This document shows positions 1 to 64,000 of a stretch of 64,000 bases of DNA, one piece after another. A model generated the notes under the pieces. The model ran no database searches. It was not told the DNA's origin and was given only the letters and a program-made list of their open reading frames with translations. Every line of letters starts with the position of its first letter. The first letter of the stretch is position 1. Where the stretch lies: contig JAKJER010000003.1 of NCBI GenBank assembly GCA_022705325.1, positions 181,419 through 245,418 of the forward strand. The letters are read 5' to 3'. Source of the stretch: Planctomycetota bacterium (GTDB lineage Bacteria; Planctomycetota; Phycisphaerae; SM23-33). Position numbers and translations under genes: made by a program.

Positions 1-48
1 GGTATACTGCGTGTTTTCGCACATGCTCCGGATACGGGAAGGGCATCG

Positions 49-3198
<3,150 letters not shown>

Positions 3199-3306
3199 CG
3201 GCGCCCCGATCCTTGGCCGGTCCGGTCTGGCGTTCTCCCCTGCGGCGTCAGGCACTCCCCATGGATTCGCCCTGGAGCCCCGGGGGCCTCCCGACAAGAC
3301 GCGGCA

Positions 3307-3401
3307 GGGCGCACGCAGGGCGCAGGAGTTCGCGGGCAGGACGCGAAAGGGCGCACGTAGGGCGCGGGAGTTCGCGGGCAGGACGCGGAAAGGCGCACAT
3401 G
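3307..3401. repeat. Intergenic tandem direct repeat, about 43 nt x 2.2 copies (ggcgcacg[c/t]agggcgc[a/g]ggagttcgcgggcaggacgcg[g]aaagg)
   Basis: Read directly in the sequence downstream of the uvrA stop. Two near-identical units are followed by a partial third (ggcgcacatg). No protein-like frame covers it. Confidence 0.6.
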
Positions 3402-3784
3402 TAACTCCTTGCACACAGGGTGGTTTACCTCGTAGTCAGACGCCCGGCCAGCCCTTGACCGCCCGGAAAGAGCGAACTAAAGCGCCCTTCAGGGAACTCC
3501 CTGATTCCCCGACCGACCAGAGGCCGCGGCCCTGAGCCGGACCGAGAAGCGGACCGGCGAGGCCCGAGGCCTCACGGGTCGGCTGAGGGTCGAAAGCGGC
3601 CAAGGCGTCTGGCCGGTCCCAGGAGGCGTCGGCCGGCGCGGAGCGGGCGGTGGGAGTCGGTTCCTTCGGCCGATCGCGGCCTGAGCGATCCTGGCCGGTC
3701 CTGGGCGGGTCGGATAAAATGAGGGACGGGGCAAGAAAGACGGTTGAGGTCAGAGGCGGATGGCCCTACAATAACGTCATCCAC

Positions 3785-4633
3785 ATGCGAACGTCATGGG
3801 ACCAGGGAGAACGGCGACCCGGCCCGTTCGGACGTCGCCTATCCAAACCCGCCGCCCGCGGGCTCCGCCCGCCTTGCCGCAGGTCCCGCGCGGCATCGCC
3901 TGCCGCCTTCACCCTGGTCGAACTGCTCGTGGTGATCGCGATCCTGGCCCTGCTGCTGTCGATCCTGGCGCCGACCCTGGCGCGGTCGCGGGAACTTGTT
4001 CGCCGGGCCGTCTGCTGCTCGGGCATCCGCTCGACTGTGGCGGGCCACCAGACCTACGCCAGCATGTTTCGCGATCAATACGTCTACGGCACGCCGGCGG
4101 CGCCGGTGCAGGCCCGTTACGGGGCCTGGAGCGTCTGGACCTCAGGTTTCGCCAACAGCGGCGACAGCGATCAGGAGGGCTGGTTCGGCTGCGGGCTTCT
4201 CTTTCATCTGGGCTACCTGGGTGAGCCCGGCCTGCTCTATTGTCCGAGTTGGACCCACCCCTACTACCGCATGGGCGATCCGCTGTACGGGTTCGAGGAC
4301 GTCCCGGACCCGGCCACCAAGAAGTGGATCAGCCGCGGCTACCACTACCGGGCGACCCTGACCCTGGACACGGGCGGGAAGGCCCGCTCGGCCCGAGGCG
4401 TTCGCGACCCGAACGGAACGGCCATCCTGGCGGACGGTTTCGCCCAGGCGCCGCTGGTGGGCGCCGGGGCGGGCATGGACATGCATCACAAGGAAGGCTA
4501 CAACGCCGCGTACATGGACGGGCACGCACAATTCCTGATCGACGTCGACCGCGTCGTCGCCGACGCCATGACCAGCAACATGGCCTTCAGCGAACTGGAG
4601 GGCCACTGGCGGAACTTCTTCGACCGCCAGTAG
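3785..4633 (+). CDS. DUF1559 family protein with a prepilin-type N-terminal cleavage/methylation domain (planctomycete H-X9-DG protein). The start is uncertain; an in-frame ATG exists at 3650, and the leader before the FTLVELLVV motif is unusually long.
   Basis: Type IV pilin-like motif AAFTLVELLVVIAILALLLSILAP is followed by a hydrophobic helix. C-terminal YMDGHAQFLID matches the DUF1559 H-X9-DG signature. Composition is protein-like. Confidence 0.7.
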   Translation: MRTSWDQGERRPGPFGRRLSKPAARGLRPPCRRSRAASPAAFTLVELLVVIAILALLLSILAPTLARSRELVRRAVCCSGIRSTVAGHQTYASMFRDQYVYGTPAAPVQARYGAWSVWTSGFANSGDSDQEGWFGCGLLFHLGYLGEPGLLYCPSWTHPYYRMGDPLYGFEDVPDPATKKWISRGYHYRATLTLDTGGKARSARGVRDPNGTAILADGFAQAPLVGAGAGMDMHHKEGYNAAYMDGHAQFLIDVDRVVADAMTSNMAFSELEGHWRNFFDRQ

Positions 4634-4748
4634 CCTTGCAGCCCTGGCCATTCGCCCTCTTGTCCCCGTGAACAGCGCCACTCGCGCTGGGTGTGCGCGC
4701 ACAAGCACACGGGCCCTGTCCGGGCCATCGCATCGGAGTCGCCCGCGG

Positions 4749-6176
4749 CTATTTCGTCTCCTGGGTGATCAGCGTGCCGAACCGTTTGCTGATGGCCAGG
4801 GCCGGGTCCAGCGGGACGGGCACGGGCTGGCAGTCGGCGGGGATGGAGATCGTCGGGCAGGGGCGGATCGTCTTGCCCTTGAAGTTGGGCAGCCACTGGC
4901 GCTGAGCATCGAGCATCTCGCTCGCCATGTCGCGGACCTGCTTGAGCGTGCAGACGGCGCCGGTCAGCGGGTCCATGGCCATGGCGTGGACGATGGCTTC
5001 CGGGTCGCTCTCCAGGGCGGCCTTGCCGGCCAGGGTCTGGACCTGGACGTTGCTCATGCAGGCGGCGGCACACTGGGCGGGCAGGTTCCCCACCCGCGTG
5101 GGATGCAGCCCGGCGTCGTCGGCGAAGACGGGCACTTCGACGCAGCAGCCGGCGGGCAGGTTGTCGATCAAGCCCTGGTTGCGGACGTTGCCCATGAAGC
5201 GGAAGGGCTTGCCCGTGGCCACCGCCTCCATGATGTACGAACAGTACTCGACGCTGCGCCCGGTGATTCTGGCCGACTCGTACTCCAACTCGTCGTGGGC
5301 GGCATACTTGTCCGCGATGGTCTTGCACCAGTTGTAGTAGGCCCCGCTGGCCCCTCCGAAAGCGGGCTCGTCGCAGTACAGGTCCAGGGCGAGCTTGTTC
5401 TTGCGGAACCAGGGCACGTACTCGCTGAGGTGCCCGGTGGACTCGGTCATGAAGTAGCCGAAGTGGCGGAAGACCTCGCCGCGGACCTTCTCGGTCTTGT
5501 AGTACTGGGGCTTCTCGAACTTCTCTCGCAGGTCGGGGTAGAGGTCGCGCCCCTTGTGCTCCAGGCGGAGGAACCAGTCCATGTGGTTGATCCCGCCGCA
5601 GGTGTAGGTGATCTCCTCCTTGGGCACGTTGCAGTAGCCGGCGATCAGGTCGAGCGTGGTCTGCACGCCGTGGCAAAGCCCGACGAACTGCACGTCGGTC
5701 GCCTTGCCCAGGGCCAGGCACACGCCGGCCATCGGGTTGGCGTACTGGAGCATGATGCAGTGGGGCTTGGCCAGTTCCTGCATGTCGCGGGCGATGTCCA
5801 CCACGACCGGGACAGCCCGCAGGGCGCGGAACACCCCGCCCGGGCCCAGCGAGTCTCCCACGCACTGGTCCACGCCGTACTTCATCGGGATCTCGTAGTC
5901 CAGCTTGAAGGCGTCCACGCCCCCCACCTGCACCATCACCACCACGAAGTCCGCGTCGCGGATGGCCTCGCGCCGGTCCAGCGTGGCCCACACCTTGGCC
6001 GGGCAGCCGTTCTCCCGGATCATCTTCTTCGCGAACGCCTCCATCCGCCTCAGCCGCGGCTCGGTCCGGCTCATCAGCGCGAACTCGCTGTCGGCCAGCG
6101 CGGGCGTGGCCAGGATGTCGCTCATCAGGGTCTTGCAGAACACGATACTGCCCGCACCGATCATCGCGATCTTCAT
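4749..6176 (-). CDS. Glycoside hydrolase family 4 (NAD+/Mn2+-dependent alpha-glucosidase/alpha-galactosidase, MelA/AglA-like)
   Basis: N-terminal Rossmann motif MKIAMIGAGSIVF, conserved GLCHGV and MAMDPLTGAV regions, about 475 aa. The overlapping ORFs 4498-5991(-) and 4668-6194(+) are alternate-frame artefacts. Confidence 0.85.
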   Translation of the reverse strand: MKIAMIGAGSIVFCKTLMSDILATPALADSEFALMSRTEPRLRRMEAFAKKMIRENGCPAKVWATLDRREAIRDADFVVVMVQVGGVDAFKLDYEIPMKYGVDQCVGDSLGPGGVFRALRAVPVVVDIARDMQELAKPHCIMLQYANPMAGVCLALGKATDVQFVGLCHGVQTTLDLIAGYCNVPKEEITYTCGGINHMDWFLRLEHKGRDLYPDLREKFEKPQYYKTEKVRGEVFRHFGYFMTESTGHLSEYVPWFRKNKLALDLYCDEPAFGGASGAYYNWCKTIADKYAAHDELEYESARITGRSVEYCSYIMEAVATGKPFRFMGNVRNQGLIDNLPAGCCVEVPVFADDAGLHPTRVGNLPAQCAAACMSNVQVQTLAGKAALESDPEAIVHAMAMDPLTGAVCTLKQVRDMASEMLDAQRQWLPNFKGKTIRPCPTISIPADCQPVPVPLDPALAISKRFGTLITQETK

Positions 6177-6266
6177 GGTCCAGACTCCATGTAAAAGGGA
6201 CTCTTGCAGATCAACTGTTGCCCGGCAGGGACATTATGCAGTCAAGTCCGCGACGGTGCAACCGCC

Positions 6267-9200
6267 TCACCTGCCGCGGCACACGATGCTGCCGTCCTCC
6301 AGGACGAGCACGAGCCTCCCGCCGGCCAGCGCCGCCCCGTGCAGGACCGGCGGCGAGTGCAGCTTGAGTTCCGCCAGCCGCTCGCCGCTCGTCGAGTCGT
6401 ACACGTGCAGCAGGCCGCCCTTGCGCCCCTCGAAGCTGCCCAGCGGGTCGGCCGGGTCGATCTCGTCCGGCGGCCCGGCGAGTACCAACCGCTCGCCCGC
6501 CAATACCATTGTCCTCGCCCGCACGGCAATCCGCTTGGACCAGGCTGGCGCGGCCGCCTTGGAATCCTTGTCCCTCGCCAGCAGCAGGTAGCCCTTCTTG
6601 CCCGGGGCGAAGTACACCTCCGGATTGAGCCCCTGCAGCGAATCGAACATTCGCACGTAGCACGCCCGCCGCTGGTCGTGCACGATCAGACGGGCGTAGT
6701 CCTTCCCCAGCACCCACGGCACGCGCTTGAAGTACGTGCCATCCAGGATGCCGCTGACGATCTTCATCGTCGGCTGGCTCCGGACGGGCGAGAGCTTGTC
6801 GTCGAAGGCCGCCGTCCGCATGTAGACCGAGTTCGCCCCGTCCCCCACCAGCACGTCGTTAAGGTAGCCCATGGGCAGGTTGAAGTTCTGTTTGAAGGTG
6901 CCATCCACGTACTCCGGGCCCGACAGGGTTTTTTCGTGCAGCACCTTGCCCGTTGCCGGATCCAGGGCCAGCAGCACAATCCCGCCGTCCAGGTGCGACG
7001 ACCGCCCCGCCGCCGCGTACGCCACGTCGCCCTGCACCAGGATGCTGCCGTGGATCGGCCAGGGCGACTCCAGTTGACCCATTGCGGAAATGAGCCGATC
7101 GCCCGTTCCCGCCCGCAGCCGCCACGCCAGCGCACCGTCAGCCGCCCGCAGGCAGTAGACGTACCCGTCGACCGAGCCGAACAGCACCAGCCCCTTGTGG
7201 ATCGTCGGCGGGGAGTCGACGCGACCGTCGGCCGCGAACTCCCAGACTTGCCGCCCGTCGGCAGCGTCCAGGCAGATGACGTGATGCTCGTCCACCAGGG
7301 CCGCGTACACCCGCCCGCCAGCGACAACCGGGGCTGAGACCTTCACGCCCGGCCGCACGGTCCACAGCGGTCTCAACTCGCCGCTCAGCGCCGCGGGCGT
7401 TGAACCGGTCCGCATGGCGTCGTGGCGCAGCGTGGGCCAGTCGTCGAGCCCCTCCGGCTCCGCCTTGATCCTTCCCATCGCCGGCCCCGTCGTCAGGCGG
7501 GGTCCGGCTGCGGGACGCCGGGCGGACTCCCGCGCGGCCGTCAAGGCGTTGAAGCCGTTGAGCTTCTCGTCGATGTAGCACTGGCAGGGATGCGGCGGAG
7601 CGTACTGGAGCCCGTTGGCGGGCATCATGCCCACGTGGCAGGTCCCGCGGACCCAGTTGTCGACGACGTGCTTGCCGCCCTCGAGGCTGACGAACTCCGT
7701 GCCCCGCCGGCTGGCCAGGATGTACCGCACCGTCGCCTTGTCGCGGTAGCAGCGGTGGTGATGGTGCGTGGTGAAGATCTCGCCCACCTCGACCTGCTTC
7801 TTCCGCGCGCCGGTGTGCAGGTCGTAGCCGTTGGCCCATCGCGGGGCCAACGTGCCCCCCTGCTTCTTCGTGCCGCCCGTCAGCGGCTTGCGATCCAGTT
7901 CCGCCGACCACGTCCAGACCAGGCCGTCGATCACGAATACGTCTTTCCACTCGTACCACAGGTGCTGGATGAACTTCTTGGGCTGCTCCCACAGCAGCTT
8001 GCCCGTGTCGGCTGACAGGCCCGCCAGCTTGCTCGGGCTGGCGTGGACGACCACGCCGTCGGTCACGATCATCGCACCCACCCACAGGTGGTTGCGGAAG
8101 TTCTGCATGCCGCCGGCTGTGCGGTCGGCGGCGTCCAGCGGGAAGTCGGCCTTCCACTTCTCTTTGCCTGTGGCCAGGTCCAGGGCCGCGATCTGCGAAG
8201 CATCGATGAGGACCACGATCCGGCCGTCGGCGGCGAGGTTGGCCGCCGGGTCGAGCCTCTCCGGGGTCGACCCGCCGTGCATCTCCTTCCACCGGATGTA
8301 GTCGGTGGTCGTGCCCGCGTAGGTCTTGTCGGAAGTCCACAGCACCTTGCCGCTCGCGCCGTCGACCGCCTTCACCCTCAGCCGCTCGCCCTCCACCACG
8401 GAGATGATCAGCCGCCCGTCGAGGTACAGGATCTCGTTGGCGCCTTCCGTGCCCGCGTAGGTCTGGAGCACGGTCCCCGTCCGGGCGTCAAGCTGCGAGA
8501 CCGGCGCCCGGTAGCCCAGCGTGACGTAGACGAACTCCCCCGCCGCGACCAGTCGCTTCTGGATGTTCAGCGGGATGTCGCCCGGGCGGGTGTTGAACCA
8601 AGTGTGCTTCCACTCCCGCCAGCCCCAGCGGCGGATGGGGACCTGCCACAACACCACGCCGTTGAACGCGTCCTGGCAGACGAGCGACCACTTGTCGGGC
8701 AGGTCGTTTTGACCGGCCAGGCTGATCGGGGCTGCGTCCTGGATGGACAGGATACGCCCGTTGGCCGTGACCAGTGTGGAAGGGGTGGAGTCGGTTTCGT
8801 GCGAGCGGCTCCACACCGGATCGCTGATCCACTGGTAGTGCCTGGGCGGGCCGACGCGGAGGTCGCGGGCCACCGGGTTGCCGTCCGGCCCGTGGAGGTA
8901 GTGGCCCCACTGATCGATGTCGGCGGGCCAGGCCTTGGACAACTTCAGCCACGCCTGCCCCGTCTTTGCATCGACTGTCTGGGTTCCGGCGCCGGCTGCC
9001 TTGGCCTGGGCCGAAACCTCGCGGGCATCCACGGCCCCGCCCAGCCACGCCGTTCCCAGCGGGGCCAGCGCCCGCAGTACTTCTTTGACGGTCAAGCCCG
9101 CCTTGGCAGCCGCCGGCCAGTCCGGAACGACGATTACGTTGACCAGGTCGTCCACGTGCGGCAGGTACGGCGGCGACCAGGCGGTGACGGAGACTTGTCC

Positions 9201-9521
9201 GTAGAGTCCGGCTTCTCGCATGGCCTTGCGCAGGGAGTCGCAGGCGGATGCGTCCCCTTCCAGGCAATGCACGACCTGCGCGCCGTTGCGGGCCAGGGCG
9301 AGGGGCAGGACAGGCGACCGCGGAGCGACGAAGACGCAGACTCCGCCGGTCGGGGTCGAGCCGAGGACCTCGCGGGCAAACGGACCGAAATCGTCAGAAT
9401 CGCGCACGAACTCGAGCGAGGGCTGTGCGTCCGCGGCGGCGACCGACGAGGCCGAGCCCAGCAGAAGCGCCAAGACGCACATACCGGCAACTCCACAACA
9501 TCGTGTTCCGTTCATGTTCAT
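6267..9521 (-). CDS. Secreted PQQ-like beta-propeller repeat protein (BamB/PQQ-repeat family), 1084 aa
   Basis: N-terminal signal peptide MNMNGTRCCGVAGMCVLALLLGSASSVAAADA. It has repeated PQQ-type blades (for example VYAALVDEHHVICLDAADGRQVWEFAADGRV...GYVYCLRAADGALAWR). Codon usage matches neighbouring genes. Confidence 0.6.
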   Translation of the reverse strand: MNMNGTRCCGVAGMCVLALLLGSASSVAAADAQPSLEFVRDSDDFGPFAREVLGSTPTGGVCVFVAPRSPVLPLALARNGAQVVHCLEGDASACDSLRKAMREAGLYGQVSVTAWSPPYLPHVDDLVNVIVVPDWPAAAKAGLTVKEVLRALAPLGTAWLGGAVDAREVSAQAKAAGAGTQTVDAKTGQAWLKLSKAWPADIDQWGHYLHGPDGNPVARDLRVGPPRHYQWISDPVWSRSHETDSTPSTLVTANGRILSIQDAAPISLAGQNDLPDKWSLVCQDAFNGVVLWQVPIRRWGWREWKHTWFNTRPGDIPLNIQKRLVAAGEFVYVTLGYRAPVSQLDARTGTVLQTYAGTEGANEILYLDGRLIISVVEGERLRVKAVDGASGKVLWTSDKTYAGTTTDYIRWKEMHGGSTPERLDPAANLAADGRIVVLIDASQIAALDLATGKEKWKADFPLDAADRTAGGMQNFRNHLWVGAMIVTDGVVVHASPSKLAGLSADTGKLLWEQPKKFIQHLWYEWKDVFVIDGLVWTWSAELDRKPLTGGTKKQGGTLAPRWANGYDLHTGARKKQVEVGEIFTTHHHHRCYRDKATVRYILASRRGTEFVSLEGGKHVVDNWVRGTCHVGMMPANGLQYAPPHPCQCYIDEKLNGFNALTAARESARRPAAGPRLTTGPAMGRIKAEPEGLDDWPTLRHDAMRTGSTPAALSGELRPLWTVRPGVKVSAPVVAGGRVYAALVDEHHVICLDAADGRQVWEFAADGRVDSPPTIHKGLVLFGSVDGYVYCLRAADGALAWRLRAGTGDRLISAMGQLESPWPIHGSILVQGDVAYAAAGRSSHLDGGIVLLALDPATGKVLHEKTLSGPEYVDGTFKQNFNLPMGYLNDVLVGDGANSVYMRTAAFDDKLSPVRSQPTMKIVSGILDGTYFKRVPWVLGKDYARLIVHDQRRACYVRMFDSLQGLNPEVYFAPGKKGYLLLARDKDSKAAAPAWSKRIAVRARTMVLAGERLVLAGPPDEIDPADPLGSFEGRKGGLLHVYDSTSGERLAELKLHSPPVLHGAALAGGRLVLVLEDGSIVCRGR

Positions 9522-9586
9522 ACTCCTGCTTTCGCCGCCCTGGGCGACTACGCCCTATGCCCTTACGGGCACACTACAAGCGCGCG

Positions 9587-11047
9587 CTATGAACGTTTGA
9601 ATTCCGCAGCGATCTCTTCCGCCGTCAGAGCCTTGTCGAACATCTTGACCTCGTCGATCAGGCCCCGGAAAGGCTCGACGACATCGACGCAACTGTTGGA
9701 CAGGTCGGCCCCGATCTCCATGGGCTGGCCGCAATTGCCCGGCACGGGGCCGGACGTCTTGGTTCGGGCGACCCGCACACCGTCCACGTACAGCTCGATG
9801 GCGTCCGCACCGACCACACCGGCGAGGTGGACCCACCGACCGGTCGCAACCGCGGCCGGGGCGACGGCCAGGAAGGGTTGCTCCTCCTGGGTGCGGCGGA
9901 TGCCGAAGCCAGCCTTGCCGCCCTTTAGGTGGAGCGAGAAGCCCTGGAAGGCGCCCCCGCGGGCGACTACCACCCCGCCGACTGCCTCGCTCTTGATCCA
10001 CGCACAGATCGTGAAGGGCCGGTCCGCGATGGCCAGCGCCTGCGGTTTGCCCAACTCGACGTACGCGTCCGGGCCGCACCGCACCGCCTTGCCGACCTTG
10101 CCAGGCTCGGCCTTGCACCCCTTGAACTGTCCGTCGCTCCCCCCGCCGGTCACGTCGCGGGCTTTGCCGTCGTCGAAGCTCCAGTGGGCCCAGAGTCCGC
10201 CTTTGGCGGCGGCCGGCGAGGGCGGGCCCAGGACGGCCAGCACAGCGGGTTCCTTCTCGATGGCCTGGCGTTTGGCAAGGGCGGCCTCGGCGTCTTTCTC
10301 GCTCATCCGCGACAGGGCGCAGGCGGCGGCAATGCGTACGCTCGTTTCGGCGTCCTTCAGGGCCCCTGCCAGAGGCGGCACCGCCGCCTCTCCGCCCAGC
10401 GCCCCCAAGGCTTCTGCCGCACGGGCGCGCAAGGCTGCGTCGTTGCTCTTGAGCAGCGCCGCCAGGGCGGCGGCAGGCTGGTCCGCCCGACCGCGGAGCA
10501 GCCAACCCACGTGGGCGGGTTGGACCTGCTCAGCCTTCAGCAGGGCCGCCAACTCGTTCGATGACTGGTTCCACCCGATCTCGCGGAGGGCCCAGGCCGC
10601 CTGGTCACGGACAGCCCACTCAGGATCGCCGAGTGCCTTGAGCAGCGCCGGCCCGGTCGTGGGCGACTTGATCTCGCCCAGGGCGAAGGCGGCGGCAGCC
10701 CGCACGTTGGCATCGTCGTCGCCCAGGGCGGCCATGAGGCCCTTGGCGGCTGCGGGGTCTCGCGTCGAGGCTAGAGACCTGGCGGCCGCCCGTCGGACAG
10801 CCGGGGCGGGGTCGGTCAGCGCCCGCACCAGAGCCGGGACCGCCGCACGATCCGCCAGCCGGCCCAGGCGCACGGCGGCTTGCTCGCGCACGGCCTGCTC
10901 CTTCGACTCCATGTCGCGCAGAGCTGCCTGGACCGCCGGAGCGGGGGGAACTTGGCCTGCGGCTTCTGCAGCATGCAGCGCACCGAACGCCGTCAGCACC
11001 ATCAGGAGGAGCCATTTCGCACGTGCCGGTCTCGATGGTTGATTCAT
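9587..11047 (-). CDS. Secreted protein with N-terminal HEAT (PBS-lyase-like) repeats and a C-terminal LamG/concanavalin-A-like lectin domain
   Basis: ATG at 11047 (MNQPSRPARAKWLLLMVLTAFGALHAAEA signal). The AVPALVRALTDPAPAVRRAAARSL-type HEAT repeats recur 6 or more times. The C-terminus is a LamG-like beta-sandwich (FTICAWIKSE...WVHLAGVV...LYVDGVRV). Confidence 0.6.
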   Translation of the reverse strand: MNQPSRPARAKWLLLMVLTAFGALHAAEAAGQVPPAPAVQAALRDMESKEQAVREQAAVRLGRLADRAAVPALVRALTDPAPAVRRAAARSLASTRDPAAAKGLMAALGDDDANVRAAAAFALGEIKSPTTGPALLKALGDPEWAVRDQAAWALREIGWNQSSNELAALLKAEQVQPAHVGWLLRGRADQPAAALAALLKSNDAALRARAAEALGALGGEAAVPPLAGALKDAETSVRIAAACALSRMSEKDAEAALAKRQAIEKEPAVLAVLGPPSPAAAKGGLWAHWSFDDGKARDVTGGGSDGQFKGCKAEPGKVGKAVRCGPDAYVELGKPQALAIADRPFTICAWIKSEAVGGVVVARGGAFQGFSLHLKGGKAGFGIRRTQEEQPFLAVAPAAVATGRWVHLAGVVGADAIELYVDGVRVARTKTSGPVPGNCGQPMEIGADLSNSCVDVVEPFRGLIDEVKMFDKALTAEEIAAEFKRS

Positions 11048-11213
11048 GGCTCTACTGTATCCGCAGAAGCAGGGCACGAACAGCCTTCTGCATGGGGAAT
11101 AGGCCTGGAGGTTCTGCTCCGGGCGGACTGGGCCAAAGCAACGGCCCCGCCGACAGGATCGACGGGGCCGTTGAAGCTTTCGCGAACGGACGCGGCGAGA
11201 CGCCGCATCTTCC

Positions 11214-12518
11214 CTACACCCAATCCACCTTCAGCAGATGGACCGAGCAGGAGATGCACGGGTCGTAGGAGCGGACGAGCATCTCCAGGTCGTGACCGAT
11301 CTGGTCCTGGGTGCGAGTGTTGATGACCTCGGGGACGTACTTCTGCATGTCGTGGTCGATGTTGGCCAGGTTCATCCCGGTCGGGATGATGCAGTTGGCC
11401 TTGGTGCAGACGCCCTTCTCGTCGTAGGTGTAGTCGTGGACGAGCAGGCCGCGGGGCACCTCGGTCAGGCCGATGCCGCGCCCGGCCTTGGGCGTGACAT
11501 TCGGGGCCAGCGTCGCTTCCGTGAGGTCCATCTTCATGATCTGGTCCATCAGCTTGACGGCCTCGTCGTAGAAATGGGCGATCTCGACGGTCTGGGCGAG
11601 GTTGTTGTAGTACGGGTTGTAGCACGGCGCCTTGAGGCCGAGCTTCTTGGCGGCGGCCTGCCCGCGATCATTGAGCTGGGCGGCGTTGTTGTTGAACCGC
11701 GACAGGGCGCCGACGGCCAGGCAGGCGTCCACGTTGCGGACGTGTTTGGAGGTCGAGTGCTCGACGCAGAACTCGTGGATGACCTTGGCGTAGTCGTGGA
11801 TGTCGTGCACGCCGGTCTTGGAGCTCTTGAGCTGCCCGTTGTAGAAGGCGTACTCGTCCGGGTGGGTCAGGCTGACGTCCTCTCGCTCGCGCTCGAACTT
11901 GGGGAAGGCCCCGCCGATGGCGGCGACGGTCTCGACGGTGGCGTCGACGTCGTCGTTGAGCATGAGGATGTAGTCCTGGACCTTCTTGAGGTCCTTCTTG
12001 CTGGGCACGTGGGTGAAGCCGCCCGGGACCAGGGCGATCGGGTGGACGTGCCGGCCCGCGACGGCGTCGCAGATGACGTTGCCGACCTTCTTCATCCGGA
12101 GGGCCCGTTTGACCACTTCCGGGTGGCTGGAGGCCAGCGGCAGGACGCTGCCGGCGCCCAGGGCGTCCGGAGCGGCCAGGAAGTACACGTGCAGGACGTG
12201 ACTTTGGATTTCCTCGGCCAGCAGCATGAGCTTGCGGAGGGCGAGCACCTCGGGCGTGAGTTTGAGTCCGAAGGCGTCGTCGGTGGCCTGGATGGAGGCG
12301 GTGGTGTGCCCGACCGAGCAGATGCCGCAGATCCGGCAGGTGAGCATGGCGGTGTCGCGCCAACTCAGGCCGCAGATCATGGACTCGAAGACGCGGGGCG
12401 TCTCGACGATCTGAAGGTGGCACTTCTCGACCTTGCCGTCGCTGGCCCGGACGATGATGTTGCCGTGGCCCTCGACGCGGGTCAGGTGATGGATGTTGAT
12501 GTCAAGTGTCTTTCCCAT
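11214..12518 (-). CDS. hydA: [NiFe]-hydrogenase large (alpha) subunit, group 3b sulfhydrogenase type
   Basis: N-terminal Ni-binding motif RICGICSVGH and C-terminal DPCISCSVH. It is 434 aa, matching group 3 cytoplasmic hydrogenases. It is the last gene of a beta-gamma-delta-alpha operon, as in Pyrococcus hydBGDA. Confidence 0.85.
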   Translation of the reverse strand: MGKTLDINIHHLTRVEGHGNIIVRASDGKVEKCHLQIVETPRVFESMICGLSWRDTAMLTCRICGICSVGHTTASIQATDDAFGLKLTPEVLALRKLMLLAEEIQSHVLHVYFLAAPDALGAGSVLPLASSHPEVVKRALRMKKVGNVICDAVAGRHVHPIALVPGGFTHVPSKKDLKKVQDYILMLNDDVDATVETVAAIGGAFPKFEREREDVSLTHPDEYAFYNGQLKSSKTGVHDIHDYAKVIHEFCVEHSTSKHVRNVDACLAVGALSRFNNNAAQLNDRGQAAAKKLGLKAPCYNPYYNNLAQTVEIAHFYDEAVKLMDQIMKMDLTEATLAPNVTPKAGRGIGLTEVPRGLLVHDYTYDEKGVCTKANCIIPTGMNLANIDHDMQKYVPEVINTRTQDQIGHDLEMLVRSYDPCISCSVHLLKVDWV

Positions 12519-12543
12519 ATGTATCTCCGTTCTCGGCTAGCGG

Positions 12544-13311
12544 TTAGCTCTTGAGGGCCCCGTCCGCCGGCGGCTCGGCCACCGGGAAGACGCCGTTGAA
12601 CATGCGGAACTCGGCCATCACCTGTTCAAGGGTCAGCCCATACTCCGCCAGCACGTCCTTGGCGGCGTTCTTGTTGAAGTCGGTGATCAGGCCCCGGCAG
12701 GCGTAGCACCGCCCGCCGTACGACGGGCACCAGGCGTTGCAGCCGGCCTTGGCGACCACGCCCATGCAGTACTCGCCCTTCTGGAAGAGGCAGACGTTCT
12801 CGCGCAGCTTGCACTCCACGCAGACCGGGTAGTCCGGGATCTGCGGGGTCCGCCCGGCCAGCACGCTCTTGACGACTTCCAGGAACTCCTGCTTGGGGAT
12901 GGGGCAGCCGTTGATCTTGACGTCGACCTTGATGGCGGCCTCGATGGGCAGGGCCGGGCTGGTCTCGTACCAGGAGGCGGCCTCGCCGTAGACCTTCTTC
13001 ATGGACTCGTCGATGCCTCGGAAGTTCTTGAGGACGTTGAGCCCGCCGGTGCAGGCGCAGGCGCCCAGGGCGACGACGATCTTGGCGCACTTGCGGATGT
13101 GCTCGAGGCGCTTGCGATCGCTCTCGCGGGTGAAGGCGCCCTCGATGAAGGCGATGTCATACTCGTCGCTCTTCTCGTCAATGGCCTCACGGAAGTTGAC
13201 GATGTCCACCGCGCCGACGATGCCCAGCAACTCGTCCTCGCAGTTGAGGACCTGGAGCTGGCAGCCTTCGCAGCTCGTGAAGTCGTGAAACGATACTCTC
13301 GGTTTTGCCAT
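12544..13311 (-). CDS. hydD: [NiFe]-hydrogenase small (delta) subunit, group 3b
   Basis: ATG at 13311 (MAKPRVSFHDFTSCEGCQ). Cys ligands for proximal/medial/distal FeS clusters (CEGC, GACACTGG, GCPIPK, CxxC...C). About 255 aa. The ORF-track start at 13422 is an upstream extension. Confidence 0.8.
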   Translation of the reverse strand: MAKPRVSFHDFTSCEGCQLQVLNCEDELLGIVGAVDIVNFREAIDEKSDEYDIAFIEGAFTRESDRKRLEHIRKCAKIVVALGACACTGGLNVLKNFRGIDESMKKVYGEAASWYETSPALPIEAAIKVDVKINGCPIPKQEFLEVVKSVLAGRTPQIPDYPVCVECKLRENVCLFQKGEYCMGVVAKAGCNAWCPSYGGRCYACRGLITDFNKNAAKDVLAEYGLTLEQVMAEFRMFNGVFPVAEPPADGALKS

Positions 13312-13313
13312 AG

Positions 13314-14162
13314 TTAGATTCCTTCTCGAAGCCGCATGACCTCGGCGTAGTTGAAAATGGGCCCTTCCTGGCAGACGTAGACGTTGCGGATCTGGCAGTG
13401 CCCGCACTTGCCCAGCCCGCACTTCATCCGGCGCTCCAGGGAGCAGTAGATGCTGGTCTTTCGCAGACCCATCGCCAGGGCCTCCAGGACCGCGAACTTG
13501 AACATGATGGGCGGGCCGATGATGAAGGCGGCCGTGTTGGCCGGGTCCACCTTGGGCATCTTGCGGAACAGGGTGGTGATCACGCCCGTGTTGCCCTTCC
13601 AGTTCTCGTCGCCGCGGTCGACGGTCATCAGGAAGGTGGAGTCCTTACGCTGGGCCCAGGCTTCCAGGTCCTTGGTGAACAGCAGGTCCGCCGGCGTGCG
13701 GGCGCCGTAGAGGATAGTGACGTTGCGGAACTTCTCACGGTGGTTCAGGGCGTCCAGAATGAAGCTGCGGCAGGGCGCCAAACCAAGACCGCCGGCCACG
13801 AACAGCAGGTCCTTGCCGGCCACCTTGTCCATGTCAAAACCGTTTCCGAACGCGCCTCGCAGGCCGACCGTCTGCCCGACCTGCAGCGTGTGCAGGGCGT
13901 TGGTGACGTCGCCGACCGCCCGGATGCACATTTCCAGGTCGCCGCGCTTGCCCGGGGCCGAGCAGATCGAAATGGGCGCCTCGCCCACGCCGAACACGCT
14001 GACTTCCATGAACTGGCCGGCGGCGTACTGAATGCCCTGGCCGTCGGCAAACTCGAAGCGGAACCAGGCTTCCTTGGGGGTGAACTTGCAGGCCTCGGCA
14101 ACCGTGGCCACACGGGGCAGGTACGGAGAGGCCGACGCTGGATTGCTCATTGTCATCGTCAT
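13314..14162 (-). CDS. hydG: Hydrogenase gamma subunit: FAD/NAD(P)-binding ferredoxin-reductase-like protein with C-terminal [2Fe-2S] (PyrK-like)
   Basis: FNR-like fold motifs (GQFMEVSVFGVGEAPISICS, LLFVAGGLGLAP) and C-terminal CGLGKCGHCQ cluster motif. 282 aa, position 2 of the operon. Confidence 0.8.
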   Translation of the reverse strand: MTMTMSNPASASPYLPRVATVAEACKFTPKEAWFRFEFADGQGIQYAAGQFMEVSVFGVGEAPISICSAPGKRGDLEMCIRAVGDVTNALHTLQVGQTVGLRGAFGNGFDMDKVAGKDLLFVAGGLGLAPCRSFILDALNHREKFRNVTILYGARTPADLLFTKDLEAWAQRKDSTFLMTVDRGDENWKGNTGVITTLFRKMPKVDPANTAAFIIGPPIMFKFAVLEALAMGLRKTSIYCSLERRMKCGLGKCGHCQIRNVYVCQEGPIFNYAEVMRLREGI

Positions 14163-14180
14163 GAATTTCCCTTTCTGGGC

Positions 14181-15275
14181 TTAGATCTCCGCCGCTGCCT
14201 CATCGGCGATCTGCTGGAAGGTCTCGAGAATGGAGATGCCGGCCACGCAATGGGTCGAACACCGCCCGCAGCCGACGCAACCCGGCTTGCCCGTCCGCTC
14301 GAGGATGAACTTCCCCTTGCGGAAGACGCGGTGTCGCAGACGGCTGTCAGCGTGCTCGCGGAAGTTCTCGCCGCCGGCGACTTCGGCGAAAACGCGGAGT
14401 TGACAGGAATCCCAGCTTCGCACGCGCTCGCCGCTGGCGGCGTCCAGGCCCAGCTTGTCCTGCACGTCGAAGCAGTAGCAGGTCGGGCAGACGTTGGTGC
14501 AGCTTCCGCAGCTGAAGCAACGACGAGCGACGGCGTTCCACAGCAGCGAGTCGTAGCTGTTGGCCAGAAGCTCGGGCAGGTAACGGGCGTCGTAGGGCAG
14601 CCGCTTGGAGCAGGCCGCCGCCTTGGCCTTGTCGAAGGCGACCTTGGCGGCGTGATCGTCGCTCTTGGCGGGGCTGAAGCCGGCGCACTTGGTGATCATC
14701 GCCTGCCCGGCCTCGCTGCCGACTTCGACGAACCAGCGATCGCCCAGGTCGGTCAGGAACAGGTCCCAACCGGAAGCAGGCGCATCGAGCGTGTCCATGT
14801 CGGCCATGAACTGGTAGTCGTTGGCGTACTGGGCGACGTTCAGGCCGACGATCTTCGTGACGGCCCGCTTGGCCTGGTAGTACGGGTCGGCGGGGTCCTT
14901 GGCCATGGCGGCATCGAGGGTGGCGATGGCGTGGAGGTCCATCGGCTGCACGCCCAGGATGACGGTGGGCTTGGCCTGCACCTGGGGCTGGACATTCTCG
15001 GGCCCTCGCCCGCCGAAGCTCAACAGCGTCTCTCGCTGGGGCATCAGGAACTTCTTGGGCGGCAGGATGGACAGGTCGTAGTCCATGCGGATGGCGGCCT
15101 GGTCCTCGGGCGTCTGGACCTCCTGGAAGGCGAAGGCCGGCCCCTTGGCCATGGGCGCCACGACCCGGTTGTCGGCGCTCAGGCTGCCGACAAACTCATC
15201 AAACTTCGACTTTGGAAGTATCTGCGGAAGCATCTTGGGTCCTTTCTTTGCCCGCCTGCGGCGGGCGGCGTTCAC
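14181..15275 (-). CDS. hydB: Hydrogenase beta subunit (4Fe-4S cluster protein of sulfhydrogenase type). The likely true start is the ATG at about 15232 (MLPQILPKSKF), preceded by AAGGA. The track start at 15275 is a GTG-like upstream extension.
   Basis: Cys motifs CFSCGSCTNVCPTCYC and CVGCGRCSTHCVAG are typical of HydB/HyhB. About 350 aa from the ATG. It directly precedes hydG, hydD and hydA on the same strand. Confidence 0.75.
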   Translation of the reverse strand: MNAARRRRAKKGPKMLPQILPKSKFDEFVGSLSADNRVVAPMAKGPAFAFQEVQTPEDQAAIRMDYDLSILPPKKFLMPQRETLLSFGGRGPENVQPQVQAKPTVILGVQPMDLHAIATLDAAMAKDPADPYYQAKRAVTKIVGLNVAQYANDYQFMADMDTLDAPASGWDLFLTDLGDRWFVEVGSEAGQAMITKCAGFSPAKSDDHAAKVAFDKAKAAACSKRLPYDARYLPELLANSYDSLLWNAVARRCFSCGSCTNVCPTCYCFDVQDKLGLDAASGERVRSWDSCQLRVFAEVAGGENFREHADSRLRHRVFRKGKFILERTGKPGCVGCGRCSTHCVAGISILETFQQIADEAAAEI

Positions 15276-16725
15276 AAGACTCGGAATTCAAGCTCGCATT
15301 GCGATCAGTTGGGGGATGAGAATCGTCCGTGTCGCCCGCCGCAGTTTCGCCCGGTGCGCCCTGCACCTGGGCCAGCGGAAGAAGCACGGTTACGGTGGTG
15401 CCTTCTCCGTGCGTGCTGGACAGGCTTACGCGCCCGCCCAGCCGCTGGACCACCGTCTGCACGATGGGCAGACCCAGTCCGGTCCCGCCGGCCAACTGCC
15501 TGGCCTGGGGGGCGCGGTGGAACTCGTGGAACACCTGCTCCTGCTGGACGGGGGCGATGCCGATGCCGGTGTCAGCGACCACCAGTTCGGCCCGGTCCCC
15601 TGGCAGTCGCCTCAAGGTCACGTCCACCCGTCCGCCGGACAGGGTGTACTTGAGGGCATTGGACAGGAGGTTCTGGACCACCACCGCCAGGGCGTCGCTC
15701 CAGGCCTGTACGTACAGCGGCCCGTCCTCGGTGTGGACCGTGAGGGCGAGCCCCTTGTCGCGGGCCTGGGCCTTCAACGGGTCGACCGCCTCCGCCAGCA
15801 CCGACGCGAGGTCCACGCTCGACCGATTGCGGATCTCCACGCCGTTCTCGCGGACGGTGGACAGCAGCAGCATTTCGTCCATCTGCTCCACCAGTTCGCT
15901 CGCCCGGTCGCGGATGCGTCGGGCCAGGGCCGCCTGGCGGTCCGCCAGCGGGCTCACCGTCTCCATCGCGCCCAGCATGGAATGAATGGCCGCCACGTTG
16001 CCGCGAAGCTGGTGGCTGGAGAGCCTCAGGAAGCGGCTCTTGGTGCGGTCCAGCTCGGCCAGTTCCTCGTTGGCCCGGGTGAGCCGACGGTTGATGTTTC
16101 GCAGCCGTGACAGGATCGACCGGGTGAACCAGACGCTCAGCAGAAGCAACGCCCACCAGAAGGCCCCGGCCAGAAGAACCAGCGCGTTGTGGGCGACGGC
16201 CCCGGCGTGAGGCGAGCCCTGCCACTGCCCGGTCCAGAATGCCCCGCAGACCCACGCCCCGGCCAAACCGGCCTGAACGTAGGAGTCTCGCGAGGGCAGC
16301 AGGCTGGCCCCCACCGCGACGTGGAAGACCAGGATGGCGGCCAGGAACCATACGTCGGTGAAGGCGACCAGGAAGCCCAGCATGGCCAGATCCAGGGCCA
16401 TTTGGACGTTGGTTACGACGCGGACGAAGCGTCCGACCTGGGCCGGGTCGTGCCGCTCGCAGCGGCCGAGCACCCACCACATCAGGGCGCTGTGCAGGGC
16501 CATCAGGCCCGCCACCGTCAGCAGGGCTGCCGGGGTGGCCTGGGCGGCGTCCCAGGGGCGCACCGCCCGCACCCACACCGCGGCGGCGCCCAGCACCGCC
16601 AAGGCGCCCGCGTAGAACCAGCGCAGCACAACCAGCCACTGCACGCGGGCGACCAGGACGGCCACAAAGCTCGGCGTGAGCACCGGGTCGACGGGGCGGG
16701 AGGATGTCGCGGGGGCCTGGCTCAT
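15199..16725 (-). CDS. Sensor histidine kinase, with a polytopic membrane N-terminus and a HisKA plus HATPase_c C-terminus
   Basis: About 6-7 predicted TM helices in the N-terminal half. H-box LSSHQLRGNVAAIHSML, N-box NLLSNALKYT, G-boxes DTGIGI and GGTGLGL. Its 3' end overlaps the hydB start region. Confidence 0.8.
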   Translation of the reverse strand: MSQAPATSSRPVDPVLTPSFVAVLVARVQWLVVLRWFYAGALAVLGAAAVWVRAVRPWDAAQATPAALLTVAGLMALHSALMWWVLGRCERHDPAQVGRFVRVVTNVQMALDLAMLGFLVAFTDVWFLAAILVFHVAVGASLLPSRDSYVQAGLAGAWVCGAFWTGQWQGSPHAGAVAHNALVLLAGAFWWALLLLSVWFTRSILSRLRNINRRLTRANEELAELDRTKSRFLRLSSHQLRGNVAAIHSMLGAMETVSPLADRQAALARRIRDRASELVEQMDEMLLLSTVRENGVEIRNRSSVDLASVLAEAVDPLKAQARDKGLALTVHTEDGPLYVQAWSDALAVVVQNLLSNALKYTLSGGRVDVTLRRLPGDRAELVVADTGIGIAPVQQEQVFHEFHRAPQARQLAGGTGLGLPIVQTVVQRLGGRVSLSSTHGEGTTVTVLLPLAQVQGAPGETAAGDTDDSHPPTDRNASLNSESCERRPPQAGKERTQDASADTSKVEV

Positions 16726-16741
16726 GGACGATCGGGCAATC

Positions 16742-17125
16742 CTACTTCAGCACCGTCTGGATCTTCTTCTGGAGCTGGGCCATGTCCAGCGGCTTGCGAA
16801 GGAAGCCCTGAACGGGCAGGAAGTCGCCGGCCTTGTCCGGCTCGAGCACCTCGCCCGTCTTCTCCTCGATGCAGGTAATCATGAGGATGGGAACGTCCTT
16901 GGTCTGGGGGTTCTCGCGGATCTTGTAGGCCAGGTGGAAACCTTCGGTGTCGGTTTCCATCATCACGTCCAGCAGGATGAGGTCGACAGCCTGCTTGTCC
17001 AGCAGCGCCATGGCCTCGGCCCCGCTGCTGGCGCCGACCACTTCGTAGCCGGCGCCGCTGAGCATGATCTGCGTCGCGTCCCGCAGGTCGGGGTCATCGT
17101 CAACGATCAGGATCTTCTTCGCCAT
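16742..17125 (-). CDS. Stand-alone response-regulator receiver domain protein (CheY-like)
   Basis: MAKKILIVDDDPDLRD...DLILLDVMM...FLRKPL has the receiver-domain acid pocket (DD, D54-equivalent, K). 127 aa with no output domain. Confidence 0.85.
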   Translation of the reverse strand: MAKKILIVDDDPDLRDATQIMLSGAGYEVVGASSGAEAMALLDKQAVDLILLDVMMETDTEGFHLAYKIRENPQTKDVPILMITCIEEKTGEVLEPDKAGDFLPVQGFLRKPLDMAQLQKKIQTVLK

Positions 17126-17181
17126 TCAGGGACTCCTTCTCTGGTATTGGGACGGCCTTCGTAGCCGTCTTCCGTCTTGTC

Positions 17182-18201
17182 TTAACAGATCCGGGGCAAC
17201 TCCTCACCGTAAGGCATCTGCACGATCCGCCGACCACCGGCGGCGGTTGCCAATTCCACAATGGGACTCTCGCCGGCCGGGCCAATCGTCCCGATGACCG
17301 CCGCTCGCGAGCCGATCGCGTGTCGCCGCATCACGTCCACCGCGCGCCGGGCGGCGCCCTCGGCCACCACCGCCACCAGCTTGCCCTCGTTGGCTACCTG
17401 GAGCAGGTCCAGCCCGAGCATCTCGGCGGCCGAGCGGGCCGTCCGATGAGCGGGGATGGCCGACTCCTCGATCTCGATGTCCACGCCGCGCGACTCGGCG
17501 ATGTCCGCCAGCACGGCAGCCAGCCCGCTGCGGGTAGGGTCGCGCATGAAGCGGAGGTTCTCGCCCAACTCGTCCAGCAGGTCGCTCACCAGTTCGTGCA
17601 GCGGGGCGCAATCGCTGACCAGGTCGGCGGTAAAGCTCAGGCCTTTGCGCTGACTCATGACGGCCAGTCCGTGCTCGCCCAGCGGACCCGACAGGACGAC
17701 GCGATCGCCACTCTGGATGCGATCGAAACCCAGGCGGACGTCGGCGCCAATCAGGCCGACGCCGGAGGTATTGACGATGATCCCGTCGAGGGCGCTTCGC
17801 TCGACGACCTTGGTGTCGCCCGTGACGACGCGGATGCCGGCCTGGCGGGCCTGGCGCCCCGCGGAGTCCAGCACGCGCTGGAGCAGGTCGATCTCCAGAC
17901 CTTCCTGGAGGACCAGTCCCATGCTCAGGGCCAGCGGCTTGGCGCCGCAGACGGCCAGGTCGTTGATCGTGCCGCAGACAGCCAGCTTGCCGATGTCTCC
18001 GCCGGGAAACTCCAGCGGCTGGACGACGTACATGTCGGTCGTGAAGGCCAGCCGCCCGCCGCCGGTCTCCAGCACGGCGGCATCCGCCAGCGCGTGCGGA
18101 TCCTGGCCCCCGCCCAGCGCGGGCAGGATCACGTCGCGGATCAACTCGGCGGTCAGTTGACCTCCTCCGCCGTGTGCCAGTTGAATGCGGCTGGTATCCA
18201 C
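17182..18201 (-). CDS. hypE: Hydrogenase maturation factor HypE (AIR-synthase-related). Start is a GTG at 18201 that overlaps the hypD stop (TAGTG).
   Basis: N-terminal IQLAHGGGG and C-terminal ELPRIC (the HypE PRIC motif). AAGGA RBS 7 nt upstream of GTG. The 641-aa track ORF is an alternate-frame extension through hypD. Confidence 0.85.
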   Translation of the reverse strand: MDTSRIQLAHGGGGQLTAELIRDVILPALGGGQDPHALADAAVLETGGGRLAFTTDMYVVQPLEFPGGDIGKLAVCGTINDLAVCGAKPLALSMGLVLQEGLEIDLLQRVLDSAGRQARQAGIRVVTGDTKVVERSALDGIIVNTSGVGLIGADVRLGFDRIQSGDRVVLSGPLGEHGLAVMSQRKGLSFTADLVSDCAPLHELVSDLLDELGENLRFMRDPTRSGLAAVLADIAESRGVDIEIEESAIPAHRTARSAAEMLGLDLLQVANEGKLVAVVAEGAARRAVDVMRRHAIGSRAAVIGTIGPAGESPIVELATAAGGRRIVQMPYGEELPRIC

Positions 18202-19295
18202 TATCGTTTCCTTGCGGGCATTTCGTACTTGAAGGCGGCGGCGCAAGCCCCTTCCGACGAGACCATGCACGGCCCGACCGGATCCCGCACGGTGCATCGC
18301 CGGGCGAACAAGGGGCACTCGGACGGGTGCAACCGTCCGCAGATCACGTCGCCGCATCGACAGCCGGGCATCTCGTAGCTTTCTTCGGCCGGCAGATCGA
18401 AGCGGCGCTCGGCGTCGAACTCGGCCCATTCGTCGCGCAAAGCCATTCCGCTGGCGGGAATGACGCCCAGTGCCCTCCAAGGCGCGTCGACGATCTCGAA
18501 GACCTCGTCCAGCACCTCTCGGGCGCGGGCGTTGCCCTCGCGGGAGACGCTCGGATAGACCGTCATGGCCCGGGGCTCGCCGGCCGACAGCTCGTCCAGA
18601 ATCTCCAGCACGCCCAGTAGGACCTGCTGGGGATCGAAGCCCGCGACCACGCAAGGCCGGCCGTAGTCGCGGACGATCTGGTCGTAGGCCCCGTAGCCGA
18701 GGATCACGCTGACGTGACCCGGGCAGAGGAAGGCGTCGATCTTGACGTCGCCGCCGGCCAGCAGGGCATTCATGGCGGGCAGGACCCACTTGTGGGCGGT
18801 CAGGACGCTGAAATTCCGGAGCCCTTCCTGTCGCGCATCGCGCACCGCCAGGGCCGTCCCCGGGGCGGTGGTCTCGAAGCCCACGCCGAGGAACACCACC
18901 TCGTGATCGGCGTGTTGGCGGGCCAGATCCAGCGCCTGCTGAATGGAGTAGACGACCTCGACGCGGGCGCCGACGGCGCGGGCCTCGCTCAGCGAACCCT
19001 GGCGTCCCGGCACGCGGACCATGTCGCCGTAGGTGGCTACGATAATGTCGGGGCGGTTTCGGGCCAGGCCAACTGCGCGGTCGATGTAGGACTGGTCGGT
19101 GACGCAAACGGGGCAGCCGGGTCCGCTCACGAGTCGGATGTCGGCGGGTTGAAGTATCGTTCTCAGCCCCCCTCGCGCAATAGCCATGGTGTGGGTGCCG
19201 CAGACCTCCATGATCTGGACGCCACCCATGTCCCGCGCCAGCCGCAATGCGGAGGCGTGAATTTTTTCACAAATGTCTGTGCAACCCGTCGTCAT
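18201..19295 (-). CDS. hypD: Hydrogenase maturation factor HypD
   Basis: GGVQIMEVCGTHT, GPGCPVC and CPVCV motifs characteristic of HypD. 364 aa. Confidence 0.9.
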   Translation of the reverse strand: MTTGCTDICEKIHASALRLARDMGGVQIMEVCGTHTMAIARGGLRTILQPADIRLVSGPGCPVCVTDQSYIDRAVGLARNRPDIIVATYGDMVRVPGRQGSLSEARAVGARVEVVYSIQQALDLARQHADHEVVFLGVGFETTAPGTALAVRDARQEGLRNFSVLTAHKWVLPAMNALLAGGDVKIDAFLCPGHVSVILGYGAYDQIVRDYGRPCVVAGFDPQQVLLGVLEILDELSAGEPRAMTVYPSVSREGNARAREVLDEVFEIVDAPWRALGVIPASGMALRDEWAEFDAERRFDLPAEESYEMPGCRCGDVICGRLHPSECPLFARRCTVRDPVGPCMVSSEGACAAAFKYEMPARKR

Positions 19296-19432
19296 CGTCT
19301 CTGCGCCCTGGATTCTCTATCTCGGCGGTTGGCCTGCCCCCGCGGTTGCAGACGCCCACCCCGGCCAACGCCAACCCCCCGGCGTGATGCCGCTTGACCG
19401 TCCGTAGCCAAACACTTCTCTCCGCTGTCGCT

Positions 19433-19669
19433 TCACCCTGCCTCGCTCGTCGCGGCAGCATCCATCTGCCGCAGCAGGTCGTACGTAGCCAATGCATCCG
19501 CCTCGTCCAGCACCGTGATCGCATAGCCTGCGTGCACGAGCACCCAGTCGCCGATCTTGGCCTCCGGAACGAGCGTCAAAACAACATTCGTGCGGCTGCC
19601 GTCCAAGACGACCGTCGCACGATCATGCTCATTCATTGTCTCGATCTGGGCTGGAATGGCAAGGCACAT
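19433..19669 (-). CDS. hypC: Hydrogenase maturation chaperone HypC
   Basis: Begins MCLAIPAQI (the invariant MC(L/I)(A/G)(I/V)P N-terminus), about 78 aa, ATG at 19669. The ORF-track start at 19780 is an upstream extension. Confidence 0.85.
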   Translation of the reverse strand: MCLAIPAQIETMNEHDRATVVLDGSRTNVVLTLVPEAKIGDWVLVHAGYAITVLDEADALATYDLLRQMDAAATSEAG

Positions 19670-19814
19670 TTTGCGATTTTTTCCTCTCGACCGAATGCAA
19701 GTCGTCCTTTTGTACGTCATGGGACCGCCGAGGTCCACTGGATTTCCAGAAAAGCACCCCGCAGATCGGGCGTGCAGCATCTGTCCCCCCCCGTCCGCAC
19801 TGGAAGTTCGCCGA

Positions 19815-22199
19815 CTATCCGCTATGCCTCCTGTCGCCGCGGCGATCGCCGCCCGCGCTCCGGCGGGCAGCCGCGATCACCGCCTGACCCAGGGCCACCC
19901 CCGCATCGTTGCACGGAATCTGCCGGTGGGTCAGCACGGTAAAGCTCATCGCCTTCAGTCTCGCCTCCAGGCGCGTGGCCAGGTACCGGTTGATGAAGCA
20001 CCCCCCCGACAGGGCGACCACGTCCAGGCCGGTCTCGGCCCGGGCTCGACCGGCCCCGTCGGCCAGGAAGGCCACCGCCGTGTTGTGGAACTTGGCCGAG
20101 ATCAATCCGATGTCGGCGCCGGCGTCGGCGTCGGCGACGATCTGCTCGACCATGGGTCGCAGGTCGATGACGAAGGGTCCTCCGGCGGTCACACGGTAGC
20201 TGTAGCAGTCGGCGATGCCCTGACGGGCGGCGACTTCCAGGCGCGCAGGCGCCTGGGCCTCGTAGGCGTTGCGGTCGGCGATCCGACAGAAGGCAGCCAC
20301 CGCATCGAACCATCGCCCCAGCGAACTGCTGGGCGGACAGTTCACGCCAATGGAGAGCATCTCCACGGCGTTGCGCACGGCCTCGCGGGCGGCCTCCAGC
20401 TTGCGCGCGATGTCCATCTCCATGCACTCGGGCCCGAAGGCGTCGAACAGGGCCGCCACAGCCGGACGGTAGGTCTCGACGGCCGCGGCGTCGCCCCCCA
20501 CCAGGGGCAAGTACCGCAGGTGGCCCAGTCGCTCGTAGGTGCACAGGTCGGCACGGAAGATCTCGCAGCCCCAATTGGCCCCGTCGTCGCCATGGCCCGT
20601 GCCGTCGCAGGCGATGCCGATGACCGGGGCGGTGTGCCCGTTCTCCGCCAGGCACGAGACCACGTGGGCGTGGTGGTGCTGAACGCGGGCGATGGGGATG
20701 GCCCAGCGCCCGGCCAGTTCGCCGTGATGGCGCCTCACCGCGTACTCGGTGGACAGGTAATGCGGGTGCATGTCGCAGGCCACCAACTCGGGGGTGACGT
20801 CGTACAGGGCCTCCAGGTGGCTGACAGTGTCGATGAACTGGCGATAGGTGCGCCCGTCCTTGAGGTCGCCGATGTGCTCGCTGAGCACCGCGTGGTCGCC
20901 TTTAAGCAGGCAGATGGTGTTCTTTAACTCGCCGCCGACAGCCAGAACGGCCGGGCCGCCGGCCACGGGGGCGGCCAGGCGGACGGGCTGGGGCGCGTAG
21001 CCGCGAGCGCGGCGGACGACAATCAGTTGACCGTCGTCTCTCCCGAGCACGACGCTGTCGTCCACACGGCGTTCGATGCGACGGTTGTGGAGCATGAGGG
21101 CGTCGGCGATGCGCCCGAGGTGCGCGATGGCCGAGTCGTTGTCTTTGACCAGGGGCTCGTCGCTGTAGTTTCCGCTGGTCATCACCAGGGGGCCCAGCCC
21201 CTGCTGGAAAAGCAGATGATGCAGGGGCGCGTAGGGCAGCATGACGCCCAGCGTGTTGAGGCCCTGGGCGACGGAAGCAGCCACTCGATCGCCGTCTTTG
21301 TTCACGGGCAGGATCACGATCGGCCGTAGCGACCCGCTCAGCAGCTTACGGGCCTCGCCGGTCAGGCGCACCAGACGCCCGGCCTGCTCGATGTCGGCGA
21401 CCATGATGGCGAAGGGCTTGGCGTCGCGGCGTTTCCGTTGTCGCAGGCGGCGGACGACGTGGTCGTCGTCGGCCCGGCAGACCAGGTGAAAACCGCCCAG
21501 GCCTTTGATGGCCAGTATCTTGCCCTCCTGCAGCATCCGGGCCGCCGAGGCGATCGGGTCATTGGAAGGAATCTGCTGGCCGCGCGTGTCCACCAGCCAG
21601 ACCGCCGGACCGCACTTCTCGCAGGCGGTCGGCTGGGCGTGGAAACGCCGGCTCGACGGGTCGCCGTACTCGCTCGCGCACGCCGGGCACAGGGCGAAGT
21701 CCGCCATCGTCGTGTTCGGGCGGTCATACGGAATCCGCGTCACGATGCTGTATCGCGGGCCGCAGTTGGTGCAGTTGATGAACGGGTACTTGTATCGCGG
21801 GTCGCCCGGGGCGTTCATCTCCCGCAGGCAGTCGCCGCAGGTGGCCGTGTCCACCGTCACCTGGGCGTCGGCGATTTCGCCCCCTTCGCTGGCGAGGATC
21901 TCGAAGTGTTTCTCGCCCACGATGACCTCGGCCGGAAGTTGGCTGCACCGGTCGATGGCCGCCAGCGGGGGCGACTCCTCCTGAAGCCGTCGGACGAACT
22001 CGGTCAGGCGATCGGGACTTCCCTGGACCTGGATGCTGACGCCGCGGGCGTCGTTGAGCACCCAACCGGTCAGGTGCAGTTCGCTGGCCAGGCGGTACGC
22101 GAAGGGACGAAACCCCACCCCCTGGACCTGCCCGGTGACGAACAGACAGGTCCGCTGGAGATCACCCGAAAGCTTCTGGATATTGGCCACGGTAGTCAC
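19815..22199 (-). CDS. hypF: Carbamoyltransferase HypF
   Basis: Acylphosphatase domain (VTGQVQGVGFRPFAYR). Two Zn-finger pairs (CGDC...CTNCGPRYSI and CPAC...CEKCGP). YrdC-like and Kae1/YgjD-like carbamoyltransferase domains. 794 aa. Confidence 0.9.
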   Translation of the reverse strand: MTTVANIQKLSGDLQRTCLFVTGQVQGVGFRPFAYRLASELHLTGWVLNDARGVSIQVQGSPDRLTEFVRRLQEESPPLAAIDRCSQLPAEVIVGEKHFEILASEGGEIADAQVTVDTATCGDCLREMNAPGDPRYKYPFINCTNCGPRYSIVTRIPYDRPNTTMADFALCPACASEYGDPSSRRFHAQPTACEKCGPAVWLVDTRGQQIPSNDPIASAARMLQEGKILAIKGLGGFHLVCRADDDHVVRRLRQRKRRDAKPFAIMVADIEQAGRLVRLTGEARKLLSGSLRPIVILPVNKDGDRVAASVAQGLNTLGVMLPYAPLHHLLFQQGLGPLVMTSGNYSDEPLVKDNDSAIAHLGRIADALMLHNRRIERRVDDSVVLGRDDGQLIVVRRARGYAPQPVRLAAPVAGGPAVLAVGGELKNTICLLKGDHAVLSEHIGDLKDGRTYRQFIDTVSHLEALYDVTPELVACDMHPHYLSTEYAVRRHHGELAGRWAIPIARVQHHHAHVVSCLAENGHTAPVIGIACDGTGHGDDGANWGCEIFRADLCTYERLGHLRYLPLVGGDAAAVETYRPAVAALFDAFGPECMEMDIARKLEAAREAVRNAVEMLSIGVNCPPSSSLGRWFDAVAAFCRIADRNAYEAQAPARLEVAARQGIADCYSYRVTAGGPFVIDLRPMVEQIVADADAGADIGLISAKFHNTAVAFLADGAGRARAETGLDVVALSGGCFINRYLATRLEARLKAMSFTVLTHRQIPCNDAGVALGQAVIAAARRSAGGDRRGDRRHSG

Positions 22200-22490
22200 G
22201 CGCCTCCGGGGACATTGTACAGACCGCCCGTGCCCCCAACCAAGCCAATCTGCGAAGCCGGGCGGGAACGCCTCTCACGTGGTGATATGTTTGTCGCCCC
22301 CGCAGGGCTCGCGTGCCGCCCGGGGGCATCGGGACGGAACGGTCCGGCAGACTCTTCGGTTCCGCCCGTCGTCTGCCTTCGCCCGCCGATTCGCGGAATC
22401 GCGCGATCCCCCCCCTTCCGTTCGTGGGCTGGTTCGACTATCCTGTCCGTCCAGTCACCGGGTCACTTCCGGACCTCTCAGGAGACCGAC

Positions 22491-23333
22491 ATGACCGCGA
22501 TCAATCTGCTGTGCGCGATGTGGACGCTGACCCTGGCCGCCGGGCCCGCTCAAAGCGTGGGCGAACCGATGGTGTACAAGACCGTAGAGGGCAAGCCGCT
22601 CAGGCTGTACGTCGTCAAGCCCGCCGACTGGAAGGCCTCCGACCACCGCCCCGCGATCGTCTTCTTCCATGGCGGCGGATGGACGGGCGGCCAGCCGACC
22701 CAGTTCAACGAGCACTGCGACCACTTCGCCGCCCGCGGGATGGTGTGTATCCAGGTCCAGTACCGTCTGATCGGGCGAGGAGCGAAGGAGACGCCGCAGG
22801 CGTGCGTGTACGATGCCCGCTCGGCGATGCGGTGGGTGCGTGGGCGGGCCGATCAGTTGGGCATCGACCCCAAGCGGATCGCCTCGGCCGGCGGCTCGGC
22901 CGGGGGCCACCTGGCCGCCCACGTAGGGATGGTGGACGCCCTGGACGATCCGGCCGATGACAAGAGCGTCTCGCCGAAGTCCAACGCGATGTTGCTGTTC
23001 AATCCGGTATTCGACAACGGTCCCGACGGCTGGGGCCATGCCCGCGTCGGCGACCGGTACAAGGAGTTCTCGCCCGCCCACAATGTCAGCCGGGATGACC
23101 CGCCGGCCATCGTATTCCTGGGATCCGAGGACAAGCTCATCCCGGTCAAGACTCTCGACGCGTTCAAGACGGCCATGGAGAAGGCGGGCGTGCGGTGCGA
23201 GGCGCGGGTCACGCAGGGCGCCGGCCACGGGTTCTTCAATCCCAACCGCGACGGCGGGGCGCACTTCAAGAAGACGCTGGCCGAAACGGATGCGTTCCTG
23301 GTCTCGCTGGGATGGCTGAAGGCGAAGTCCTGA
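22491..23333 (+). CDS. Alpha/beta-hydrolase fold esterase (BD-FAE / acetyl-esterase-like)
   Basis: ATG at 22491 with a GGAG RBS. HGGGW oxyanion motif and GGSAGG nucleophile elbow. 280 aa. The ORF-track N-terminus (21438-22490) is antisense to hypF. Confidence 0.75.
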   Translation: MTAINLLCAMWTLTLAAGPAQSVGEPMVYKTVEGKPLRLYVVKPADWKASDHRPAIVFFHGGGWTGGQPTQFNEHCDHFAARGMVCIQVQYRLIGRGAKETPQACVYDARSAMRWVRGRADQLGIDPKRIASAGGSAGGHLAAHVGMVDALDDPADDKSVSPKSNAMLLFNPVFDNGPDGWGHARVGDRYKEFSPAHNVSRDDPPAIVFLGSEDKLIPVKTLDAFKTAMEKAGVRCEARVTQGAGHGFFNPNRDGGAHFKKTLAETDAFLVSLGWLKAKS

Positions 23334-23359
23334 CCTTGGAAATCACGCCCGGGTCGGGG

Positions 23360-24202
23360 CTACTTGCCTCCTCGTTGCGGCTTGCCGTCATCGGCGTCGT
23401 AGGGTCCGCCTTCGAGGATCGTGCCCTTGATCTCGACGCGCTCGGCGAACTCGGCCCGCCCGTTGGACGGGTTGACGCCCACCAGCAGACCCGAGAGACG
23501 CGGATCTCCACAGGAGATCTCGAAGTGCGTGGGCATGGAGGTGGTAAGGGCCGACAGAACGCGGTCCTTGCGTCGGCCCAGGACGCCATCGTACGGACCC
23601 GTCATCCCCAGGTCGCTGATGTACGCGGTGCCCTTGTCCAGGACTCGAGCGTCGGCGGTGGGAATGTGGGTGTGCGTACCGAAAACGATGCTGGCCCTCC
23701 CGTTGAGGTGCCAGCCCATGGCGATCTTCTCGCTGGAGGCCTCGGCGTGAAAGTCAACGATGCGGATTCTGGCCTCTGCGGGCATCTCGTTCATGACGCG
23801 ATCGATCGCCTGCCAGGGCGAGTCGGCCGCGTTCATATACATCTGCCCCAGCAGGCAGGCGACGCCGGCCAGGTGGCCCGAGCGGGTCTGGACGACGGTC
23901 CATCGCTTGCCCACGGCCTGGGGTGCGAGGTTGGCGGGGCGGACGATCCGGTCGCTGCTCTCGAGGACCTGGATGACCTCGCGCTTGCGGTAGACATGGT
24001 CGCCCATGGTCACCACGTCCACACCGTAGTTCATGAGTTTCTTGAAGATCTGCGGCGTCAGACCGCTGCCGCCGGCGGCGTTCTCGGCGTTGCAGACCAC
24101 CAGGTCGATCTGCCGCTCGGCGATCAGGCCCTTGAGATGCTCGGCCAGCACGGCCCGACCGGGCCTGCCGACCACGTCTCCGATACACAGAATATTGATC
24201 AC
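23360..24202 (-). CDS. ymdB: YmdB-like metallophosphoesterase (2',3'-cyclic-nucleotide phosphodiesterase family, TIGR00282-like)
   Basis: MINILCIGDVVGRPGR N-terminus, GDHV, and a FHAE...GTHTHIPTAD metallophosphatase signature. Confidence 0.8.
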   Translation of the reverse strand: MINILCIGDVVGRPGRAVLAEHLKGLIAERQIDLVVCNAENAAGGSGLTPQIFKKLMNYGVDVVTMGDHVYRKREVIQVLESSDRIVRPANLAPQAVGKRWTVVQTRSGHLAGVACLLGQMYMNAADSPWQAIDRVMNEMPAEARIRIVDFHAEASSEKIAMGWHLNGRASIVFGTHTHIPTADARVLDKGTAYISDLGMTGPYDGVLGRRKDRVLSALTTSMPTHFEISCGDPRLSGLLVGVNPSNGRAEFAERVEIKGTILEGGPYDADDGKPQRGGK

Positions 24203-24376
24203 TACGTCCGTTCGCTTTCCAGGCCGATTCCGGCAAAGGTATTATAGGTTGAACGCCGGCGGGGCGGAATGATTGACCCGTAAGCCCAAGAATCCGAGGC
24301 GGCATTCGTTTGCCCCGCCTGAGCCCGGTGGATATGATGGCAGCTTGTGACGAATCCTCCGGCCCGGAGAGGCGAT

Positions 24377-24700
24377 ATGATTCAATGCAATGACTGCGAG
24401 TTCTTCCGCAAGAGCCCCACAGGCGAAATCTCCTTCGCCTGCGACCCGTTCACCAACGTCAAAGAGCCCGAGTGCCTGACCAAGTGGCAGTTGATCAAGA
24501 TCAACCAGATGGTCGCAGGCTACCAGGCTACCCTCAACTACTATCGCAAGCTGGCCCCCATGCAGGAGAAGATGTTCAAGGTCATGGAGCGAGAGCTGGA
24601 TGACATCAGCGAGGCCGACCGCTGGAAGGTGAACGAGGAAGACGAACCCCCGGCGGACGAAGACCCCGACGACTGGAACGGACCGCCCATCGGGCGATGA
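24377..24700 (+). CDS. Small hypothetical protein with N-terminal Cys cluster (CNDCEFF...FACDPF...EPEC) and an acidic C-terminus
   Basis: ATG at 24377 preceded by GGAG. Protein-like composition. No family recognised. Confidence 0.45.
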   Translation: MIQCNDCEFFRKSPTGEISFACDPFTNVKEPECLTKWQLIKINQMVAGYQATLNYYRKLAPMQEKMFKVMERELDDISEADRWKVNEEDEPPADEDPDDWNGPPIGR

Positions 24701-24826
24701 CGAGGCGGTGACGGACGACGCGCCGGAACGAACCAGCGCCGGCGAGACCGATGGGAATCGGCCTCGCCGGTGCTGTCGCGTTGGCGCAAGGAACGCGAGG
24801 ATCGCTCGATCACAAGCCGGCGCACA

Positions 24827-25297
24827 CTACTCGCGGACCTGGTGGACCAGGTAGAGCTGAGTGCCGAGCTGGCTGATCTGGTCGAGGTTCTCCTCGATCT
24901 CGTCGAGGTGTCCGTCCTCATCGGCCAGGATCGACTCCAGGAGCTGCTTGGTGGCGTTGTCGCCGACATCCTGGGCCAGCTTGATGGCGTCGTTGTACGC
25001 CTTGATCGCGCCGCTCTCCGCGCCGAGATCGTTCTGGAACATCTTGGGCACTTCCGAGCCGATCATCATCGGATTGAGCTTGCTGACCACCGGCAGGCCC
25101 TCCAGGAAGAGGATGCGGCCGATCAGCTTCTCGGCGTGCTTCATCTCCACAATAGCCCGGGCCTCGATCATTTTGTGGAGGCGGGCATAGCCCCAGTTGT
25201 CGCACATCTCGGAATGGACCATGTACTGGCTGATGGCGGTCAGTTCGTCGGCCAGTAGACTGTTCAGTCTGTCGATCAGAGCCTGGTTGCCTTTCAT
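24827..25297 (-). CDS. bfr: Bacterioferritin
   Basis: MKGNQALIDRLNSLLADELTAISQYMVHSEMCDNWGY matches the bacterioferritin N-terminus and di-iron ligands. 156 aa from the ATG at 25297. The track start at 25468 is an extension. Confidence 0.85.
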   Translation of the reverse strand: MKGNQALIDRLNSLLADELTAISQYMVHSEMCDNWGYARLHKMIEARAIVEMKHAEKLIGRILFLEGLPVVSKLNPMMIGSEVPKMFQNDLGAESGAIKAYNDAIKLAQDVGDNATKQLLESILADEDGHLDEIEENLDQISQLGTQLYLVHQVRE

Positions 25298-25452
25298 CGG
25301 TCGTGCTCCCGTTATGGATGGTCGGCCCACACGGTCCCGTCCGGCCCTTCCGGGGGGAACCTTCCGGCCTGTGTCTGCCGGCGTCGGCCGCAAAGGTGAC
25401 AGTATACGCACTGGCGGCCGGCGAGAAAATCCCCAAGCCAGAAATTCACCCC

Positions 25453-25707
25453 ATGTACCACCTTGCACCCGGAGGGGGCGGTGGGAATAATGAGGGCGTG
25501 GAACCTTTGCCCGAACAGGCTGTCTGGTTCTGGAAATTGGCCTGCTGTCTGCTGCCGCTGGCTGTCGCGTGCCTCGGCGCCCACGCCTTGGCCGGTCGGG
25601 GCGGGACGTATCTTCTGGGCCGGCTCTGGCACGCCCTGTCGACCTTGTCGCTGGCCGGCGCGGGAATGGTGGCGCTGGCGGGGTTGGTCGTCTGCGCCAT
25701 CGCGTGA
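25453..25707 (+). CDS. Possible small two-TM membrane protein (hypothetical)
   Basis: ATG at 25453. The C-terminal half has two hydrophobic helices (FWKLACCLLPLAVACLGAHAL and LSTLSLAGAGMVALAGLVVCAIA). This is a weak call, and a competing frame starts at 25489 with a strong GGAGG RBS. Confidence 0.25.
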   Translation: MYHLAPGGGGGNNEGVEPLPEQAVWFWKLACCLLPLAVACLGAHALAGRGGTYLLGRLWHALSTLSLAGAGMVALAGLVVCAIA

Positions 25708-25728
25708 GCGACTGCAGGAACCAGCAAA

Positions 25729-25768
25729 GCCACGGGAGCCGCGGGACGACTCCCGGGGCTCCCGTGGC
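25729..25768. terminator. GC-rich hairpin (perfect 12-bp stem gccacgggagcc / ggctcccgtggc) between convergent genes. Candidate bidirectional intrinsic terminator.
   Basis: The inverted repeat was read directly. It lies between the small ORF stop (25707) and the PFK stop (25799). There is no clear U-tract. Confidence 0.4.
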
Positions 25769-25798
25769 CTGTTACGCTCGCGACTCCTCGACGGGCTC

Positions 25799-27016
25799 CT
25801 AGAACAGCTTGCCTTGCACCGGCAACTCGCCGACCAGCGGGGCGGCGTATCTTCGGAAGGCCTCGGTGATGCCGTTGCCCGCGGTGTTGATGAACTCGAT
25901 GGGCAGGTCCTTCGTCTCGCGGGCCACGTCTTTCAGTTCGGCGCGGAAGCACTCGACGGCGTAGTCCTTGCCTTCGCCGATCCGCTTGAAGGCGACCGAT
26001 CCGTCGACGTTGCCGGCCATGGCGTACTCCACGGCCTTCGTGCCGGCCAGGCGGGCCTCCGCCTGGTCGACCGGCGAGGCGTAGCCGGCGAAGCTGCGCT
26101 GCAGATAGCCGAACGTATCCGCCCGGACGCGCATCTTCTTGACGCCCAGCTTCTGGGCGACCTTGAGCTTGACCAGGTTGGCCAGGTAGTCGCCCAGGGC
26201 GCCGCTGCCGGAGAGTTGCACGTTGCCGTGACTGTCGCGCTCGACGTCCTCGGCCAGCTTCTCGCCCCAGGCCTTGCCGTCCTCGTCCTCGATGCCCTCG
26301 CTGACGGCGACCAGGCAGCGCCCGAGCTTGCCGTACACCTCGGCGACCTCGTTGACGAACTTGTCCTGGCTGACCGGCGCCTCGGGGACGTAGATCAGGT
26401 GCGGTCCGTCGCTGTCGTCCTGACGGGCCAGGTGGCTGGCGGCCGTGAGCCAGCCGGCGTGGCGACCCATGATGACGTCGATCTTCACCCCGGGAAGGGC
26501 GGCGTTGTCGCGGTCGTCGCCCATGATGGCGCTGGCGACGAATCGACCGGCCGAGCCGTACCCCGGGCAGTGATCGGTCACGCGAAGATCATTATCGATG
26601 GTCTTGGGGATGTGAAACACCCGCAGTTCGTAGTTGGACTGGGCCGCCAACTCGTTGACGATGCGGGCGGTGTCGGCGGAATCATTGCCGCCGATATAGA
26701 AGAAGTAGCGGATATTGTGCTTCTCGAAGACCTCGAAGATTCGAGTGCAGTAGTCGGCATCGGGCTTGTCGCGGGTGGAGCCCAAGGCGGCCGCCGGCGT
26801 GACGGCGATCCGCTCGAGCAGGCCGGCGTCGAGCTTCTTGAGATGGAGGAAGTCCTCCTCGACAATCCCGCGGACGCCGTGGCGCGCGCCCAGGAGATTC
26901 TCGATGGCGTCGCAGTCGGCAATGCCCTGGATCACGCCCACCAGGGACTGATTGATGACGGCCGTCGGCCCCCCGGACTGCCCGATGACGGCATTGCCTC
27001 TAATGACGTTGCTCAT
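25799..27016 (-). CDS. 6-phosphofructokinase, PFK-A family. Probably pyrophosphate-dependent: it has GGNDS where ATP-PFKs have GGDGS.
   Basis: GGPTAVINQS, IGGNDS and PKTIDNDL motifs. 405 aa. Confidence 0.85.
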   Translation of the reverse strand: MSNVIRGNAVIGQSGGPTAVINQSLVGVIQGIADCDAIENLLGARHGVRGIVEEDFLHLKKLDAGLLERIAVTPAAALGSTRDKPDADYCTRIFEVFEKHNIRYFFYIGGNDSADTARIVNELAAQSNYELRVFHIPKTIDNDLRVTDHCPGYGSAGRFVASAIMGDDRDNAALPGVKIDVIMGRHAGWLTAASHLARQDDSDGPHLIYVPEAPVSQDKFVNEVAEVYGKLGRCLVAVSEGIEDEDGKAWGEKLAEDVERDSHGNVQLSGSGALGDYLANLVKLKVAQKLGVKKMRVRADTFGYLQRSFAGYASPVDQAEARLAGTKAVEYAMAGNVDGSVAFKRIGEGKDYAVECFRAELKDVARETKDLPIEFINTAGNGITEAFRRYAAPLVGELPVQGKLF

Positions 27017-27018
27017 GG

Positions 27019-28365
27019 CTATCCTTTCAGCATTTCACGTTCGATGAAGGTGGTGTCCCACTCGCCATTGACGAACCGCTCGTGGCGAAGGACGTCTTTG
27101 CACAAGGCGATAGTCGTCTTGGTGGGATGGATGACGAACTCGTCCAGGGCCCGCCGAGCAGTGGCGATGGCCTCGTTGCGGGTGGGGCGGTGGACGATGA
27201 GCTTGCCGATCAGCGAATCGTAGGTGGACGGGATCTCGTAACCCTGGTAGATATGGGAGTCCCACCGCACTCCCAGCCCGCCTGGGGCGACGAACGCCTC
27301 CACCCGCCCGGGGCTGGGGCGGAAGTTGTGGACCGGGTCCTCGGCGTTGATGCGACACTCGATGGCGCAGCCCTGCTGACGGATGTCTTCCTGGCGCAGC
27401 GTCAGCGGCTCGCCCGCGGCCACGCGGATCTGCCACTTGACCAGATCCTCGCCCGTGACCATCTCGGTCACCGGATGCTCGACCTGGATGCGGGTGTTGA
27501 CCTCCAGGAAGTAGAACTGTCCACGCTGGTCGAGCATGAACTCGACCGTGCCGGCGGAGTAATACCCCACGCTGCGGGCCAGACGGACGGCGGCATCGCA
27601 GATTTCCTGGCGGAGCTTGGGGTCCAGGGCGGCCGACGGGCTCTCCTCGATGACCTTCTGGCGGCGCCGTTGGACGGAGCACTCGCGTTCGGCCAGGTGG
27701 ACAACGTTGCCCTGCTGGTCGCCCAGAAGCTGGATCTCGATGTGGCGGAAGTTCTCGATGCACCGCTCCATGTAGCATCGCCCGTCCTTGAAGGCGATCT
27801 CGGCCTCGCTCTGGGCCTGCTTGAAGCTCGAGCGAAGGGTCGCCTCGTTGTGGGCAAAGCGGATGCCGCGTCCGCCGCCGCCGGCGGCGGCCTTGATGGC
27901 CACCGGGTAGCCGATCTGCTCGGCGATCTGGACGGCCTGCTCGACGCTGTCGACCGGGCCGTTGGAGTCGGGGGCCATGGGGACGCCGGCCTTGCGGGCG
28001 AGTTCCTTGGCCTTGATCTTGTCGCCCAAGGCCCGCATGGACTCCACGCTGGGCCCGATGAACTCGATCTTGCAGTCGCGGCAGACTTCCGCAAAGTGGG
28101 CGTTCTCGGCCAGGAAGCCATAGCCGGGATGGATCGCCTCGACGTCGGCGATTTCCGCGGCCGCGATGATCCGGGGGATGTTGAGATAGCTTTCGACGGA
28201 CGGCGCCCCGCCGATGCAGATCCGTTCGTCGGCCAGGTGGAGATAGCTGGCGTTGCGGTCGGCCTGGGAGAAGACGGCCACCGTTTCGATGCCCATCTCC
28301 TTGCAGGCACGGATGATTCGCAGAGCGACTTCGCCGCGGTTGGCTACGAGAATACGTCGAAACAT
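27019..28365 (-). CDS. accC: Acetyl-CoA carboxylase biotin carboxylase subunit
   Basis: [34 protein letters not shown]-grasp and biotin-carboxylase C-terminal domains. ATG at 28365. The 678-aa track ORF is an upstream alternate-frame extension over accB. Confidence 0.9.
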
Positions 28366-28379
28366 GCGAGGCTCCTGCG

Positions 28380-28922
28380 TCAGCTCGGACGAACGCGGAA
28401 CAGAACCTGTCCGTACTCGACCGGCTGGGCGTTCTGGACACAGACCTCGACGATCTTGCCGACGCACTCGGCCCGGATCTCGTTCATGACCTTCATGGCC
28501 TCGATGATGCAGACGACCGTGTCGTCTCCGACGGCCGATCCGACGGTAACGTAGGGGTCGCTGTCGGGGCTGGGGGCACTGTAGAAGGTGCCGACCATGG
28601 GGCTCTTGATTTCCAGGAGGGTCTCGGCTGGGGGTTTGGGAGGCTCGACGTGGGCCGCAGAGGCAGCCGCCGCCAGGGAGGGCGTCAGTTGCGGGGCCGT
28701 CACCACGTGTCCCGCGACCGGCATGTGCGGCAGGGAGACCACCGAGGGACCTCGCTTCAGGTGCACCTTTACTTCGCCATCGGTAATGTCCACCTCGCTC
28801 AGGTCGTTGTCGACCATGAGTTGGACCAGCAGGCGGATCGAATCGATGTCCGTCCCGCTTCCGATCTTCCGCTCGCCCGCCTCGGCGGGCGCCGCAGCCG
28901 GCACCGCTGTTTTCTTGGCCAT
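28380..28922 (-). CDS. accB: Acetyl-CoA carboxylase biotin carboxyl carrier protein
   Basis: Ala/Pro-rich linker followed by the biotinyl domain with the EAMKVMNEI (EAMKM) motif. It lies immediately upstream of accC. Confidence 0.85.
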
Positions 28923-28987
28923 GTCGCTCTCTCTCTGTTAGATCCGCCGTCCGGTCCGCATTTGCTCGCCGTCGGCCATCTTGCCGC

Positions 28988-30109
28988 CTACCGCAACACC
29001 ATGGCTTGCAGGTCGCGGCTGAGGCGGCTGAGACGCCGAGGTCCCTGGCGGGCAACCAGCACGTCGTCCTCGATCCGCACCCCGCCGACGCCAGGCAGGT
29101 AAATCCCCGGCTCGACCGTCACGACCATCCCGCAACGCAGTCGGGTGTCGCTGGTCCTGGCCAGGGAGGGAGCCTCGTGAACTTGCCGTCCCAGCCCATG
29201 GCCCAGACCGTGTACGAATTGCTTTCCGTACCCGCCGTCCTCGACCACCTGCCGGGCGGCCGCGTCAACCTTCTTGCAGGAGGCGCCGACTGACAGAGCG
29301 GCGATGCCCGCCTGCTGAGCTCGAAGGACGATCTCGTACAATTCCGCGATTTTCGGCGGAATTGTACCGGTGAACACCACTCGCGTCAAGTCGCTGCAAT
29401 ATCCGTCAACCATCGCGCCCCAGTCGATCAGCACCGCCTCGCCCTTTCGCACCACCCGGTCCCGCGGACGATAGTGAGGCTTGGAGCCGTTAGGCCCGGC
29501 CGCGATGATCGACTCGAACGAGGGCTTGTCCGCCCCCAACATCCTCATGCGGTATTCCAGTTCGGCGGCAATCTGGCGCTCGGTGCGCCCGATCAAGGCC
29601 TTGGCCCCCCCACCGGTAAGCTCCACGAACGCCTGCTCGGCCACCCGCAGCGCCCGCTCGATCGCGCGAACCTCCTGCTGGTCCTTGATCACGCGGAGTT
29701 GGTCGACCAGGTCGTCGCTCGCGCGCACCTTGGCCGCCCCCAGCGTCTGGCCCAGCGCGCCGTGCAGTCCGACGGTGACGTTGCCCTTCTGGACGCCCAG
29801 CCGGCGAACGCCTCGGCCCTTGAGGCACTCCTTGACCGCCGCCGCCAGGCCCGCCGGACGAACGAACACTTCCAGGCCCGGACACTCCAGCCGGGCCTGC
29901 TCGTCATAGCGACCGTCGGTGATCAGGATGGCGCTCCACTCTTCGCCCACCAGCAGCCAACTGTCGTGGCCCGTGAAGCCGCTGAGATAGCCCACATCCT
30001 CAACGCGCGTAACGAGCATAGCCTGGACCTTGTGCTTGCGGGCCAGCCTGATCAACCCCCGCCGCCGTTCGGCCGTGCGGGCGGACTGCGATTGCTTTGC
30101 CTTTGCCAT
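28988..30109 (-). CDS. Xaa-Pro aminopeptidase (M24B family)
   Basis: Creatinase-like N-domain and pita-bread domain with metal ligands ([33 protein letters not shown]). Confidence 0.8.
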
Positions 30110-30194
30110 GCAGACTCCCGATTGGATGCAAGTCGTTTATTAGAGGCTACGCAGAGCGGCAAGTCCACCTTTTCTTGAAGCTGAAATGGCCGAA

Positions 30195-31437
30195 CTAGAA
30201 CTTCTCCGCCTTCGCGGTAGTACGGACGAACCCGAATGGCAAACCACGGCCGCCGACGAAAGACCCGATTCCAGCCTCCAGGGCCTGGAACTCCTCGATG
30301 CATGCGCGTATCTGCCTGGCCCGGCGAAAGCTGGCCGCAACGTCATACCAGGTCACCGGATCGCAATTCTTGAATAGGAAGCCGGCCGCCAACGCGGCAA
30401 ACCAACCAAGAGCGACCAACGGCAGGAGCATGAGCTGCGCGATCCCCGTCAACAGGTAGCGCCTATGCAGTCGCGACGCCATCTCCGTCACACGCTGAAT
30501 GTTGAGCAGACGGTCAGTCGACTGGGGCGGGAGAAACTCGCCACTCGCTAGGTCCAGGCGAAAGCTGTGCAGACAAACCAAGTGGAGGTAGCGGGCGATA
30601 GGCCAGATCAACGGCAGCTTCGTTGAGAACCGAAAGGCACCACGGCGGGATTCAATCCGGACGCGCCCATGCCACGGCGGCATGTCTTGGAAAAACCCCG
30701 TGCCCAACAAGTCGATGTCGCCCCACGGGATGAACTGATGGGACAAGAGCCTCGTCCTGACGATGCCTTCCCGTGACAGGACGATCTTTTCGCTGCTAAT
30801 TCGCCAGCCTCGAAGCAATCCACCCATCCCGATAGCCGTAAGCAAGGCCGCCACCCACCAGTCCGCGTCCCCGCGCAGCCAGACCGCCGTGACAGCGCTG
30901 GCTCCCAGGAGCACGACGGCCGATACGGCAATCCAGGCCCCTGCGGGCAAGAAACTGCGCAGGTAGAGCGGGACATTGCGACGCCCCGATCCCGTGACCC
31001 CACGCCGCCACGCCCTGTGCAAGCGGCTGTAACAGTCTCCGTCCTCGGCACCTCCCGGGATTCGCAGATCAAGATACCTTCCGCCGATGTTCAAGTGGAC
31101 ATACCTACCCTCGCTCGGCCTCATGCGGCAGATGTCCGTCCAGGAGACACTCTCTCTCATCCACAGCAACCGCCCCTGCAAGCCTTCCTCGGTGGCTTCA
31201 AACAAGGCAAACGACCAGACCATGCCATCGCGCAGGGTCTTCATGCATATCAGGCCCACCGGGAGCATGAGGAGCATTGCCTCAGGCTTCGGTTGCCCAA
31301 CTTTCGTTGCGGTAGCGCCGACCCACAACACCGCGCCCAGGAAGAACAAGGCGCCTCCCGCAATTCCCATGGAAAAAAGGTGCGAGAAGAAATTGGCCGC
31401 TCGCAACTTTACAGTCTGATCGGCGGAATCACACATT
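30195..31437 (-). CDS. Membrane protein with YdbT/bPH_2-like (bacterial PH) domains (hypothetical). The probable start is the ATG near 31437 (MCDSADQTVKLRAANFF). The track N-terminus to 31805 overlaps the purH 3' region and is an artefact.
   Basis: Alternating TM hairpins and about 100-aa soluble domains, resembling the YdbT architecture. This is a moderate-confidence call. Confidence 0.5.
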
Positions 31438-31593
31438 GCACACCCACTCTCAACCGTAAACGTGCGCAAAGCCACCCTGCAGCAAGGGGCACCGCGAATT
31501 AGCACTGGCGCCAATTCGCCAGGCTCAGCCTTCCCGCCAGGTGTTACAGCCCTGCTGCGAAGAAGTCGCCCGCTGGAGCGGACCGCCGAATGT

Positions 31594-33219
31594 TCAATGG
31601 TTGAAGTGCCTGGTCCCGGTGAAGACCATGGCCAGGCCAAGCTCGTCGGCGCGAGCGATGACGTCGGCGTCCTTCTTGGCCCCGCCGGGCTCGATAACAG
31701 CGGTCGCACCGGCCTCGACGGCCCAGTCCAGGCTGTCGGGGAACGGGAAGAAGGCGTCGCTGGCCAGGGCGCAACCCTTGGTGTCCAGCGCGCCGCCCCC
31801 GGCATACTGCTGGGCGAGCATGTTGGCCAGGCGGGCCGAGTTGACGCGGCTCATCTGCCCCGCGCCGGCGCCCAGCAGCGTCTTGTCCTTGGCCAGGACG
31901 ATCGCGTTGGACTTCACGTGTTTGGCCACCAGCCAGGCGAAGCGCAGGTCGTCCATCTCGCCGGCCGAGGGCTGGCGCTTCGAGACGACCTTCCAGTTCG
32001 ACTCGTTGAGGGCCAGGAGATCGCGGTCCTGCACCAGCAGACCGCCGACGACGTACTTGAGGAACTTCTCGTGGTTGCGCCGCGCGCTGAACGGGCCGGT
32101 CTCCAGCAGGCGGACCTCGCCGCCCCAGCCCTCGCGGGCGCGGATGATCTCCAGGCTGCCCGGCTCGAACGACGGGGCGATGATGATCTCCGCGAAGAAC
32201 CCGCCCGCGCCGGCCTGCTTGCCCCAACGCTTGTAGCTCTCCACGATCGCCTGCGCCAGCTCCGGGGTGACCGGGCGGTTGACCGCGACGATGCCGCCCA
32301 TGGCCGCGTTCACGTCGGCCAGGTACGCTTTGCGATACGCCTCGACCAGGTCCTGATCGATCGCGCAGCCGGCGGGATTGGCGTGCTTGATGATGGCGAT
32401 GGCGGGATCGGTGAAGTCCTTCACCAGTTCCAGCGCGCCGTTGGCATCGAAGTAGTTGTTGTAGGAGATCTCCTTGCCGCCCAGCAGCCTGGCCCGGCCC
32501 ACACAGGCCTCGCCGCCGTCAGGCGCGACGTAGAAGGCCCCTTTCTGGTGCGGGTTCTCGCCGTAGCGAAGGTCGCCCACTTTGCGATAGCTGAAACTGA
32601 TCCGCTCGGGGAACTCCTCGCCAAGCTGGCACGCGAGGTAGGCGGAGATGGCCGAGTCATACCCGCAGGTGGTGGCGAAGGCCTGGCGGGCCAGCTTCTG
32701 GCGCAGCCGCCCGTTGATCTGCCCGTCGTTGGCCCGCATCTGATCCAGGACGATGTTGTACTGGCTCTTGTCGGTCACGACGGTGACGAACTTGTGGTTC
32801 TTGGCCGCGGCCCGGACCATGGTGGGCCCGCCAATGTCGATCATCTCGACCGCGTCGGCGAGTGTGCAGCCTTCCTTGGCGATGGCCTGCTCAAAGGGAT
32901 AGAGCCCCACGCAGACCAGGTCGATCAGTTCGAGATTGTGCTTGGCGATGTCGGCCTGGTGGGCGGGATCGTCCCGCAAGGCCAGGATCGCCCCGTGCAC
33001 CTTGGGGTGCAGCGTGACGACTCGGTGGCCGAGCATCTCGGGGAACCCGGTCCATTCCTGGACATACCGCACCTTCAGGCCGGCCTTTTCCAGGGCCTTG
33101 GCCGTGCCGCCGGAGGAGATGATCTCCACGCCCATGTCCGCCAAGGCGCGGGCGAACTCCTCGATGCCCGTCTTGTCGAAAACGCTGATCAGTGCCCGAC
33201 GAATCTTCACGCCGTCCAT
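31594..33219 (-). CDS. purH: Bifunctional AICAR transformylase / IMP cyclohydrolase
   Basis: MDGVKIRRALISVFDKTGIEEFARAL...SSGGTAK (MGS-like IMPCH domain) followed by the AICARFT domain. 541 aa. Confidence 0.9.
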   Translation of the reverse strand: MDGVKIRRALISVFDKTGIEEFARALADMGVEIISSGGTAKALEKAGLKVRYVQEWTGFPEMLGHRVVTLHPKVHGAILALRDDPAHQADIAKHNLELIDLVCVGLYPFEQAIAKEGCTLADAVEMIDIGGPTMVRAAAKNHKFVTVVTDKSQYNIVLDQMRANDGQINGRLRQKLARQAFATTCGYDSAISAYLACQLGEEFPERISFSYRKVGDLRYGENPHQKGAFYVAPDGGEACVGRARLLGGKEISYNNYFDANGALELVKDFTDPAIAIIKHANPAGCAIDQDLVEAYRKAYLADVNAAMGGIVAVNRPVTPELAQAIVESYKRWGKQAGAGGFFAEIIIAPSFEPGSLEIIRAREGWGGEVRLLETGPFSARRNHEKFLKYVVGGLLVQDRDLLALNESNWKVVSKRQPSAGEMDDLRFAWLVAKHVKSNAIVLAKDKTLLGAGAGQMSRVNSARLANMLAQQYAGGGALDTKGCALASDAFFPFPDSLDWAVEAGATAVIEPGGAKKDADVIARADELGLAMVFTGTRHFNH

Positions 33220-33389
33220 GGTAAAGCTCCTTTAGCCAGGAAACGTGCGCCCCGCCACCGCTCCACCAGGCCCAAAGGCCCTGGCGGCTCCTGCGCGACA
33301 GGTCGCGTTAGCTTTTCCCGCCTCGATTGGGCGGGCGACAGCGGCGCGGGCCAGACCGGACCTCGCGCCAGACCGTTAGATTGGCACGA

Positions 33390-34709
33390 TCAGCTCACGT
33401 CGAGCCCACCGGCATCGGCGGCCGGCTTCTTCGGCGCCGCCTTGGGCGCCGGCTTCGCAGCGGGCTTGCTTGTGGGCGCCTCGGGCTGAATGAGCTGAGG
33501 AGCGTTGGGATAGACCTCTTCGATCTTGATCGCCGCCGCATCCGACGGACGGATCGAGAACAACCTGCCGCACCGCGTCGCCACGTACATCGTCGGGGCC
33601 GTCGTGTTGGGCAGGAAGAGGTCCAGACCCTGCATGGGCGTCGAACTGAGCGCGGTGCCCTGGATTTCGTCCTTGATGTACAGCGTGTGGTCCTTATCGA
33701 GCAGGAAGGCCTTGCCGCCCATCGTGGCCAGAACGAACAGCCCGCCGGGCTGCTTCCACCGCTGCTGTCCGTTGACCAGGTTCAGGGCGTACAGGCCGTC
33801 GCCCCGAACGCACTGGAAGACCGTCGCCTGCCCCACTTGCGGACTGTCGTACAGGTGACGGCGGAAGTAGACGGGGTCCCACAGCGGACGGCCCGTGACG
33901 GCGTCCAGGGCGTACAGGCGCCCGTTGTTGGCGGCGACGAAGCAGCCCCGCTCGTCCACGTGGAAGGGACGGGTGAAGTCGCCCTCGAGCTTGGCCGACC
34001 AGGCGTCCTGGCGCGTTCGCCCCACCCGAGCGACGCGGACGTTGCCCCTCCGGCTGACCGAGTAGACGCTGTGGTTGTACACCTGGACCGGGGCGCTGAT
34101 CATGTCGTCGGCGGGGAACGTCCAGCTCTGCACCTCTTCGGCCAGGCTGACGGCGAAGGTCAGGCCCTTGGTGTCGGGAGCGAAGTAGTAGCCGCCCTCA
34201 AACGCGCCGCCGGAGGCCGCGGCGTAGGGCAGCTCGGCCCGCCGGACCTGCCGCCCGGTAGCCCGGTCCAACACGATCACGTGCGTCAACGAATTGAACA
34301 TGACCGCGTTAAACGGCTTGAGCACGGGCAGCTTCTGGCCGACCATGTCGATGATGCTGGTGGGCTTGTCCGACATCATCACCTTGTCCGCGTGAATCGG
34401 ACGGAAAACGGGATTGTCGCGGGGATCGATCTGGTAGGACCACCGCATGGCCAGCGAGCGGGCGTCACAGGCGATCAGGCGGTGATGGTCGGTCAGCAGA
34501 TACAGGTGTTCGTCCAGCCGGTGCATGGAGAGGATGTCCTCCCCGTCGTCCAGCTTGACCTTGAAGTGCGCGTAATAGTGCAGCCCGGAGCGAGCCAGCA
34601 CTTCCGGCTGGGGCACCCCGGCAAACTCGCCGCCCTGCTGCGGGCGACCGCAGCCGCCCAGCAACGCACCCAACGCCAACACCACCAACCAGCGTACCCA
34701 AACGTGCAT
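33390..34709 (-). CDS. Lipoprotein with PQQ-like beta-propeller repeats (BamB-like)
   Basis: Signal peptide plus lipobox LLGGC, and repeated ...GRLYALDAVTGRPLW-type blades. The C-terminus is Ala/Pro/Lys-rich. Confidence 0.6.
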   Translation of the reverse strand: MHVWVRWLVVLALGALLGGCGRPQQGGEFAGVPQPEVLARSGLHYYAHFKVKLDDGEDILSMHRLDEHLYLLTDHHRLIACDARSLAMRWSYQIDPRDNPVFRPIHADKVMMSDKPTSIIDMVGQKLPVLKPFNAVMFNSLTHVIVLDRATGRQVRRAELPYAAASGGAFEGGYYFAPDTKGLTFAVSLAEEVQSWTFPADDMISAPVQVYNHSVYSVSRRGNVRVARVGRTRQDAWSAKLEGDFTRPFHVDERGCFVAANNGRLYALDAVTGRPLWDPVYFRRHLYDSPQVGQATVFQCVRGDGLYALNLVNGQQRWKQPGGLFVLATMGGKAFLLDKDHTLYIKDEIQGTALSSTPMQGLDLFLPNTTAPTMYVATRCGRLFSIRPSDAAAIKIEEVYPNAPQLIQPEAPTSKPAAKPAPKAAPKKPAADAGGLDVS

Positions 34710-34755
34710 GGCAGACTCCTAAACGGCAAGTCAAGACGGCGGCCTGAAGCCGGAG

Positions 34756-35031
34756 CTAAGGCTCCAGCGTCACGTATTCGCTCAGATCGACGCGGTGGTC
34801 CCGCTCGAACTCCCGCAGGCGTTCGATCCGCACCAGATCGTCGTTGATGCGGTTGGCCAGTTTGAAGATGAAAGGCCGGCCTTCCAGCCGGGCTCGCAGG
34901 TCCGCGACCATCTCGTCCCAACTCCCCTCGTACAACTCGTGCTTGAGGACCACCAGCATGCGTTCCTCGCCGCTGAGGCCTTGCACAAACTGCCGTACGA
35001 TCTCGTCAGTCCGGGTCGAGGGGGTCGACAC
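34756..35031 (-). CDS. Small hypothetical protein, about 91 aa, probable GTG start
   Basis: Protein-like frame (EERMLVVLKHELYEGSWDEMVADLRARLEG...). No family recognised, and the start is uncertain. Confidence 0.35.
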   Translation of the reverse strand: MSTPSTRTDEIVRQFVQGLSGEERMLVVLKHELYEGSWDEMVADLRARLEGRPFIFKLANRINDDLVRIERLREFERDHRVDLSEYVTLEP

Positions 35032-35293
35032 TCCGGCACCTCGTCCTGCAGGGTCCGATCACCTTCGCCGTCCGCGACTGCTGCGTACGGCGTCCGCGCC
35101 AGGTTCGTACTCTAAGGCCCGAATTTTGATTTTGCAATACTATTTCCCTGTCGTGCCTTGCGGCGAGCCATCACCGCGAGCGGCGACAAATGGACTCCCG
35201 TTTGGCCGTTTGGATGCCCGGCGCCGGGGGCGGGATTTCTTCTTGCCCCCGAAAGTGCACCGGGCGACAATGCCGCCAACTGCGAGGTGAATC

Positions 35294-36175
35294 ATGATCC
35301 GATCGATCGTTGCCGCTGCGACCGTAACGCTGAGTCTGGCTGGCGGGCTGTGGGCTCAGGACGCCCCCACGGTCATGCCCCTGTGGGCTGACGGGGCCCC
35401 CGGAGCGACAGGCGACAAGGACGCGGACAAGCCCACGCTGACCCTCTGGCCCGCCCCGGCCGACAAGGCCACCGGCGCCGCCGTCGTCATCTGTCCCGGC
35501 GGCGGGTACGGCCATCTTGCCGTCGGCCACGAGGGCAAGGACGTCGCCGCATGGCTCAACAGCTTCGGCGTTTCGGGATACATGCTCAAATACCGCATCG
35601 CCCCCTACAAGCACCCCATCCCGCTGGGCGACGCGCAACGGGCTGTCCGCATCGTGCGGGCCAATGCTGAGAAGTGGAAGATCGATCCCGCCCGCATCGG
35701 CATCCTGGGCTTCTCCGCGGGCGGGCACCTGGCCTCGTCGGCGGCCACCCACTTCGACGCCGGCCAGGCCGACGCCGCCGACCCCATCGACCGCGCATCG
35801 TGCCGCCCGGACTTCGCCGTGTTCGTCTACCCGGTCATCACCATGGGCAGCTTCACCCACGGCGGGTCAAGGAACAACCTGCTGGGCAAGAACCCCGACC
35901 AGGCCCTGGTGGACCTGATGAGCAACGAGAAGCAGGTCACCGCCCAGACGCCGCCGACCTTCCTGGCCCACACGGGCGACGACCGGGCCGTTCCCGTCGA
36001 GAACAGCCTGGCGTTCTGGGCCGCCTGCCGCGCCGCCAAGGTGCCGGTCGAGTTGCACGTCTTCGAGTCCGGCCCGCACGGCTTCGGCCTGGGCAAGGCC
36101 GACAAGCCCTACGCCGCCTGGCCCAAGCTGTGCGAAGAGTGGATGCGCGGCCGCAAGCTGTTGGAGAAGAAATGA
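35294..36175 (+). CDS. Secreted alpha/beta-hydrolase esterase (acetyl-xylan-esterase/BD-FAE-like)
   Basis: Signal peptide MIRSIVAAATVTLSLAGGLWAQDA. ICPGGGY, GFSAGGHL nucleophile elbow, and HTGDDRAVP acid/His region. Confidence 0.75.
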   Translation: MIRSIVAAATVTLSLAGGLWAQDAPTVMPLWADGAPGATGDKDADKPTLTLWPAPADKATGAAVVICPGGGYGHLAVGHEGKDVAAWLNSFGVSGYMLKYRIAPYKHPIPLGDAQRAVRIVRANAEKWKIDPARIGILGFSAGGHLASSAATHFDAGQADAADPIDRASCRPDFAVFVYPVITMGSFTHGGSRNNLLGKNPDQALVDLMSNEKQVTAQTPPTFLAHTGDDRAVPVENSLAFWAACRAAKVPVELHVFESGPHGFGLGKADKPYAAWPKLCEEWMRGRKLLEKK

Positions 36176-36918
36176 CCGAGCCAATCGGCCGGCAGTTCAT
36201 GCGTCTGACCCGGTACGCGGAGATGGGGCCCGGCGACGAAGCGTTGGGCAAGCCCCAGCCTCCTTTGGAGACCGCCCCGGCTGCGGGGGCGACCATCATC
36301 AAGCTGACCCCTCCGACCGCCCTTGGCATTCCGCCCGTCGAACTGCGCGATGCGATCGAGCAGCGGCGCAGCCTTCGCGACTTCCGCGATCAACCATTGG
36401 AGGAGGTGGAGCTGTCGTGGCTGCTGTGGGCTTGCCAGGGCGTGAGGATGGTCTCGTCCTTGGCCACCTTCCGCAACGTGCCGTCGGCCGGGGCCAGGCA
36501 CGCCCTGGACACGTACCTGCTGGTCAACCGCGTTGAGGGCGTGACAGCCGGGCTCTATCGCTTCATCGCCGCGCGGCACGAGCTGGAACTGATCCGTCCG
36601 GACGAGGGCGGGGCGCACTCGCTCAAGGCCCGGTTCGCCCATGCCTGCCTCGGTCAGCACTTCATCGCGTCGGCTGGGGTCGTGCTGATCTGGGCTGCCG
36701 ACGTCTACCGCATGGCCTGGCGCTACGGGCAACGCGGTTACCGCTACCTGCACCTGGACGCCGGGCACATCTGTCAGAACGCCGCCCTGGCAGCCGAGGC
36801 AATCGGTTGCGGGCTGTGCCCCGTGGCCGCCTTTGACGATGATCTGCTCAACGCCGCCCTGGGACTGGATGGCTGCGACCATCTGGCCTTGTACCTGGCG
36901 GCAGTGGGAAAGCGATAA
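36172..36918 (+). CDS. SagB-type dehydrogenase domain protein (nitroreductase superfamily, TIGR03605-like)
   Basis: Its start overlaps the stop of the upstream esterase (ATGA). RRSLRDF...WACQG...ARHALDTYLLVNRVEGVTAGLYRF is typical of the SagB/ThcOx-like FMN nitroreductase fold. The 414-aa track ORF N-terminus is an alternate-frame artefact. Confidence 0.65.
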   Translation: MTEPIGRQFMRLTRYAEMGPGDEALGKPQPPLETAPAAGATIIKLTPPTALGIPPVELRDAIEQRRSLRDFRDQPLEEVELSWLLWACQGVRMVSSLATFRNVPSAGARHALDTYLLVNRVEGVTAGLYRFIAARHELELIRPDEGGAHSLKARFAHACLGQHFIASAGVVLIWAADVYRMAWRYGQRGYRYLHLDAGHICQNAALAAEAIGCGLCPVAAFDDDLLNAALGLDGCDHLALYLAAVGKR

Positions 36919-36981
36919 CAGCACCCGCACACCCTCCTGGTAATGGACATTCTGCAGCCAAGCGTCTACAATCCGCGTGGG

Positions 36982-38631
36982 ATGAATGTCAGTCGTATCT
37001 TATTGAAACCTGTGGCCTTTGCGGCCGGCCTGCACGCTTCCCGCCAAACGCGGGCGTTTCTCGACGCGCACAGGCGGACCGAACAAGTCCAGGCGGACCT
37101 GCTGGGCCGGCTGGTCGCTGCCCACGCCGACACCGATTTCGGGCGCACGCACGGGTTCGCTTCCATCCGGGGATACGAGGACTTCGTCCGGGCCGTTCCA
37201 ATCGCCTCGTACGAGACCTTCCGCCCGTACGTGGAACGGGTACTGGCCGGCGAGACGACCGCCCTGCTGCCTGCCGGCGTGCCCGTGCTCATGTTCAGCC
37301 AGACGTCCGGCACGACCGCTCAGCCCAAGCACATCCCCGTCACCGCCGCCTTCCTGGCGTCTATCCGAATGGGCTGGAACGTCTTCGGGCTCTTGGCGCT
37401 CCAGGACCACCCGGAAGCATGGCTGCGCCCCATCCTCCAGATTTCGTCGAGCATGCACGAGGCCACCAGTCCCACGGGCCTGCCCTGCGGGGCGATCAGC
37501 GGCCTGCTGGCGGCCACCCAGAAGAAGATCGTCCGCCGCATGTACTGCGTTCCGCAGGCGGTGGCGTCGATCGCCGATCCGGCCGCCAAGTATTACGCCA
37601 CCGTTCGCTGCGGTGTGATGCATGACGTATCGTTTATCACGACGGCCAACCCGTCCAGCACAATCAAGATGATCGAGACCGGCCAAGCCCACGCCGAACG
37701 GCTGATCCGAGACGTGGCCGACGGGACGATCACGGCTCCGGGCGAGCTGGGCAGCGAGGCCGAGGCCGTCTTGCGTTTTCGCCCCGCGCCGGGGCTGGCT
37801 CGTCGCCTCCAGGCGGGCCTGGACCGTGACGGTCAGCTCCTGCCCCGTCACTTCTGGAACCTCGCGTTCGCGGCCAACTGGACCGGCGGAACGCTGCGCC
37901 TGTACCTGCGCCGTCTGCGGGAGTTGCTGGACGACCCGCCCATTCGCGACATTGGACTGTTGGCCAGCGAGGGACGTTTCTCCATCCCCCTGGTCGACAA
38001 CACGCCGGCCGGCGTGGCCGAGATCCTGGGCAACTTCCTGGAGTTCATTCCCGCCGAGCATCGCGACGAGGACGACCCGCCTGCCCTCCGGGCTCACGAG
38101 GTGGAGGTCGGACGGGAGTACTTCCTGGTCTTCAGCAACTGGACGGGCCTGTTCCGCTACAATCTGGACGACCGCGTCCGCGTGGTGGAACGGCTCGGCG
38201 ACAGTCCCGTATTCGAGTTCCTTTGCCGGGGCCAGCACACCGCCAGCATCACCGGCGAGAAGATCACCGAGCACCAGGTGGTCGAAGCCATGCACAGGGC
38301 CTGTCTCCGCGCCGCCGCCCGCGTCGACCGTTTTGTCTTGCAGGGCTGTTTCGCCGCCCAGCCCTACTATCAACTCCGCATGGAGATCGACGGTCGGGCC
38401 CACGCCCTGTGCAGCTCGCTGGACGAGGAACTGGCCGCCCTGAACCTGGAGTACGCGTCCAAGCGCAAGAGCGGGCGGCTGGGTCCCATTCAGCCCGTCC
38501 ACCTGCCGGCAGGCAGCCTGGAACTACAGGAACGTCGGCAGATCCAATGCCGTCACGGCCGCGGCGAACAGTACAAGCACCAGTATCTGATGACCGACGT
38601 GCTGGACGAGCAAGGCTCCGCCCCGGACTGA
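36982..38631 (+). CDS. GH3-family (auxin-responsive GH3-like) acyl-acid amido synthetase, ANL adenylate-forming superfamily. An alternative start is at 36943.
   Basis: FSQTSGTTAQPKHIP (ANL P-loop-like SSGT motif as in plant GH3/JAR1), MYCVPQAV, and NWTGLFRYNLDDRVRVVE C-terminal domain. About 550 aa. Confidence 0.7.
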   Translation: MNVSRILLKPVAFAAGLHASRQTRAFLDAHRRTEQVQADLLGRLVAAHADTDFGRTHGFASIRGYEDFVRAVPIASYETFRPYVERVLAGETTALLPAGVPVLMFSQTSGTTAQPKHIPVTAAFLASIRMGWNVFGLLALQDHPEAWLRPILQISSSMHEATSPTGLPCGAISGLLAATQKKIVRRMYCVPQAVASIADPAAKYYATVRCGVMHDVSFITTANPSSTIKMIETGQAHAERLIRDVADGTITAPGELGSEAEAVLRFRPAPGLARRLQAGLDRDGQLLPRHFWNLAFAANWTGGTLRLYLRRLRELLDDPPIRDIGLLASEGRFSIPLVDNTPAGVAEILGNFLEFIPAEHRDEDDPPALRAHEVEVGREYFLVFSNWTGLFRYNLDDRVRVVERLGDSPVFEFLCRGQHTASITGEKITEHQVVEAMHRACLRAAARVDRFVLQGCFAAQPYYQLRMEIDGRAHALCSSLDEELAALNLEYASKRKSGRLGPIQPVHLPAGSLELQERRQIQCRHGRGEQYKHQYLMTDVLDEQGSAPD

Positions 38632-38637
38632 AGACAA

Positions 38638-38675
38638 GACCCCCCGACGAACGGTCCTGCCATTCGCCGGGGGTC
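38638..38675. terminator. Hairpin (about 13-bp stem gaccccccgacgaa / ttcgccgggggtc) between convergent genes. Candidate bidirectional terminator.
   Basis: Imperfect inverted repeat seen directly, 7 nt after the GH3 stop and upstream of the EF-hand gene stop at 38712. Confidence 0.35.
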
Positions 38676-38711
38676 TGTACGTGGTGCGGTATGCTCTTTG
38701 GGTTCCGCCCG

Positions 38712-40163
38712 CTACTCGTTCTGCCGCACCGGCCTCACCCCGAGATCTTCTCCGAACTGCTGCATCAAGGCGACCGTCTCTTCCGCGCTGAGCCTTCCGT
38801 CGCCGTCGGTGTCGGCCTTGGCAATGCGGTCGCTCCAACTGGCTCGCATCCCTTCGACGACTTTCTCCCGCTCGGCCTGGTCGAGCCGCCCGTCCCGGTT
38901 CTGGTCGTATTTCAAGCCGAACTCGTCCATGTAGCGGATCAAGCCGGACGTGACCCTGGTCTGAAACTCCTTTCGCTCTTCCGGCGAAATCTTCCCGTCG
39001 CCGTCGTTGTCCATGTATCGCGGAGCCTGGCCCAGCAGTTTCAGGCCTGCCTCGCGCATCTGTTCGCCGGCCTGGCGGCGTTCCTCTTCGCTGATCTTTC
39101 CGTCGCCGTCGCGATCCATCATCCGGTCGCGAAGCTGCTGGCCGACGTTCATGATCTTCTTCCCGTACTCCTCGGCCTCGGCCAGTTCCTTCTCGTCCAG
39201 CCGCCCGTCGCCGTCGCCGTCGAAATCGCGCAGGCCCCACTGGAGGGCCGCAGCTTCCATGTTCGTGCGGGCCTGCTCGGCGAGGGCCTCGCGTTCGGAC
39301 CCGACGATCCTGCCGTCACCGTCGGCATCGAACTTGCGGATGGTCTCCTCACGCCGGCGCTCCCGGGTCCGGTCGACTCGGGCCTGGCGCTCGGCGTCGC
39401 TCTCGCCGGGGCGGCGAGCGAACATGCCGCCTCCGCCTCGCCCCTCGCCCGACTCGCCGCCGCGCCCCTCTCGGCCCGCCGGCGCGTCCGGCGGGGGCTT
39501 GATGTCGTCGTAGCGGGTGATGGGTTCGCTCGGACCGAACGGCGCGGCCTCGGCGCGATGTTCCTGCTCGCGACGGGCCCGATACTCTTCGAGGGCGGCG
39601 CGGCGCTCGGTCTCATTCAGCTTGCCATCGCCGTCCTTGTCGTGACGCTTGATCATCTCGGCGCGGCGCTGTTCCCAATTGTCGGACCCCGGACCGGCAT
39701 CGCGGCCGCTCGGGCCCGCAGCCAGACGCCTCTCCAGGCCCGGCACCTTGCCGGCGGCCAGGCTCTTGTTGGCCGCCTCGCGCTCCGCCCCGGTCAGACG
39801 CCCGTCCTTGTTCTCGTCGAACGCGTCGAGGACCAGGCGGCGGACCTCCCGGCGATAGGCGTCCACCTCGAACCAGTCCAGGGTCTTGTTGTTGTTCTTG
39901 TCGAACTGGATCATCCGCTCCCATTTGTCGAAAACGGCCGCCAGGCCCGCCCTACCCCGCGAGGCGGCGAACTCCTCCGCCGTCAGTTCGTTGTCCACCC
40001 CCGCGGCGGTAAAGAACAGGTTTCGTTGAGCGGTCGGGTCGTAGGGGTCCACCCGCCCGGCGCAGTGATCCACGGCGGCTGGCGCAGACGACTCCTGCGC
40101 CTGGCCCCGCAGCGCGCCAGCCGCAACGATCAGCAGCACAACCACGAGTTGCGTCCTTTTCAT
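38712..40163 (-). CDS. Secreted multi-EF-hand calcium-binding repeat protein
   Basis: Signal peptide MKRTQLVVVLLIVAAGALRGQAQE. Eight or more canonical EF loops of the DxDGDGK(I/L)SxEE type (HDKDGDGKLNETE, FDADGDGRIVGSE, MDRDGDGKISEEE, MDNDGDGKISPEE, ADTDGDGRLSAEE ...). Highly charged. Confidence 0.7.
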   Translation of the reverse strand: MKRTQLVVVLLIVAAGALRGQAQESSAPAAVDHCAGRVDPYDPTAQRNLFFTAAGVDNELTAEEFAASRGRAGLAAVFDKWERMIQFDKNNNKTLDWFEVDAYRREVRRLVLDAFDENKDGRLTGAEREAANKSLAAGKVPGLERRLAAGPSGRDAGPGSDNWEQRRAEMIKRHDKDGDGKLNETERRAALEEYRARREQEHRAEAAPFGPSEPITRYDDIKPPPDAPAGREGRGGESGEGRGGGGMFARRPGESDAERQARVDRTRERRREETIRKFDADGDGRIVGSEREALAEQARTNMEAAALQWGLRDFDGDGDGRLDEKELAEAEEYGKKIMNVGQQLRDRMMDRDGDGKISEEERRQAGEQMREAGLKLLGQAPRYMDNDGDGKISPEERKEFQTRVTSGLIRYMDEFGLKYDQNRDGRLDQAEREKVVEGMRASWSDRIAKADTDGDGRLSAEETVALMQQFGEDLGVRPVRQNE

Positions 40164-40507
40164 GTCTGCACTCCTCTGGCCCGGCCAATACGGTCCACCT
40201 CGTCTCCTGTAACCGCTGGGGCCTGCTCAAGAGTATACACGTCTGAAAGGGCGCCGGTTACATGTGATTTCCCGGGCCCTGCACCGGCAATGGGCTCACG
40301 CGTCTGTTCCGTCTCGACCGATTAGGATATTGCTGTCTGACCGCGCCGCGAAAAGGGGCCTCTCCGCGGTTGGCGGCAACAATATAGTTGTAGAGGCGGC
40401 GTTAAGCCGTGCAGCGGCCGGTGAGGGTAAACCGGAGGGCGCGTGGGCTGCGGATCTGTGACCGGAGACGTGCAAGTTCAGCCAATATAGCGACTTGCAG
40501 GATAGAC

Positions 40508-42184
40508 ATGAGTATTGCCGAAGAACTGTTGGATCGCGGAATGATCACGGCGGAGCAGTTCGCCGAGGCCATGACTCTACACAAGAGCGAGGGGCTTCGT
40601 GTGGACCGGGCCCTGGTGAAGCTTGGCTGCCTGAGCGAGGATGCCCTGCTTCGGATCATGAGCGAGCAGTTGTCCATCCCCATGGTCGACCTGAGCAAGG
40701 TGAGCGTCGACGTGGAGATTCTCAAGAACCTCCCGGCCAAGCTGGTCTACCGCAAGCGCCTTGTGCCGGTCAGCCAGCACAACGGCTCGCTCACCGTCGC
40801 CACCAGCGACCCCTTCGACCTCTACGCTTTCGACGAGCTTCGCCTTCTGACGGGACTTGAGATCCGCCCCGTGCTGGCCAGTGAGGATGACATCAGCAAG
40901 ATCATCAAGGCCAACTACGGCGTCGGCGGCGACACCATCGACGAGATGATGATGTCCACCGACGACCTGGAAGTCATCAAGGACAGCAACGGGGACACCG
41001 AGGACCTCCTGGAGATGGCCCAGGAGGCCAGCGTCATCAAGCTGGTCAACGAGATCTTCCTGGAGGCCCTCAACGAGCGGGCCAGCGACATCCACATCGA
41101 GCCCTACGAGAAGGACCTCAAGATTCGCTACCGCATCGACGGCGTCCTCCATGATGCCTCGGTCCCCCCCCAGATCCGGCGATTCCAGGCCGCCATCATC
41201 AGCCGCATCAAGATCATGGCCTCCCTTAACATCGCCGAGAAACGCCTCCCCCAGGACGGGCGCATCAAGCTTCAGGCCGGCGGTCGCCAGATCGATATCC
41301 GCGTCAGCGTCATCCCGATGCTCTTCGGCGAGGGGATCGTGATGCGCTTGCTGGACAAGGCCAACGTCCTGTTCACCCTGCCGCAACTGGGCATGGACGA
41401 GACCACATTCGGCACGTTCAAGGAACTGATCGACCGCCCGCACGGTATCATCCTGGTCACCGGCCCGACCGGCAGCGGCAAGACCACCACCCTGTACGCC
41501 GCCCTCCAGGCGATCGTCAGCCCCGAGATCAAGGTTCTCACCGTCGAAGACCCCGTCGAGTACAACCTCGAGGGCGTCAATCAGATTCAGGTCCACCCGA
41601 AGATCAACATGACCTTCGCCGCCGGGCTGCGGGCCATCCTCCGCCACGACCCCGACGTGGTCATGATCGGCGAAATCCGCGATTCCGAAACCGCCGAGGC
41701 CGCCATCCAGGCCTCCCTTACCGGGCACCTGGTGTTATCCACCTTGCACACCAACGACGCCTGCTCGGCCGCCACCCGCCTGCTGGACATGGGCATCGAG
41801 CCGTTCCTGGTCTCCAGCACGCTGATGGCCGCCATGGCCCAGCGACTGGTGAGGACCATTTGCTCCGAGTGCAAGGAAGCCTACAAAGCCGACCGCGAGA
41901 ACCTGCCCGCCGACTTCACGCCTCCCGACGACCTCAAGCTCTACCGCGGGGCCGGCTGCCGAAAATGTCGCGGCACCGGCTATCACGGACGAACGGGGGT
42001 CTACGAAATGATGCTGGTCAACGAGCCGATCCGCCAGCTCATCATGGCGCGCCGCACCGCCGGCGAGATCGTCCGGGAAGCCAGGAAGATCGGGCTGCGA
42101 TTGCTGCGGGAGGACGGCTGGGACAAGGTTCGCCATGGGATTACCACCCCGGAAGAGGTTACGCGAAACACCAGCTTCGCGTAG
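40508..42184 (+). CDS. gspE: Type II secretion / type IV pilus assembly ATPase GspE/PilB family
   Basis: N1 domain; Walker A GPTGSGKTTT, Asp box, Walker B VVMIGEIRD and His box. C-terminal tetracysteine CSECK...CRKCRGTGY typical of GspE. ATG at 40508. Confidence 0.9.
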   Translation: MSIAEELLDRGMITAEQFAEAMTLHKSEGLRVDRALVKLGCLSEDALLRIMSEQLSIPMVDLSKVSVDVEILKNLPAKLVYRKRLVPVSQHNGSLTVATSDPFDLYAFDELRLLTGLEIRPVLASEDDISKIIKANYGVGGDTIDEMMMSTDDLEVIKDSNGDTEDLLEMAQEASVIKLVNEIFLEALNERASDIHIEPYEKDLKIRYRIDGVLHDASVPPQIRRFQAAIISRIKIMASLNIAEKRLPQDGRIKLQAGGRQIDIRVSVIPMLFGEGIVMRLLDKANVLFTLPQLGMDETTFGTFKELIDRPHGIILVTGPTGSGKTTTLYAALQAIVSPEIKVLTVEDPVEYNLEGVNQIQVHPKINMTFAAGLRAILRHDPDVVMIGEIRDSETAEAAIQASLTGHLVLSTLHTNDACSAATRLLDMGIEPFLVSSTLMAAMAQRLVRTICSECKEAYKADRENLPADFTPPDDLKLYRGAGCRKCRGTGYHGRTGVYEMMLVNEPIRQLIMARRTAGEIVREARKIGLRLLREDGWDKVRHGITTPEEVTRNTSFA

Positions 42185-42402
42185 CAGAGCGCCGGCGGTC
42201 TTGCGTTGGTAACTGGAAGTTGGCAGCCTGGAGCGGTAGACAACCTCCGCGAACCTGCCTTGCGGGCCAAGCAGCCTGTGGGGCGTGAGGGACGGTTGGA
42301 TCGCTCGCATGGATTGGTTGACCCGCCTCTTGCCTTCGGCGGGCCCGAGGCCGCGAGGGGCCAAGAGACCGACGGACAGCGATCGACAGTCGAAGACCGA
42401 AC

Positions 42403-43605
42403 ATGAGTCGCTTCTACGAGTATGTCGCCCGGAACACGGCCGGGGAAGAAGTCGCCGGCACGATGCAGGCCGACAGCGAGGCGGCCGTTGCCCGCACGCT
42501 CAACGAGCGTCAACTCTTTCCGGTCCGCGTAAGCGAGCAGGCTGACGCCGGCCAGTCCACCCGGCGCCGCAGGGGCAAGATCGCTCTGCGCCATGTCGGG
42601 GCGTTCTATGGGCAACTCAGCGACCTGCTCCAGGCCGGCGTGCCCATGATGCGGGCCCTGGACACCCTAGTCCGCTCATCGGTCAACCCCGTGTTCACGC
42701 CGATCATGCAGAAGGTTCGCGATGAGGTGTCGGCGGGCAAGACGCTGGCCGACGCGATGGCGGAGCATCCCGAGGCCTTCACCTCGCTCCATACCGCCAT
42801 GATCCGCGCCGGCGAGGCTGCGGGTTTCCTGGAAGACGTGCTGGCCAACCTGGCCCAGTTCATCGAGCGCGTGGACGACCTCCGCAGCCGTGTCCGCGGG
42901 GCCATGATCTACCCCATGATGCTCACGATTTTCGGGCTGGCGGCCATGGTGTTCATCCTCATTGTCCTGGTACCCCAGTTCAAGCCGGTCTTTAAGAACA
43001 TGCCCCTGCCTCTGCCCACTCTGGCGCTGTTTGGCCTGAGCGACCTGCTGGTCCAGTACTGGCATGTGGCGGGCGCCATGGCGCTACTGGGCCTGCTGGG
43101 GCTGCAGTTCGCACTCTCCAGTTCCTGGGGCAAGCAAAAGTGGGAGCGATGGCGCCTCAAGCTGCCCCTGCTGGGCCGCGTGACCACCATGGTCAGCATC
43201 ACCCGGTTCTGCCGCATCCTGGGCACCATGCTGGCCAACGGTGTGCCCATCATCCAGGCCCTGAACATCTCCAAGGACGCCACCGGCTGCACGGTCCTGG
43301 CCGGCCATATCGAAAAGGCCACCGACAACGTCCGCGCGGGCGAACCCCTGGCCCATCCGCTCAAAGAGAGCGGACTCTTCCCAGCCGAGATCATCGAGAT
43401 GATCGCCGTCGCCGAGGAGTCCAACCAACTCGACAAGGTTCTTGTCCAGATCGCCGATACCGTTGAACGCAGGACCAACCGCCAGGTAGACGTGGCCGTC
43501 CGCCTGGTCGAACCGCTCATCCTGGCCCTGATCGCAGGGGCCATCGGGTTCATGGCCGTCGGGCTTTATTACCCGATCTTCAACATGGCCAAGACGTTGC
43601 GCTAG
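42403..43605 (+). CDS. gspF: Type II secretion system inner-membrane platform protein GspF/PilC family
   Basis: Two GspF repeats, each with a cytoplasmic domain plus TM helices. 400 aa, and the typical ...IYPIFNM C-terminus. Confidence 0.9.
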   Translation: MSRFYEYVARNTAGEEVAGTMQADSEAAVARTLNERQLFPVRVSEQADAGQSTRRRRGKIALRHVGAFYGQLSDLLQAGVPMMRALDTLVRSSVNPVFTPIMQKVRDEVSAGKTLADAMAEHPEAFTSLHTAMIRAGEAAGFLEDVLANLAQFIERVDDLRSRVRGAMIYPMMLTIFGLAAMVFILIVLVPQFKPVFKNMPLPLPTLALFGLSDLLVQYWHVAGAMALLGLLGLQFALSSSWGKQKWERWRLKLPLLGRVTTMVSITRFCRILGTMLANGVPIIQALNISKDATGCTVLAGHIEKATDNVRAGEPLAHPLKESGLFPAEIIEMIAVAEESNQLDKVLVQIADTVERRTNRQVDVAVRLVEPLILALIAGAIGFMAVGLYYPIFNMAKTLR

Positions 43606-43741
43606 CCGCCCAGGGGCGAGAGAGGGTTTCGATGGAATTTCACGCCGACGCGCCAAGCAATTCGCCGCAGCAGCGTTAACCATATAACAGAAGTTGGGCG
43701 GCACCGAGGCCGCCGGACGCGAGACAGGAGAAAGGAACACA

Positions 43742-44209
43742 ATGATTGCGTCGCGAACAACTGGAAGAGGCTTTACGCTGGTCGAGGTGCTGCTGGTCAT
43801 CGTGATCATTGCCATGCTGGCTGGCGTGGCGATCGTGGCCTTCCCGGGCATTCTCAGCGGGGCCAAGGAAGATACCACGCGCCAGAAGCTCAAGGCCGTC
43901 GCCAACGTCCTGGACACGTACAACCTCCACATGGGGCACTACCCCACCGAAGAAGAGGGCGGTCTCAAGGCGCTGACGGTCAAGCCCGAGGTGGATGAGA
44001 AAGCCGCCGAGAAGTGGCGGGGGCCTTATCTTACCGAAGACCCCGTGGACGCCTGGGGCAATGAGTTCGTCTACATGCCCACGGCCCCCGAGACCTCCGG
44101 AGAGAAGACCGGCCCGGCCTACACCCTTTTCTCCAAGGGCCCCGACGGGCAGGAAAACACCGAGGATGATGTGTCGGCCCAACCCAAGAGCGAAGACTAC
44201 GAGAAGTAG
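43742..44209 (+). CDS. gspG: Type II secretion major pseudopilin GspG
   Basis: MIASRTTGRGFTLVEVLLVIVIIAMLAG prepilin leader and N-methylation motif. The WRGPYL...DAWGNEFVY core is typical of GspG. ATG at 43742 with an AAAGGA RBS. Confidence 0.85.
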   Translation: MIASRTTGRGFTLVEVLLVIVIIAMLAGVAIVAFPGILSGAKEDTTRQKLKAVANVLDTYNLHMGHYPTEEEGGLKALTVKPEVDEKAAEKWRGPYLTEDPVDAWGNEFVYMPTAPETSGEKTGPAYTLFSKGPDGQENTEDDVSAQPKSEDYEK

Positions 44210-45029
44210 CCTCGCAACGGCTGGCAATAGACAGGAGCGGCGCCGGACGCGTCTGCAGGCTTCGGCGCCGTCTCTTTGCGCTGCGCACCGGGGCCGAGGC
44301 GGCTTCACGCTCATAGAGACCTTCGTCACCCTTGTCCTGCTGAGCCTGCTGGGCGGACTGGTTATCGTCAACTTCCATTCCTGGCGGCGGGGCTACAACC
44401 TGGAGGAAGGCGCCCTCCAGGTGGAGACGCTTCTGCGCCTGACGCGAGCCGAGGCTGCACGCGTGGGCCTTCGCTTCCGCCTGCAGGCCGACGAGGAGAC
44501 CGGCACACTCCAGGTCCTCTACGAGCCCAAGCCTCTGGAAGAACCCGGGACCTTCGTCCCCTATCGCGACGCTTCGTGGGTCACCTACACCCCCGAGGCG
44601 ATGGTCCTCGTCAAACGTATCCGCCTGAGCGGCCCGGCGGCCTTCCGCACCATGAGTATTCAGCAGATCGAGGGCGGCGAGCAGAGCGAGTTCGAGCCGA
44701 TCACGCTCTACCCCGACGGCTCGTGTGACTCGGCCCTGATTGAGTTGGCCGACACGGAAGAACTCGAAGACGATCCGACACAAGCCCATCGCGCCTTGCT
44801 GATCCTGGACGGCGTGCACTGCGTGATCAATCCGCATTACATCACGCCGTCCCAATACGAAGAGTACAAGACGACCCCGTTCAACCCGGAGAATCCCAAG
44901 GCGGTCATCCCCCCGCCCCCAGAGGAAGAGGGCGAGGACCCGTACGCCCCGCCGCCGGAACCGCCCCCGCCGGGCAAGATCATCAACAAACCCTCCGGCA
45001 ACGGAAAGAACCCCAGCCTCATGGGGTAG
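44166..45029 (+). CDS. Minor pseudopilin (GspH-like) with a C-terminal Pro-rich extension. The start is uncertain. The nearest in-frame ATGs (44166/44169) overlap gspG. A CTG at about 44253, preceded by AGGAG, would give a canonical short leader.
   Basis: RGRGGFTLIETFVTLVLLSLLGGLVIV prepilin motif plus a pseudopilin-like beta domain. The frame is continuous from 43995. Confidence 0.6.
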   Translation: MMCRPNPRAKTTRSSLATAGNRQERRRTRLQASAPSLCAAHRGRGGFTLIETFVTLVLLSLLGGLVIVNFHSWRRGYNLEEGALQVETLLRLTRAEAARVGLRFRLQADEETGTLQVLYEPKPLEEPGTFVPYRDASWVTYTPEAMVLVKRIRLSGPAAFRTMSIQQIEGGEQSEFEPITLYPDGSCDSALIELADTEELEDDPTQAHRALLILDGVHCVINPHYITPSQYEEYKTTPFNPENPKAVIPPPPEEEGEDPYAPPPEPPPPGKIINKPSGNGKNPSLMG

Positions 45030-45101
45030 TCGCAGGCATGCCGCACTCCCTGGACCGCAGACCCATGCAGCAACCGGCAAGAAAGGAATCGCACAAGTCC
45101 G

Positions 45102-45593
45102 ATGGCTCCCCTGGCTGACAGCTTCGGTGCCTGGTCGGCGAGTCGGCGCGGCGGCATCCTGTTGGAGGTCGTCCTGGCGATGGTGCTGTTCTTCTCGGCC
45201 GGGGCGGTCATTCTGGCCGGGCTGGGCAGCGCCGTGCGCGGCATGGAGCAGCTTCGCCTGGACGCCCAGGCGGCCGACCTGGCTGTCACGCTGCTTTCGC
45301 GCCTGCAGATCGGCGACCTGGAACTGACCGACGCCGGGCCCACCGAGTTCGAACCCATTGAGGGCCCCGAGCAGGAACTGGAAGGCTGGACGTGGCAGGT
45401 GATCACCACCGAGATGCAGGACACCATCGATGCCGGCGGGCCCACGGGCAAACTCGTCCAGGTGATCGTGAAGAACGAACAGAAAGGATACTCCTACCGC
45501 CTTTCGCAGTGGTTGGCCACCGATGAGTCGGGCCAGGTGGTGACCGCCGCGACCCAACCCGCCGCCAGCGCCAGCGAGGAGGACCTGCCATGA
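45102..45593 (+). CDS. Minor pseudopilin (GspI-like) with a degenerate prepilin motif RRGGILLEVVLAMVLFF
   Basis: Hydrophobic N-terminal helix after a Gly, small size (163 aa), and a position between H-like and J-like genes. Moderate call. Confidence 0.55.
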   Translation: MAPLADSFGAWSASRRGGILLEVVLAMVLFFSAGAVILAGLGSAVRGMEQLRLDAQAADLAVTLLSRLQIGDLELTDAGPTEFEPIEGPEQELEGWTWQVITTEMQDTIDAGGPTGKLVQVIVKNEQKGYSYRLSQWLATDESGQVVTAATQPAASASEEDLP

Positions 45594-46303
45594 AGCGGGG
45601 CGGCTTCACACTCTTCGAGGCCCTGTTGGCCATTGGATTGTCCATCGGCATCGTCGGCGGGACGATGGCCCTGTACCAGCAGGCCGTCATGATCCGCCAA
45701 CGCATCAGCGAGGACCTCGAGGTCCTGACGGCCGAGCGGATCATCATGGACCGCATGACGCAAGAGATGCGTGCCGCGATCGTCTACCCGTTCCTTGGCT
45801 TTGGCCTGGAAGGCCAGGCCGACAGCATCACGTTCATGACCGCGACCGTCCCGGGCCCGGCTGCCTGGGCGGTTCGATCAGGATCCGAAGACCCCGTCCC
45901 ACCGGAGACGGACCTGCAACTGGTGACGTATCGCATGCGAACGTACGAGGATGACTACGGCATGCTCCAGGTCGCGGGGATCGAGCGAAGCTGCCAGCGG
46001 ATCCTGTCCTCCCCCACCGCCCAGGAAGGGGCCGACGTGTCCACCGTCCTGCTGACCCCCTACATTCAGCACATGCAGTTCGCCTTCTTTGACGGATCAG
46101 GCTGGACCAACATCTGGCAGGACAAGGGGCTCCCCCTGGCCGTCGAGGTGACGATGGGTTTCCCGCCCCTGCCCGAAGAGGTCGAGGCCCAGGATTATCC
46201 CTACCCGGTCTTTCGGCGCATGATCTACCTGCCCGGCGCGACCACCTCGCTCCAGGGCCCGCTCATCCGCGGGCTGGGCGGACGGAGAGGAGGGGGACGA
46301 TGA
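45590..46303 (+). CDS. Minor pseudopilin (GspJ-like)
   Basis: MKRGGFTLFEALLAIGLSIGIVGG canonical prepilin N-terminus. Its start overlaps the upstream gene by ATGA. 237 aa. Confidence 0.65.
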   Translation: MKRGGFTLFEALLAIGLSIGIVGGTMALYQQAVMIRQRISEDLEVLTAERIIMDRMTQEMRAAIVYPFLGFGLEGQADSITFMTATVPGPAAWAVRSGSEDPVPPETDLQLVTYRMRTYEDDYGMLQVAGIERSCQRILSSPTAQEGADVSTVLLTPYIQHMQFAFFDGSGWTNIWQDKGLPLAVEVTMGFPPLPEEVEAQDYPYPVFRRMIYLPGATTSLQGPLIRGLGGRRGGGR

Positions 46304-46461
46304 TGATTGCTGATTACGGATCGCGGATTGCCGATTGCAGACGATTGACGATTGTCGATTGTCGATTCTCGACTCGTCCTCGGTGTCCCAGCGTCCAGTC
46401 GCGAGTTGGGAATCGAAGATCGCATACGGAGAATTCCGCAGTCCGTGATCCGCAGTCCGCA
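46300..46461. repeat. Intergenic short-repeat region: a run of cgattg(c/t/a) heptamer-like repeats (about 7 copies) followed by the 10-nt direct repeat ccgcagtccg x2, immediately before the gspK start
   Basis: Read directly: gattgctgattacggatcgcggattgccgattgcagacgattgacgattgtcgattgtcgattctcgac ... ccgcagtccgtgatccgcagtccgcaATG. Confidence 0.4.
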
Positions 46462-47865
46462 ATGGCGAAGGGCACGATCCTGGTGGCGGTGCTCGTCGTG
46501 ACGGCCCTGGCGTCGATGGTGGCGGTGACGGCAATGTACCGCATGCACAGCGAAAGCGCCGCTTGCGCCGCCAGCACCCTCAACGAGCAGGCGCACGCCG
46601 CGGCCATGAGCGGCATCGCCCGCGTGACCGCACTGCTGCGCGTCGTTCGCGAGAGCGGGATCGATCTGTACGACAACCCCGGCCTGCTTCGCACCCAACT
46701 CGTCTGCGACGACGGCATTAACAAGTGGTACTTCACCATCTACGCGGGGGTTGACGCCCCGGGCTTCGGCGGCTCGACATTCGACTCCGCCGGGGACGCC
46801 AAGGTCCGCTACGGCGTGATCGACGAGGCCGCCAAGATCAACATCAACTTCGCCACGCCCGAGTCGCTGCTGGCCCTGCCCGGCATGAACGAGGAACTGG
46901 CCGACTGCCTTGTCGACTTCCGCGACCGCGACAACGAACCCCTGCCTAACGGCGCCGAGCAGGAATACTACGACCAACTCCCCCGTCCTTACAAAGCCAA
47001 GAACGGGTTCTTCTTCACCCTGGAAGAGACGCTGCTGGTCAAGGGCTTCAACGGATCGATCCTGTACGGCGAAGACGCCAACCTCAACGGGATGCTCGAG
47101 CCGAACGAGGACGACGGGGACGCGACCTTCCCGGCCGACGACTCGGACGGGCAACTCAATCCCGGCCTGCGCGGGCTGGCCACCACGCTGACCTACGAAC
47201 CCGACGTCGACAACGAGGGCCAGGCCCGCACCAACCTCAATACGGCCGTCCGCTCCGTCGAGGGCCTCGACCCGCGCACAACGGCGTTCATCCAGGCGTA
47301 CCTGGCCGACAAGAACGTCTTCACGCATCCGAGTCAACTGCTGAACATGGAGTACCGTCTGAAAGCGGACCAGCCGACCAAGGCCGGCCAAACGGGCCGA
47401 AAGGCCGGCGAGGTCATCTACTCCTACGTAGACGCCTCGACGCTGCCGCTGGTGCTGGATCGCCTGACAACCAATCCTTCCAAGATGCCCCTTTTCGGGC
47501 TGCTCAACGTGAACAGCGCACCGGCGGGCGCGCTAGCCGCCGTGCCGGGCATGGACGCCGACCTGGCGCGGCGGATCGTGGACGCTCGGGCTTCCATCGC
47601 CCCCGAAGCCCGCGCCACGACGGCGTGGCTGTTCACCGAGGGACTGATGGATGCCGATCGCTTCAAGCAGGTCGCCCCCCGGCTGACCGCACGCACCTTC
47701 CAGTACCGCGTCCAATGCGTGGGCTTCGGCTGGCCTTGCGGGCGGTATCGGGTCATCGAGGCCGTGGTGGACCTGGCCGGCGGGACGCCGAGACTGCTGT
47801 ACATGCGCGACCTGACGCGCATGGGAGTCCCCCTGCCGCTGAACGTGGACTCGGGCGAAGGATGA
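46462..47865 (+). CDS. gspK: Type II secretion system protein GspK (minor pseudopilin-like with helix-hairpin-helix domains)
   Basis: N-terminal TM helix MAKGTILVAVLVVTALASMVAV. Two HhH motifs (ININFATPESLLALPGMNEELADCLVDFR and LLNVNSAPAGALAAVPGMDADLARRIVDAR). About 468 aa. Confidence 0.75.
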   Translation: MAKGTILVAVLVVTALASMVAVTAMYRMHSESAACAASTLNEQAHAAAMSGIARVTALLRVVRESGIDLYDNPGLLRTQLVCDDGINKWYFTIYAGVDAPGFGGSTFDSAGDAKVRYGVIDEAAKININFATPESLLALPGMNEELADCLVDFRDRDNEPLPNGAEQEYYDQLPRPYKAKNGFFFTLEETLLVKGFNGSILYGEDANLNGMLEPNEDDGDATFPADDSDGQLNPGLRGLATTLTYEPDVDNEGQARTNLNTAVRSVEGLDPRTTAFIQAYLADKNVFTHPSQLLNMEYRLKADQPTKAGQTGRKAGEVIYSYVDASTLPLVLDRLTTNPSKMPLFGLLNVNSAPAGALAAVPGMDADLARRIVDARASIAPEARATTAWLFTEGLMDADRFKQVAPRLTARTFQYRVQCVGFGWPCGRYRVIEAVVDLAGGTPRLLYMRDLTRMGVPLPLNVDSGEG

Positions 47866-48070
47866 TCGCGGATGCAGGAGACACAAGCGAAGAAAGGCCC
47901 GGCGCAGCAGGCGGCGGAGCGACGCAGTTCAGATGGCACATGGGAGCCCTTGCTGCTTTGCGGAACCGCCCCGAGGCGATTGTGTCTCTTTGAGGCCCTA
48001 AGACGTCGAATTTCCTTCCCGGTCCTGCGTTTAACTTGAACAGGATGCGCATGGACGCTGGAGATCGAGA

Positions 48071-50029
48071 ATGTCGGTTCTGTCGGGCGTGAAAAAGCTG
48101 GTGTCCGGTTTGCCGAGGCGGTTCACCGCGGTGGACTTCGACTCGCGCCAGATGCGCATCGTCCACGCCGAGCACGTGGGTGGGCGCATGCGGGTGCTCA
48201 AGCTGCATCAACTGGCCATGCCGCCGGAAACGGACCTGTCCAACGCCCAGTTGGTCGGACAGGTCCTGGGCAAGGGCATCCGCGATCTGGGGCTGTCCGG
48301 AACGGGCGTGCTGATGAATGTGCCCCGCGGACAGGCGGTGCTCAAGCCCCTCACGCTCCCCGCGCAGACTCCGCGACAGGAACTGCCAGCCATGGTCCAG
48401 TTCCAGATGGAGAAGGAACTCCCCTTCCGCCCCGAGGAAGCGGTTATCGACTTCACCATGGCTGAGCATTTCGACGCGGTCGCCAGCGCCGAACTCAGCG
48501 CCGCCGGCGCGGGCGTCAGCCTGTTGGTGTCGGCGGTGCGCCTGCCTGTCGTCGACTACTATCGCCGCGTCGCCGAAGCCGCGGGAGTCAAGCTCGCTCG
48601 CCTGGGGCTGAGACCCTACGCCAGCATTCAGTGCGTCGATGCCTGCACCCTGCGGGCGGAGAGCGAGACGGTCGCCATCGTCCACGTCACCCCGGACGAG
48701 ACGGAGATCAACGTCCTCCTGGGCGGGGGCCTGACGTTCAGCCGCTCGGCCGTCGTCACCGTCCTGCCCCCCAAGACCGGCAGCGACCCGGCGGTCAAGG
48801 AGACCGTAGACGCTCTGGCCACCGAGGTCGCCCGGAGCCTCCAGAGCTACCAGGCTGTCCAGGGCGGCAAGAAGGTCGACGCCATCCTCGTCGCCGGCGG
48901 GACGGGCATCGAGTCGCGGCTGGCCAGCCACCTGGCGCAGCGCCTGCTGACCAAGTGCGAGATATTCCACCCCGGCCCGGCCCTCGGCGTGCACAGCGAT
49001 GCGCCGGAGACCTCCGCCTTCATTGCGGCCCTTGGGCTGGCCGTCGGGCACTGCAGCAAGATCCTGCCTTTCGACTTCCTCGCCCCCAAGCGCCCCGTGG
49101 TCCGGCGCGATCTCAAGAAGATCCGCCGCATCGCCGCCCTGGCGATGGCCGGCGTTGTCCTCCTGGGCGCCGGCATCGCCTTCACCGCTCACCTCCAGGC
49201 CAAGCGGACCGTCCTGCAGAACCTTCGCAACAAGGTTGCCTCCGCACAGAAGGAGAACAAGGACGTCAAGGCCCTGCAGAAGCGGGTGAAGGCTTTCGAC
49301 ACGTGGCTGTCCGACAGCCGCAACTGGCTCGATCACTGGACCTATCTCAGTTGTCTCTTCCCGCCCTGCCAAGACGCTTATATCTCCGACTTCCGCGTCA
49401 ACCGCAGCGATGGCTCGATCAGCTTCATCGTCAAGGCCCGTGAGGCCGAAATCATCACCGACCTCGGAAAACGCCTCACCGAAGCCGGCTACGAGTTCCG
49501 CGCCGGGCGCGAGACCGCCACCGAGCAGGACCGTTACGGGTACCTCCACGCCGCCGACATGAAGGTGATCCTCCCGCCGAACCTGGAGATGAACCTGGCC
49601 AACATGGAGAAGCCCAAGCGCCCGGTCGACGACTCTTCCCTGGAGGACTTTCTCCGGCCCGGCTACAAGCCTGTGGGTTCGCCGAACCTGCGTCCGCCTG
49701 AAGGCTCCCCCCCCTCCGCCTCCGGCCCGGCGCCCTCGTCGTTGCCATCGTCACCGGAAGCGCCCGAGGCGCCCGCAGCTCCGACGGCGGCATCGCCTCC
49801 TCCTCAGCCCGCCGACGGATACATCGGAACCGACGGCAAGACCTACACGGGCCGGCTCGCCGTCGACCGCAAGCAGCACGAGAAGACGACGGAGCTGTAT
49901 TGGCAGAAGAAGGTGCGAGACCGCGAGAGAGAGAGCCAGCGAGAGGTCGAGAAGAAACGCGAGTTGGAGAAGGCGCGCGAGCGGGAACGCGAACGACGCT
50001 CCAGCCGCCGGGGGGACGGCAATGAATAA
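48071..50029 (+). CDS. GspL-like assembly protein: PilM-like actin-fold cytoplasmic domain, TM helix and PilN/GspL-like periplasmic domain, ending in a Pro-rich and highly charged (RDRERESQREVEKKRELEKARERERERR) tail
   Basis: PilM/FtsA-like N-terminal region (about 330 aa). TM IAALAMAGVVLLGAGIAFTA. Periplasmic domain and low-complexity C-terminus. 652 aa. Confidence 0.7.
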   Translation: MSVLSGVKKLVSGLPRRFTAVDFDSRQMRIVHAEHVGGRMRVLKLHQLAMPPETDLSNAQLVGQVLGKGIRDLGLSGTGVLMNVPRGQAVLKPLTLPAQTPRQELPAMVQFQMEKELPFRPEEAVIDFTMAEHFDAVASAELSAAGAGVSLLVSAVRLPVVDYYRRVAEAAGVKLARLGLRPYASIQCVDACTLRAESETVAIVHVTPDETEINVLLGGGLTFSRSAVVTVLPPKTGSDPAVKETVDALATEVARSLQSYQAVQGGKKVDAILVAGGTGIESRLASHLAQRLLTKCEIFHPGPALGVHSDAPETSAFIAALGLAVGHCSKILPFDFLAPKRPVVRRDLKKIRRIAALAMAGVVLLGAGIAFTAHLQAKRTVLQNLRNKVASAQKENKDVKALQKRVKAFDTWLSDSRNWLDHWTYLSCLFPPCQDAYISDFRVNRSDGSISFIVKAREAEIITDLGKRLTEAGYEFRAGRETATEQDRYGYLHAADMKVILPPNLEMNLANMEKPKRPVDDSSLEDFLRPGYKPVGSPNLRPPEGSPPSASGPAPSSLPSSPEAPEAPAAPTAASPPPQPADGYIGTDGKTYTGRLAVDRKQHEKTTELYWQKKVRDRERESQREVEKKRELEKARERERERRSSRRGDGNE

Positions 50030-51098
50030 GCGCGAGAAGACGATGGCTGGCCTGACCGCCGCCATGGCGGGGATCTTCCTGGGTTTCCTGACGATCAACG
50101 GCTTCGTGCTCAAACCGCTGCAGAAGATGGATGTCGACGCCCAGAAGCTCAGCGGGCAACTGGCGAGCTTGCAGCGAGAGAATGCAGCCCGCAAGAGCCT
50201 CGAGCCGCGTCTCAAGGAGTTGGTGTCGCGCTGCTTCGGCGGCGACGAACTCAAGGCGGGCGAGGAACTGCGGGCCCGGCTGGTGACGCTGATGGACCAG
50301 GCGGGGCTGTCCACCGAGAAGCGTCTGCTGAACCCGGTCACCGGACAGTCGGTCAGTGGCGCGTACAAGGAGATCGGACGGCGGGTACAGGTCAGCGGGA
50401 AGCTCGGCAACGCCGTCGACTTCCTCTATTTGCTCAATGCAGAGCCGCACCTGCACCGCCTGGACTCGCTCAGCCTCACACCCGCCCAGGGAGGCACCGT
50501 GGAGTTGAACCTGACCTACTCCACGCTCGTGCCAGCGGAGGGCTTGCCAGCCTCCAAGGACATCAAGCCGCTTCCCACGCAGCCCGCGCCCAACCTGCGA
50601 GAAGGCGAGCGGACACTGTACGATCCGATCGCGTCGCGAGATCTTCTGCGCCCGTACATCAAGCGCCCCCCGCCGCCTCCCCCGGTGCCGCAGCCCGTGC
50701 CCGCTGTTGCACGCCGCCATGATCCGCCCCCACCGCCTCCCCCGCCGCCAAAGACCAGCAGCGAGGGACGCTATCGCCTGGTCCTCATGCCGATGGCGCC
50801 GGGAGAGCCGTTCTCCGTGCTGGACCAGAGCACGCGCCAGACCTACTCCTACAACATCGGGCAGTTCCTGGGCGGCGGAAAGGTCGTCATGGTCGACTTC
50901 CGCCCCTGTCCCCTCCCGGACGACCCCGACACGATCTCGCCCAGCAGGCTCATTCTCCAGATCGGCGACGCCTACTGGGCCGTCGAGTATGGACAGACCC
51001 TCTCGGCCAAGCGACAATTGCGGAAGGATGAATTGCCTCCTGAATTGTCTGGCGCCGCAGCAGCGCCGGCCAGTCAACCGGCCTCGCCAGCCTCCTGA
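50022..51098 (+). CDS. GspM/PilO-like bitopic assembly protein with a poly-proline segment (hypothetical)
   Basis: Overlaps the upstream stop (ATGAATAA). N-terminal TM LTAAMAGIFLGFLTINGFVL plus coiled coil, then a PPPPPPVPQPVP...PPPPPPPPK tract. Assignment is by position and topology only. Confidence 0.45.
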   Translation: MNKREKTMAGLTAAMAGIFLGFLTINGFVLKPLQKMDVDAQKLSGQLASLQRENAARKSLEPRLKELVSRCFGGDELKAGEELRARLVTLMDQAGLSTEKRLLNPVTGQSVSGAYKEIGRRVQVSGKLGNAVDFLYLLNAEPHLHRLDSLSLTPAQGGTVELNLTYSTLVPAEGLPASKDIKPLPTQPAPNLREGERTLYDPIASRDLLRPYIKRPPPPPPVPQPVPAVARRHDPPPPPPPPPKTSSEGRYRLVLMPMAPGEPFSVLDQSTRQTYSYNIGQFLGGGKVVMVDFRPCPLPDDPDTISPSRLILQIGDAYWAVEYGQTLSAKRQLRKDELPPELSGAAAAPASQPASPAS

Positions 51099-51350
51099 GC
51101 CGGAGGCAGAGCAAGGTCTTACAACCGATGCATCAACGCGCACCGCCCCCGGAGAGGGTGCGTGCCCCAGGAGGGGCCACTGCAAGCTCCCCAGGTCGCA
51201 GTCCAAGCCCCTGTATCCTGTGGGACAGTTGGCCCCAAACGCGGTGCAAAATGCGGCAGTCCGGGCGTATGATCGCCTGGTTCCTGCGTTAGACATGAGA
51301 TGAACGAACTCAAGCCTTCTTGCGTGTGTAAGGCTTCAGGAGATCAGACG

Positions 51351-54300
51351 ATGCGAACTAACTGGATACTGGCTTTCGCGGTTATCTCCGCCCTTGCCGT
51401 GGCCCTGACTGCCCAGACGACCAAACCGTCGCCGCAGCCGGCCACCCAGCCAGCCGCCGCACCGACCACCCAGCCCGCCGTCGCTGCCGCGCCGACCACC
51501 AAGCCGGCCGTTGCCGCTGCGCCGACTACCCAGCCCGCCGTCGCTGCCGCACCGACCACCAAGCCGGCCGTTGTCGCTGCGCCGACTACCCAGCCCGCCG
51601 TCGCTGCCGCACCGACCACCAAGCCGGCCGTTGCCGCTGCGCCGACCACCCAGCCCGCCGTCGCTGCCGCACCGACCACCAAGCCGGCCGTTGCCGCTGC
51701 GCCGACCACCAAGCCCGCCGTCGCTGCCGCGCCGACCACCAAGCCGGCCGTTGCCGCTGCGCCGACCACCCAGCCCGCCGTCGCTGCCGCGCCGACTGTG
51801 AGACCGGCCGGGACGTACAGTAAGGACTCACCCAAGATCTTCCTCTTCCAGTTTAGCGGCTGTCCGTATCATGAGGTGATTCGCAAGTTCGCCCAGGCCT
51901 GTAAGAAACCGTTGTTGGGGGAAGTCGAGATTCCGGGCAGTCTCACGTTCTTCGACAGCGAACCTTACTGCTACGAAGAAGCCCTGGACACCCTCAACAT
52001 CCTCTTGAACATGCGGGGCTTCGCCCTGATCGAGTTCAAGCGGTATCTCCGCGTGGTGCAGGTAACCGAACTGGCCAACAACGCGAGCATCCTCCGCGGA
52101 CTGGACCAGGTCGGGGACATCCGGAACGAGCAGGTCGTCACCGTCTTGCTTCCGGTGGAGAATCTCGATCCGGAGGCCGCCTCCAAAGCCATCGTCCGCA
52201 TGGTGTCTTCGTACGGCTCGATCACTCCCATGCCTCGAGGCAAGGGTGTTCTCATCACCGACCGTCTGTCCAGCGTTCGCCGCATTCAGGACATGATCCA
52301 GATGCTGGACGCCGAGCGGGCGACCGCCAGCGACATCAAGACCATCCAGATCAAGAAGGCTTCGGCCAAGTCCGTCGCTTCGGTCATCAATCAGGTCCTG
52401 GGCGGTCCGTCTTCCAGCCCCGAACGCAGGTCGTCATCGGCTCCGCCGGCCTCTTCGGGTGACAGCGTGTCAGCCTACAGCGATGACCGCACCAATCTCC
52501 TGTTCCTGCGCGGTGTGGGCGCCAAGCTGCAACTGGCCGAGCAACTCGTGGAGAAGTTGGACAGCGAAGCGACCAGCGATGTCAGCGACATGCGCCTGAT
52601 CGAGTTGAAGAACGCCCGCGCCGAGGACGTAGCCAAGACCATCAGCGAAGTCATGCCCCGCGACCAGATCCAGGTGGCGGGCCCGCCCAGCAGCGACTCC
52701 AGCCGACGCCACTATCCCGTCACCGTGGCCAAGGGCAAGGTCGTCGCCGAGCCGGAGACCAACCGCCTGATCGTCTCCGCTCCGCTGGACGTGATGGTCA
52801 AGATCGAGGAACTGATCAAGAAGCTCGACGTGGCCAGCGACACCAGCGGCGGGGTCAAGGTCCTGCGTCTCAAGACCGCCGACGCCGCCCAGCTTGCCCC
52901 TATTGTCTCGGCCGCGGTGGCCAAGCAAACCCTCGCCGCTGGCGGGGCGAGAAGGGGAATGGTCACTGTCACCGCAGACAGCCGCACGAATTCTCTGGTG
53001 ATCGTGGGCCCGGCCGGCGACATCCAGGCAGCCGAGAAGCTCGTCGCCGAACTCGACCGCCCGCTGGACAAGGAAGAGGAACGCCAGATCCGCATCATCC
53101 AGTTACCCTCGGGCAACGCCGAGAAGCTGGCCAGTGCCATCTCCCGCGTGCTGGACAGCTCCCCGTCTTCGCATTACGGCTCCAGCCGCTATGGGTCGTC
53201 CTCGTCCCGCTCCCAGACCAGCCGCCCGCGTATCGAGGCCGACTCCGGCACCAACAGTCTGCTGATCTCGGCTGCCCCAAGCGACTGGCCGCAGATCGAA
53301 TCCATCCTGAAGCAGATCATTCCGCCCCCACCGCCTGACCAGCCCGCGGCCGCCACGCCGCTGGCCTTGACGACTCCGGTGCTGCGCCACGTGCCGCTCA
53401 AGTTCGCCAAGGCGGAGGATCTCGCCACCACGCTGCTGTCCGTGTTCGGCACGCGCCGGCGCAGCGAGGCCGTTTCCATCATCATCACCCCGTCGGCCCG
53501 CACCAACAGTCTGCTCATCTCGGCCGCCGAACCCGACCAGATCGCCATGGGGGAGTTGATCAAGACTCTCGACGTCGACTCCAGCGAGAAGCTCGACCCG
53601 GTCCGCATCGTCGAACTGAAGGTGGCTGACGCCGCCAAGGTCGCCGACGCCATCCAGGCCGTCCTGCCCCCGCGCCCCGTCGGGCGACGCGGCGAGACCC
53701 ACCAGGTCACCATCCACGCCGACACCGCCACCAACACCCTCTTTATCCGCGCCGGCGAGGCCGAGCAGAAGCTCATCGACGAGGTTATAGCCCGGATGGA
53801 CAAGGGCGCAATCGACCCCACCATTGTCCGCGAGACGCGAATCATCGCCCTCAAGTTCGTCCCTGCCAGCCAGATGGCGGCCAGTGTCCAGCAGTTCTTC
53901 CAGTCGGCCGGCGGCTCGCCCTCCAGCCCATACGGCTCGTCGTATTATCGCCGCCGGAGCTACTCCTCCGCCTCCGGAGAAAAGGCCTTCGATTCGCTGG
54001 TCGTCGCCGCCGCACCGGGAGACCAGGCCCTCATCGTGGAAGGACCCAAGAAGAAGGTCGACGAGGTCGCCGCCTTCGTCGCCAAACTCGACACCCAGGA
54101 CACCGGCCAGGCGACAATTGTCCGCGTCTATACCCTCAAGGAAGCCGACGCCGGCGAAATCTCCCGGACCCTGTCGGCCACTTTCTCCAAGAAGTGGCAG
54201 GACCAGAAGCGACGCGATCCGAAGCTGGCCGACCCCGAGCCGTCGTTTGAAATCAACGCCGGCGCCAACCAGCTCATCATCGCCGCCACCGAGAAGCAGC

Positions 54301-57300
54301 TTACCGAGATAGACGCGTTGATCGCCCAACTCGAGAAGGCCCCGGCTGTGACCAGCCAGACCAAGACCTTCCCCCTCAAGCACGCCAAGGCCGAGGAACT
54401 GGTCAACGTCCTCCAGACGATGCTGACCTCAGGCGCTCCCAGCCCCTACAGCGGCTATGCGTACAGTCGGCGATCCAGAAGCGTCGAGGGCGAGTTGAAG
54501 ATCGCCGCCATCGCCGCCTCCAATTCGCTGGTCATCCAGGGCCCGCCAGCCAAGATGGCCAAGGCCGAGCAACTCATCGCCTCCTTCGACACGCCCCAGG
54601 CGGGCGAGTCCTCGCTGATCAGCATCGTGCCGCTCAAGGCCGCCTCCGCCTCCCAACTCGCGGTCACCCTCAAGAACATGCTGCCTCCCCAGAGTCGAGA
54701 GCGAGAAAGCGAGTTGGTCATTCAGGCGGACACGGCGAGCAACTCCCTGCTCATCCGCGCCAGCGCCACGCAGCGAAAGATCATCGACGAACTGATCCCC
54801 AAGCTCGACGTCGAGTTGGCCGAAGGCACCCGCGAGATGCGGGTCGTGCCCGTAATGTTCGTCTCGGCCTCTCAGATCGCCCAGACCGTGTCGCAGGTCT
54901 TCCGCGGCCAGAACGGGACATCTTCGTCGTCTTCCTCCTATCGACGATCGTACTATCGGTCGTACGACGCCCCGCAGGCGGGTCCGGGCAGCGACGAGAT
55001 TCTTATCACGCCCGCCCCCAACGACCGCAGCATCGTCATCGAAGCCCCCAAGAAGAAGATCGAGCCGATTGTTCAGCTCATCGCAACCCTTGACGTTGCC
55101 GAAGGCACCGCCAAGGCCAACCAGATCCGCACCTACCAGCTCAAGAACGCCAACGCAGCCGAAGTTTCCCGCGTTCTTTCGGGCATGTACACCCAGCGAA
55201 CCAGCGGATACGGCGAGGCCCCTTCCGCGCGAGGCGGCTCGGGCCCGACCGCCACCCCGCCCAAGTTCGACCACGACACCGCGACCAATCAGCTCGTCGT
55301 CTCGGCCAGCGACGAACAGTTCGTCGAGATCGACGCACTGATCAAGAAGCTGGAAGAGGCGCCCCAACTGGCCACCCAGACCAAGACCTTCCCGCTCAAG
55401 CACGTGCGGGCGAGCGAGGTCCTGCCGGTGCTGACCAACCTGCTGAGCGAAACGCCCGCCTCCACCCCCGAGGGCTACGCGGGCTACTCGCCCTACTCCT
55501 CCCGTCGGCGCTACGGAGCGTCTGCGTCGTCGGAGCTTCGCCTGGCCGCCCTCCCCGGCGCCAATAGCATCGTCGCCCAGGGCCCGCCGCCCAAGATGCT
55601 CAAGGTCGAGCAACTCATCGCTTCCTTCGACACGCCCCAGGCGGGCGAGTCCTCGCTGATCACGATGGTGCCGCTGAAGAACGCCTCGGCCGCCAAACTC
55701 GCCGAGACCCTCAAGTCCATGCTGCCCGCCGCCTCGCGAGACAAGCCAAGCGAACTGGTCGTCCAGGCCGACACCGCGACCAACTCTCTGCTCATCCGCG
55801 CCGACGGCACCCAGCGGAAGATGCTCGACGAGTTGATCCTCAAACTCGACGTCGAGGTCGTCCAGACCGCCCGCGAAATGCGGGTCGTTCCGGTGCAGTT
55901 CGTCTCCGCCGCCCAGATCGCCCAGACCGTCTCCCAAGTCTTCCTGAAACAGGACGCTTCGTCGTCCTCCTACCGGCGATCCTCGTACTACTACCGCTCG
56001 TATTACCGCTCCTACGACGAGCCCGAAGAACCCACCCGCACCGGCGCGGATGCCGACAAGATCGTCGTGACGGCCTCCCCCAACGACCGCTCCGTCATCG
56101 TCGAGGCCCCCAAGCTGAAGATCGAGCCTGTCGTTCAGCTCATCACGACCCTGGACGTGCCCGAGGGCACGGCCAAGCCCCAGCAGATCCGCACCTACCA
56201 GCTCAAGAACGCCAACGCAGCTGAAACCGCCCGCATCCTGAGCAATATGTACGCCCAGCGTCAGAACGGCAGCGTCAGCAGCTACGGCGAGGAAGGCAGT
56301 CCAAGCCGGACCGCCAAGTCGAAGATCCCCGCGCCGAAGTTCGACCACGACGCCGGATCCAATCAGCTTGTCATCTCGGCCAACGACGAGCAGTTCGTCG
56401 AAATCGAAGCCCTGATCAAGACGCTGGATGAGACGCCCCAACTGGCCACGCAGACCAAGACGTTCCCGCTCAAGCACGCCAGGGCCAGCGAGATCGTCCC
56501 GCTGCTGACCAGCCTGTTGAGCGACACGCCCTCGTCCCCGGCGGTCGGCAGCTACTCGCGGTATTCATCGCGAAGTCGCTACGGCGCGTCGGCGACCGCC
56601 GGAGAGGTCCACGTCGCCACCCTGCCCGGGACCAACTCTGTGATTGTGCAGGGCCCGCCGGCCAAACTCACCCAGGCCGAGCAGTTGATCTCCACGTTCG
56701 ACACGCCCGAAGCGGGCGGCTCGTCGCTGGTGACGGTGATCCCGCTCAAGAACGCCTCGGCCGTCACGCTCGCCGAGACGTTGCGGAGCATGCTGCCCCC
56801 GCCCGTGCGGGGAAGGCCCGAGGAGATCGTCATCCAGGCCGACAGCCTGACCAACTCGCTGTTGGTCCGAGCTCCCGAAGACCAGCGCAAGACTATCGAC
56901 GACCTCATCGCCAAGCTCGACGGCGGCCTGGCCGATAATGCCCAGACCCGCGAGATGCGGATCATCCCGGTCAAGCACCTGTCGGCCGCCCAACTCGCAG
57001 AGACCGTCAGCGTCATGTACCAGCAACTCCGCGAGGCCCGGCGCGGGCTCCGCGCCCGTCCCGTTGACCCGGGCGAGCAGGTCGTCATCACCCCCTCTCC
57101 CAATGACCGCTCGATCGTCGTCGAAGCCCCCAAGAAGAAGGTAGAGGAGATCGCCAAGCTGGTGGCCGATCTGGACACCGAGGAGAACAGCTTCCAGATC
57201 CTCGTGCGGACCTACCAGCTCAAGACCGCCAGTGCATCGGAGCTGGCCCGTTCCCTGACCAACATCTTCGCCGCCAAAGTCGCCGGCTCCGCCTCGCCCG

Positions 57301-60300
57301 GCCGGCGCCCCGGCGCCGTGCCCAATCGCGCCGGTCCGCAGCCCACCTTCGACGTCGACGCCGCCAGCAACCAACTCCTGGTCGCCGCCACGTCTGAACA
57401 ACTCATCGAGATCGAGCAGCTCATCCAGAAGATGGACAATCCGGAGGTGCAGGCCGTCCAGACCCGCATCTTCCCCATCCAGCACGCCAAGGCCGACGAG
57501 CTGGTCACTCTCCTTCAGACGATGCTGAATGAGAATCCCCCCTCGGCCGCCTACGGCAGCTCGGCGTACTACTCGCGACGCTACCGCCCGACCGGGTCGT
57601 CCAGTGGAGACGACATCCGCATTTCCACGCTGCCCGGCACGAACAGCATTGTCGTCCAGGGGCCGCCCAACAAGCTTACGCGGGCCGAACAGCTCATCAA
57701 GAGCTTTGACACGCCCGAGGCGGCCGTCGCCGCCACCGTCACCATCATCCCCATCAAGAACGCCTCCGCGGCCACCCTGGTCGAGACCCTGCGGGCCATG
57801 CTCCCGCCGGTCAAGGGTCGGGCCGAGGAAGTGTTCATCCAGGCCGACATCCTGACCAACTCCGTGCTCATCCGCGCTCCCGAGACCCAACGGAAAATGG
57901 TCACCGAGTTGGTCGCCAAGCTGGACACCCAGAGCGAGCTTACCCGCGAGATGCGCGTTATCCCGCTCACCTTCACCAGCGCCACCCAACTCGCCAGCGC
58001 CCTGCAGGTCATGTACCAGCAGCACATGGCCACCCGGGGCGGCCCGCGGGCCAAGCCGGTGGACCCGGCCGAGCAGGTCATCTTCACCCCCGCGCCGCAC
58101 GACCAGGCCCTGGTCGTCGAGGCGCCCAAGAAGAAGATGGAGGAGATCGCCGCCCTCATCGAGAAGCTGGACGTCCAGGAAAGCCCCGACCGCCTCACGG
58201 TACGCACCTACCAGTTGGCCGAGAACTCCGACGCGGTCGAGACCGCCCGTACGCTGGCCAAGCTCTTTACCGAGACCCGCGTTCGCCCGGGCGCGATCGC
58301 GGGCAATCAACAGCAGCCCCGCTTCGAGGCCGACGGAGTGGGCAACCAGCTCATCATCGCCGCCACGCCCAAGCAGTTCGAGGAGATCGAGCCGCTGCTG
58401 AAGAAGCTCCAGGACTCCGCCCAGCTTGCCGTGCGAAGCAAAACCTACCAGCTCAAGTTCGCCAAGGCCGCCGACATCGTCCAGATGCTCCAGTCCATGC
58501 TGACCGGGACCACCGGCCGGTCGCGGTACTCCGCCTATGGGGACCCGGCCGCCGCGTCGAGCGAGGTCCGTGTCGCTGCCGTCAACGGCAGCAACAGTGT
58601 CTTCGTCCAGGGGCCGCCGGCCAAGCTGGCCATGGCCGACGAACTGATCCGCACCTTCGACACCGAGCAGGCGGCTGCCCGCAGCGTGATTCAGATCATC
58701 AAGCTCAAGAACGCCCAGGCGGCCTCGCTGGCCCAGGCCGTCAACGCCACGCTGGAGGCCCGGGCCGCCCGCCGTCCTTACGGCGAGCAGGCCGGCGCCG
58801 ACGACGGAAAGGTCACCGTCACGCCCGAGCCCAACTCCAACAGCCTTCTGGTCCGCGGGCCGCTGGCCGAGATTCCCTCCGTGCTGGAGATGATCCGCGA
58901 CCTGGATGAGGGCGGGACGAGCGCCAAGAGCGAAGTCCGCATCTTCCCGATCAAGAACTCCGACGCATACGAGCTTTCGACAACCCTGGGCAGACTGGTG
59001 CAGGACATGATCGCCCAGCAGACGCGCGCTCGCGGCGACGTGCCCGTGCCGGCCTTCAGCATCGCCGCCGACACCCGCACCAACTCGCTCATCGTCTCCA
59101 CCACCTCCGCCTACTTCGCCATCGTCGAGCAACTCCTGGAGAACCTCGACAAGGAACAGCCCATCCGCGACGTTCAGTACATCGCTCTGACCAACGCCCA
59201 AGCCGTCGACGTAGCCGAGAAGGTCAACGCCCTCTTCACCGACCGCAAAGGGTCCGACAAGCCTGTCATCGAGGCGGAGGAGTACACCAATTCCCTCACC
59301 GTCATCGCCAAGGCGGTGGACCTGCTGACGATCCAGGAAATGGTGGAGAAGCTCGACAAGGGACGGCGCGAACTTCAGGTCCGGGTCGTCCCCATCAAGC
59401 AGATCAAGGCCGAACGGATGGCCGAGATCATCCAGCGGGTATACGGGCAGACGACGAGCAGCCGTGTCATCGTCACCGGCCAGTCCCCCCCGACGCGGAT
59501 GGGGATCGAGTTGCCCGCCCCTCAACCGACGCCCGCTCCGCCCCCGCCGGCGGGCAAAGGCCCCGCCGCTTCGGCCAAGCCGTGGACCGGCAGCGTTCCT
59601 CGCCCGGCGACGCAGCCAGCCACCCGGCCCACCACGCGACCGGAGAGCGCCCCAGCCGCCAAGGACGATGGCGAGTTGGAGGAGAACCCTCCGATCACCA
59701 TCGCCATCGACCATAAGAGCAACACGCTGATCATCTCGGGCCCGCCCCAGGAGATCGACAACATCCAGGGCCTCATCGACCAGATGATGACCTCGCCCGA
59801 GGAGGCCGAGGCTGAGTTCCGGACCTATAGGATCGAGCACGCCGACCCGGTGGTTCTGGCCCAGACGCTGGAGGACATGTTCAACCCCAAGCCCAAGGTA
59901 GTCTACCTCCAAGCCCGTACCGGACAGCCGGCGCAGGCCCCGGCTGAACCGCCCCCGCCCATTACTGTACAGGCCGACGCCCGCACTCGCTCCATTGTCG
60001 TCCGGGCGAAAGTCATCGACTTCGACATGATCGAGCCGCTGATCAAGTACCTCGACCAGGAGACTTCCGCCCACAGCGAACTGCGCGTCTTCCCGCTGGA
60101 GAACACCGAGGCCGGCGAGGTCGCCGACAACCTCAAGGAGATGTTCAACCTGGCCCAGAAGGGGACCGCGGCCCAGCCCGCGCCCCAGCCTCAGGCCGGG
60201 CGCACGGCCCAGCGCGGCCGGGCCGACCGTGTCCGCCAGGTCATGGACCTGCAGGTCGCTGCCGGCGGCTCAGCCAAGGTCGATCCCTATTCGGCCATCT

Positions 60301-63300
60301 CCATCTCCGCCAACCGCAACACCAACAGCGTGGTCGTCTCGGCGCCTAAGGAAGTCATGAAGCTCGTCGAGTCGATCATTCAGGAGTTGGACCAGTCGGC
60401 TCTCCAGTCCAAGACCGTGGTCCGCATGTACCCGCTCAAGCACGCCGAGGTCACGCCGACGGTGTCGGCCCTGCGGGAGATCTTCTCGCAGGCGGCCCGC
60501 ACCAGCCCGCTGCGCTCGTCCCGCACCGGTTCGACGCCCGGAGCCTCGCTGCGAGACGCCCCGATCGTCGTCACCGGCGACGAGGTCGGCAGGCAGATCA
60601 TCGTGTCCGCCCCCGTCACCCAGCATGAAACGGTCGCCAAGGTCATCCAGGACATCGACACCGCCCAGGGAGTCGGGCAGATCCTGGTGCAGGTCTACCG
60701 CATCCAGAACGCGGAGGCGACCAGCGTCGCCGCTTCACTCAGTACCATGTTCTCGTCGACGGCCTCCGCCGCCGGCACGGGGCGGCGTGTCCGCACTGCC
60801 ACCGGAGGCGGCGGCCCCAGGATCAGCGCCGACGCCAGCAGCAACTGCATCGTGGTGCGGGCCGTCCAGGAGGACCACGCCGAGATCACCCGTCTGCTGG
60901 AGGAACTGGACGCCTCGCCGGCCGACAAGTATCCCGTGCGCCGCATCCCCATCCAGAACGCAAGCCCCACCGTCCTGGCCACCAACCTGCGGGCGGTCTT
61001 CGCCGGCCGTTCAGGCACGGCTGGCGGGCGGCGAGGCGGTGCCGCCGGACGCGACGGACTGGTCATACAGCCTGACGAGGACGCCCGCATGCTCCTGGTC
61101 CGAGCGGACGAGGAGACCTACAAGAAGATCGAGGAGATGGTCCAGGCCCTCGATGCCGTCAGCGTCTCCGACAAGCTCCAGACCGTCATCATCCCGCTCG
61201 AACACGGGCAGGCGACCAGCGTGGCCGCCGCATTATCCCAGGCGTTCGGCGCCTCCGCACGCGGGGGACGCCGCTCCACCAGCCCCGAAGACGAAGTCCG
61301 CATCGCTGCGGAGACGTTCACCAACTCCATCCTGATCACCGCCAGCGAGAAGAATCTGCTGAAGATCCAGGCGATGGTCCAGAAGCTTGAGAAGGACACG
61401 GCCGGCGGGGTCAAGAGCGAGTTCCTTGTGCTCACCAACGCCAAGGCCGACGACCTGGCGACCGTCCTGGCACGCCTGGCCGGCGCGAGCGGACGCGGCG
61501 CCCGGGGCGCAGCCGGGACCGGCGGGGTCACCGTGGCCGCCGATGCCGCCGCCAACGCCCTGGTGTTCTCCGGACCGGCCGCCGAGGTCGCGAAGCTCTC
61601 GACGATGGCCAAGCAACTCGACCAGGCGGCTCAGGGCTCGGCTGTCCAGGTGTTCATGATCCCGTTGAAGAACAACATCGCGTCGGAGGTGGCAGCCGCC
61701 ATCCAGCAACTCCACGCCCAGCAGGCGGTGCGCCGCGGCGGGGCCGCTTCCCGCGAACCGCTCTCGGTCACGTTCGACGACTCCGCCAACGTCGTCGTCC
61801 TGTCCACCACCAAGCGACAGTATGACGAGATTTCACAGTGGGTGACCAAGTTCGAGGAACTGAAGGTCACGCGCGAAGCCCCGAAGATCATCGCCCTGGT
61901 CAACAGCGACCCGCAGGAGATCGAGCGGGCCCTTCGCCAGATGTTCGCCGGCGGGTCGGCCCCTGGAGGGCGCGGCTCGCGGACCGTTCGCACCACCGGC
62001 AAGGTCGAGATCGCCTCTCTGCCACAGCAGCGTGCCCTGCTGGTCAAGGCTGGCGCCGAGGACTTCAAGCTCATCAGCGATCTGGTCAAGTCGCTGGACG
62101 AGTCGGCCCCGACCGCCATGCCCAAGCAGACAATGGTCGCGCTGAAGCACGCGCCGGCCGCCAGCGTGGCCTCCGCCTTGACGGCGGCCTTCGGCCCCGG
62201 CAGGCGAGGGCGCACCGCCCTGGCCCGACCCGAGGATGAGGTCCGCGTCGTGGCCGAGGCGGCCTCCAACTCCGTCATCATCACCGCCGACGAGAAGAAC
62301 ACGACCGCCGTGCTGAGCCTGATCGCCAAGCTGGACACCGACGAGGCCTCGGGCAAGGCCCAGTTCCTGATCCTCAAGAAGGCCAAAGCCGTCGAGTTGG
62401 CCCGCGTGCTCAGCGCGGCCACGTCGCGGGGCGCCCGCAAGCCGGGCCAGCAGCCGCTGGTAGTCACGGCGGATGCCGCCAGCAACGCCCTGGTCCTCTC
62501 GGGCCCGCCCAACGACATCGAAGCCGCCATCGCCATGGCCACCAAGCTGGACGAGGCCGCCACGGCGGGCATCTCGGAAGTCTTCCTGATCCCGCTCAAG
62601 ACGGGCCAGGCCAGCGAGGTCGCCGCCACCGTACAGCAGATCTACCAGCAGCAGGCCGCGGCGACGCGCTCGGCGGGGCGGACGATCGACCCCCTCGCCG
62701 TCTCGGCTGATGACTCGGCCAACGTGATCATCCTGGCCACCACCAAGGTCATGCATGACCAGGTGAACCAGTGGATCGGCAAGGTCGAAGAGATGAAGGT
62801 CGGCCAGGGCGAGCCGCGCCTGGTCACGCTCGAGAACGCCGATGTGGCCGAGGTAGAGAAGGCCGTGCGGGCGTTGTTCATCACTGTCCGGGCGACCGCC
62901 GGGCGTGGCGCCCGCGGGGCGGCCGGGGCCACCGGCGCCCGTATCGAGGTGGCTTCCCTGCCCCAGCAGCGGGCCTTGCTGATCAAGTCCGGCGAGGAAG
63001 ACTTCAAGGCCATCAACGACCTGATCATGGCACTGGACGCAGCCGCCGTCACCCGCCTGAACAAGCAGACGATCATTCCGCTGAAGCACGCCCAGGCCAC
63101 CAGCGTAGCTCCGGCTTTGCAGTCGGCATTTCAGCAGCAGATTCGCGGGCGCGGAGCGGCGGTGAAGCCAGAAGATGAGGTCCGCATCATCGCCGAGCCG
63201 ATCTCCAACACATTGATCGTGGCTGCCAGCGACAAGAACACGGTCCTCGTGCAGGGCCTGGTGGCCAAGCTGGATACGGACGAGGCCTCGGGCAAGGCCC

Positions 63301-64000
63301 AGTTCCTGATTCTCCAGAAGGCCAAGGCGGTCGAACTGGCCAAGGTGCTGTCTACGGTGTCGGCCAGTCGCAGCCGTAAGCCCGGCCAGCAACCGCTGAT
63401 CATCACCGCCGACGTTGCCAGCAACGCCTTGGTCATGTCGGGCTCCGCGACCGAGATGGACGCGGCGATCAAGATGGCGCAGGAGTTGGACGGCGCCGCC
63501 AGCGAGAGCCTCGCGCAGGTATTCCTGATCACGCTCAAGAGCGGACAGGCCAGCGACGTGGCTGCCACGGTTCAGCAGATTTATCAGCAGCAGACGGCGG
63601 CCGCCCGCACCGCGGGCCGCTCCATCGATCCCCTGGCGGTCTCGGCGGATGACTCCGCCAACGTGCTCATCCTCTCAACCACCAAGGCGATGCATGACCA
63701 GGTGAACCAGTGGGTGCAGAAGGTTGAGGAGATGAAACTCAACCAGGAAGCGCCCCAGTTGGTCACCCTCGAGAACGCCGACGTCCAGGAAGTGGAGAAG
63801 GCCATCCGACAGATCTTCGTCTCCGGGAAGGTCAGCCGAACGGGAAAGGCCATCGGGAAGATCGAATTGGCCGTGTTGCCCCAGCAGCGAGCCTTGTTGA
63901 TCAAGGCGGGCGAGGAGGACTTCAAGGCCATCAACGAGTTGATCAAGTCCCTGGACGCTGCGGCCGTTGCCGCCAAGCACCAGCAGACGCTGATTACACT
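51351..64000 (+). CDS. Giant secretin-like protein, 3'-partial (more than 4,216 codons open to the window end). Signal peptide, Pro/Thr/Ala tandem linker, a secretin N0-like domain, and 40 or more tandem secretin-N (N1-type) domains. The secretin pore domain is presumably beyond the window.
   Basis: ATG at 51351 with an AGGAG RBS 8 nt upstream. Frame 0 was checked at 51351, 54291, 59400 and 63951 and is the same throughout. The ORF track lists no plus-strand frame-0 ORF anywhere in 51351-64000, so the frame has no stop codon. The recurring motif (F/Y)xLK(N/H)AxAxE(L/V)...TNSL(L/I)(I/V)(R/S)Axxx...(L/I)IxKLD, about every 80-95 aa, is the secretin_N (PF03958-type) signature of GspD/PilQ N1-N3 domains. 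The first globular domain (FLFQFSGCPYHEVIRKFA...NMRGFALIEFKRYLRVVQV) resembles N0. Codon usage and amino-acid composition are gene-like. The minus-strand ORFs across it have antisense-type G/R/L/V-rich composition. Confidence 0.75.
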   Translation, partial: MRTNWILAFAVISALAVALTAQTTKPSPQPATQPAAAPTTQPAVAAAPTTKPAVAAAPTTQPAVAAAPTTKPAVVAAPTTQPAVAAAPTTKPAVAAAPTTQPAVAAAPTTKPAVAAAPTTKPAVAAAPTTKPAVAAAPTTQPAVAAAPTVRPAGTYSKDSPKIFLFQFSGCPYHEVIRKFAQACKKPLLGEVEIPGSLTFFDSEPYCYEEALDTLNILLNMRGFALIEFKRYLRVVQVTELANNASILRGLDQVGDIRNEQVVTVLLPVENLDPEAASKAIVRMVSSYGSITPMPRGKGVLITDRLSSVRRIQDMIQMLDAERATASDIKTIQIKKASAKSVASVINQVLGGPSSSPERRSSSAPPASSGDSVSAYSDDRTNLLFLRGVGAKLQLAEQLVEKLDSEATSDVSDMRLIELKNARAEDVAKTISEVMPRDQIQVAGPPSSDSSRRHYPVTVAKGKVVAEPETNRLIVSAPLDVMVKIEELIKKLDVASDTSGGVKVLRLKTADAAQLAPIVSAAVAKQTLAAGGARRGMVTVTADSRTNSLVIVGPAGDIQAAEKLVAELDRPLDKEEERQIRIIQLPSGNAEKLASAISRVLDSSPSSHYGSSRYGSSSSRSQTSRPRIEADSGTNSLLISAAPSDWPQIESILKQIIPPPPPDQPAAATPLALTTPVLRHVPLKFAKAEDLATTLLSVFGTRRRSEAVSIIITPSARTNSLLISAAEPDQIAMGELIKTLDVDSSEKLDPVRIVELKVADAAKVADAIQAVLPPRPVGRRGETHQVTIHADTATNTLFIRAGEAEQKLIDEVIARMDKGAIDPTIVRETRIIALKFVPASQMAASVQQFFQSAGGSPSSPYGSSYYRRRSYSSASGEKAFDSLVVAAAPGDQALIVEGPKKKVDEVAAFVAKLDTQDTGQATIVRVYTLKEADAGEISRTLSATFSKKWQDQKRRDPKLADPEPSFEINAGANQLIIAATEKQLTEIDALIAQLEKAPAVTSQTKTFPLKHAKAEELVNVLQTMLTSGAPSPYSGYAYSRRSRSVEGELKIAAIAASNSLVIQGPPAKMAKAEQLIASFDTPQAGESSLISIVPLKAASASQLAVTLKNMLPPQSRERESELVIQADTASNSLLIRASATQRKIIDELIPKLDVELAEGTREMRVVPVMFVSASQIAQTVSQVFRGQNGTSSSSSSYRRSYYRSYDAPQAGPGSDEILITPAPNDRSIVIEAPKKKIEPIVQLIATLDVAEGTAKANQIRTYQLKNANAAEVSRVLSGMYTQRTSGYGEAPSARGGSGPTATPPKFDHDTATNQLVVSASDEQFVEIDALIKKLEEAPQLATQTKTFPLKHVRASEVLPVLTNLLSETPASTPEGYAGYSPYSSRRRYGASASSELRLAALPGANSIVAQGPPPKMLKVEQLIASFDTPQAGESSLITMVPLKNASAAKLAETLKSMLPAASRDKPSELVVQADTATNSLLIRADGTQRKMLDELILKLDVEVVQTAREMRVVPVQFVSAAQIAQTVSQVFLKQDASSSSYRRSSYYYRSYYRSYDEPEEPTRTGADADKIVVTASPNDRSVIVEAPKLKIEPVVQLITTLDVPEGTAKPQQIRTYQLKNANAAETARILSNMYAQRQNGSVSSYGEEGSPSRTAKSKIPAPKFDHDAGSNQLVISANDEQFVEIEALIKTLDETPQLATQTKTFPLKHARASEIVPLLTSLLSDTPSSPAVGSYSRYSSRSRYGASATAGEVHVATLPGTNSVIVQGPPAKLTQAEQLISTFDTPEAGGSSLVTVIPLKNASAVTLAETLRSMLPPPVRGRPEEIVIQADSLTNSLLVRAPEDQRKTIDDLIAKLDGGLADNAQTREMRIIPVKHLSAAQLAETVSVMYQQLREARRGLRARPVDPGEQVVITPSPNDRSIVVEAPKKKVEEIAKLVADLDTEENSFQILVRTYQLKTASASELARSLTNIFAAKVAGSASPGRRPGAVPNRAGPQPTFDVDAASNQLLVAATSEQLIEIEQLIQKMDNPEVQAVQTRIFPIQHAKADELVTLLQTMLNENPPSAAYGSSAYYSRRYRPTGSSSGDDIRISTLPGTNSIVVQGPPNKLTRAEQLIKSFDTPEAAVAATVTIIPIKNASAATLVETLRAMLPPVKGRAEEVFIQADILTNSVLIRAPETQRKMVTELVAKLDTQSELTREMRVIPLTFTSATQLASALQVMYQQHMATRGGPRAKPVDPAEQVIFTPAPHDQALVVEAPKKKMEEIAALIEKLDVQESPDRLTVRTYQLAENSDAVETARTLAKLFTETRVRPGAIAGNQQQPRFEADGVGNQLIIAATPKQFEEIEPLLKKLQDSAQLAVRSKTYQLKFAKAADIVQMLQSMLTGTTGRSRYSAYGDPAAASSEVRVAAVNGSNSVFVQGPPAKLAMADELIRTFDTEQAAARSVIQIIKLKNAQAASLAQAVNATLEARAARRPYGEQAGADDGKVTVTPEPNSNSLLVRGPLAEIPSVLEMIRDLDEGGTSAKSEVRIFPIKNSDAYELSTTLGRLVQDMIAQQTRARGDVPVPAFSIAADTRTNSLIVSTTSAYFAIVEQLLENLDKEQPIRDVQYIALTNAQAVDVAEKVNALFTDRKGSDKPVIEAEEYTNSLTVIAKAVDLLTIQEMVEKLDKGRRELQVRVVPIKQIKAERMAEIIQRVYGQTTSSRVIVTGQSPPTRMGIELPAPQPTPAPPPPAGKGPAASAKPWTGSVPRPATQPATRPTTRPESAPAAKDDGELEENPPITIAIDHKSNTLIISGPPQEIDNIQGLIDQMMTSPEEAEAEFRTYRIEHADPVVLAQTLEDMFNPKPKVVYLQARTGQPAQAPAEPPPPITVQADARTRSIVVRAKVIDFDMIEPLIKYLDQETSAHSELRVFPLENTEAGEVADNLKEMFNLAQKGTAAQPAPQPQAGRTAQRGRADRVRQVMDLQVAAGGSAKVDPYSAISISANRNTNSVVVSAPKEVMKLVESIIQELDQSALQSKTVVRMYPLKHAEVTPTVSALREIFSQAARTSPLRSSRTGSTPGASLRDAPIVVTGDEVGRQIIVSAPVTQHETVAKVIQDIDTAQGVGQILVQVYRIQNAEATSVAASLSTMFSSTASAAGTGRRVRTATGGGGPRISADASSNCIVVRAVQEDHAEITRLLEELDASPADKYPVRRIPIQNASPTVLATNLRAVFAGRSGTAGGRRGGAAGRDGLVIQPDEDARMLLVRADEETYKKIEEMVQALDAVSVSDKLQTVIIPLEHGQATSVAAALSQAFGASARGGRRSTSPEDEVRIAAETFTNSILITASEKNLLKIQAMVQKLEKDTAGGVKSEFLVLTNAKADDLATVLARLAGASGRGARGAAGTGGVTVAADAAANALVFSGPAAEVAKLSTMAKQLDQAAQGSAVQVFMIPLKNNIASEVAAAIQQLHAQQAVRRGGAASREPLSVTFDDSANVVVLSTTKRQYDEISQWVTKFEELKVTREAPKIIALVNSDPQEIERALRQMFAGGSAPGGRGSRTVRTTGKVEIASLPQQRALLVKAGAEDFKLISDLVKSLDESAPTAMPKQTMVALKHAPAASVASALTAAFGPGRRGRTALARPEDEVRVVAEAASNSVIITADEKNTTAVLSLIAKLDTDEASGKAQFLILKKAKAVELARVLSAATSRGARKPGQQPLVVTADAASNALVLSGPPNDIEAAIAMATKLDEAATAGISEVFLIPLKTGQASEVAATVQQIYQQQAAATRSAGRTIDPLAVSADDSANVIILATTKVMHDQVNQWIGKVEEMKVGQGEPRLVTLENADVAEVEKAVRALFITVRATAGRGARGAAGATGARIEVASLPQQRALLIKSGEEDFKAINDLIMALDAAAVTRLNKQTIIPLKHAQATSVAPALQSAFQQQIRGRGAAVKPEDEVRIIAEPISNTLIVAASDKNTVLVQGLVAKLDTDEASGKAQFLILQKAKAVELAKVLSTVSASRSRKPGQQPLIITADVASNALVMSGSATEMDAAIKMAQELDGAASESLAQVFLITLKSGQASDVAATVQQIYQQQTAAARTAGRSIDPLAVSADDSANVLILSTTKAMHDQVNQWVQKVEEMKLNQEAPQLVTLENADVQEVEKAIRQIFVSGKVSRTGKAIGKIELAVLPQQRALLIKAGEEDFKAINELIKSLDAAAVAAKHQQTLIT
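51459..51803 (+). repeat. Coding tandem repeat: about 11-12 copies of a 30-nt unit (A-P-T-T-[QK]-P-A-V-A-A), that is, a 60-nt Q/K-alternating unit x about 6, forming a Pro/Thr/Ala linker after the signal peptide of the giant gene
   Basis: Near-perfect nucleotide repeats accacc(c/a)ag(c/g)c(c/g)gccgt(c/t)gc(t/c)gc(c/t)gc(g/a)ccg were read directly. The repeat is in frame with the gene. Matching ORF-track repeats: 51511-51801 (+) and 51344-51835 (-). Confidence 0.8.

What the first reader, a model, noticed from the sequence alone, without database searches (positions are those of the whole stretch)
11214..22199. Group 3b [NiFe]-hydrogenase, hypFCDE and an embedded two-component system as a single minus-strand supercluster
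The hyhB/G/S/L-type operon (beta with two 4Fe4S motifs, gamma FNR-like with a 2Fe2S motif, delta small subunit, alpha with RICGICSVGH...DPCISCSVH) indicates a cytoplasmic bidirectional NAD(P)-linked hydrogenase. It sits directly downstream of a membrane histidine kinase and a receiver-only response regulator, with the same-strand hypF-C-D-E further upstream. The kinase stop overlaps the hydB start region by about 35-75 nt. This suggests the sensor, regulator and structural genes are co-transcribed or at least tightly coupled. The kinase has a polytopic membrane input region without a recognisable PAS/GAF domain. It could sense redox, H2 or membrane state.
Basis: partly seen in the sequence, partly recalled or inferred. 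Interest (0 to 1): 0.55.

Follow-up and report, generated by a model that had tools for sequence, protein, structure and literature searches.

The report
Hydrogenase operon with embedded two-component system
A planctomycete from an anaerobic digester carries a ten-gene, one-strand cluster in which a membrane sensor kinase and a bare receiver protein sit between the hydrogenase maturation genes and a cytoplasmic NAD(P)-type [NiFe]-hydrogenase. This arrangement is conserved in related uncultured Phycisphaerae, so the pair probably belongs to the hydrogenase, but how it acts is not known.

Summary
Window 11214-22199 (minus strand) encodes hypF-hypC-hypD-hypE, a 127-aa receiver-only response regulator, a 508-aa six-helix membrane histidine kinase, then hydB-hydG-hydD-hydA.

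- **Hydrogenase class:** all four subunits match Pyrococcus/Thermococcus sulfhydrogenase (group 3b) best.
- **Gene spacing:** gaps run from -35 to +145 nt. The kinase overlaps hydB by 35 nt.
- **Conservation:** the regulator-kinase pair lies between hypE and hydB in 10 other metagenome or MAG loci (kinase 37-46% identical). Every kinase ortholog whose context I could read sits there. Three sister loci lack the pair and one keeps only the regulator.
- **Kinase sensor domain:** the family is a distant relative of the RegB/PrrB (and PilS-type) six-helix domain. The window's copy has lost RegB's quinone-site motif, has no redox cysteine, and its partner has no DNA-binding domain.
- **Wider pattern:** related bare receivers lie beside other group 3b clusters, a [FeFe]-hydrogenase-kinase fusion and a CODH/ACS cluster.

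Best reading: a dedicated, probably co-transcribed signalling module that couples the hydrogenase to a membrane-derived signal. Its output is through protein contacts or an unlinked partner. Signal and target are inferred. This is a new variant of a known kind, of moderate interest.

The parts
19815..22199 (-). hypF (carbamoyltransferase, 794 aa)
   Evidence: TIGR00143 scores 765 bits against a cutoff of 466. Pfam finds Acylphosphatase, zf-HYPF, Sua5_yciO_yrdC, HypF_C and HypF_C_2.
19433..19669 (-). hypC (78 aa, starts MCLAIP)
   Evidence: PF01455 HupF_HypC at 84 bits; TIGR00074 at 81.8 bits against a cutoff of 48.
18201..19295 (-). hypD (364 aa)
   Evidence: TIGR00075 at 410 bits against a cutoff of 193.
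17182..18201 (-). hypE (339 aa, GTG start overlapping the hypD stop by 1 nt)
   Evidence: TIGR02124 at 389 bits against a cutoff of 252. The start follows the public gene calls.
16742..17125 (-). Stand-alone receiver (REC-only) response regulator, 127 aa
   Evidence: Pfam finds Response_reg only. D10, D11, D53, T84 and K111 are invariant in 10 orthologs, with 79% mean column identity. A GAAGGAG ribosome-binding site lies 7 nt upstream of the ATG.
15199..16725 (-). Six-helix membrane histidine kinase, 508 aa (H238; N, G1, F and G2 boxes; disordered tail 455-508)
   Evidence: HATPase_c. The AlphaFold2 model has six transmembrane helices, the last continuous with the DHp helix. The family profile matches a genuine RegB kinase at 98.8% probability.
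15199..15233 (-). 35-nt overlap of the kinase 3' end with the hydB 5' end
   Evidence: Read directly from the sequence. The same 35-nt overlap occurs in L001. It is absent from L002, L003, L015, L026 and L027.
14181..15233 (-). hydB (beta subunit, 350 aa, two CxxCxxCxxxC motifs)
   Evidence: Fer4_22. NCBIfam ShyB at 213 bits, HydB at 195 bits and AsrA at 131 bits.
13314..14162 (-). hydG (gamma subunit, 282 aa, FAD/NAD(P)-binding plus a [2Fe-2S]-type site)
   Evidence: FAD_binding_6, NAD_binding_1 and DHODB_Fe-S_bind. NF006220 at 252 bits and HydG at 219 bits.
12544..13311 (-). hydD (delta, small subunit, 255 aa)
   Evidence: Oxidored_q6. NCBIfam HydD at 193 bits and ShyD at 148 bits.
11214..12518 (-). 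hydA (alpha, [NiFe] large subunit, 434 aa; L1 RICGICSVGH, L2 DPCISCSVH followed by a 7-aa C-terminal extension)
   Evidence: NiFeSe_Hases. ShyA at 266 bits and HydA at 245 bits. The best PDB match is sulfhydrogenase I alpha, 9nez_D, at 216 bits.
22200..22490 (.). Intergenic region between hypF and a divergent esterase gene; the likely promoter region of the cluster
   Evidence: Gene positions. No consensus sigma-70 site was found. No motif is shared with the upstream regions of relatives.

Best explanation
This is a ten-gene, one-strand hyp-TCS-hyd cluster of an uncultured Phycisphaerae-type planctomycete. HypFCDE build the Fe(CN)2CO part of the active site. HydBGDA is a cytoplasmic four-subunit group 3b [NiFe]-hydrogenase that links H2 to NAD(P)(H).

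Between the two gene sets lies a two-gene signalling cassette. It encodes a six-helix membrane histidine kinase whose sensor domain family is distantly related to RegB/PrrB and PilS, and a cognate stand-alone receiver.

**Proposed mechanism**
1. The cassette is transcribed together with the hydrogenase genes.
2. The kinase reads a signal within the membrane. There is no periplasmic or cytoplasmic sensor domain, and helix 6 runs directly into the phospho-accepting helix.
3. The kinase phosphorylates the receiver on D53.
4. The receiver has no DNA-binding domain. It therefore acts by protein-protein contact or by passing or draining phosphate to an unlinked partner, and so tunes hydrogenase synthesis, maturation or activity to the cell's membrane or respiratory state.

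**Shown:** gene content, hydrogenase class, domain architecture, intact catalytic residues, conserved gene order.

**Inferred:** co-transcription, that the hydrogenase is the target, the nature of the signal, and the output route.
For: **Gene identities and hydrogenase class:**

**Spacing:** gaps run from -35 to +145 nt, and terminator-like sites are no more frequent than in shuffled sequence (8 found against 5.8 +/- 2.2).

**Conserved gene order**
- The order RR-HK-hydB (with hypE upstream where the contig reaches that far) occurs in the window and in L001, L002 (HK at the contig edge), L003, L015, L016, L020, L026, L027, L028 and L113.
- Kinase identity to the window copy is only 37-46% in the ten loci compared (L113 not measured).
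- All 10 kinase orthologs with readable context are in this position.
- In several loci the hypE-RR spacer is only 26-34 nt and holds little more than a ribosome-binding site.

**Kinase**
- H238 and the N, G1, F and G2 boxes are invariant.
- The model shows six transmembrane helices joined directly to the DHp helix.
- The transmembrane regions of family members hit only ActS/PrrB/RegB models in NCBIfam (E down to 5e-10) and Pfam 6TM_PilS.
- The family profile matches an annotated Azospirillum RegB at 98.8% probability. The family's TGGxxNP aligns on RegB's TGGLSNPF.

**Receiver**
- Mean column identity is 79%, and the phospho-pocket is invariant.
- The beta3-alpha3 and alpha4-beta5 surfaces are also invariant. 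This points to a conserved partner.

**Independent links between this receiver subfamily and hydrogenases**
- L018 keeps the receiver between hypF and hydB without the kinase.
- Receivers 39-43% identical follow group 3b hyd/hyp genes in L033, L034, L035, L041, L051 and L087. That is 6 of 61 loci with at least 600 nt upstream.
- In L039 a relative follows a [FeFe]-hydrogenase-domain::kinase fusion.

**Precedents**
- RegB/RegA controls hydrogen utilisation in Rhodobacter (PMC5359404).
- M. smegmatis Hyd3 (msmeg_3931-3927), which I recall to be group 3b, lies beside a DosR-type cluster and is induced by oxygen limitation (PMC2799521).
Against: - **No expression or phosphotransfer data.** Co-transcription and the regulatory target are inferred only.
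- **The cassette is dispensable.** L017, L023 and L024 have hypE directly followed by hydB.
- **The cassette also occurs away from hydrogenases.** L031 and L032 carry the same receiver plus six-helix kinase with no hydrogenase nearby. In L032 a LuxR-type DNA-binding regulator follows.
- **Receiver context is not exclusive.** A receiver 57% identical sits alone beside a CODH/ACS cluster.
- **The window's kinase lacks the RegB sensing features.** It has TD--VWF where RegB has GGxxNPF, has no cysteine in the DHp region (cysteines only at 89, 160 and 484), and alone gives no hit to RegB or PilS transmembrane models. Quinone sensing is therefore doubtful for this copy.
- **The H-box is atypical.** It reads HQLRG, with Q at H+1 and G at H+4. 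From general knowledge of HisKA kinases, this may mean weak kinase activity or no phosphatase activity.
Confidence: 0.6

Rival explanations
1. The pair is a general redox or global regulator that merely travels with the hydrogenase genes. The bare receiver is an accessory part (phosphate sink or connector) of a branched pathway. The real output is an unlinked DNA-binding regulator controlling many genes, of which the hydrogenase may or may not be one.
For: - The same receiver plus six-helix kinase cassette occurs without hydrogenase genes in L031 and L032. In L032 a REC-GerE (LuxR-type) regulator follows.
- The distant kinase homologue P0021 sits among four receivers, one of them with an AsrC/Lrp-type (AsnC) HTH domain.
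- Receiver relatives lie beside CODH/ACS and beside other kinase types.
- The cassette has been lost without loss of the hydrogenase (L017, L023, L024).
- RegB/RegA itself is a global regulator (PMC5359404).
Against: - All 10 kinase orthologs with readable context lie exactly between hypE and hydB, despite 37-46% identity.
- Spacers are too short for separate promoters in several loci.
- No REC+HTH gene was found among the window ORFs scanned.
Confidence: 0.25
2. The system senses H2, in the manner of HoxBC-HoxJ-HoxA or HupUV-HupT-HupR. The hydrogenase, or its redox state, signals directly to the kinase, and the kinase sets hydrogenase expression.
For: - The kinase and the hydrogenase are encoded side by side, with translational overlap.
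- Relatives of the receiver pair with a [FeFe]-hydrogenase-domain::kinase fusion in L039. HydDB lists that class as a putative H2 sensor (PMC5037454).
Against: - The kinase has no PAS or other cytoplasmic input domain that could dock a hydrogenase. It is a six-helix membrane protein with only about 17 cytoplasmic N-terminal residues and a non-conserved disordered tail.
- The hydrogenase is a full catalytic four-subunit 3b enzyme, not a group 2b sensor.
- The regulator is not NtrC-type.
Confidence: 0.07
3. The kinase is a PilS-type sensor of membrane pilin or pseudopilin levels and is unrelated to hydrogen metabolism.
For: - Pfam 6TM_PilS is the Pfam domain that matches the family's transmembrane region (E 4e-13 for P0021).
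- The window carries a T2SS/T4P-like cluster at 40.4-64 kb.
Against: - That cluster is more than 23 kb away on the other strand.
- Gene order is conserved with hyp/hyd, not with pil or gsp genes.
- The window kinase itself gives no 6TM_PilS hit.
- PilS partners with the NtrC-type regulator PilR, which is absent here.
Confidence: 0.03

Closest known systems
Group 3b [NiFe]-hydrogenases (Pyrococcus furiosus / Thermococcus kodakarensis sulfhydrogenase I and II; M. smegmatis Hyd3)
   Same: It has the same four-subunit alpha-beta-gamma-delta layout. Beta is AsrA-like with two [4Fe-4S] motifs. Gamma is AsrB-like with FAD/NAD(P) binding and a [2Fe-2S]-type site. The small subunit is short. The large subunit carries the L1 and L2 CxxC pairs. 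These enzymes give the best sequence matches in NCBIfam and the PDB.
   Different: Scores are far below the narrow Thermococcales equivalog cutoffs (266 against 700 bits), so this is a distant bacterial member. No kinase-regulator pair is described inside those operons. HydDB lists kinase-linked classes only for [NiFe] group 2b and [FeFe] group C1 (PMC5037454).
RegB/PrrB/ActS-RegA redox two-component system
   Same: The sensor is a homologous six-helix transmembrane domain joined directly to the kinase core. At family level it aligns to a genuine RegB, with TGGxxNP on RegB's GGXXNPF quinone-site loop and the LRW of helix 1 on RegB's IRW. RegB/RegA also controls hydrogen utilisation (PMC5359404).
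   Different: - The window's kinase has lost the GGXXNPF motif, and the F is L or I in all embedded orthologs.
- There is no Cys265-type redox cysteine.
- The H-box is HQLRG, not HELGT/SP.
- The partner is a bare receiver, not RegA (REC plus Fis-type HTH).
- Scores are far below the family cutoff (38.7 against 350 bits).
- The organism is a planctomycete, not a proteobacterium.
HoxBC-HoxJ-HoxA / HupUV-HupT-HupR H2-sensing cascade (group 2b)
   Same: A histidine kinase and a response regulator are encoded with hydrogenase and hyp genes, presumably to control hydrogenase expression.
   Different: That system uses a dedicated sensory hydrogenase, a soluble PAS-containing kinase and an NtrC-type DNA-binding regulator. 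Here there is no sensory hydrogenase, the kinase is a membrane protein, and the regulator has no output domain.
DosS/DosT-DosR (DevR) control of M. smegmatis Hyd3
   Same: A hydrogenase that I recall to be group 3b (the paper calls it Hyd3) lies next to two-component regulator genes and is induced when respiration is limited (PMC2799521). The same 'redox valve' logic is proposed here.
   Different: DosS and DosT are soluble haem-GAF kinases, and DosR is a LuxR-type DNA binder. They form a large hypoxia regulon and are not embedded between the hyp and hyd genes.
PilS six-helix sensor kinases (Pfam PF25323)
   Same: The transmembrane domains of relatives pass the Pfam gathering score (P0021 at 49.9 bits, P0003 at 33.3 bits).
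   Different: The window protein gives no hit on its own. There is no PAS domain, no PilR partner and no linkage to pilin genes.

Membership tests
[NiFe]-hydrogenase group 3b | Large subunit with the L1 (RxCGxCxxxH) and L2 (DPCxxCxxH) nickel-binding cysteine pairs | tested here: met
   R62-I-C64-G-I-C67-S-V-G-H71 and D419-P-C421-I-S-C424-S-V-H427.
[NiFe]-hydrogenase group 3b | Large subunit closest to sulfhydrogenase-type alpha subunits rather than to groups 3a, 3c, 3d, 1, 2 or 4 | tested here: met
   NCBIfam gives ShyA 266 and HydA 245 bits, against VhuA 160 and FrhA 132. The PDB gives sulfhydrogenase I alpha 212-216 bits, against Mvh 172, Frh 144 and Hox 128.
[NiFe]-hydrogenase group 3b | Four-subunit operon with an AsrA-like beta subunit (2x[4Fe-4S]) and an AsrB-like gamma subunit (FAD/NAD(P), [2Fe-2S]) | tested here: met
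   hydB: Fer4_22, ShyB 213 bits, AsrA 131 bits, two CxxCxxCxxxC motifs. hydG: NAD_binding_1, FAD_binding_6 and DHODB_Fe-S_bind, AsrB 241 bits, HydG 219 bits.
[NiFe]-hydrogenase group 3b | Assignment by the HydDB classifier | not testable with these tools
   HydDB is a web tool and there is no network access.
[NiFe]-hydrogenase group 3b | NAD(P)H-linked reversible H2 turnover | not testable with these tools
   This needs an enzyme assay. It is inferred from the family only.
Thermococcales sulfhydrogenase I/II equivalogs (NCBIfam NF040828-NF040836) | Score above the curated equivalog cutoff | tested here: not met
   266 against 700 bits (ShyA), 213 against 690 (ShyB), 219 against 650 (HydG), 193 against 500 (HydD). 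It is a distant relative, not an ortholog-level member.
Hyp maturation set | HypF, HypC, HypD and HypE above curated cutoffs | tested here: met
   765 against 466, 81.8 against 48, 410 against 193 and 389 against 252 bits.
Hyp maturation set | HypA, HypB and a HycI/HybD-type endopeptidase encoded nearby | tested here: not met
   None was found among the larger window ORFs scanned with Pfam. Small ORFs were not scanned exhaustively. HydA still carries a 7-aa extension after DPCISCSVH. L041 has hycI next to hydA.
Canonical HisKA-type two-component pair | Kinase with a phospho-accepting His and N, G1, F and G2 boxes; receiver with the DD, D, T and K residues | tested here: met
   H238, N356, D385/G387/G389, F399 and G414/G416/G418 are invariant. 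D10, D11, D53, T84 and K111 are invariant. Caveat: the H-box is HQLRG, and Pfam HisKA does not reach E 0.001 on the window protein.
ActS/PrrB/RegB redox-sensing kinases | Homologous six-helix transmembrane sensor domain | tested here: met
   This holds at family level. hhalign of A1 against Azospirillum RegB gives 98.8% probability, E 5e-17, starting from helix 1. Transmembrane-only queries hit only NF033792 and NF045988. The window protein alone matches RegB only in the ATPase domain.
ActS/PrrB/RegB redox-sensing kinases | GGXXNPF quinone-binding loop between helices 3 and 4 (PMC3000548) | tested here: not met
   The window has AFTD--VWF. Orthologs have GGxxNP(L/I) in five to six cases, GGxxSP in two, and a degenerate loop in the rest.
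ActS/PrrB/RegB redox-sensing kinases | Redox-active cysteine (Cys265) between the His and the ATPase domain (PMC3000548) | tested here: not met
   Cysteines occur only at 89, 160 and 484, none within 238-340.
ActS/PrrB/RegB redox-sensing kinases | Cognate RegA/PrrA/ActR regulator (REC plus HTH) adjacent, and a score above the family cutoff | tested here: not met
   The adjacent regulator is REC-only. The best family score is 38.7 bits against a cutoff of 350.
PilS-like six-helix domain (Pfam PF25323) | Match above the gathering score (27 bits) | tested here: not met
   The window protein gives no hit at E <= 1. Relatives P0021 (49.9), P0003 (33.3), P0009 (32.7), P0037 (27.3) and the L031 kinase (30.7) pass.
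HoxJ/HupT H2-sensing cascade | Group 2b sensory hydrogenase, PAS-containing soluble kinase, NtrC-type regulator | tested here: not met
   None of the three is present.

The most novel reading that the evidence does not exclude
The 127-aa bare receiver belongs to a widespread subfamily with the motifs DVMMETxTEGF and D(F/Y)LPVxxFxxKP. In this reading the subfamily is a dedicated partner of anaerobic Ni/Fe redox enzymes. Once phosphorylated by whichever kinase a lineage supplies (RegB-like six-helix, Cache-HAMP, or a [FeFe]-hydrogenase-domain kinase), it would bind the hydrogenase or its maturation machinery directly. That would be post-translational control of a [NiFe]-hydrogenase by a two-component system, which has not been described.
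Probability: 0.15. Interest if true: 0.7.

Novelty: new variant of a known kind. Interest (0 to 1): 0.42.

Why it matters
Group 3b hydrogenases are among the most widespread hydrogenases in environmental genomes. They are thought to act as NAD(P)H/H2 redox valves, yet their regulation is known only in a few organisms: SurR in Thermococcales (from my own knowledge) and a DosR-type system in mycobacteria.

A conserved kinase-receiver pair embedded in the operon would give a concrete, testable regulatory input for fermentative H2 metabolism in Phycisphaerae. These are common polysaccharide degraders in digesters and sediments.

The repeated appearance of one bare-receiver subfamily next to hydrogenase and CODH/ACS clusters hints at a shared control layer that does not use DNA binding. 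The RegB-like sensor domain with an eroded quinone site is also a natural case for asking what such six-helix domains sense.

Tried and rejected
1. **Metagenome scan with the receiver alignment.** Only 31-49% relatives came back and no true orthologs. The loci were still useful for context.
2. **Fold search of the kinase model against AFDB.** The library was not available. PDB searches were not run, because the kinase core would dominate the matches.
3. **Shared regulatory motifs upstream of hypF, hypC and the receiver across loci.** Only ribosome-binding sites and GC-rich chance 9-mers were shared.
4. **Promoter and terminator scan.** One promoter-like site inside hypC was found, and terminator-like sites were at the background rate. 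This is uninformative for a planctomycete.
5. **Rfam and tRNA scans of the whole window.** Nothing was found, so there is no riboswitch or leader RNA of a known family.
6. **Search for hypA, hypB, a maturation protease or a DNA-binding response regulator in the window.** None was found.
7. **The public label 'Histidine protein kinase DivJ' for this protein.** I reject it as an automated best-hit name. The DivJ model scores 114 bits against a cutoff of 1000.
8. **A RegB sequence fragment recalled from memory.** It was used only as a probe to find real annotated RegB genes. All comparisons used the retrieved records.
9. **The 85-aa ORF at 19267-19524 in the hypC-hypD gap.** It was not examined further. 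It overlaps both the hypC 3' end and the hypD 5' end, so it is probably spurious.

Full report
**Source and observation**

The kinase encoded in the window is identical to a protein of the MAG 'Planctomycetes bacterium ADurb.Bin126' and to genes on several anaerobic-digester contigs. The window is 63-69% G+C, so most listed ORFs are spurious mirror frames.

Ten minus-strand ORFs carry clear family signatures: hypF (22199-19815), hypC (19669-19433), hypD (19295-18201), hypE (18201-17182), a 127-aa receiver-only response regulator (17125-16742), a 508-aa histidine kinase (16725-15199), hydB (15233-14181), hydG (14162-13314), hydD (13311-12544) and hydA (12518-11214).

Successive gaps are 145, 137, -1, 56, 16, -35, 18, 2 and 25 nt.

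The overlap is 35 nt if hydB starts at ATG 15233. Three things support that start: an AAAGGA ribosome-binding site, the N-termini of all homologues and the public gene calls. The alternative GTG 15275 (77 nt) has no support.

**Hydrogenase class**

- All four subunits score best against the Pyrococcus/Thermococcus sulfhydrogenase models (ShyA 266 and HydA 245 bits; ShyB 213; HydG 219; HydD 193). Only gamma has non-sulfhydrogenase models ranked higher: a generic hydrogenase-gamma subfamily model (252 bits) and AsrB (241 bits). Vhu/Mvh and Frh models score lower.
- Against all solved structures, the best matches are sulfhydrogenase I alpha chains at 212-216 bits over the full length. Mvh (3c) scores 172, Frh (3a) 144 and Hox (3d) 128.
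- HydA has the L1 pair C64/C67 and the L2 pair C421/C424, followed by a 7-residue extension. HydB has two CxxCxxCxxxC motifs. HydG has the FAD/NAD(P) fold and a C-terminal cysteine cluster.
- The AsrA/AsrB-like beta and gamma subunits are the hallmark of group 3b.
- The scores are far below the narrow Thermococcales equivalog cutoffs, so this is a distant bacterial member of the group.
- HydDB itself could not be run.
- hypA, hypB and a maturation protease were not found among the larger ORFs of the 64-kb window that were scanned.

**Is the embedded two-component pair conserved?**

The kinase has only about a dozen full-length relatives at 36-79% identity in 5.8 billion proteins. Identity then drops sharply to about 30% or less.

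Every relative whose contig could be read sits in the same place. A 127-aa receiver lies upstream, hydB lies downstream, and hypE or hypD lies further upstream where the contig allows. The loci are L001, L002, L003, L015, L026, L027 and L028, plus the MAG loci L016 and L020 found through HydA and L113 found through the receiver.

Identities to the window proteins are 37-46% for the kinase, 56-72% for the receiver, 61-82% for the Hyd subunits and 60-69% for the Hyp proteins. The gene order has therefore survived long divergence. Named records are Phycisphaerae or Planctomycetota MAGs.

The pair is not universal. L017, L023 and L024 have hypE directly followed by hydB. L018 has hypF-receiver-hydB with no kinase.

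In a neighbour-joining tree of HydB (+HydG), L017 and L023 are basal, while L024 and L018 nest among the loci that carry the pair. This fits one gain followed by losses, but the tree has no support values.

The 35-nt overlap is shared only with L001. Other loci have gaps of 15-160 nt. The hypE-receiver spacer is 26-34 nt in three loci and holds little beyond a ribosome-binding site. That argues for read-through transcription from the hyp genes.

**The kinase**

- AlphaFold2, using a 15-sequence alignment, gives mean pLDDT 75.5. It predicts six transmembrane helices (18-55, 64-89, 94-122, 127-142, 145-169, 176 onward). The sixth continues without a break into the DHp helix that carries H238. 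A normal ATPase domain follows, and the tail 455-508 is disordered.
- There is no PAS, GAF, HAMP or periplasmic domain.
- The tail is not conserved.
- H238 and the N, G1, F and G2 boxes are invariant. The H-box is unusual (SSHQLRG).
- The transmembrane part evolves faster than the cytoplasmic part (31% against 50% mean identity).
- Invariant polar residues in the membrane are R27 and R35-W36 in helix 1 and D112 in helix 3.
- Most orthologs have HFTGGxxNP(L/I) between helices 3 and 4.

That motif recalled the RegB quinone site, so I tested the link in three ways.

1. Transmembrane regions alone, scanned against 18,950 NCBIfam models, hit the ActS/PrrB/RegB and RegB models and essentially nothing else (two chance-level matches at E 0.4-1). 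E-values were 5e-10 for the L020/P0006 ortholog and 2e-9 for P0021. In Pfam the only match below E 0.01 was 6TM_PilS.
2. I retrieved genuine annotated RegB-family genes, each with an adjacent RegA gene, from Azospirillum and Rhizobium plasmids. The family profile aligns to the Azospirillum protein with 98.8% probability (E 5e-17) from helix 1 to the ATPase domain.
3. In a joint alignment, the family's TGGxxNP falls exactly on RegB's TGGLSNPF. Its LRW falls on RegB's IRW/LRW, and D112 falls on a RegB aspartate.

RegB's GGXXNPF loop and two helix-1 residues bind ubiquinone, and Cys265 adds a second redox input (PMC3000548).

The window's own kinase, however, reads AFTD--VWF at that loop. It has no cysteine in the DHp region and gives no RegB or PilS hit by itself. 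Among the embedded orthologs the N-P pair is intact in about five, is S-P in two and is degenerate in the rest. The F is never kept.

So the sensor fold is RegB/PilS-like, but membership of the RegB family fails on the defining motifs. Quinone sensing is only a weak lead for this copy.

**The receiver**

- It is a complete phospho-accepting REC domain with nothing attached.
- Across 10 orthologs, mean column identity is 79%. D10, D11, D53, T84 and K111 are invariant.
- Surface stretches are also invariant: ETxTEGFH after D53, and IEE..G..L....GD.LPV before K111. This suggests a conserved binding partner.
- PDB relatives are generic single-domain receivers.
- The receiver family is much larger than the detectable kinase family, with more than 120 clusters at 56% identity or above.
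- One 68% member again lies in the full hypFCDE-RR-HK-hydBGDA cluster (L113).
- One 57% member stands alone beside a CODH/ACS (Wood-Ljungdahl) cluster (L111).

Among 80 metagenome loci with 31-49% receiver relatives, six (L033, L034, L035, L041, L051, L087) have group 3b-type hyd or hyp genes immediately upstream. That is 6 of 61 loci with at least 600 nt of upstream sequence, and 6 of 18 when receiver identity is 39% or above. These receivers share the subfamily motifs. Other contexts in this set:

- In L041 the order is hydBGDA-hycI-receiver-kinase, with a Cache-HAMP kinase.
- In L039 the receiver follows a [FeFe]-hydrogenase-domain::HisKA-HATPase fusion. HydDB calls that class putative kinase-linked sensors (PMC5037454).
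- In L031 and L032 the receiver is followed by a six-helix kinase of the same family (100% probability, with GGIENPI) and no hydrogenase nearby. In L032 a LuxR-type regulator comes next.
- More distant kinase homologues also sit by redox modules. P0021 follows NuoE/NuoF-like genes and several receivers. P0037 is divergent from a Hdr/NuoEF/MvhD/[NiFe] cluster.

**Interpretation**

The best-supported reading is that the receiver-kinase cassette is an old two-gene module. It was inserted between hypE and hydB in one Phycisphaerae lineage and has been kept there as part of the hydrogenase operon.

The kinase senses something within the membrane, because it has no other input domain. It phosphorylates the receiver. 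The receiver lacks a DNA-binding domain, so it must act by protein contact or through an unlinked partner.

The physiological logic is inferred. A NAD(P)H-linked hydrogenase is a redox valve, and membrane or respiratory state is a sensible signal. This is the logic of RegB/RegA control of hydrogen utilisation (PMC5359404) and of hypoxia induction of M. smegmatis Hyd3 beside a DosR-type cluster (PMC2799521).

- **Shown:** the genes, the class, the architecture, the intact catalytic residues and the conserved gene order.
- **Not shown:** co-transcription, the signal, and the target.

The main rival is that the pair is part of a broader, branched redox network and the hydrogenase is only one neighbour. 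Three findings support it: the cassette occurs without a hydrogenase, it can be lost, and receiver relatives lie beside CODH/ACS. H2 sensing of the HoxJ type and pilin sensing of the PilS type are unlikely, because the required domains, partners and linkage are absent.

**Novelty**

Group 3b hydrogenases with adjacent hyp genes are ordinary. Two-component control of hydrogenases is known: group 2b/HoxJ-HoxA, RegBA and DosR.

What I did not find in the literature searched is a kinase-receiver pair embedded inside a group 3b operon, a RegB-like kinase paired with a bare receiver, or a bare-receiver subfamily recurring next to hydrogenase clusters. HydDB's scheme lists kinase-linked classes only for [NiFe] 2b and [FeFe] C1.

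I therefore rate this a new variant of a known kind, of moderate interest.

Noticed in passing
window 51273-63998 (+), running off the window end: A giant ORF of more than 4242 aa with about 40 Secretin_N domain repeats (1520 bits) and a proline-rich, extensin-like N-terminus. It lies directly after a T2SS/T4P-like cluster: T2SSE 40406-42184, T2SSF 42322-43605, T2SSK-like 46093-47865 and PilM-like 48035-50029. A secretin with this many N-domains is unusual.
   Followed up: partly
L039 789-2798 and 2858-3238: A [FeFe]-hydrogenase large-subunit domain is fused to HisKA-HATPase (HydDB group C1-like putative H2 sensor). A bare receiver 39% identical to the window's follows directly, then a REC-PAS hybrid kinase.
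   Followed up: partly
L111 9001-9384 and 9433-18384; also L043: A receiver 57% identical to the window's stands alone, convergent with a complete CODH/ACS (Wood-Ljungdahl) cluster that starts with a CbiA/DRTGG gene. In L043 a DRTGG-domain gene also precedes a receiver relative.
   Followed up: no
L007/L008 71-9700 and 10001-11380; L004 5657-11377: Distant homologues (29-31% identity) of the six-helix kinase also sit by redox modules. One is divergent from a Hdr-like/NuoEF/MvhD/[NiFe] (HoxH-type) cluster. The other ends a run of four receivers, NuoE-like, NuoF-like and ACT-domain genes.
   Followed up: partly
window 15199-15360 (kinase residues 455-508): The kinase has a 54-residue disordered, acidic/polar C-terminal tail. 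It is shared only with its 79% relative. The last 11 codons overlap hydB in another frame, so their conservation may only reflect hydB coding.
   Followed up: partly
window 38712-40226 (-): A 504-aa protein with many EF-hand calcium-binding repeats lies just upstream of the secretion cluster.
   Followed up: no
window 6267-9521 (-) and 9587-11077 (-): Directly downstream of hydA lie a HEAT-repeat/LamG protein and a 1084-aa PQQ-like beta-propeller protein. They are present with the cluster on the digester contigs but not in the other relatives, so they are probably unrelated to the hydrogenase.
   Followed up: no
window 19296-19432 and 19670-19814: Two unusually long spacers for this cluster, 137 nt and 145 nt, flank hypC. 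The second contains a weak hairpin followed by CTTTTCTGG at 19772-19755. In relatives these spacers vary from 25 to more than 500 nt. Internal promoters or processing sites are possible.
   Followed up: partly

What the first reader, a model, noticed from the sequence alone, without database searches (positions are those of the whole stretch)
40508..51098. Complete T2SS/T4P-like operon with unusual components, ending in the giant secretin
All genes are co-directional with short gaps or overlaps (ATGA at 45590, ATGAATAA at 50022), which suggests one transcription unit. The order is:
- gspE (ATPase with the tetracysteine motif);
- gspF;
- gspG;
- three minor pseudopilins (one with a degenerate GGILLEV motif);
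- gspK with two helix-hairpin-helix (HhH) motifs;
- a 652-aa PilM-PilN-type GspL fusion ending in a strongly charged RDRERE...ERERERR tail;
- a GspM/PilO-like protein with a long poly-proline tract;
- the giant secretin-like gene.
The two proline-rich and charged periplasmic extensions, in the L-like and M-like proteins, could be adaptations to a wide periplasm.
Basis: partly seen in the sequence, partly recalled or inferred. Interest (0 to 1): 0.6.

Follow-up and report, generated by a model that had tools for sequence, protein, structure and literature searches.

The report
Secretion-system operon with a giant secretin
This is a real ten-gene type II secretion-like operon from a Phycisphaerae (Planctomycetota) bacterium whose outer-membrane channel protein is about seven times longer than normal (over 4,600 residues, more than 50 repeated ring-forming domains); the same layout recurs in dozens of related species, and I found no paper describing it.

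Summary
Window 40508-51098 carries nine co-directional genes: gspE, gspF, gspG, H-, I- and J-like pseudopilins, gspK, a 652-aa L-like gene and a 358-aa M-like gene. A secretin-like ORF follows from 51351 and is still open at the window end.

HMM and fold searches confirm nearly every assignment.
- The secretin has a weak N0 match and 46 Secretin_N units in the window. Merged with an identical public fragment it reaches at least 4,659 aa and 53 units, still without its C-domain.

The order E-F-G-H-I-J-K-L-M-D is collinear in about 80 species-level genomes of Phycisphaerae and Verrucomicrobiota. Complete orthologous secretins are 4,536-4,756 aa and end in a Secretin domain.

Corrections:
- There is no prepilin peptidase or separate GspC in the window.
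- gspK starts at 46462.
- The gspH start is uncertain.
- Most gaps are 72-252 bp.

Co-transcription and function are untested. Verdict: a new variant of a known kind.

The parts
40508..42184 (+). gspE-type secretion ATPase, 558 aa, with an N-terminal MshEN-type region and the CSEC...CRKC tetracysteine motif
   Evidence: TIGR02533 GspE 659.1 bits, above the 630.25 cut-off. PilB scores 612.7, below its 675.65 cut-off. Pfam T2SSE 9.8e-142 and MshEN 2.2e-22. Public gene calls give the same 558-aa product.
42403..43605 (+). gspF-type inner-membrane platform protein, 400 aa
   Evidence: Pfam T2SSF, 2 stretches, 2.1e-56. The best NCBIfam match is GspF TIGR02120 (324 bits, below the 424 cut-off).
43742..44209 (+). 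gspG major pseudopilin, 155 aa, with prepilin motif G|FTLVE
   Evidence: TIGR01710 108.4 bits, above the 88.85 cut-off. Pfam T2SSG 2.4e-23 and N_methyl.
44166..45029 (+). gspH-like minor pseudopilin with motif RGRGG|FTLIE encoded at about 44295 and a Pro-rich C-terminal tail. The start is uncertain: ATG 44166 (overlapping gspG by 44 nt) or CTG 44253.
   Evidence: Weak GspH hit (TIGR01708, 9.5e-06) and N_methyl. Relatives give weak Pfam GspH hits at the same position. There is no ATG, GTG or TTG in frame between 44169 and 44421.
45102..45593 (+). gspI-like minor pseudopilin, 163 aa, with the variant motif RRG|GILLEV
   Evidence: Weak XpsI/GspI hits (0.0018 and 0.051). The variant [GA]|xxLLEVVLA motif, with E at +5, is conserved in three relatives. 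The syntenic position is kept in about 70 loci.
45590..46303 (+). gspJ-like minor pseudopilin, 237 aa; overlaps I by ATGA
   Evidence: Pfam T2SSJ 25.4 bits (cut-off 28); TIGR01711 4.4e-05 over 4-189. The ATGA overlap was read directly.
46462..47865 (+). gspK-like minor pseudopilin, 467 aa, with two HhH stretches
   Evidence: Pfam T2SSK_1st 44.3 bits (cut-off 26.2), T2SSK 27.5 bits (cut-off 24.2) and HHH_3 with 2 stretches. NCBIfam GspK 5.3e-17. The start was set by homology.
48071..50029 (+). L-like assembly-platform protein, 652 aa. It has a PilM-type actin-like cytoplasmic domain (17-327), a TM and long helix (348-414), a ferredoxin-like PilN/GspL-type periplasmic domain (419-500), a disordered P/S-rich linker (532-580) and a charged helix (595-646).
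50022..51098 (+). M-like protein, 358 aa. It has a TM helix and coiled coil (3-94), a PilO/GspM ferredoxin-like domain (102-171), a conserved RDLLRPYIKRP motif, a poly-Pro linker (230-246) and a conserved six-strand beta domain (251-322).
51351..64000 (+). 5' part (4,216 codons) of a giant secretin gene. It encodes a signal peptide, a (PTTQ/KPAVAAA)n low-complexity region, an N0-like domain and then a continuous string of Secretin_N units. The ORF is still open at the window end.
   Evidence: Pfam Secretin_N, 46 stretches, 1520.8 bits; N0 17.7 bits, which is weak. It is identical to public fragment P0259, which extends it to at least 4,659 aa and 53 units. Complete orthologues of 4,536-4,756 aa carry PF00263 at the C-terminus.
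51453..51796 (+). 60-bp tandem repeat (5.7 copies, 96% matches) inside the secretin 5' region, encoding the Pro/Thr/Ala-rich tract
   Evidence: TRF result. Other assemblies of the same organism end here or carry a 100-N gap here.

Best explanation
This is a type II secretion-type machine of the type IV filament superfamily, in a layout shared by Phycisphaerae and Verrucomicrobiota.

Inferred parts:
- GspE, an ATPase with a PilB/MshE-like N-terminus, and GspF form the cytoplasmic and inner-membrane motor.
- GspG polymerises into a pseudopilus tipped by the H-I-J-K minor pseudopilins.
- The alignment subcomplex is built from T4P-like parts rather than canonical GspL, GspM and GspC. L is a single polypeptide that fuses a full PilM actin-like domain to a PilN-like transmembrane and periplasmic part, which gives GspL-like topology.
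- M is a PilO/GspM-like protein. Its poly-proline linker carries a small conserved beta domain, which I infer docks onto the secretin N0 domain. GspC-HR and PilP do that job in known systems.
- The outer-membrane channel is a secretin whose periplasmic part is expanded from the usual 3-4 N domains to more than 50 back-to-back N-domain units.

If these units stack as rings as in known secretins, they would form a conduit of the order of 100-200 nm. That would bridge the enlarged periplasm of these bacteria, so the inner-membrane platform can still couple to the outer-membrane gate.

Shown: gene content, domain identities, fold matches and conservation of the whole cassette.
Inferred: co-transcription, protein secretion as the output, docking of M's C-domain to N0, and ring stacking and total length of the secretin.
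For: Component identities. GspE and GspG pass equivalog cut-offs, GspK domains pass Pfam cut-offs, and the secretin ORF has 46 Secretin_N units.

L:
- The AF2 model shows a TM helix plus a ferredoxin-like periplasmic domain.

M:
- The six-strand C-terminal domain is modelled at pLDDT 82-93.
- GspC_delta is the only recurrent family hit for that region.

Conservation:
- E-F-G-H-I-J-K-L-M-D is collinear in essentially all of 80 species-representative loci where the contig is long enough.
- M is conserved full-length in 73-76 of them.
- In 46 loci the secretin ORF is still open after at least 2,700 aa and holds at least 25 N units.
- Complete orthologues run N0 + 47 Secretin_N + Secretin (4,756 aa) or are 4,536 and 4,739 aa.
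- At 50% clustering, 413 representatives match at E<1e-30, most of the top 150 being 3,400-5,500 aa.

Other points:
- N units tile residues 284-4658 at a mean spacing of 83 aa with almost no spacers.
- No PilT-type retraction ATPase or other pilus gene lies in the window.
- No + strand terminator-like site lies inside the cluster.
Against: - No experiment or transcript data exist. Intergenic gaps in this genome reach 252 bp, so internal promoters are possible.
- L and M resemble T4P PilM/N/O more than GspL/M, and E has a PilB/MshE-like N-terminus. The output could therefore be a fibre rather than secreted proteins.
- The GspC/PilP assignment of M's beta domain is weak. NCBIfam gives 8.5e-04 for the window protein. 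With the beta domain alone, only 3 of 23 homologues hit, best E 0.0063. PDB profile searches and hhalign against E. coli GspC were negative.
- No prepilin peptidase is in the window.
- The secretin C-domain of this particular gene was never seen, because every public copy is truncated.
- Stacking of more than 50 rings is an extrapolation from solved secretins with 3-6 rings. It is also unclear how a substrate or pseudopilus would travel through a tube that long.
Confidence: 0.62

Rival explanations
1. The cassette builds a surface fibre, a type IV pilus-like filament used for adhesion, uptake or motility. The giant secretin is then the exit conduit for the fibre, not for folded exoproteins.
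For: - E carries a PilB/MshE-type N-terminal MshEN region and scores 612.7 bits on PilB.
- M resembles Amuc_1100, and L weakly matches the Amuc_1101 family of the Akkermansia pili-like cluster (PMC5332112).
Against: - GspE and GspG pass the T2SS equivalog cut-offs, whereas PilB does not.
- The full G-H-I-J-K pseudopilin set, including GspK, is the T2SS signature.
- There is no PilT/PilU, no AMIN-domain PilQ and no PilA-type pilin in the window.
Confidence: 0.25
2. This is the first reader's version: the proline-rich and charged extensions of the L-like and M-like proteins are themselves the adaptation that spans a wide periplasm.
For: Both proteins do carry long low-complexity periplasmic segments, at L 532-580 and M 172-250. 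Such tails occur throughout both families.
Against: - About 80 disordered residues reach at most roughly 25-30 nm, whereas the secretin adds more than 50 N domains.
- M's poly-Pro is a linker to a conserved folded domain.
- L's tail is not conserved in kind. Homologues carry EF-hand pairs, W-rich charged repeats or RERE. That argues for a lineage-specific accessory role, not a spacer of fixed length.
Confidence: 0.1
3. The giant ORF is an assembly artefact or decaying pseudogene made of collapsed or expanded repeats, and the real secretin is of ordinary size.
For: - The 3' super-repeats are 91-99% identical.
- Every public copy of this gene is truncated at a repeat.
- The copy number of near-identical units cannot be trusted from short reads.
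Against: - The frame stays open for 12.7 kb with GC3 of 0.87.
- Independent assemblies agree base for base over 4,041 codons.
- Orthologues with divergent repeats (units 45-73% identical) are equally long, and complete ones reach 4,536-4,756 aa with a terminal Secretin domain.
- 46 species-level loci show the same thing.
Confidence: 0.03

Closest known systems
Canonical proteobacterial T2SS (Gsp/Pul/Eps/Xcp: GspC-O)
   Same: GspE ATPase with the tetracysteine motif, GspF, GspG major pseudopilin, the H-I-J-K minor pseudopilin block in the same order, then L-like, M-like and a secretin with N0 and Secretin_N domains. There is no retraction ATPase.
   Different: - The secretin sits at the 3' end of the cluster and is about 7 times longer: more than 50 N units against N0-N3 (E. 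coli GspD is 650 aa).
- There is no separate GspC. A GspC-like function is possibly fused to M.
- There is no GspO, GspN or pilotin in the locus.
- E has a PilB/MshE-type N-terminus.
Type IVa pilus alignment subcomplex PilM-PilN-PilO-PilP-PilQ
   Same: The cytoplasmic domain of L is PilM by sequence and fold. L's periplasmic part and M have the PilN/PilO ferredoxin-like fold behind a TM helix and coiled coil. The order M/N, O, (P), Q matches L, M, (M C-domain), D.
   Different: PilM and PilN are fused. There is no PilP lipoprotein gene, no AMIN domains on the secretin, and no PilT, PilU or PilA. The pilins are GspG-K type.
Akkermansia muciniphila Amuc_1098-Amuc_1102 pili-like cluster (PVC superphylum)
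   Different: Amuc_1098 PilQ is 907 aa with a TPR-containing N-terminus (PMC4960237), so it is not a giant N-domain array. L scores 41 bits against a 650-bit cut-off, so it is not a member of that family. The published Akkermansia cluster description does not include the GspE-K block.
Thermus thermophilus PilQ secretin with extra periplasmic ring domains (from my own knowledge: Burkhardt et al. 2011; D'Imprima et al. 2017)
   Same: It is the known precedent for a secretin that adds stacked N-domain rings to cross an unusually wide periplasm.
   Different: Thermus has about six rings in a protein of roughly 750 aa, in a T4P/DNA-uptake machine. Here there are more than 50 units in about 5,000 aa, in a T2SS-type cassette. 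I did not test this comparison with the tools.

Membership tests
Type II secretion system (Gsp) | GspE-family ATPase | tested here: met
   TIGR02533 659.1 bits against a 630.25 cut-off; tetracysteine motif present.
Type II secretion system (Gsp) | GspF polytopic platform protein | tested here: inconclusive
   Pfam T2SSF x2 passes (189.7 bits). The GspF equivalog is the best hit but falls below its cut-off (324 vs 424).
Type II secretion system (Gsp) | GspG major pseudopilin | tested here: met
   TIGR01710 108.4 bits against an 88.85 cut-off; Pfam T2SSG 82.7 bits.
Type II secretion system (Gsp) | Minor pseudopilins GspH, I, J and K | tested here: inconclusive
   K passes two Pfam GspK domain cut-offs. 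J scores 25.4 against 28. H and I give only weak hits (E 1e-5 to 5e-2). Order and prepilin motifs fit.
Type II secretion system (Gsp) | GspL (T2SSL cytoplasmic domain plus GspL_C) | tested here: not met
Type II secretion system (Gsp) | GspM | tested here: inconclusive
   NF040576 30.9 bits, below the 60 cut-off, in 12 of 17 homologues. The fold matches PilO (12.2) better than EpsM (7.9) or PulM (7.7).
Type II secretion system (Gsp) | GspC (HR domain contacting secretin N0) | tested here: inconclusive
   There is no separate gene. M's C-terminal region hits GspC_delta at 8.5e-04 (4 of 17 homologues; beta domain alone 3 of 23, best 0.0063). PDB profile searches and hhalign against E. coli GspC were negative.
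Type II secretion system (Gsp) | GspD secretin: N0, N-domains and a C-terminal Secretin domain | tested here: inconclusive
   In the window there are 46 Secretin_N units and a weak N0 (17.7 bits). The C-terminal PF00263 domain lies beyond the window and beyond all public copies. Syntenic orthologues have it.
Type II secretion system (Gsp) | Prepilin peptidase GspO/PilD | tested here: not met
   None was found among 29 other window ORFs scanned with Pfam, nor in the relatives' cassettes. It may be encoded elsewhere in the genome.
Type II secretion system (Gsp) | Secretion of folded periplasmic proteins across the outer membrane | not testable with these tools
   This needs mutants and a secretome analysis.
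Type IVa pilus machine (PilBCMNOPQ, PilT, PilA) | PilM actin-like protein | tested here: met
Type IVa pilus machine (PilBCMNOPQ, PilT, PilA) | Separate PilN, a PilP lipoprotein, a PilQ with AMIN domains, a PilT retraction ATPase and a PilA-type pilin | tested here: not met
   The PilN-like part is fused to PilM. No PilP, AMIN, PilT or PilA hits were found in the cluster or the window.
Amuc_1101 family (Akkermansia PilM-like pilus complex protein) | NCBIfam NF045709 score above its cut-off | tested here: not met
   41.2 bits against a 650 cut-off, local match only.

The most novel reading that the evidence does not exclude
The roughly 5,000-residue secretin assembles into a multimeric tube of more than 50 stacked N-domain rings, on the order of 100-200 nm long and several megadaltons. 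The tube would run from the inner-membrane platform to the outer membrane, docked at its base through the extra beta domain of the M-like protein. That would make it a new architectural class of type II secretion / type IV filament machine, specific to PVC bacteria with enlarged periplasms. It could correspond to envelope-spanning structures seen in these cells by electron microscopy.
Probability: 0.35. Interest if true: 0.85.

Novelty: new variant of a known kind. Interest (0 to 1): 0.65.

Why it matters
Secretins studied so far carry a handful of periplasmic N domains, sized for a periplasm of about 20-30 nm. A cassette conserved across two phyla in which the secretin carries more than 50 N domains suggests how Planctomycetota and Verrucomicrobiota couple an inner-membrane secretion motor to the outer membrane across a much wider periplasm. 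These bacteria are major polysaccharide degraders with unusual envelopes.

It raises a mechanistic puzzle for the piston model of type II secretion: how does a pseudopilus or substrate cross a tube about 100 nm long?

It gives a natural intermediate between the T4P PilM/N/O proteins and T2SS GspL/M/C, because PilM-PilN are fused and a PilO-like protein carries a possible docking domain.

There is also a practical point. These genes are routinely truncated or mis-called in MAGs, so secretion capacity in these phyla is probably under-annotated.

Tried and rejected
Recovering the end of the secretin gene:
- Exact-match scans of genome contigs and metagenome contigs with the last 50 bases of the window found nothing.
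- All contigs carrying the M gene also truncate the secretin.
- Only P0259 extended it, by 443 aa, and that is still incomplete.

Homology searching: the word-indexed search with the secretin N-terminal part returned no protein longer than 1,831 aa and missed the self-protein. The exhaustive representative search was needed to find the giants.

Assigning M's C-terminal beta domain:
- PDB profile searches with three alignments gave no GspC or PilP hit (A1, A3, A4).
- hhalign against E. coli K-12 GspC was negative twice.
- I rejected the idea that the GspC_delta hit is solid. With the Pro-rich segment removed it persists in only 3 of 23 sequences.

Literature: ten searches found no description of giant secretins or of this cassette in Planctomycetota or Verrucomicrobiota. 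Several were diluted because 'secretin' also matches 'secreting'.

Other scans:
- Rfam on 39500-52000 gave nothing, including no c-di-GMP riboswitch upstream of gspE.
- The promoter and terminator scan was at chance level. It gave one promoter-like site at 50990-51018 against 1.1 expected, and no + strand terminator inside the cluster.
- The DNA repeat search found only the shared prepilin-motif coding segments.

I considered and rejected a mobile-element or island origin. GC content is uniform, the flanks are housekeeping genes, and no integrase or transposase turned up among the ORFs I scanned.
Full report
SOURCE AND OBSERVATION

The window is 63-69% GC in 2-kb windows. Its L-like and M-like proteins are 100% identical to proteins named from 'Planctomycetes bacterium ADurb.Bin126'. 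Relatives are named Phycisphaerae.

Between 40508 and 51098 there are nine + strand ORFs with GC3 of 0.80-0.87. Upstream lie a 344-bp divergent intergenic region and an EF-hand repeat protein on the minus strand at 38712-40163.

The other gaps are 72-252 bp. That is looser than in relatives, where spacing runs from a 4-bp overlap to an 88-bp gap. No terminator-like site lies on the + strand inside the cluster, and the single promoter-like hit is at chance level. From 51351 a frame stays open to the window end, 4,216 codons in all.

COMPONENT IDENTITIES

- E passes the GspE equivalog cut-off (659.1 vs 630.25 bits) but not PilB (612.7 vs 675.65). It has the CSEC...CRKC motif and an N-terminal MshEN-type region.
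- F has two T2SSF domains, and GspF is its best family match.
- G passes the GspG equivalog (108.4 vs 88.85).
- H, I and J have prepilin-type N-termini and weak GspH, GspI and GspJ hits.
- K passes the Pfam T2SSK_1st and T2SSK cut-offs and has two HhH stretches.

The 'degenerate' GGILLEV motif in I is a conserved variant. Three relatives have RRA|VALLEV, RRG|VVLLEV and RRA|AVLLEV. Cleavage after the first G or A places the glutamate at +5 in all four.

Two gene-start corrections are needed. K starts at 46462, as in relatives. Automatic calls start H at 44421 and so cut off its prepilin motif. The only in-frame starts upstream are ATG 44166, overlapping gspG by 44 nt, or CTG 44253.

THE L-LIKE PROTEIN

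L has a PilM_2 domain (3.9e-21), and a profile of 46 homologues hits PilM structures at 4e-17.

The AlphaFold model (pLDDT 82.3) shows, in order:
- an actin-like domain (17-327);
- a TM and long helix (348-414);
- a ferredoxin-like domain (419-500);
- a disordered Pro/Ser-rich stretch (532-580);
- a confident charged helix (595-646).

The tail varies among homologues: EF-hand pairs, one or two W-rich charged repeats (the window's ELYWQKKVRDRERE resembles these), or plain low complexity.

THE M-LIKE PROTEIN

M has no Pfam hit. It gives a sub-threshold GspM hit (2e-07), which recurs in 12 of 17 homologues.

The model (pLDDT 78.7) shows, in order:
- a TM helix and coiled coil;
- a ferredoxin-like domain (102-171);
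- a short helix over the invariant RDLLRPYIKRP motif;
- the disordered poly-proline tract (230-246);
- a well-modelled six-strand beta domain (251-322).

It is conserved full-length in 73-76 of 80 related loci. The only recurrent family hit for it is the deltaproteobacterial GspC model, and that hit is weak: 8.5e-04 here, and 3 of 23 homologues at best 0.0063 when the Pro-rich part is removed. Sequence-profile comparisons with solved structures and with E. coli GspC were negative. Reading it as a GspC-HR/PilP-like N0-docking domain is an inference from its position, topology and this weak signal.

THE SECRETIN

Pfam finds 46 Secretin_N stretches (1520.8 bits) and a weak N0 match in the 4,216 in-window residues. 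The window shows no C-terminal Secretin domain, because the gene runs off the end.

An exhaustive search returned P0259, which is identical over 4,041 residues and extends the protein by 443 aa. The merged protein is at least 4,659 aa and still ends inside a repeat. A custom HMM counts 53 units tiling residues 284-4658 at a mean spacing of 83 aa.

Two super-repeat arrays exist:
- a unit of about 340-358 aa (four domains), about 5 copies, 45-73% identical;
- a unit of about 306-313 aa, at least 5 copies, 65-99% identical.

A 60-bp tandem repeat at 51453-51796 encodes a Pro/Thr/Ala-rich tract before N0. Other assemblies break or carry an N gap there.

CONSERVATION

Neighbourhoods of three L homologues show the same ten-gene order, with secretins of 4,739 and 4,536 aa. 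The 4,536-aa one has N0, Secretin_N and Secretin on record. The third was mis-called by the gene finder but has the giant frame too.

P0263 (4,756 aa, Phycisphaerae MAG) has N0, 47 Secretin_N stretches and PF00263 at 4479-4645.

A scan of GTDB species representatives with the L profile found 148 relatives, of which 80 loci were kept. They come from Phycisphaerae/Planctomycetota and, at 32-37% identity, from Verrucomicrobiota.

Across those loci:
- tblastn shows E-F-G-H-I-J-K-L-M-D collinear wherever the contig allows;
- in 46 loci the secretin frame is still open after at least 2,700 aa with at least 25 units;
- in 12 more it is open but the contig ends sooner;
- closed examples are 1,257-2,492 aa with 13-24 units;
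- runs of N are negligible.

At 50% clustering, 413 representatives match at E<1e-30, and most of the top 150 are 3,400-5,500 aa.

The rest of the window holds housekeeping genes: uvrA, GH4, a NiFe hydrogenase with hyp genes, PFK and a likely purH (by eye from its translation; not scanned). It has no prepilin peptidase, PilT or other pilus gene.

INTERPRETATION

The cassette is a T2SS-type member of the type IV filament superfamily. Its pseudopilus genes are Gsp-like, but its alignment subcomplex is built from PilM/N/O-like parts.

Its secretin periplasmic region is expanded more than tenfold. If the units stack as rings as in solved secretins (my own knowledge: roughly 3-4 nm per ring), the conduit would be of the order of 100-200 nm. 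That matches the idea of an enlarged periplasm far better than the roughly 80-residue linkers of L and M do.

I commit to protein secretion as the most likely output (about 0.6). A fibre-forming machine is the main rival (about 0.25).

Co-transcription, function, M-to-N0 docking and ring stacking are all inferred, not shown.

COMPARISON WITH KNOWN SYSTEMS, AND NOVELTY

The cassette fails membership of GspL. It is inconclusive for GspM, GspC and GspF at equivalog level. So it works like a T2SS but is not a canonical Gsp system. It is not a T4aP machine either, having no PilT, PilA, PilP or AMIN domains.

The Akkermansia Amuc_1098-1102 cluster is a distant PVC relative of the L-M-D module, but its secretin is 907 aa (PMC4960237, PMC5332112). 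Thermus PilQ is the known small-scale precedent for extra secretin rings (own knowledge, not tested here).

Ten literature searches found no description of giant secretins or of this cassette. Database annotations only say 'secretin N-terminal domain-containing protein' or 'type II secretion system protein D'.

I rate it a new variant of a known kind, with interest 0.65.

Noticed in passing
window 40508-40720 (GspE residues 1-72): The ATPase has an N-terminal MshEN-type region. It nearly reaches the NCBIfam 'cyclic di-GMP-binding domain, MshE-related' cut-off (36.7 vs 38 bits, E 2.7e-09), so the machine may be regulated by c-di-GMP. No c-di-GMP riboswitch was found upstream (Rfam).
   Followed up: partly
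window 38712-40163 (-), and L-homologue C-termini: A secreted 483-aa protein packed with EF-hand motifs is transcribed divergently from gspE. The same neighbour occurs in at least one relative (L006). Many L homologues carry EF-hand pairs at their periplasmic C-terminus. This points to a recurring calcium link with the machine.
   Followed up: partly
window 51453-51796: A 60-bp tandem repeat (5.7 copies, 96% matches) encodes (PTTQPAVAAA/PTTKPAVAAA)n just after the secretin signal peptide. Three other public assemblies of the same organism end here or have a 100-N gap here, so its copy number is uncertain.
   Followed up: yes
window about 60900-64000 and beyond (secretin residues about 3200-4659): Four-domain super-repeats of about 310 aa are up to 99% identical to each other. 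This implies very recent internal duplication or gene conversion, and it explains why no public contig reaches the 3' end of the gene.
   Followed up: partly
window 46304-46461: The gspJ-gspK spacer contains a run of imperfect short repeats (gattgc/cgattg...: 'gattgctgattacggatcgcggattgccgattgcagacgattgacgattgtcgattgtcgattctcg') and then 'ccgcagtccgtgatccgcagtccgca'. Relatives have no spacer here. Its nature is unknown.
   Followed up: no
secretin residues about 870-2110 (window about 53950-57700): Many N-domain units carry Ser/Tyr/Arg-rich low-complexity loops (for example SSSSSSYRRSYYRSYD and SPYSSRRRYGASASS) at equivalent positions in each super-repeat. Their function is unknown.
   Followed up: no
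L006 / L010 (GCA_964385465.1, CAYLPJ010000013.1): The stored gene calls for this contig list small minus-strand ORFs where a secretin frame of more than 2,869 aa actually lies. The frame has a clear N0 domain behind a Lys/Pro/Glu-rich repeat. Giant secretins are being missed by automatic annotation.
   Followed up: yes
window 11214-22199 (-): A NiFe hydrogenase gene cluster: large and small subunits, FAD/NAD and Fe-S subunits, then a histidine kinase and response regulator, then hypD and hypF. It fits an anaerobic-digester lifestyle and is unrelated to the finding.
   Followed up: no
L009-L088 record titles: Several loci that clearly belong to this Phycisphaerae-type cassette come from MAGs titled 'uncultured Anaerolineales', 'Klebsiella sp.', 'Methylomirabilota' or 'Akkermansia muciniphila'. 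These are probably mis-binned or mis-named records, so taxonomic counts drawn from titles should be treated with care.
   Followed up: no

What the first reader, a model, noticed from the sequence alone, without database searches (positions are those of the whole stretch)
51351..64000. Giant poly-N-domain secretin-like gene of more than 4,200 codons that runs off the window, at the 3' end of a T2SS operon
Frame 0 on the plus strand is open from the ATG at 51351 to position 64000. The six-frame track lists no plus-strand frame-0 ORF there, which is expected if the finder requires a stop codon. The translation is coherent throughout. After a signal peptide and a PTA-rich linker there is an N0-like domain. 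This is followed by at least 40 consecutive domains of about 80-95 aa, each carrying the secretin_N hallmark: an amphipathic helix ending ...ELIxKLD and a beta-strand TNSLLIRA/SNSLVIQG. Canonical GspD/PilQ/InvG secretins have 2-4 such periplasmic ring domains. A protein with more than 40 would form an extraordinarily long periplasmic conduit. At roughly 3 nm per N-ring, that would be on the order of 100 nm or more. An enlarged or invaginated periplasm, as in Planctomycetes, would suit such a structure, assuming this genome is planctomycetal (inferred from sequence hallmarks only). I do not recall any characterised secretin with this architecture. The pore-forming secretin domain is not in the window, so the secretin assignment rests on the N-domain repeats and the operon context, which runs gspE, F, G, H/I/J-like, K, L-like and M-like directly upstream.
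Basis: partly seen in the sequence, partly recalled or inferred. Interest (0 to 1): 0.92.

Follow-up and report, generated by a model that had tools for sequence, protein, structure and literature searches.

The report
Giant 75-ring type II secretin
This gene encodes an outer-membrane secretion channel (secretin) whose periplasmic stalk has about 75 ring-building domains where 3-6 is normal; it belongs to a widespread but apparently undescribed family in uncultured planctomycete-type bacteria and may form a channel or tether a quarter of a micrometre long across their enlarged periplasm.

Summary
Frame +1 is open from 51351 to the window end (4,216 codons). Pfam finds 46 Secretin_N units there, and a complete T2SS operon (gspE-F-G-H/I/J-K-L-M-like) lies directly upstream.

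The missing C-terminus was recovered. A public 6,885-aa protein (P0213) is 100% identical over all 4,216 residues. It continues to about 75 N-units and ends in a full Secretin pore domain (PF00263, 187.7 bits). An independent assembly (GenBank OQB85541.1, "Planctomycetes bacterium ADurb.Bin126") is colinear at 99.8% identity, so the copy number is not an artefact.

Both the head (N0-N1) and the tail match T2SS GspD best, by sequence and by predicted fold. Repeat units match solved secretin N-domains, not generic KH domains.

It is not unique. At least 115 distinct full-length relatives (26-58 units each) exist in uncultured Phycisphaerae/Planctomycetota, and 27 species-level genomes carry one, mostly with the same operon.

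Ten literature searches found no description. The longest characterised secretin stalk found was six rings (Thermus PilQ).

The function is inferred: a very long trans-periplasmic conduit or tether. I class it as a new variant of a known kind, with high interest.

The parts
40409..42184 (+). gspE (secretion ATPase), first gene of the operon
   Evidence: Pfam T2SSE 472 bits and MshEN 79 bits. It is divergent from a minus-strand EF-hand gene at 38712-40163.
42403..43605 (+). gspF (inner-membrane platform protein)
   Evidence: Pfam T2SSF 189.7 bits, two stretches.
43694..44209 (+). gspG (major pseudopilin). The likely true start is the ATG at 43742.
   Evidence: Pfam T2SSG 82.3 bits and N_methyl 25.9 bits. 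Prepilin motif GFTLVE at nt 43769.
43995..45029 (+). gspH-like minor pseudopilin. The listed ORF is over-extended at its 5' end; the real start is probably just upstream of 44301.
   Evidence: Weak N_methyl hit at aa 99-123. Motif GFTLIE at nt 44301, followed by a hydrophobic helix.
45102..45593 (+). gspI-like minor pseudopilin (assignment by position and N-terminal helix only)
   Evidence: No Pfam hit. Degenerate motif G-ILLE plus a 23-aa hydrophobic helix at aa 23-45.
45590..46303 (+). gspJ-like minor pseudopilin
   Evidence: Pfam T2SSJ 25.4 bits, below the cutoff of 28. N-terminus MKRGGFTLFE.
46300..47865 (+). gspK (pseudopilus tip protein)
   Evidence: Pfam T2SSK_1st 43.9 bits, T2SSK 27.1 bits, HHH_3 50 bits.
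48071..50029 (+). gspL-like (PilM-type cytoplasmic domain, one TM helix, periplasmic part)
   Evidence: Pfam PilM_2 75.8 bits. TM helix at aa 354-373.
50022..51098 (+). gspM-like bitopic protein (orf358). Conserved directly upstream of the giant gene in relatives.
   Evidence: No Pfam hit. N-terminal TM helix at aa 7-25. tblastn homologue found immediately upstream of the giant gene in 20 of the 27 related loci.
51338..51342 (+). AGGAG ribosome-binding site, 8 nt upstream of the ATG
   Evidence: Read directly from the sequence.
51351..64000 (+). Giant gspD, 5' 61% of the gene (4,216 of 6,885 codons). It runs off the window.
   Evidence: No stop codon. 100% identical to aa 1-4216 of P0213, which is 6,885 aa. 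Secretin_N x46.
51351..51416 (+). Signal-peptide-like N-terminus (MRTNWILAFAVISALAVALTAQ). No lipobox Cys.
   Evidence: Sequence inspection only. No predictor was run.
51393..51870 (+). Pro/Thr/Ala-rich linker, encoded by a 30-nt tandem repeat of about 15 copies
   Evidence: the repeat finder family D1, spacing 30 nt, 67-96% identity. Translation.
51831..52340 (+). N0 domain plus first N1-type unit (aa 161-330)
   Evidence: AlphaFold with a 25-sequence alignment gives pLDDT 89.4. Foldseek matches GspD N0-N1-N2 3ezj at 1.4e-9, PulD 6hcg at TMq 0.73 and rmsd 3.0 Å, and the isolated N0 4jtm at TMt 0.83. NCBIfam GspD model positions 9-334, 219.6 bits (protein 1).
52338..63959 (+). Array of 46 Secretin_N (beta-alpha-beta-beta-alpha) units with 8-10 aa linkers
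54363..58664 (+). First block of four-unit (~340 aa) super-repeats, units 9-25. Copies are 50-71% identical in protein and 61-85% in DNA.
   Evidence: Unit identity matrix. DNA repeat families D2-D6, spacing ~1,000-1,070 nt.
59448..59720 (+). Pro-rich insertion of roughly 90 aa that splits one unit (aa 2678-2814) into two halves
   Evidence: HMM rows 29 and 30 cover model positions 1-27 and 36-73. Sequence.
61188..64000 (+). Second block of four-unit (~313 aa) super-repeats, units 35-46. It continues to unit 58 beyond the window. Some units are 90-100% identical to copies beyond the window.
   Evidence: unit 41 = unit 49 at 100%; 40/52 at 90%; D4.

Best explanation
Shown: this is the gspD (outer-membrane secretin) gene of a type II secretion system in an uncultured Phycisphaerae-type planctomycete.

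The full product is 6,885 aa (734 kDa). Its order of parts is:
- a Sec-type signal peptide
- a ~130-aa Pro/Thr/Ala linker
- N0
- about 75 consecutive ring-building N-domains (beta-alpha-beta-beta-alpha) joined by uniform 8-10 aa linkers
- a canonical C-terminal secretin pore domain.

Both ends are GspD-like. The array is an enormous expansion of the N1-N3 region. A base array of ~30-55 units is old and shared by a whole family. This lineage added more units by recent tandem duplication of four-unit modules.

Inferred: like other secretins, the protein oligomerises (about 15 copies in T2SS secretins). The pore sits in the outer membrane, and the N-domains stack as coaxial rings into a periplasmic tube. 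At 3-5 nm per ring, the tube would be roughly 0.2-0.4 µm long. N0 at the far end would dock onto the inner-membrane GspL/M/F/E platform.

This would let the pseudopilus-driven machine deliver folded exoproteins to the outer membrane where the cytoplasmic membrane is far from the cell wall, as in the greatly enlarged periplasm of Planctomycetota. The same logic, on a much smaller scale, is used to explain the six rings of Thermus PilQ.
For: Identity (shown):
- Open frame and 46 Secretin_N units in the window.
- Full-length identical protein with 74 HMM units plus the N1 unit in the head, ending in PF00263 at 187.7 bits.
- GspD equivalog model is the best match at both ends: 219.6 bits on positions 9-334 and 326.2 bits on positions 161-600.
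- By sequence, the pore is closest to solved PulD, ExeD and GspD.
- Repeat fold matches secretin N-domains. Head fold matches N0-N1, with TMq 0.73 to assembled PulD.
- Complete T2SS operon directly upstream.

Reality and selection:
- Independent assembly colinear at 99.8% identity.
- At least 115 complete relatives, mutually no more than 50% identical, with 26-58 units, an N0 head and a pore.
- 27 species-representative genomes carry it; where the contig allowed, ORFs are unbroken for 3,300-3,750 codons. The same operon is upstream in the Planctomycetota loci.

Mechanism (inferred):
[quoted passage not shown] - The uniform short linkers fit a regular stack.
Against: - No oligomer, ring or tube has been observed or modelled here. 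Only monomer predictions were possible.
- A closed 0.2-0.4 µm tube would need a pseudopilus of similar length, or another transport mode. The classical short-piston T2SS model does not cover this.
- No gspC, the usual N0 partner, was recognised in the operon.
- Nothing is known about periplasm width in these uncultured organisms. The cited cell-biology data are from Planctomycetia, not Phycisphaerae.
- In some Verrucomicrobiota-labelled relatives the gene is not next to gspE/F.
- The pore domain lies outside the window. Its link to this window rests on 100% identity over 4,216 aa to a database protein.
Confidence: 0.6

Rival explanations
1. Tether or spacer, not a tube. The pore and the few membrane-proximal N-domains form a normal secretin channel. 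The remaining ~70 domains do not form closed rings. Instead they act as 15 flexible bead-on-string leashes, or as an envelope scaffold. They would keep the outer-membrane pore connected to the inner-membrane platform or to peptidoglycan as the periplasm changes width, or would mechanically stabilise the envelope.
For: - The Deinococcus secretin has been proposed to act as a 'spacer, stabilizing the cell envelope' (PMC10828601).
- Unit number varies widely within the family (26-75) and is still changing by tandem duplication. A leash tolerates this more easily than a precisely matched machine.
- Many units carry disordered loops, and one carries a ~90-aa Pro-rich insert.
- No gspC was found.
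Against: - Every characterised secretin N1-N3-type domain found here is ring-forming.
- Linkers are short and uniform at 8-10 aa. That favours a rigid regular stack over a flexible chain.
- N0 is conserved at the distal end, as expected if that end still docks to a platform.
Confidence: 0.25
2. A fibre or uptake conduit, not a protein-secretion channel. The machine would assemble a long pilus-like filament, or import DNA or polymers, through a long sheath. It would work like a type IV pilus or competence system, despite its GspD-like secretin.
For: - The GspL-like protein matches PilM_2.
- A tube hundreds of nm long fits a long filament better than a short piston.
- Planctomycetes bear fibres that bind polysaccharide and take macromolecules into the periplasm (PMC5394234).
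- Thermus PilQ, the longest characterised secretin found, serves pili and DNA uptake.
Against: - Head and tail both score best on the T2SS GspD model, ahead of PilQ.
- The operon has a GspK/J/I/H-type minor pseudopilin set and GspG.
- No retraction ATPase, no AMIN domains and no PilN/O/P hits were seen in the operon or in the protein.
Confidence: 0.12
3. Not a functional single gene: a mis-assembled repeat, a pseudogene or a fusion of several genes.
For: - Some units beyond the window are 90-100% identical to in-window units, which is a risk for short-read assembly.
- One relative (L004) is broken into many ORFs.
- One relative (L007) stops after 33 units without a pore.
Against: - No stop in 4,216 codons, P about 1e-40, with strong GC3 bias.
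- In-window DNA copies are only 61-85% identical.
- An independent assembly is colinear over 6,789 aa.
- 115 complete homologues and 27 genomes carry long unbroken ORFs.
- In L004, single units are split between two frames, as frameshift sequencing errors would produce.
Confidence: 0.02

Closest known systems
Canonical T2SS secretin GspD / PulD / XcpQ / ExeD (TIGR02517; PDB 5wq7, 6hcg, 5wln, 6i1x)
   Same: - N0 domain, beta-alpha-beta-beta-alpha N-domains and C-terminal PF00263 pore, in the same order.
- Best sequence and fold matches at both ends.
- Encoded with gspE, F, G, minor pseudopilins, K, L and M.
   Different: - About 75 N-domains instead of three (N1-N3), and 6,885 aa instead of ~650-750.
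- A long Pro/Thr/Ala linker lies ahead of N0.
- No recognisable gspC in the operon.
- gspD is the last gene of the operon. In my recollection of classical operons, which I did not check, it is near the front.
Thermus thermophilus PilQ (six stacked rings N0-N5)
   Same: - Extra beta-alpha-beta-beta-alpha rings lengthen the periplasmic channel.
- The authors call it 'exceptionally long' and link the ring number to the wide periplasm (PMC5745081). This is the same design principle as inferred here.
   Different: - Six rings and 757 aa, against ~76 rings and 6,885 aa.
- It is a type IV pilus and DNA-uptake secretin with an unusual N0.
- Here both ends are T2SS-type.
Deinococcus radiodurans secretin DR_0774 (PDB 8co1)
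   Same: - A tall (~35 nm) pentadecameric secretin matched to a thick envelope.
- It was proposed to double as an envelope spacer (PMC10828601).
- It appears among the fold matches of the repeat model.
   Different: - It has only N0-N3 plus a flange domain.
- Accessory belt and cap proteins are part of the complex.
- There is no domain array.
Database entries for the same protein and its family (e.g. GenBank OQB85541.1 'Type II secretion system protein D precursor [Planctomycetes bacterium ADurb.Bin126]'; HQL76080.1; MFP4104932.1; IMG 'type II secretion system protein D')
   Same: The same or an orthologous sequence, automatically annotated as GspD or 'secretin N-terminal domain-containing protein'.
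   Different: These are automatic names only. In ten full-text searches I found no paper that notes or analyses the poly-N architecture.

Membership tests
Secretin superfamily | C-terminal secretin pore domain (PF00263) | tested here: met
   Not in the window. It is present in the full-length protein P0213, which is 100% identical over the window's 4,216 aa: PF00263 187.7 bits, positions 1-169 of 169. It is also present in the syntenic relative L004 (149 bits) and in 128 of 150 family representatives.
Secretin superfamily | [quoted passage not shown] | tested here: met
   46 Pfam stretches, 1,520.8 bits. Predicted topology. The top 39 PDB fold matches are all secretins, with KH domains only at E>0.008.
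Secretin superfamily | N-terminal N0 domain | tested here: met
   Pfam is below threshold (17.7 against 27). The AlphaFold head model (pLDDT 89.4) matches GspD/XcpQ N0-N1, PulD at TMq 0.73, and the isolated N0 4jtm at TMt 0.83 and rmsd 1.7 Å.
Secretin superfamily | Sec signal peptide for export to the periplasm | tested here: inconclusive
   The N-terminus MRTNWILAFAVISALAVALTAQ has the expected charge, hydrophobic core and small residues. No signal-peptide predictor was available.
Secretin superfamily | Heat- and detergent-stable 12-15-mer in the outer membrane | not testable with these tools
   This needs biochemistry or cryo-EM.
T2SS secretin GspD (TIGR02517) | Sequence closer to GspD than to PilQ, SctC, HofQ or MshL | tested here: met
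   Head: GspD 219.6 bits against PilQ 87.7 (protein 1). Last 535 aa: GspD 326.2 against PilQ 216.5 and SctC 148.4. The PDB sequence ranking puts PulD, ExeD and GspD first.
T2SS secretin GspD (TIGR02517) | Encoded with the other core T2SS genes (gspE, F, G, minor pseudopilins, K, L, M) | tested here: met
   The same order is conserved in most Planctomycetota relatives.
T2SS secretin GspD (TIGR02517) | N0-N1-N2-N3 periplasmic architecture (four domains) | tested here: not met
   N0 plus about 75 N-type units. This is the feature that makes it a variant.
T2SS secretin GspD (TIGR02517) | GspC partner whose HR domain binds N0 | tested here: not met
   No operon ORF gave a GspC-type Pfam hit. orf358 and orf163 have no hits at all. 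A diverged or distantly encoded gspC is not excluded.
T2SS secretin GspD (TIGR02517) | S-domain and pilotin dependence | not tested
   About 95 aa follow the pore domain. They were not analysed.
Type IV pilus secretin PilQ (TIGR02515) | AMIN domain(s) at the N-terminus, with PilQ as the best-scoring model | tested here: not met
   No AMIN hit in the Pfam scan of the 4,216 aa. PilQ scores below GspD at both ends.

The most novel reading that the evidence does not exclude
Giant secretins assemble into continuous homo-oligomeric protein tubes 0.2-0.4 µm long, made of about 75 stacked 15-mer rings (roughly 11 MDa). These would be by far the longest known channel built from one polypeptide species. 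The number of N-domains would act as a molecular ruler that sets or matches the inner-to-outer-membrane distance in Phycisphaerae-type Planctomycetota. That would reveal a previously unrecognised trans-periplasmic organelle and explain how these cells secrete across an enlarged periplasm. A further speculative point: the Ser/Tyr/Gly-rich disordered loops of many units could line the lumen as a selective filter.
Probability: 0.3. Interest if true: 0.92.

Novelty: new variant of a known kind. Interest (0 to 1): 0.8.

Why it matters
Secretins are among the best-studied bacterial outer-membrane machines. Every characterised example I found has at most about six periplasmic rings, and six is called 'exceptionally long' (PMC5745081). 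A conserved family with 26-75 rings breaks that picture by an order of magnitude.

It bears on two open problems. The first is how Planctomycetota, whose periplasm can be hugely enlarged, move folded proteins from the cytoplasmic membrane to the outer membrane. The second is how the length of a trans-envelope machine is matched to envelope geometry.

The hypothesis can be tested directly. Tubes of this size should be visible by cryo-ET. Unit number varies naturally between species (26 to 75), which offers a built-in ruler experiment.

The family is also a clean natural example of domain-array growth by modular tandem duplication, here in four-unit modules.

In practical terms, these genes fragment short-read assemblies and are broken by long-read frameshifts. 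Automatic annotation therefore hides them as many 'secretin N-terminal domain-containing protein, partial' entries.

Tried and rejected
Searches that led nowhere:
- The genome-contig scan with the last 416 aa of the window found no relative. The source genome is not among the species representatives, or not matchable.
- The homologue search with the whole 4,216-aa query timed out. Shorter pieces were used instead.
- The look-up of encoding contigs on the 6,885-aa P0213 returned 'not on record'. The true downstream genes of this genome were therefore not seen. Downstream context is known only for the relative L004: a Glt symporter and GH95/GH4 glycosidases.
- The 25-sequence head alignment A2 was too diverse for the locus scan. 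It was replaced by the 7-sequence A3. That scan used a single peptide pattern, so 27 genomes is a lower bound.

An error of mine:
- The second query carried a 29-residue prefix that I mistyped and that is not in the protein. That row should be disregarded. It was rerun with the true sequence.

Ideas considered and rejected:
- A KH or BON fold instead of the secretin N fold: rejected by the fold search.
- An assembly artefact or pseudogene: rejected.
- Identity with planctomycetal crateriform structures: disfavoured. Those sit where the two membranes are in close contact (PMC5394234), and they were described in a different class.
- A link to the Omnitrophota giant genes near T2SS loci (bioRxiv 10.1101/2023.11.21.568195): that paper concerns other proteins; gspD is only a normal neighbour there.
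- The four-unit periodicity as a family-wide structural module: rejected. It is strong only in this lineage.
Full report
1. THE OBSERVATION

The + strand frame beginning at ATG 51351 is open to the end of the window: 4,216 codons with no stop. The nearest upstream in-frame stop is at 51270. With the gene's own base composition, the chance of this is about 1e-40. GC content at codon positions 1, 2 and 3 is 64, 47 and 87%, the signature of a real gene in a 66% GC genome. An AGGAG motif lies 8 nt upstream of the ATG.

Pfam reports Secretin_N (PF03958) 46 times, for 1,520.8 bits against a cutoff of 28.2. An HMM iterated from one unit places 46 units between aa 330 and 4203, separated by very uniform 8-10 aa linkers. 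One unit (aa 2678-2814) is split by a Pro-rich insertion. A further N1-type unit sits in the head at aa ~262-325.

The units average about 28% pairwise identity, so most are old and diverged. It has a signal-peptide-like start, then a Pro/Thr/Ala linker encoded by a 30-nt tandem repeat, then an N0-like domain.

2. THE OPERON

Directly upstream, on the same strand, lie these genes:
- gspE, 40409-42184 (T2SSE, 472 bits)
- gspF, 42403-43605
- gspG, 43694-44209 (T2SSG, 82 bits)
- three prepilin-type genes with G-F-T-L-x-E motifs: H-like, I-like and J-like
- gspK, 46300-47865
- a PilM-type gspL-like gene, 48071-50029
- a bitopic gspM-like ORF, 50022-51098

The gene upstream of gspE is a divergent minus-strand EF-hand repeat protein, so the operon starts at gspE. 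No gspC was recognised.

3. THE MISSING C-TERMINUS

A profile of the window's own repeats was searched against 1.84 billion representative proteins. The 150 best hits were all 2,149-5,532 aa long, with 21-61 matched units.

The cluster of the top hit contains P0213 (6,885 aa, on a 349-kb NCBI contig). It also contains P0208 (6,805 aa; GenBank OQB85541.1, 'Type II secretion system protein D precursor [Planctomycetes bacterium ADurb.Bin126]').

P0213 is 100% identical to the window product over all 4,216 residues, so it is the full-length product of this gene. It continues the array to 74 HMM units, or about 75 with the N1 unit in the head. It ends in a 349-aa tail with the classic secretin motifs. 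That tail scores 187.7 bits on PF00263 over the whole model.

The last 535 aa score 326 bits on the T2SS GspD equivalog model TIGR02517, against 216 for PilQ and 148 for SctC. The head scores 220 bits on positions 9-334 of the same model (protein 1). By sequence, the pore is closest to solved PulD, ExeD and GspD.

One correction: the second query contained a mistyped prefix and must be disregarded. One search replaces it.

4. FOLD

A single-sequence AlphaFold model of four units (aa 1001-1340) gives beta-alpha-loop-beta-beta-alpha for each unit. The cores have pLDDT 72-87 and the loops are disordered. Its 39 best PDB matches are all secretin periplasmic domains: GspD, ExeD, XcpQ N0-N2, InvG and PilQ. 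KH domains appear only at E>0.008.

The head was modelled with a 25-sequence alignment (pLDDT 89.4). It matches GspD/XcpQ N0-N1-N2, assembled PulD (TMq 0.73, rmsd 3.0 Å) and the isolated N0 domain (TMt 0.83).

5. NOT AN ARTEFACT

The independently assembled P0208 is colinear with P0213 at 99.8% identity over 6,789 aa, with four gap positions. Inside the window, DNA copies of the super-repeat are only 61-85% identical.

A syntenic relative on a 108-kb metagenome contig (L001/L004) has the same operon. It is followed by about 50 units tiling continuously, and then by a PF00263 domain (149 bits). Its gene is broken into many ORFs, with single units split between two reading frames. That is the pattern of frameshift errors, not of separate genes.

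6. A FAMILY, NOT A SINGLETON

Of the 150 top representatives, 128 have a C-terminal pore domain. 115 have both the N0-type head and the pore, with 26-58 units and a median of 38.

A scan of one genome per species, using a single conserved head peptide, found 27 genomes. All are uncultured MAGs. Most are labelled Phycisphaerae, Planctomycetaceae or Planctomycetota, and a few Verrucomicrobiota or Anaerolineales. Where the contig allowed, the ORF is unbroken for 3,300-3,750 codons (33-42 units) and runs off the fetched 10 kb. The Planctomycetota loci share the gspE-F-G-J-K-L-orf358 operon upstream.

The window's protein, with about 75 units, is the largest I saw. Because representatives can be shorter than other cluster members, I cannot claim it is the largest that exists.

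7. HOW THE ARRAY GREW

The unit-by-unit identity matrix shows a four-unit periodicity in two blocks, units 9-25 and 35-58. Mean identity at offset 4 is 0.45, against 0.29 at other offsets. Some pairs are 90-100% identical.

Other family members show weak periodicity or none. So a long array is ancestral, and this lineage has recently added four-unit modules by tandem duplication.

8. MECHANISM

Shown: this is a GspD-type secretin with a roughly 25-fold expanded N-domain region, encoded as the last gene of a T2SS operon.

Inferred: in characterised secretins these domains stack as rings to form the periplasmic channel. Thermus PilQ's six rings are explained as spanning a wide periplasm (PMC5745081). 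The planctomycetal periplasm can be greatly enlarged (PMC5394234).

The Deinococcus dimensions (about 350 Å total height, 85 Å barrel, five periplasmic tiers), together with my own recollection of ~3-3.5 nm per ring in GspD structures, give 3-5 nm per ring. About 76 rings would then make a stalk of roughly 0.2-0.4 µm. A 15-mer would weigh about 11 MDa, given a monomer of 734 kDa.

I consider a continuous conduit the most likely reading. The flexible tether or spacer model is a serious rival, and a fibre or uptake role is a weaker one. Nothing here tests oligomerisation.

Crateriform structures are unlikely to be this machine, because they sit where the two membranes touch.

9. NOVELTY

The sequence is public and automatically named GspD. 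Ten full-text searches of PMC and bioRxiv found no paper that describes secretins with tens of N-domains. Subscription-only literature was not searchable, so prior description cannot be excluded.

Relative to known systems, this is an extreme architectural variant of a known kind and not a new kind of machine.

10. VERDICT

- Observation: confirmed.
- Interpretation: supported, and extended. The protein has 6,885 aa and about 75 units, the pore domain is verified, and the family is conserved.
- Mechanism: partly inferred.
- Interest: 0.8.

Noticed in passing
window 51393-51870: The Pro/Thr/Ala linker between the signal peptide and N0 is encoded by a 30-nt (10-aa) tandem repeat of about 15 copies at 67-96% identity. 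The independent assembly P0208 is 76 aa shorter at this end, which could reflect copy-number variation or a different start call.
   Followed up: partly
window, e.g. 54918-54995 (aa 1190-1215) and 55962-56030 (aa 1538-1560): The loop between helix 1 and strand 2 of many units is Ser/Tyr/Arg/Gly-rich low complexity (for example SSSSSSYRRSYYRSYD) and is predicted disordered (pLDDT<50). Inserts are enriched in S (13.7 vs 7.3%), Y (5.0 vs 1.2%) and G (10.7 vs 4.3%) relative to the cores. Whether they face the lumen is unknown.
   Followed up: partly
window 59448-59720: A roughly 90-aa Pro-rich insertion (…PAPQPTPAPPPPAGKGP…ATQPATRPTTRPESAP…) splits one N-unit into two halves. It lies near the boundary between the two super-repeat blocks and may be a hinge.
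   Followed up: no
window 56565-60074 (- strand): A 1,169-aa antisense ORF, along with several others of 400-680 aa, lies inside the giant gene. These are the usual shadow ORFs of a high-GC gene with 87% GC3 and give no evidence of genes.
   Followed up: partly
window 38712-40163 (- strand): A 483-aa protein with many EF-hand calcium-binding motifs is divergently transcribed from gspE. The overlapping 700-aa + strand ORF (38223-40325) has no family hit and is probably spurious.
   Followed up: partly
L018 (also L019, L021, L024): In the loci labelled Verrucomicrobia/Pedosphaera, the giant secretin (38-42 or more units, unbroken) has no gspE/F/G/J/K/L homologue detectable upstream; L018 and L021 have a full 10 kb of upstream sequence. 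Only L018 was annotated: a prepilin-type (N_methyl) gene, two sulfatases, a glycosyltransferase and a DsbH-like protein precede it. In L018, GC content drops from 0.63 upstream to 0.53-0.55 inside the giant gene.
   Followed up: partly
L007 9275-19180: In this relative the ORF ends after 3,302 aa and 33 units with no pore domain. It could be a frameshift, a split gene or a truncated variant.
   Followed up: no
L001/L004 (ENA ERZ25039500 contig_22862): The orthologous ~15-kb gene is called as more than 12 separate ORFs, with single domains split across frames. This shows how long-read indel errors, and short-read fragmentation elsewhere, hide this family in databases as many 'partial' entries.
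   Followed up: yes
window 17182-22199 (- strand): HypE-like (AIRS domains) and HypF hydrogenase-maturation genes are present. This fits an anaerobic lifestyle and the anaerobic-digester origin that I infer from the name of the near-identical MAG (ADurb.Bin126). The rest of the window is housekeeping: UvrA, biotin carboxylase, PurH, an M24 peptidase, a GH3-family enzyme and PQQ/BamB-like beta-propeller proteins.
   Followed up: no
window 40409-51098: No gspC, no prepilin peptidase (gspO) and no pilotin were recognised among the operon ORFs. Either they are encoded elsewhere or this T2SS variant lacks them.
   Followed up: partly
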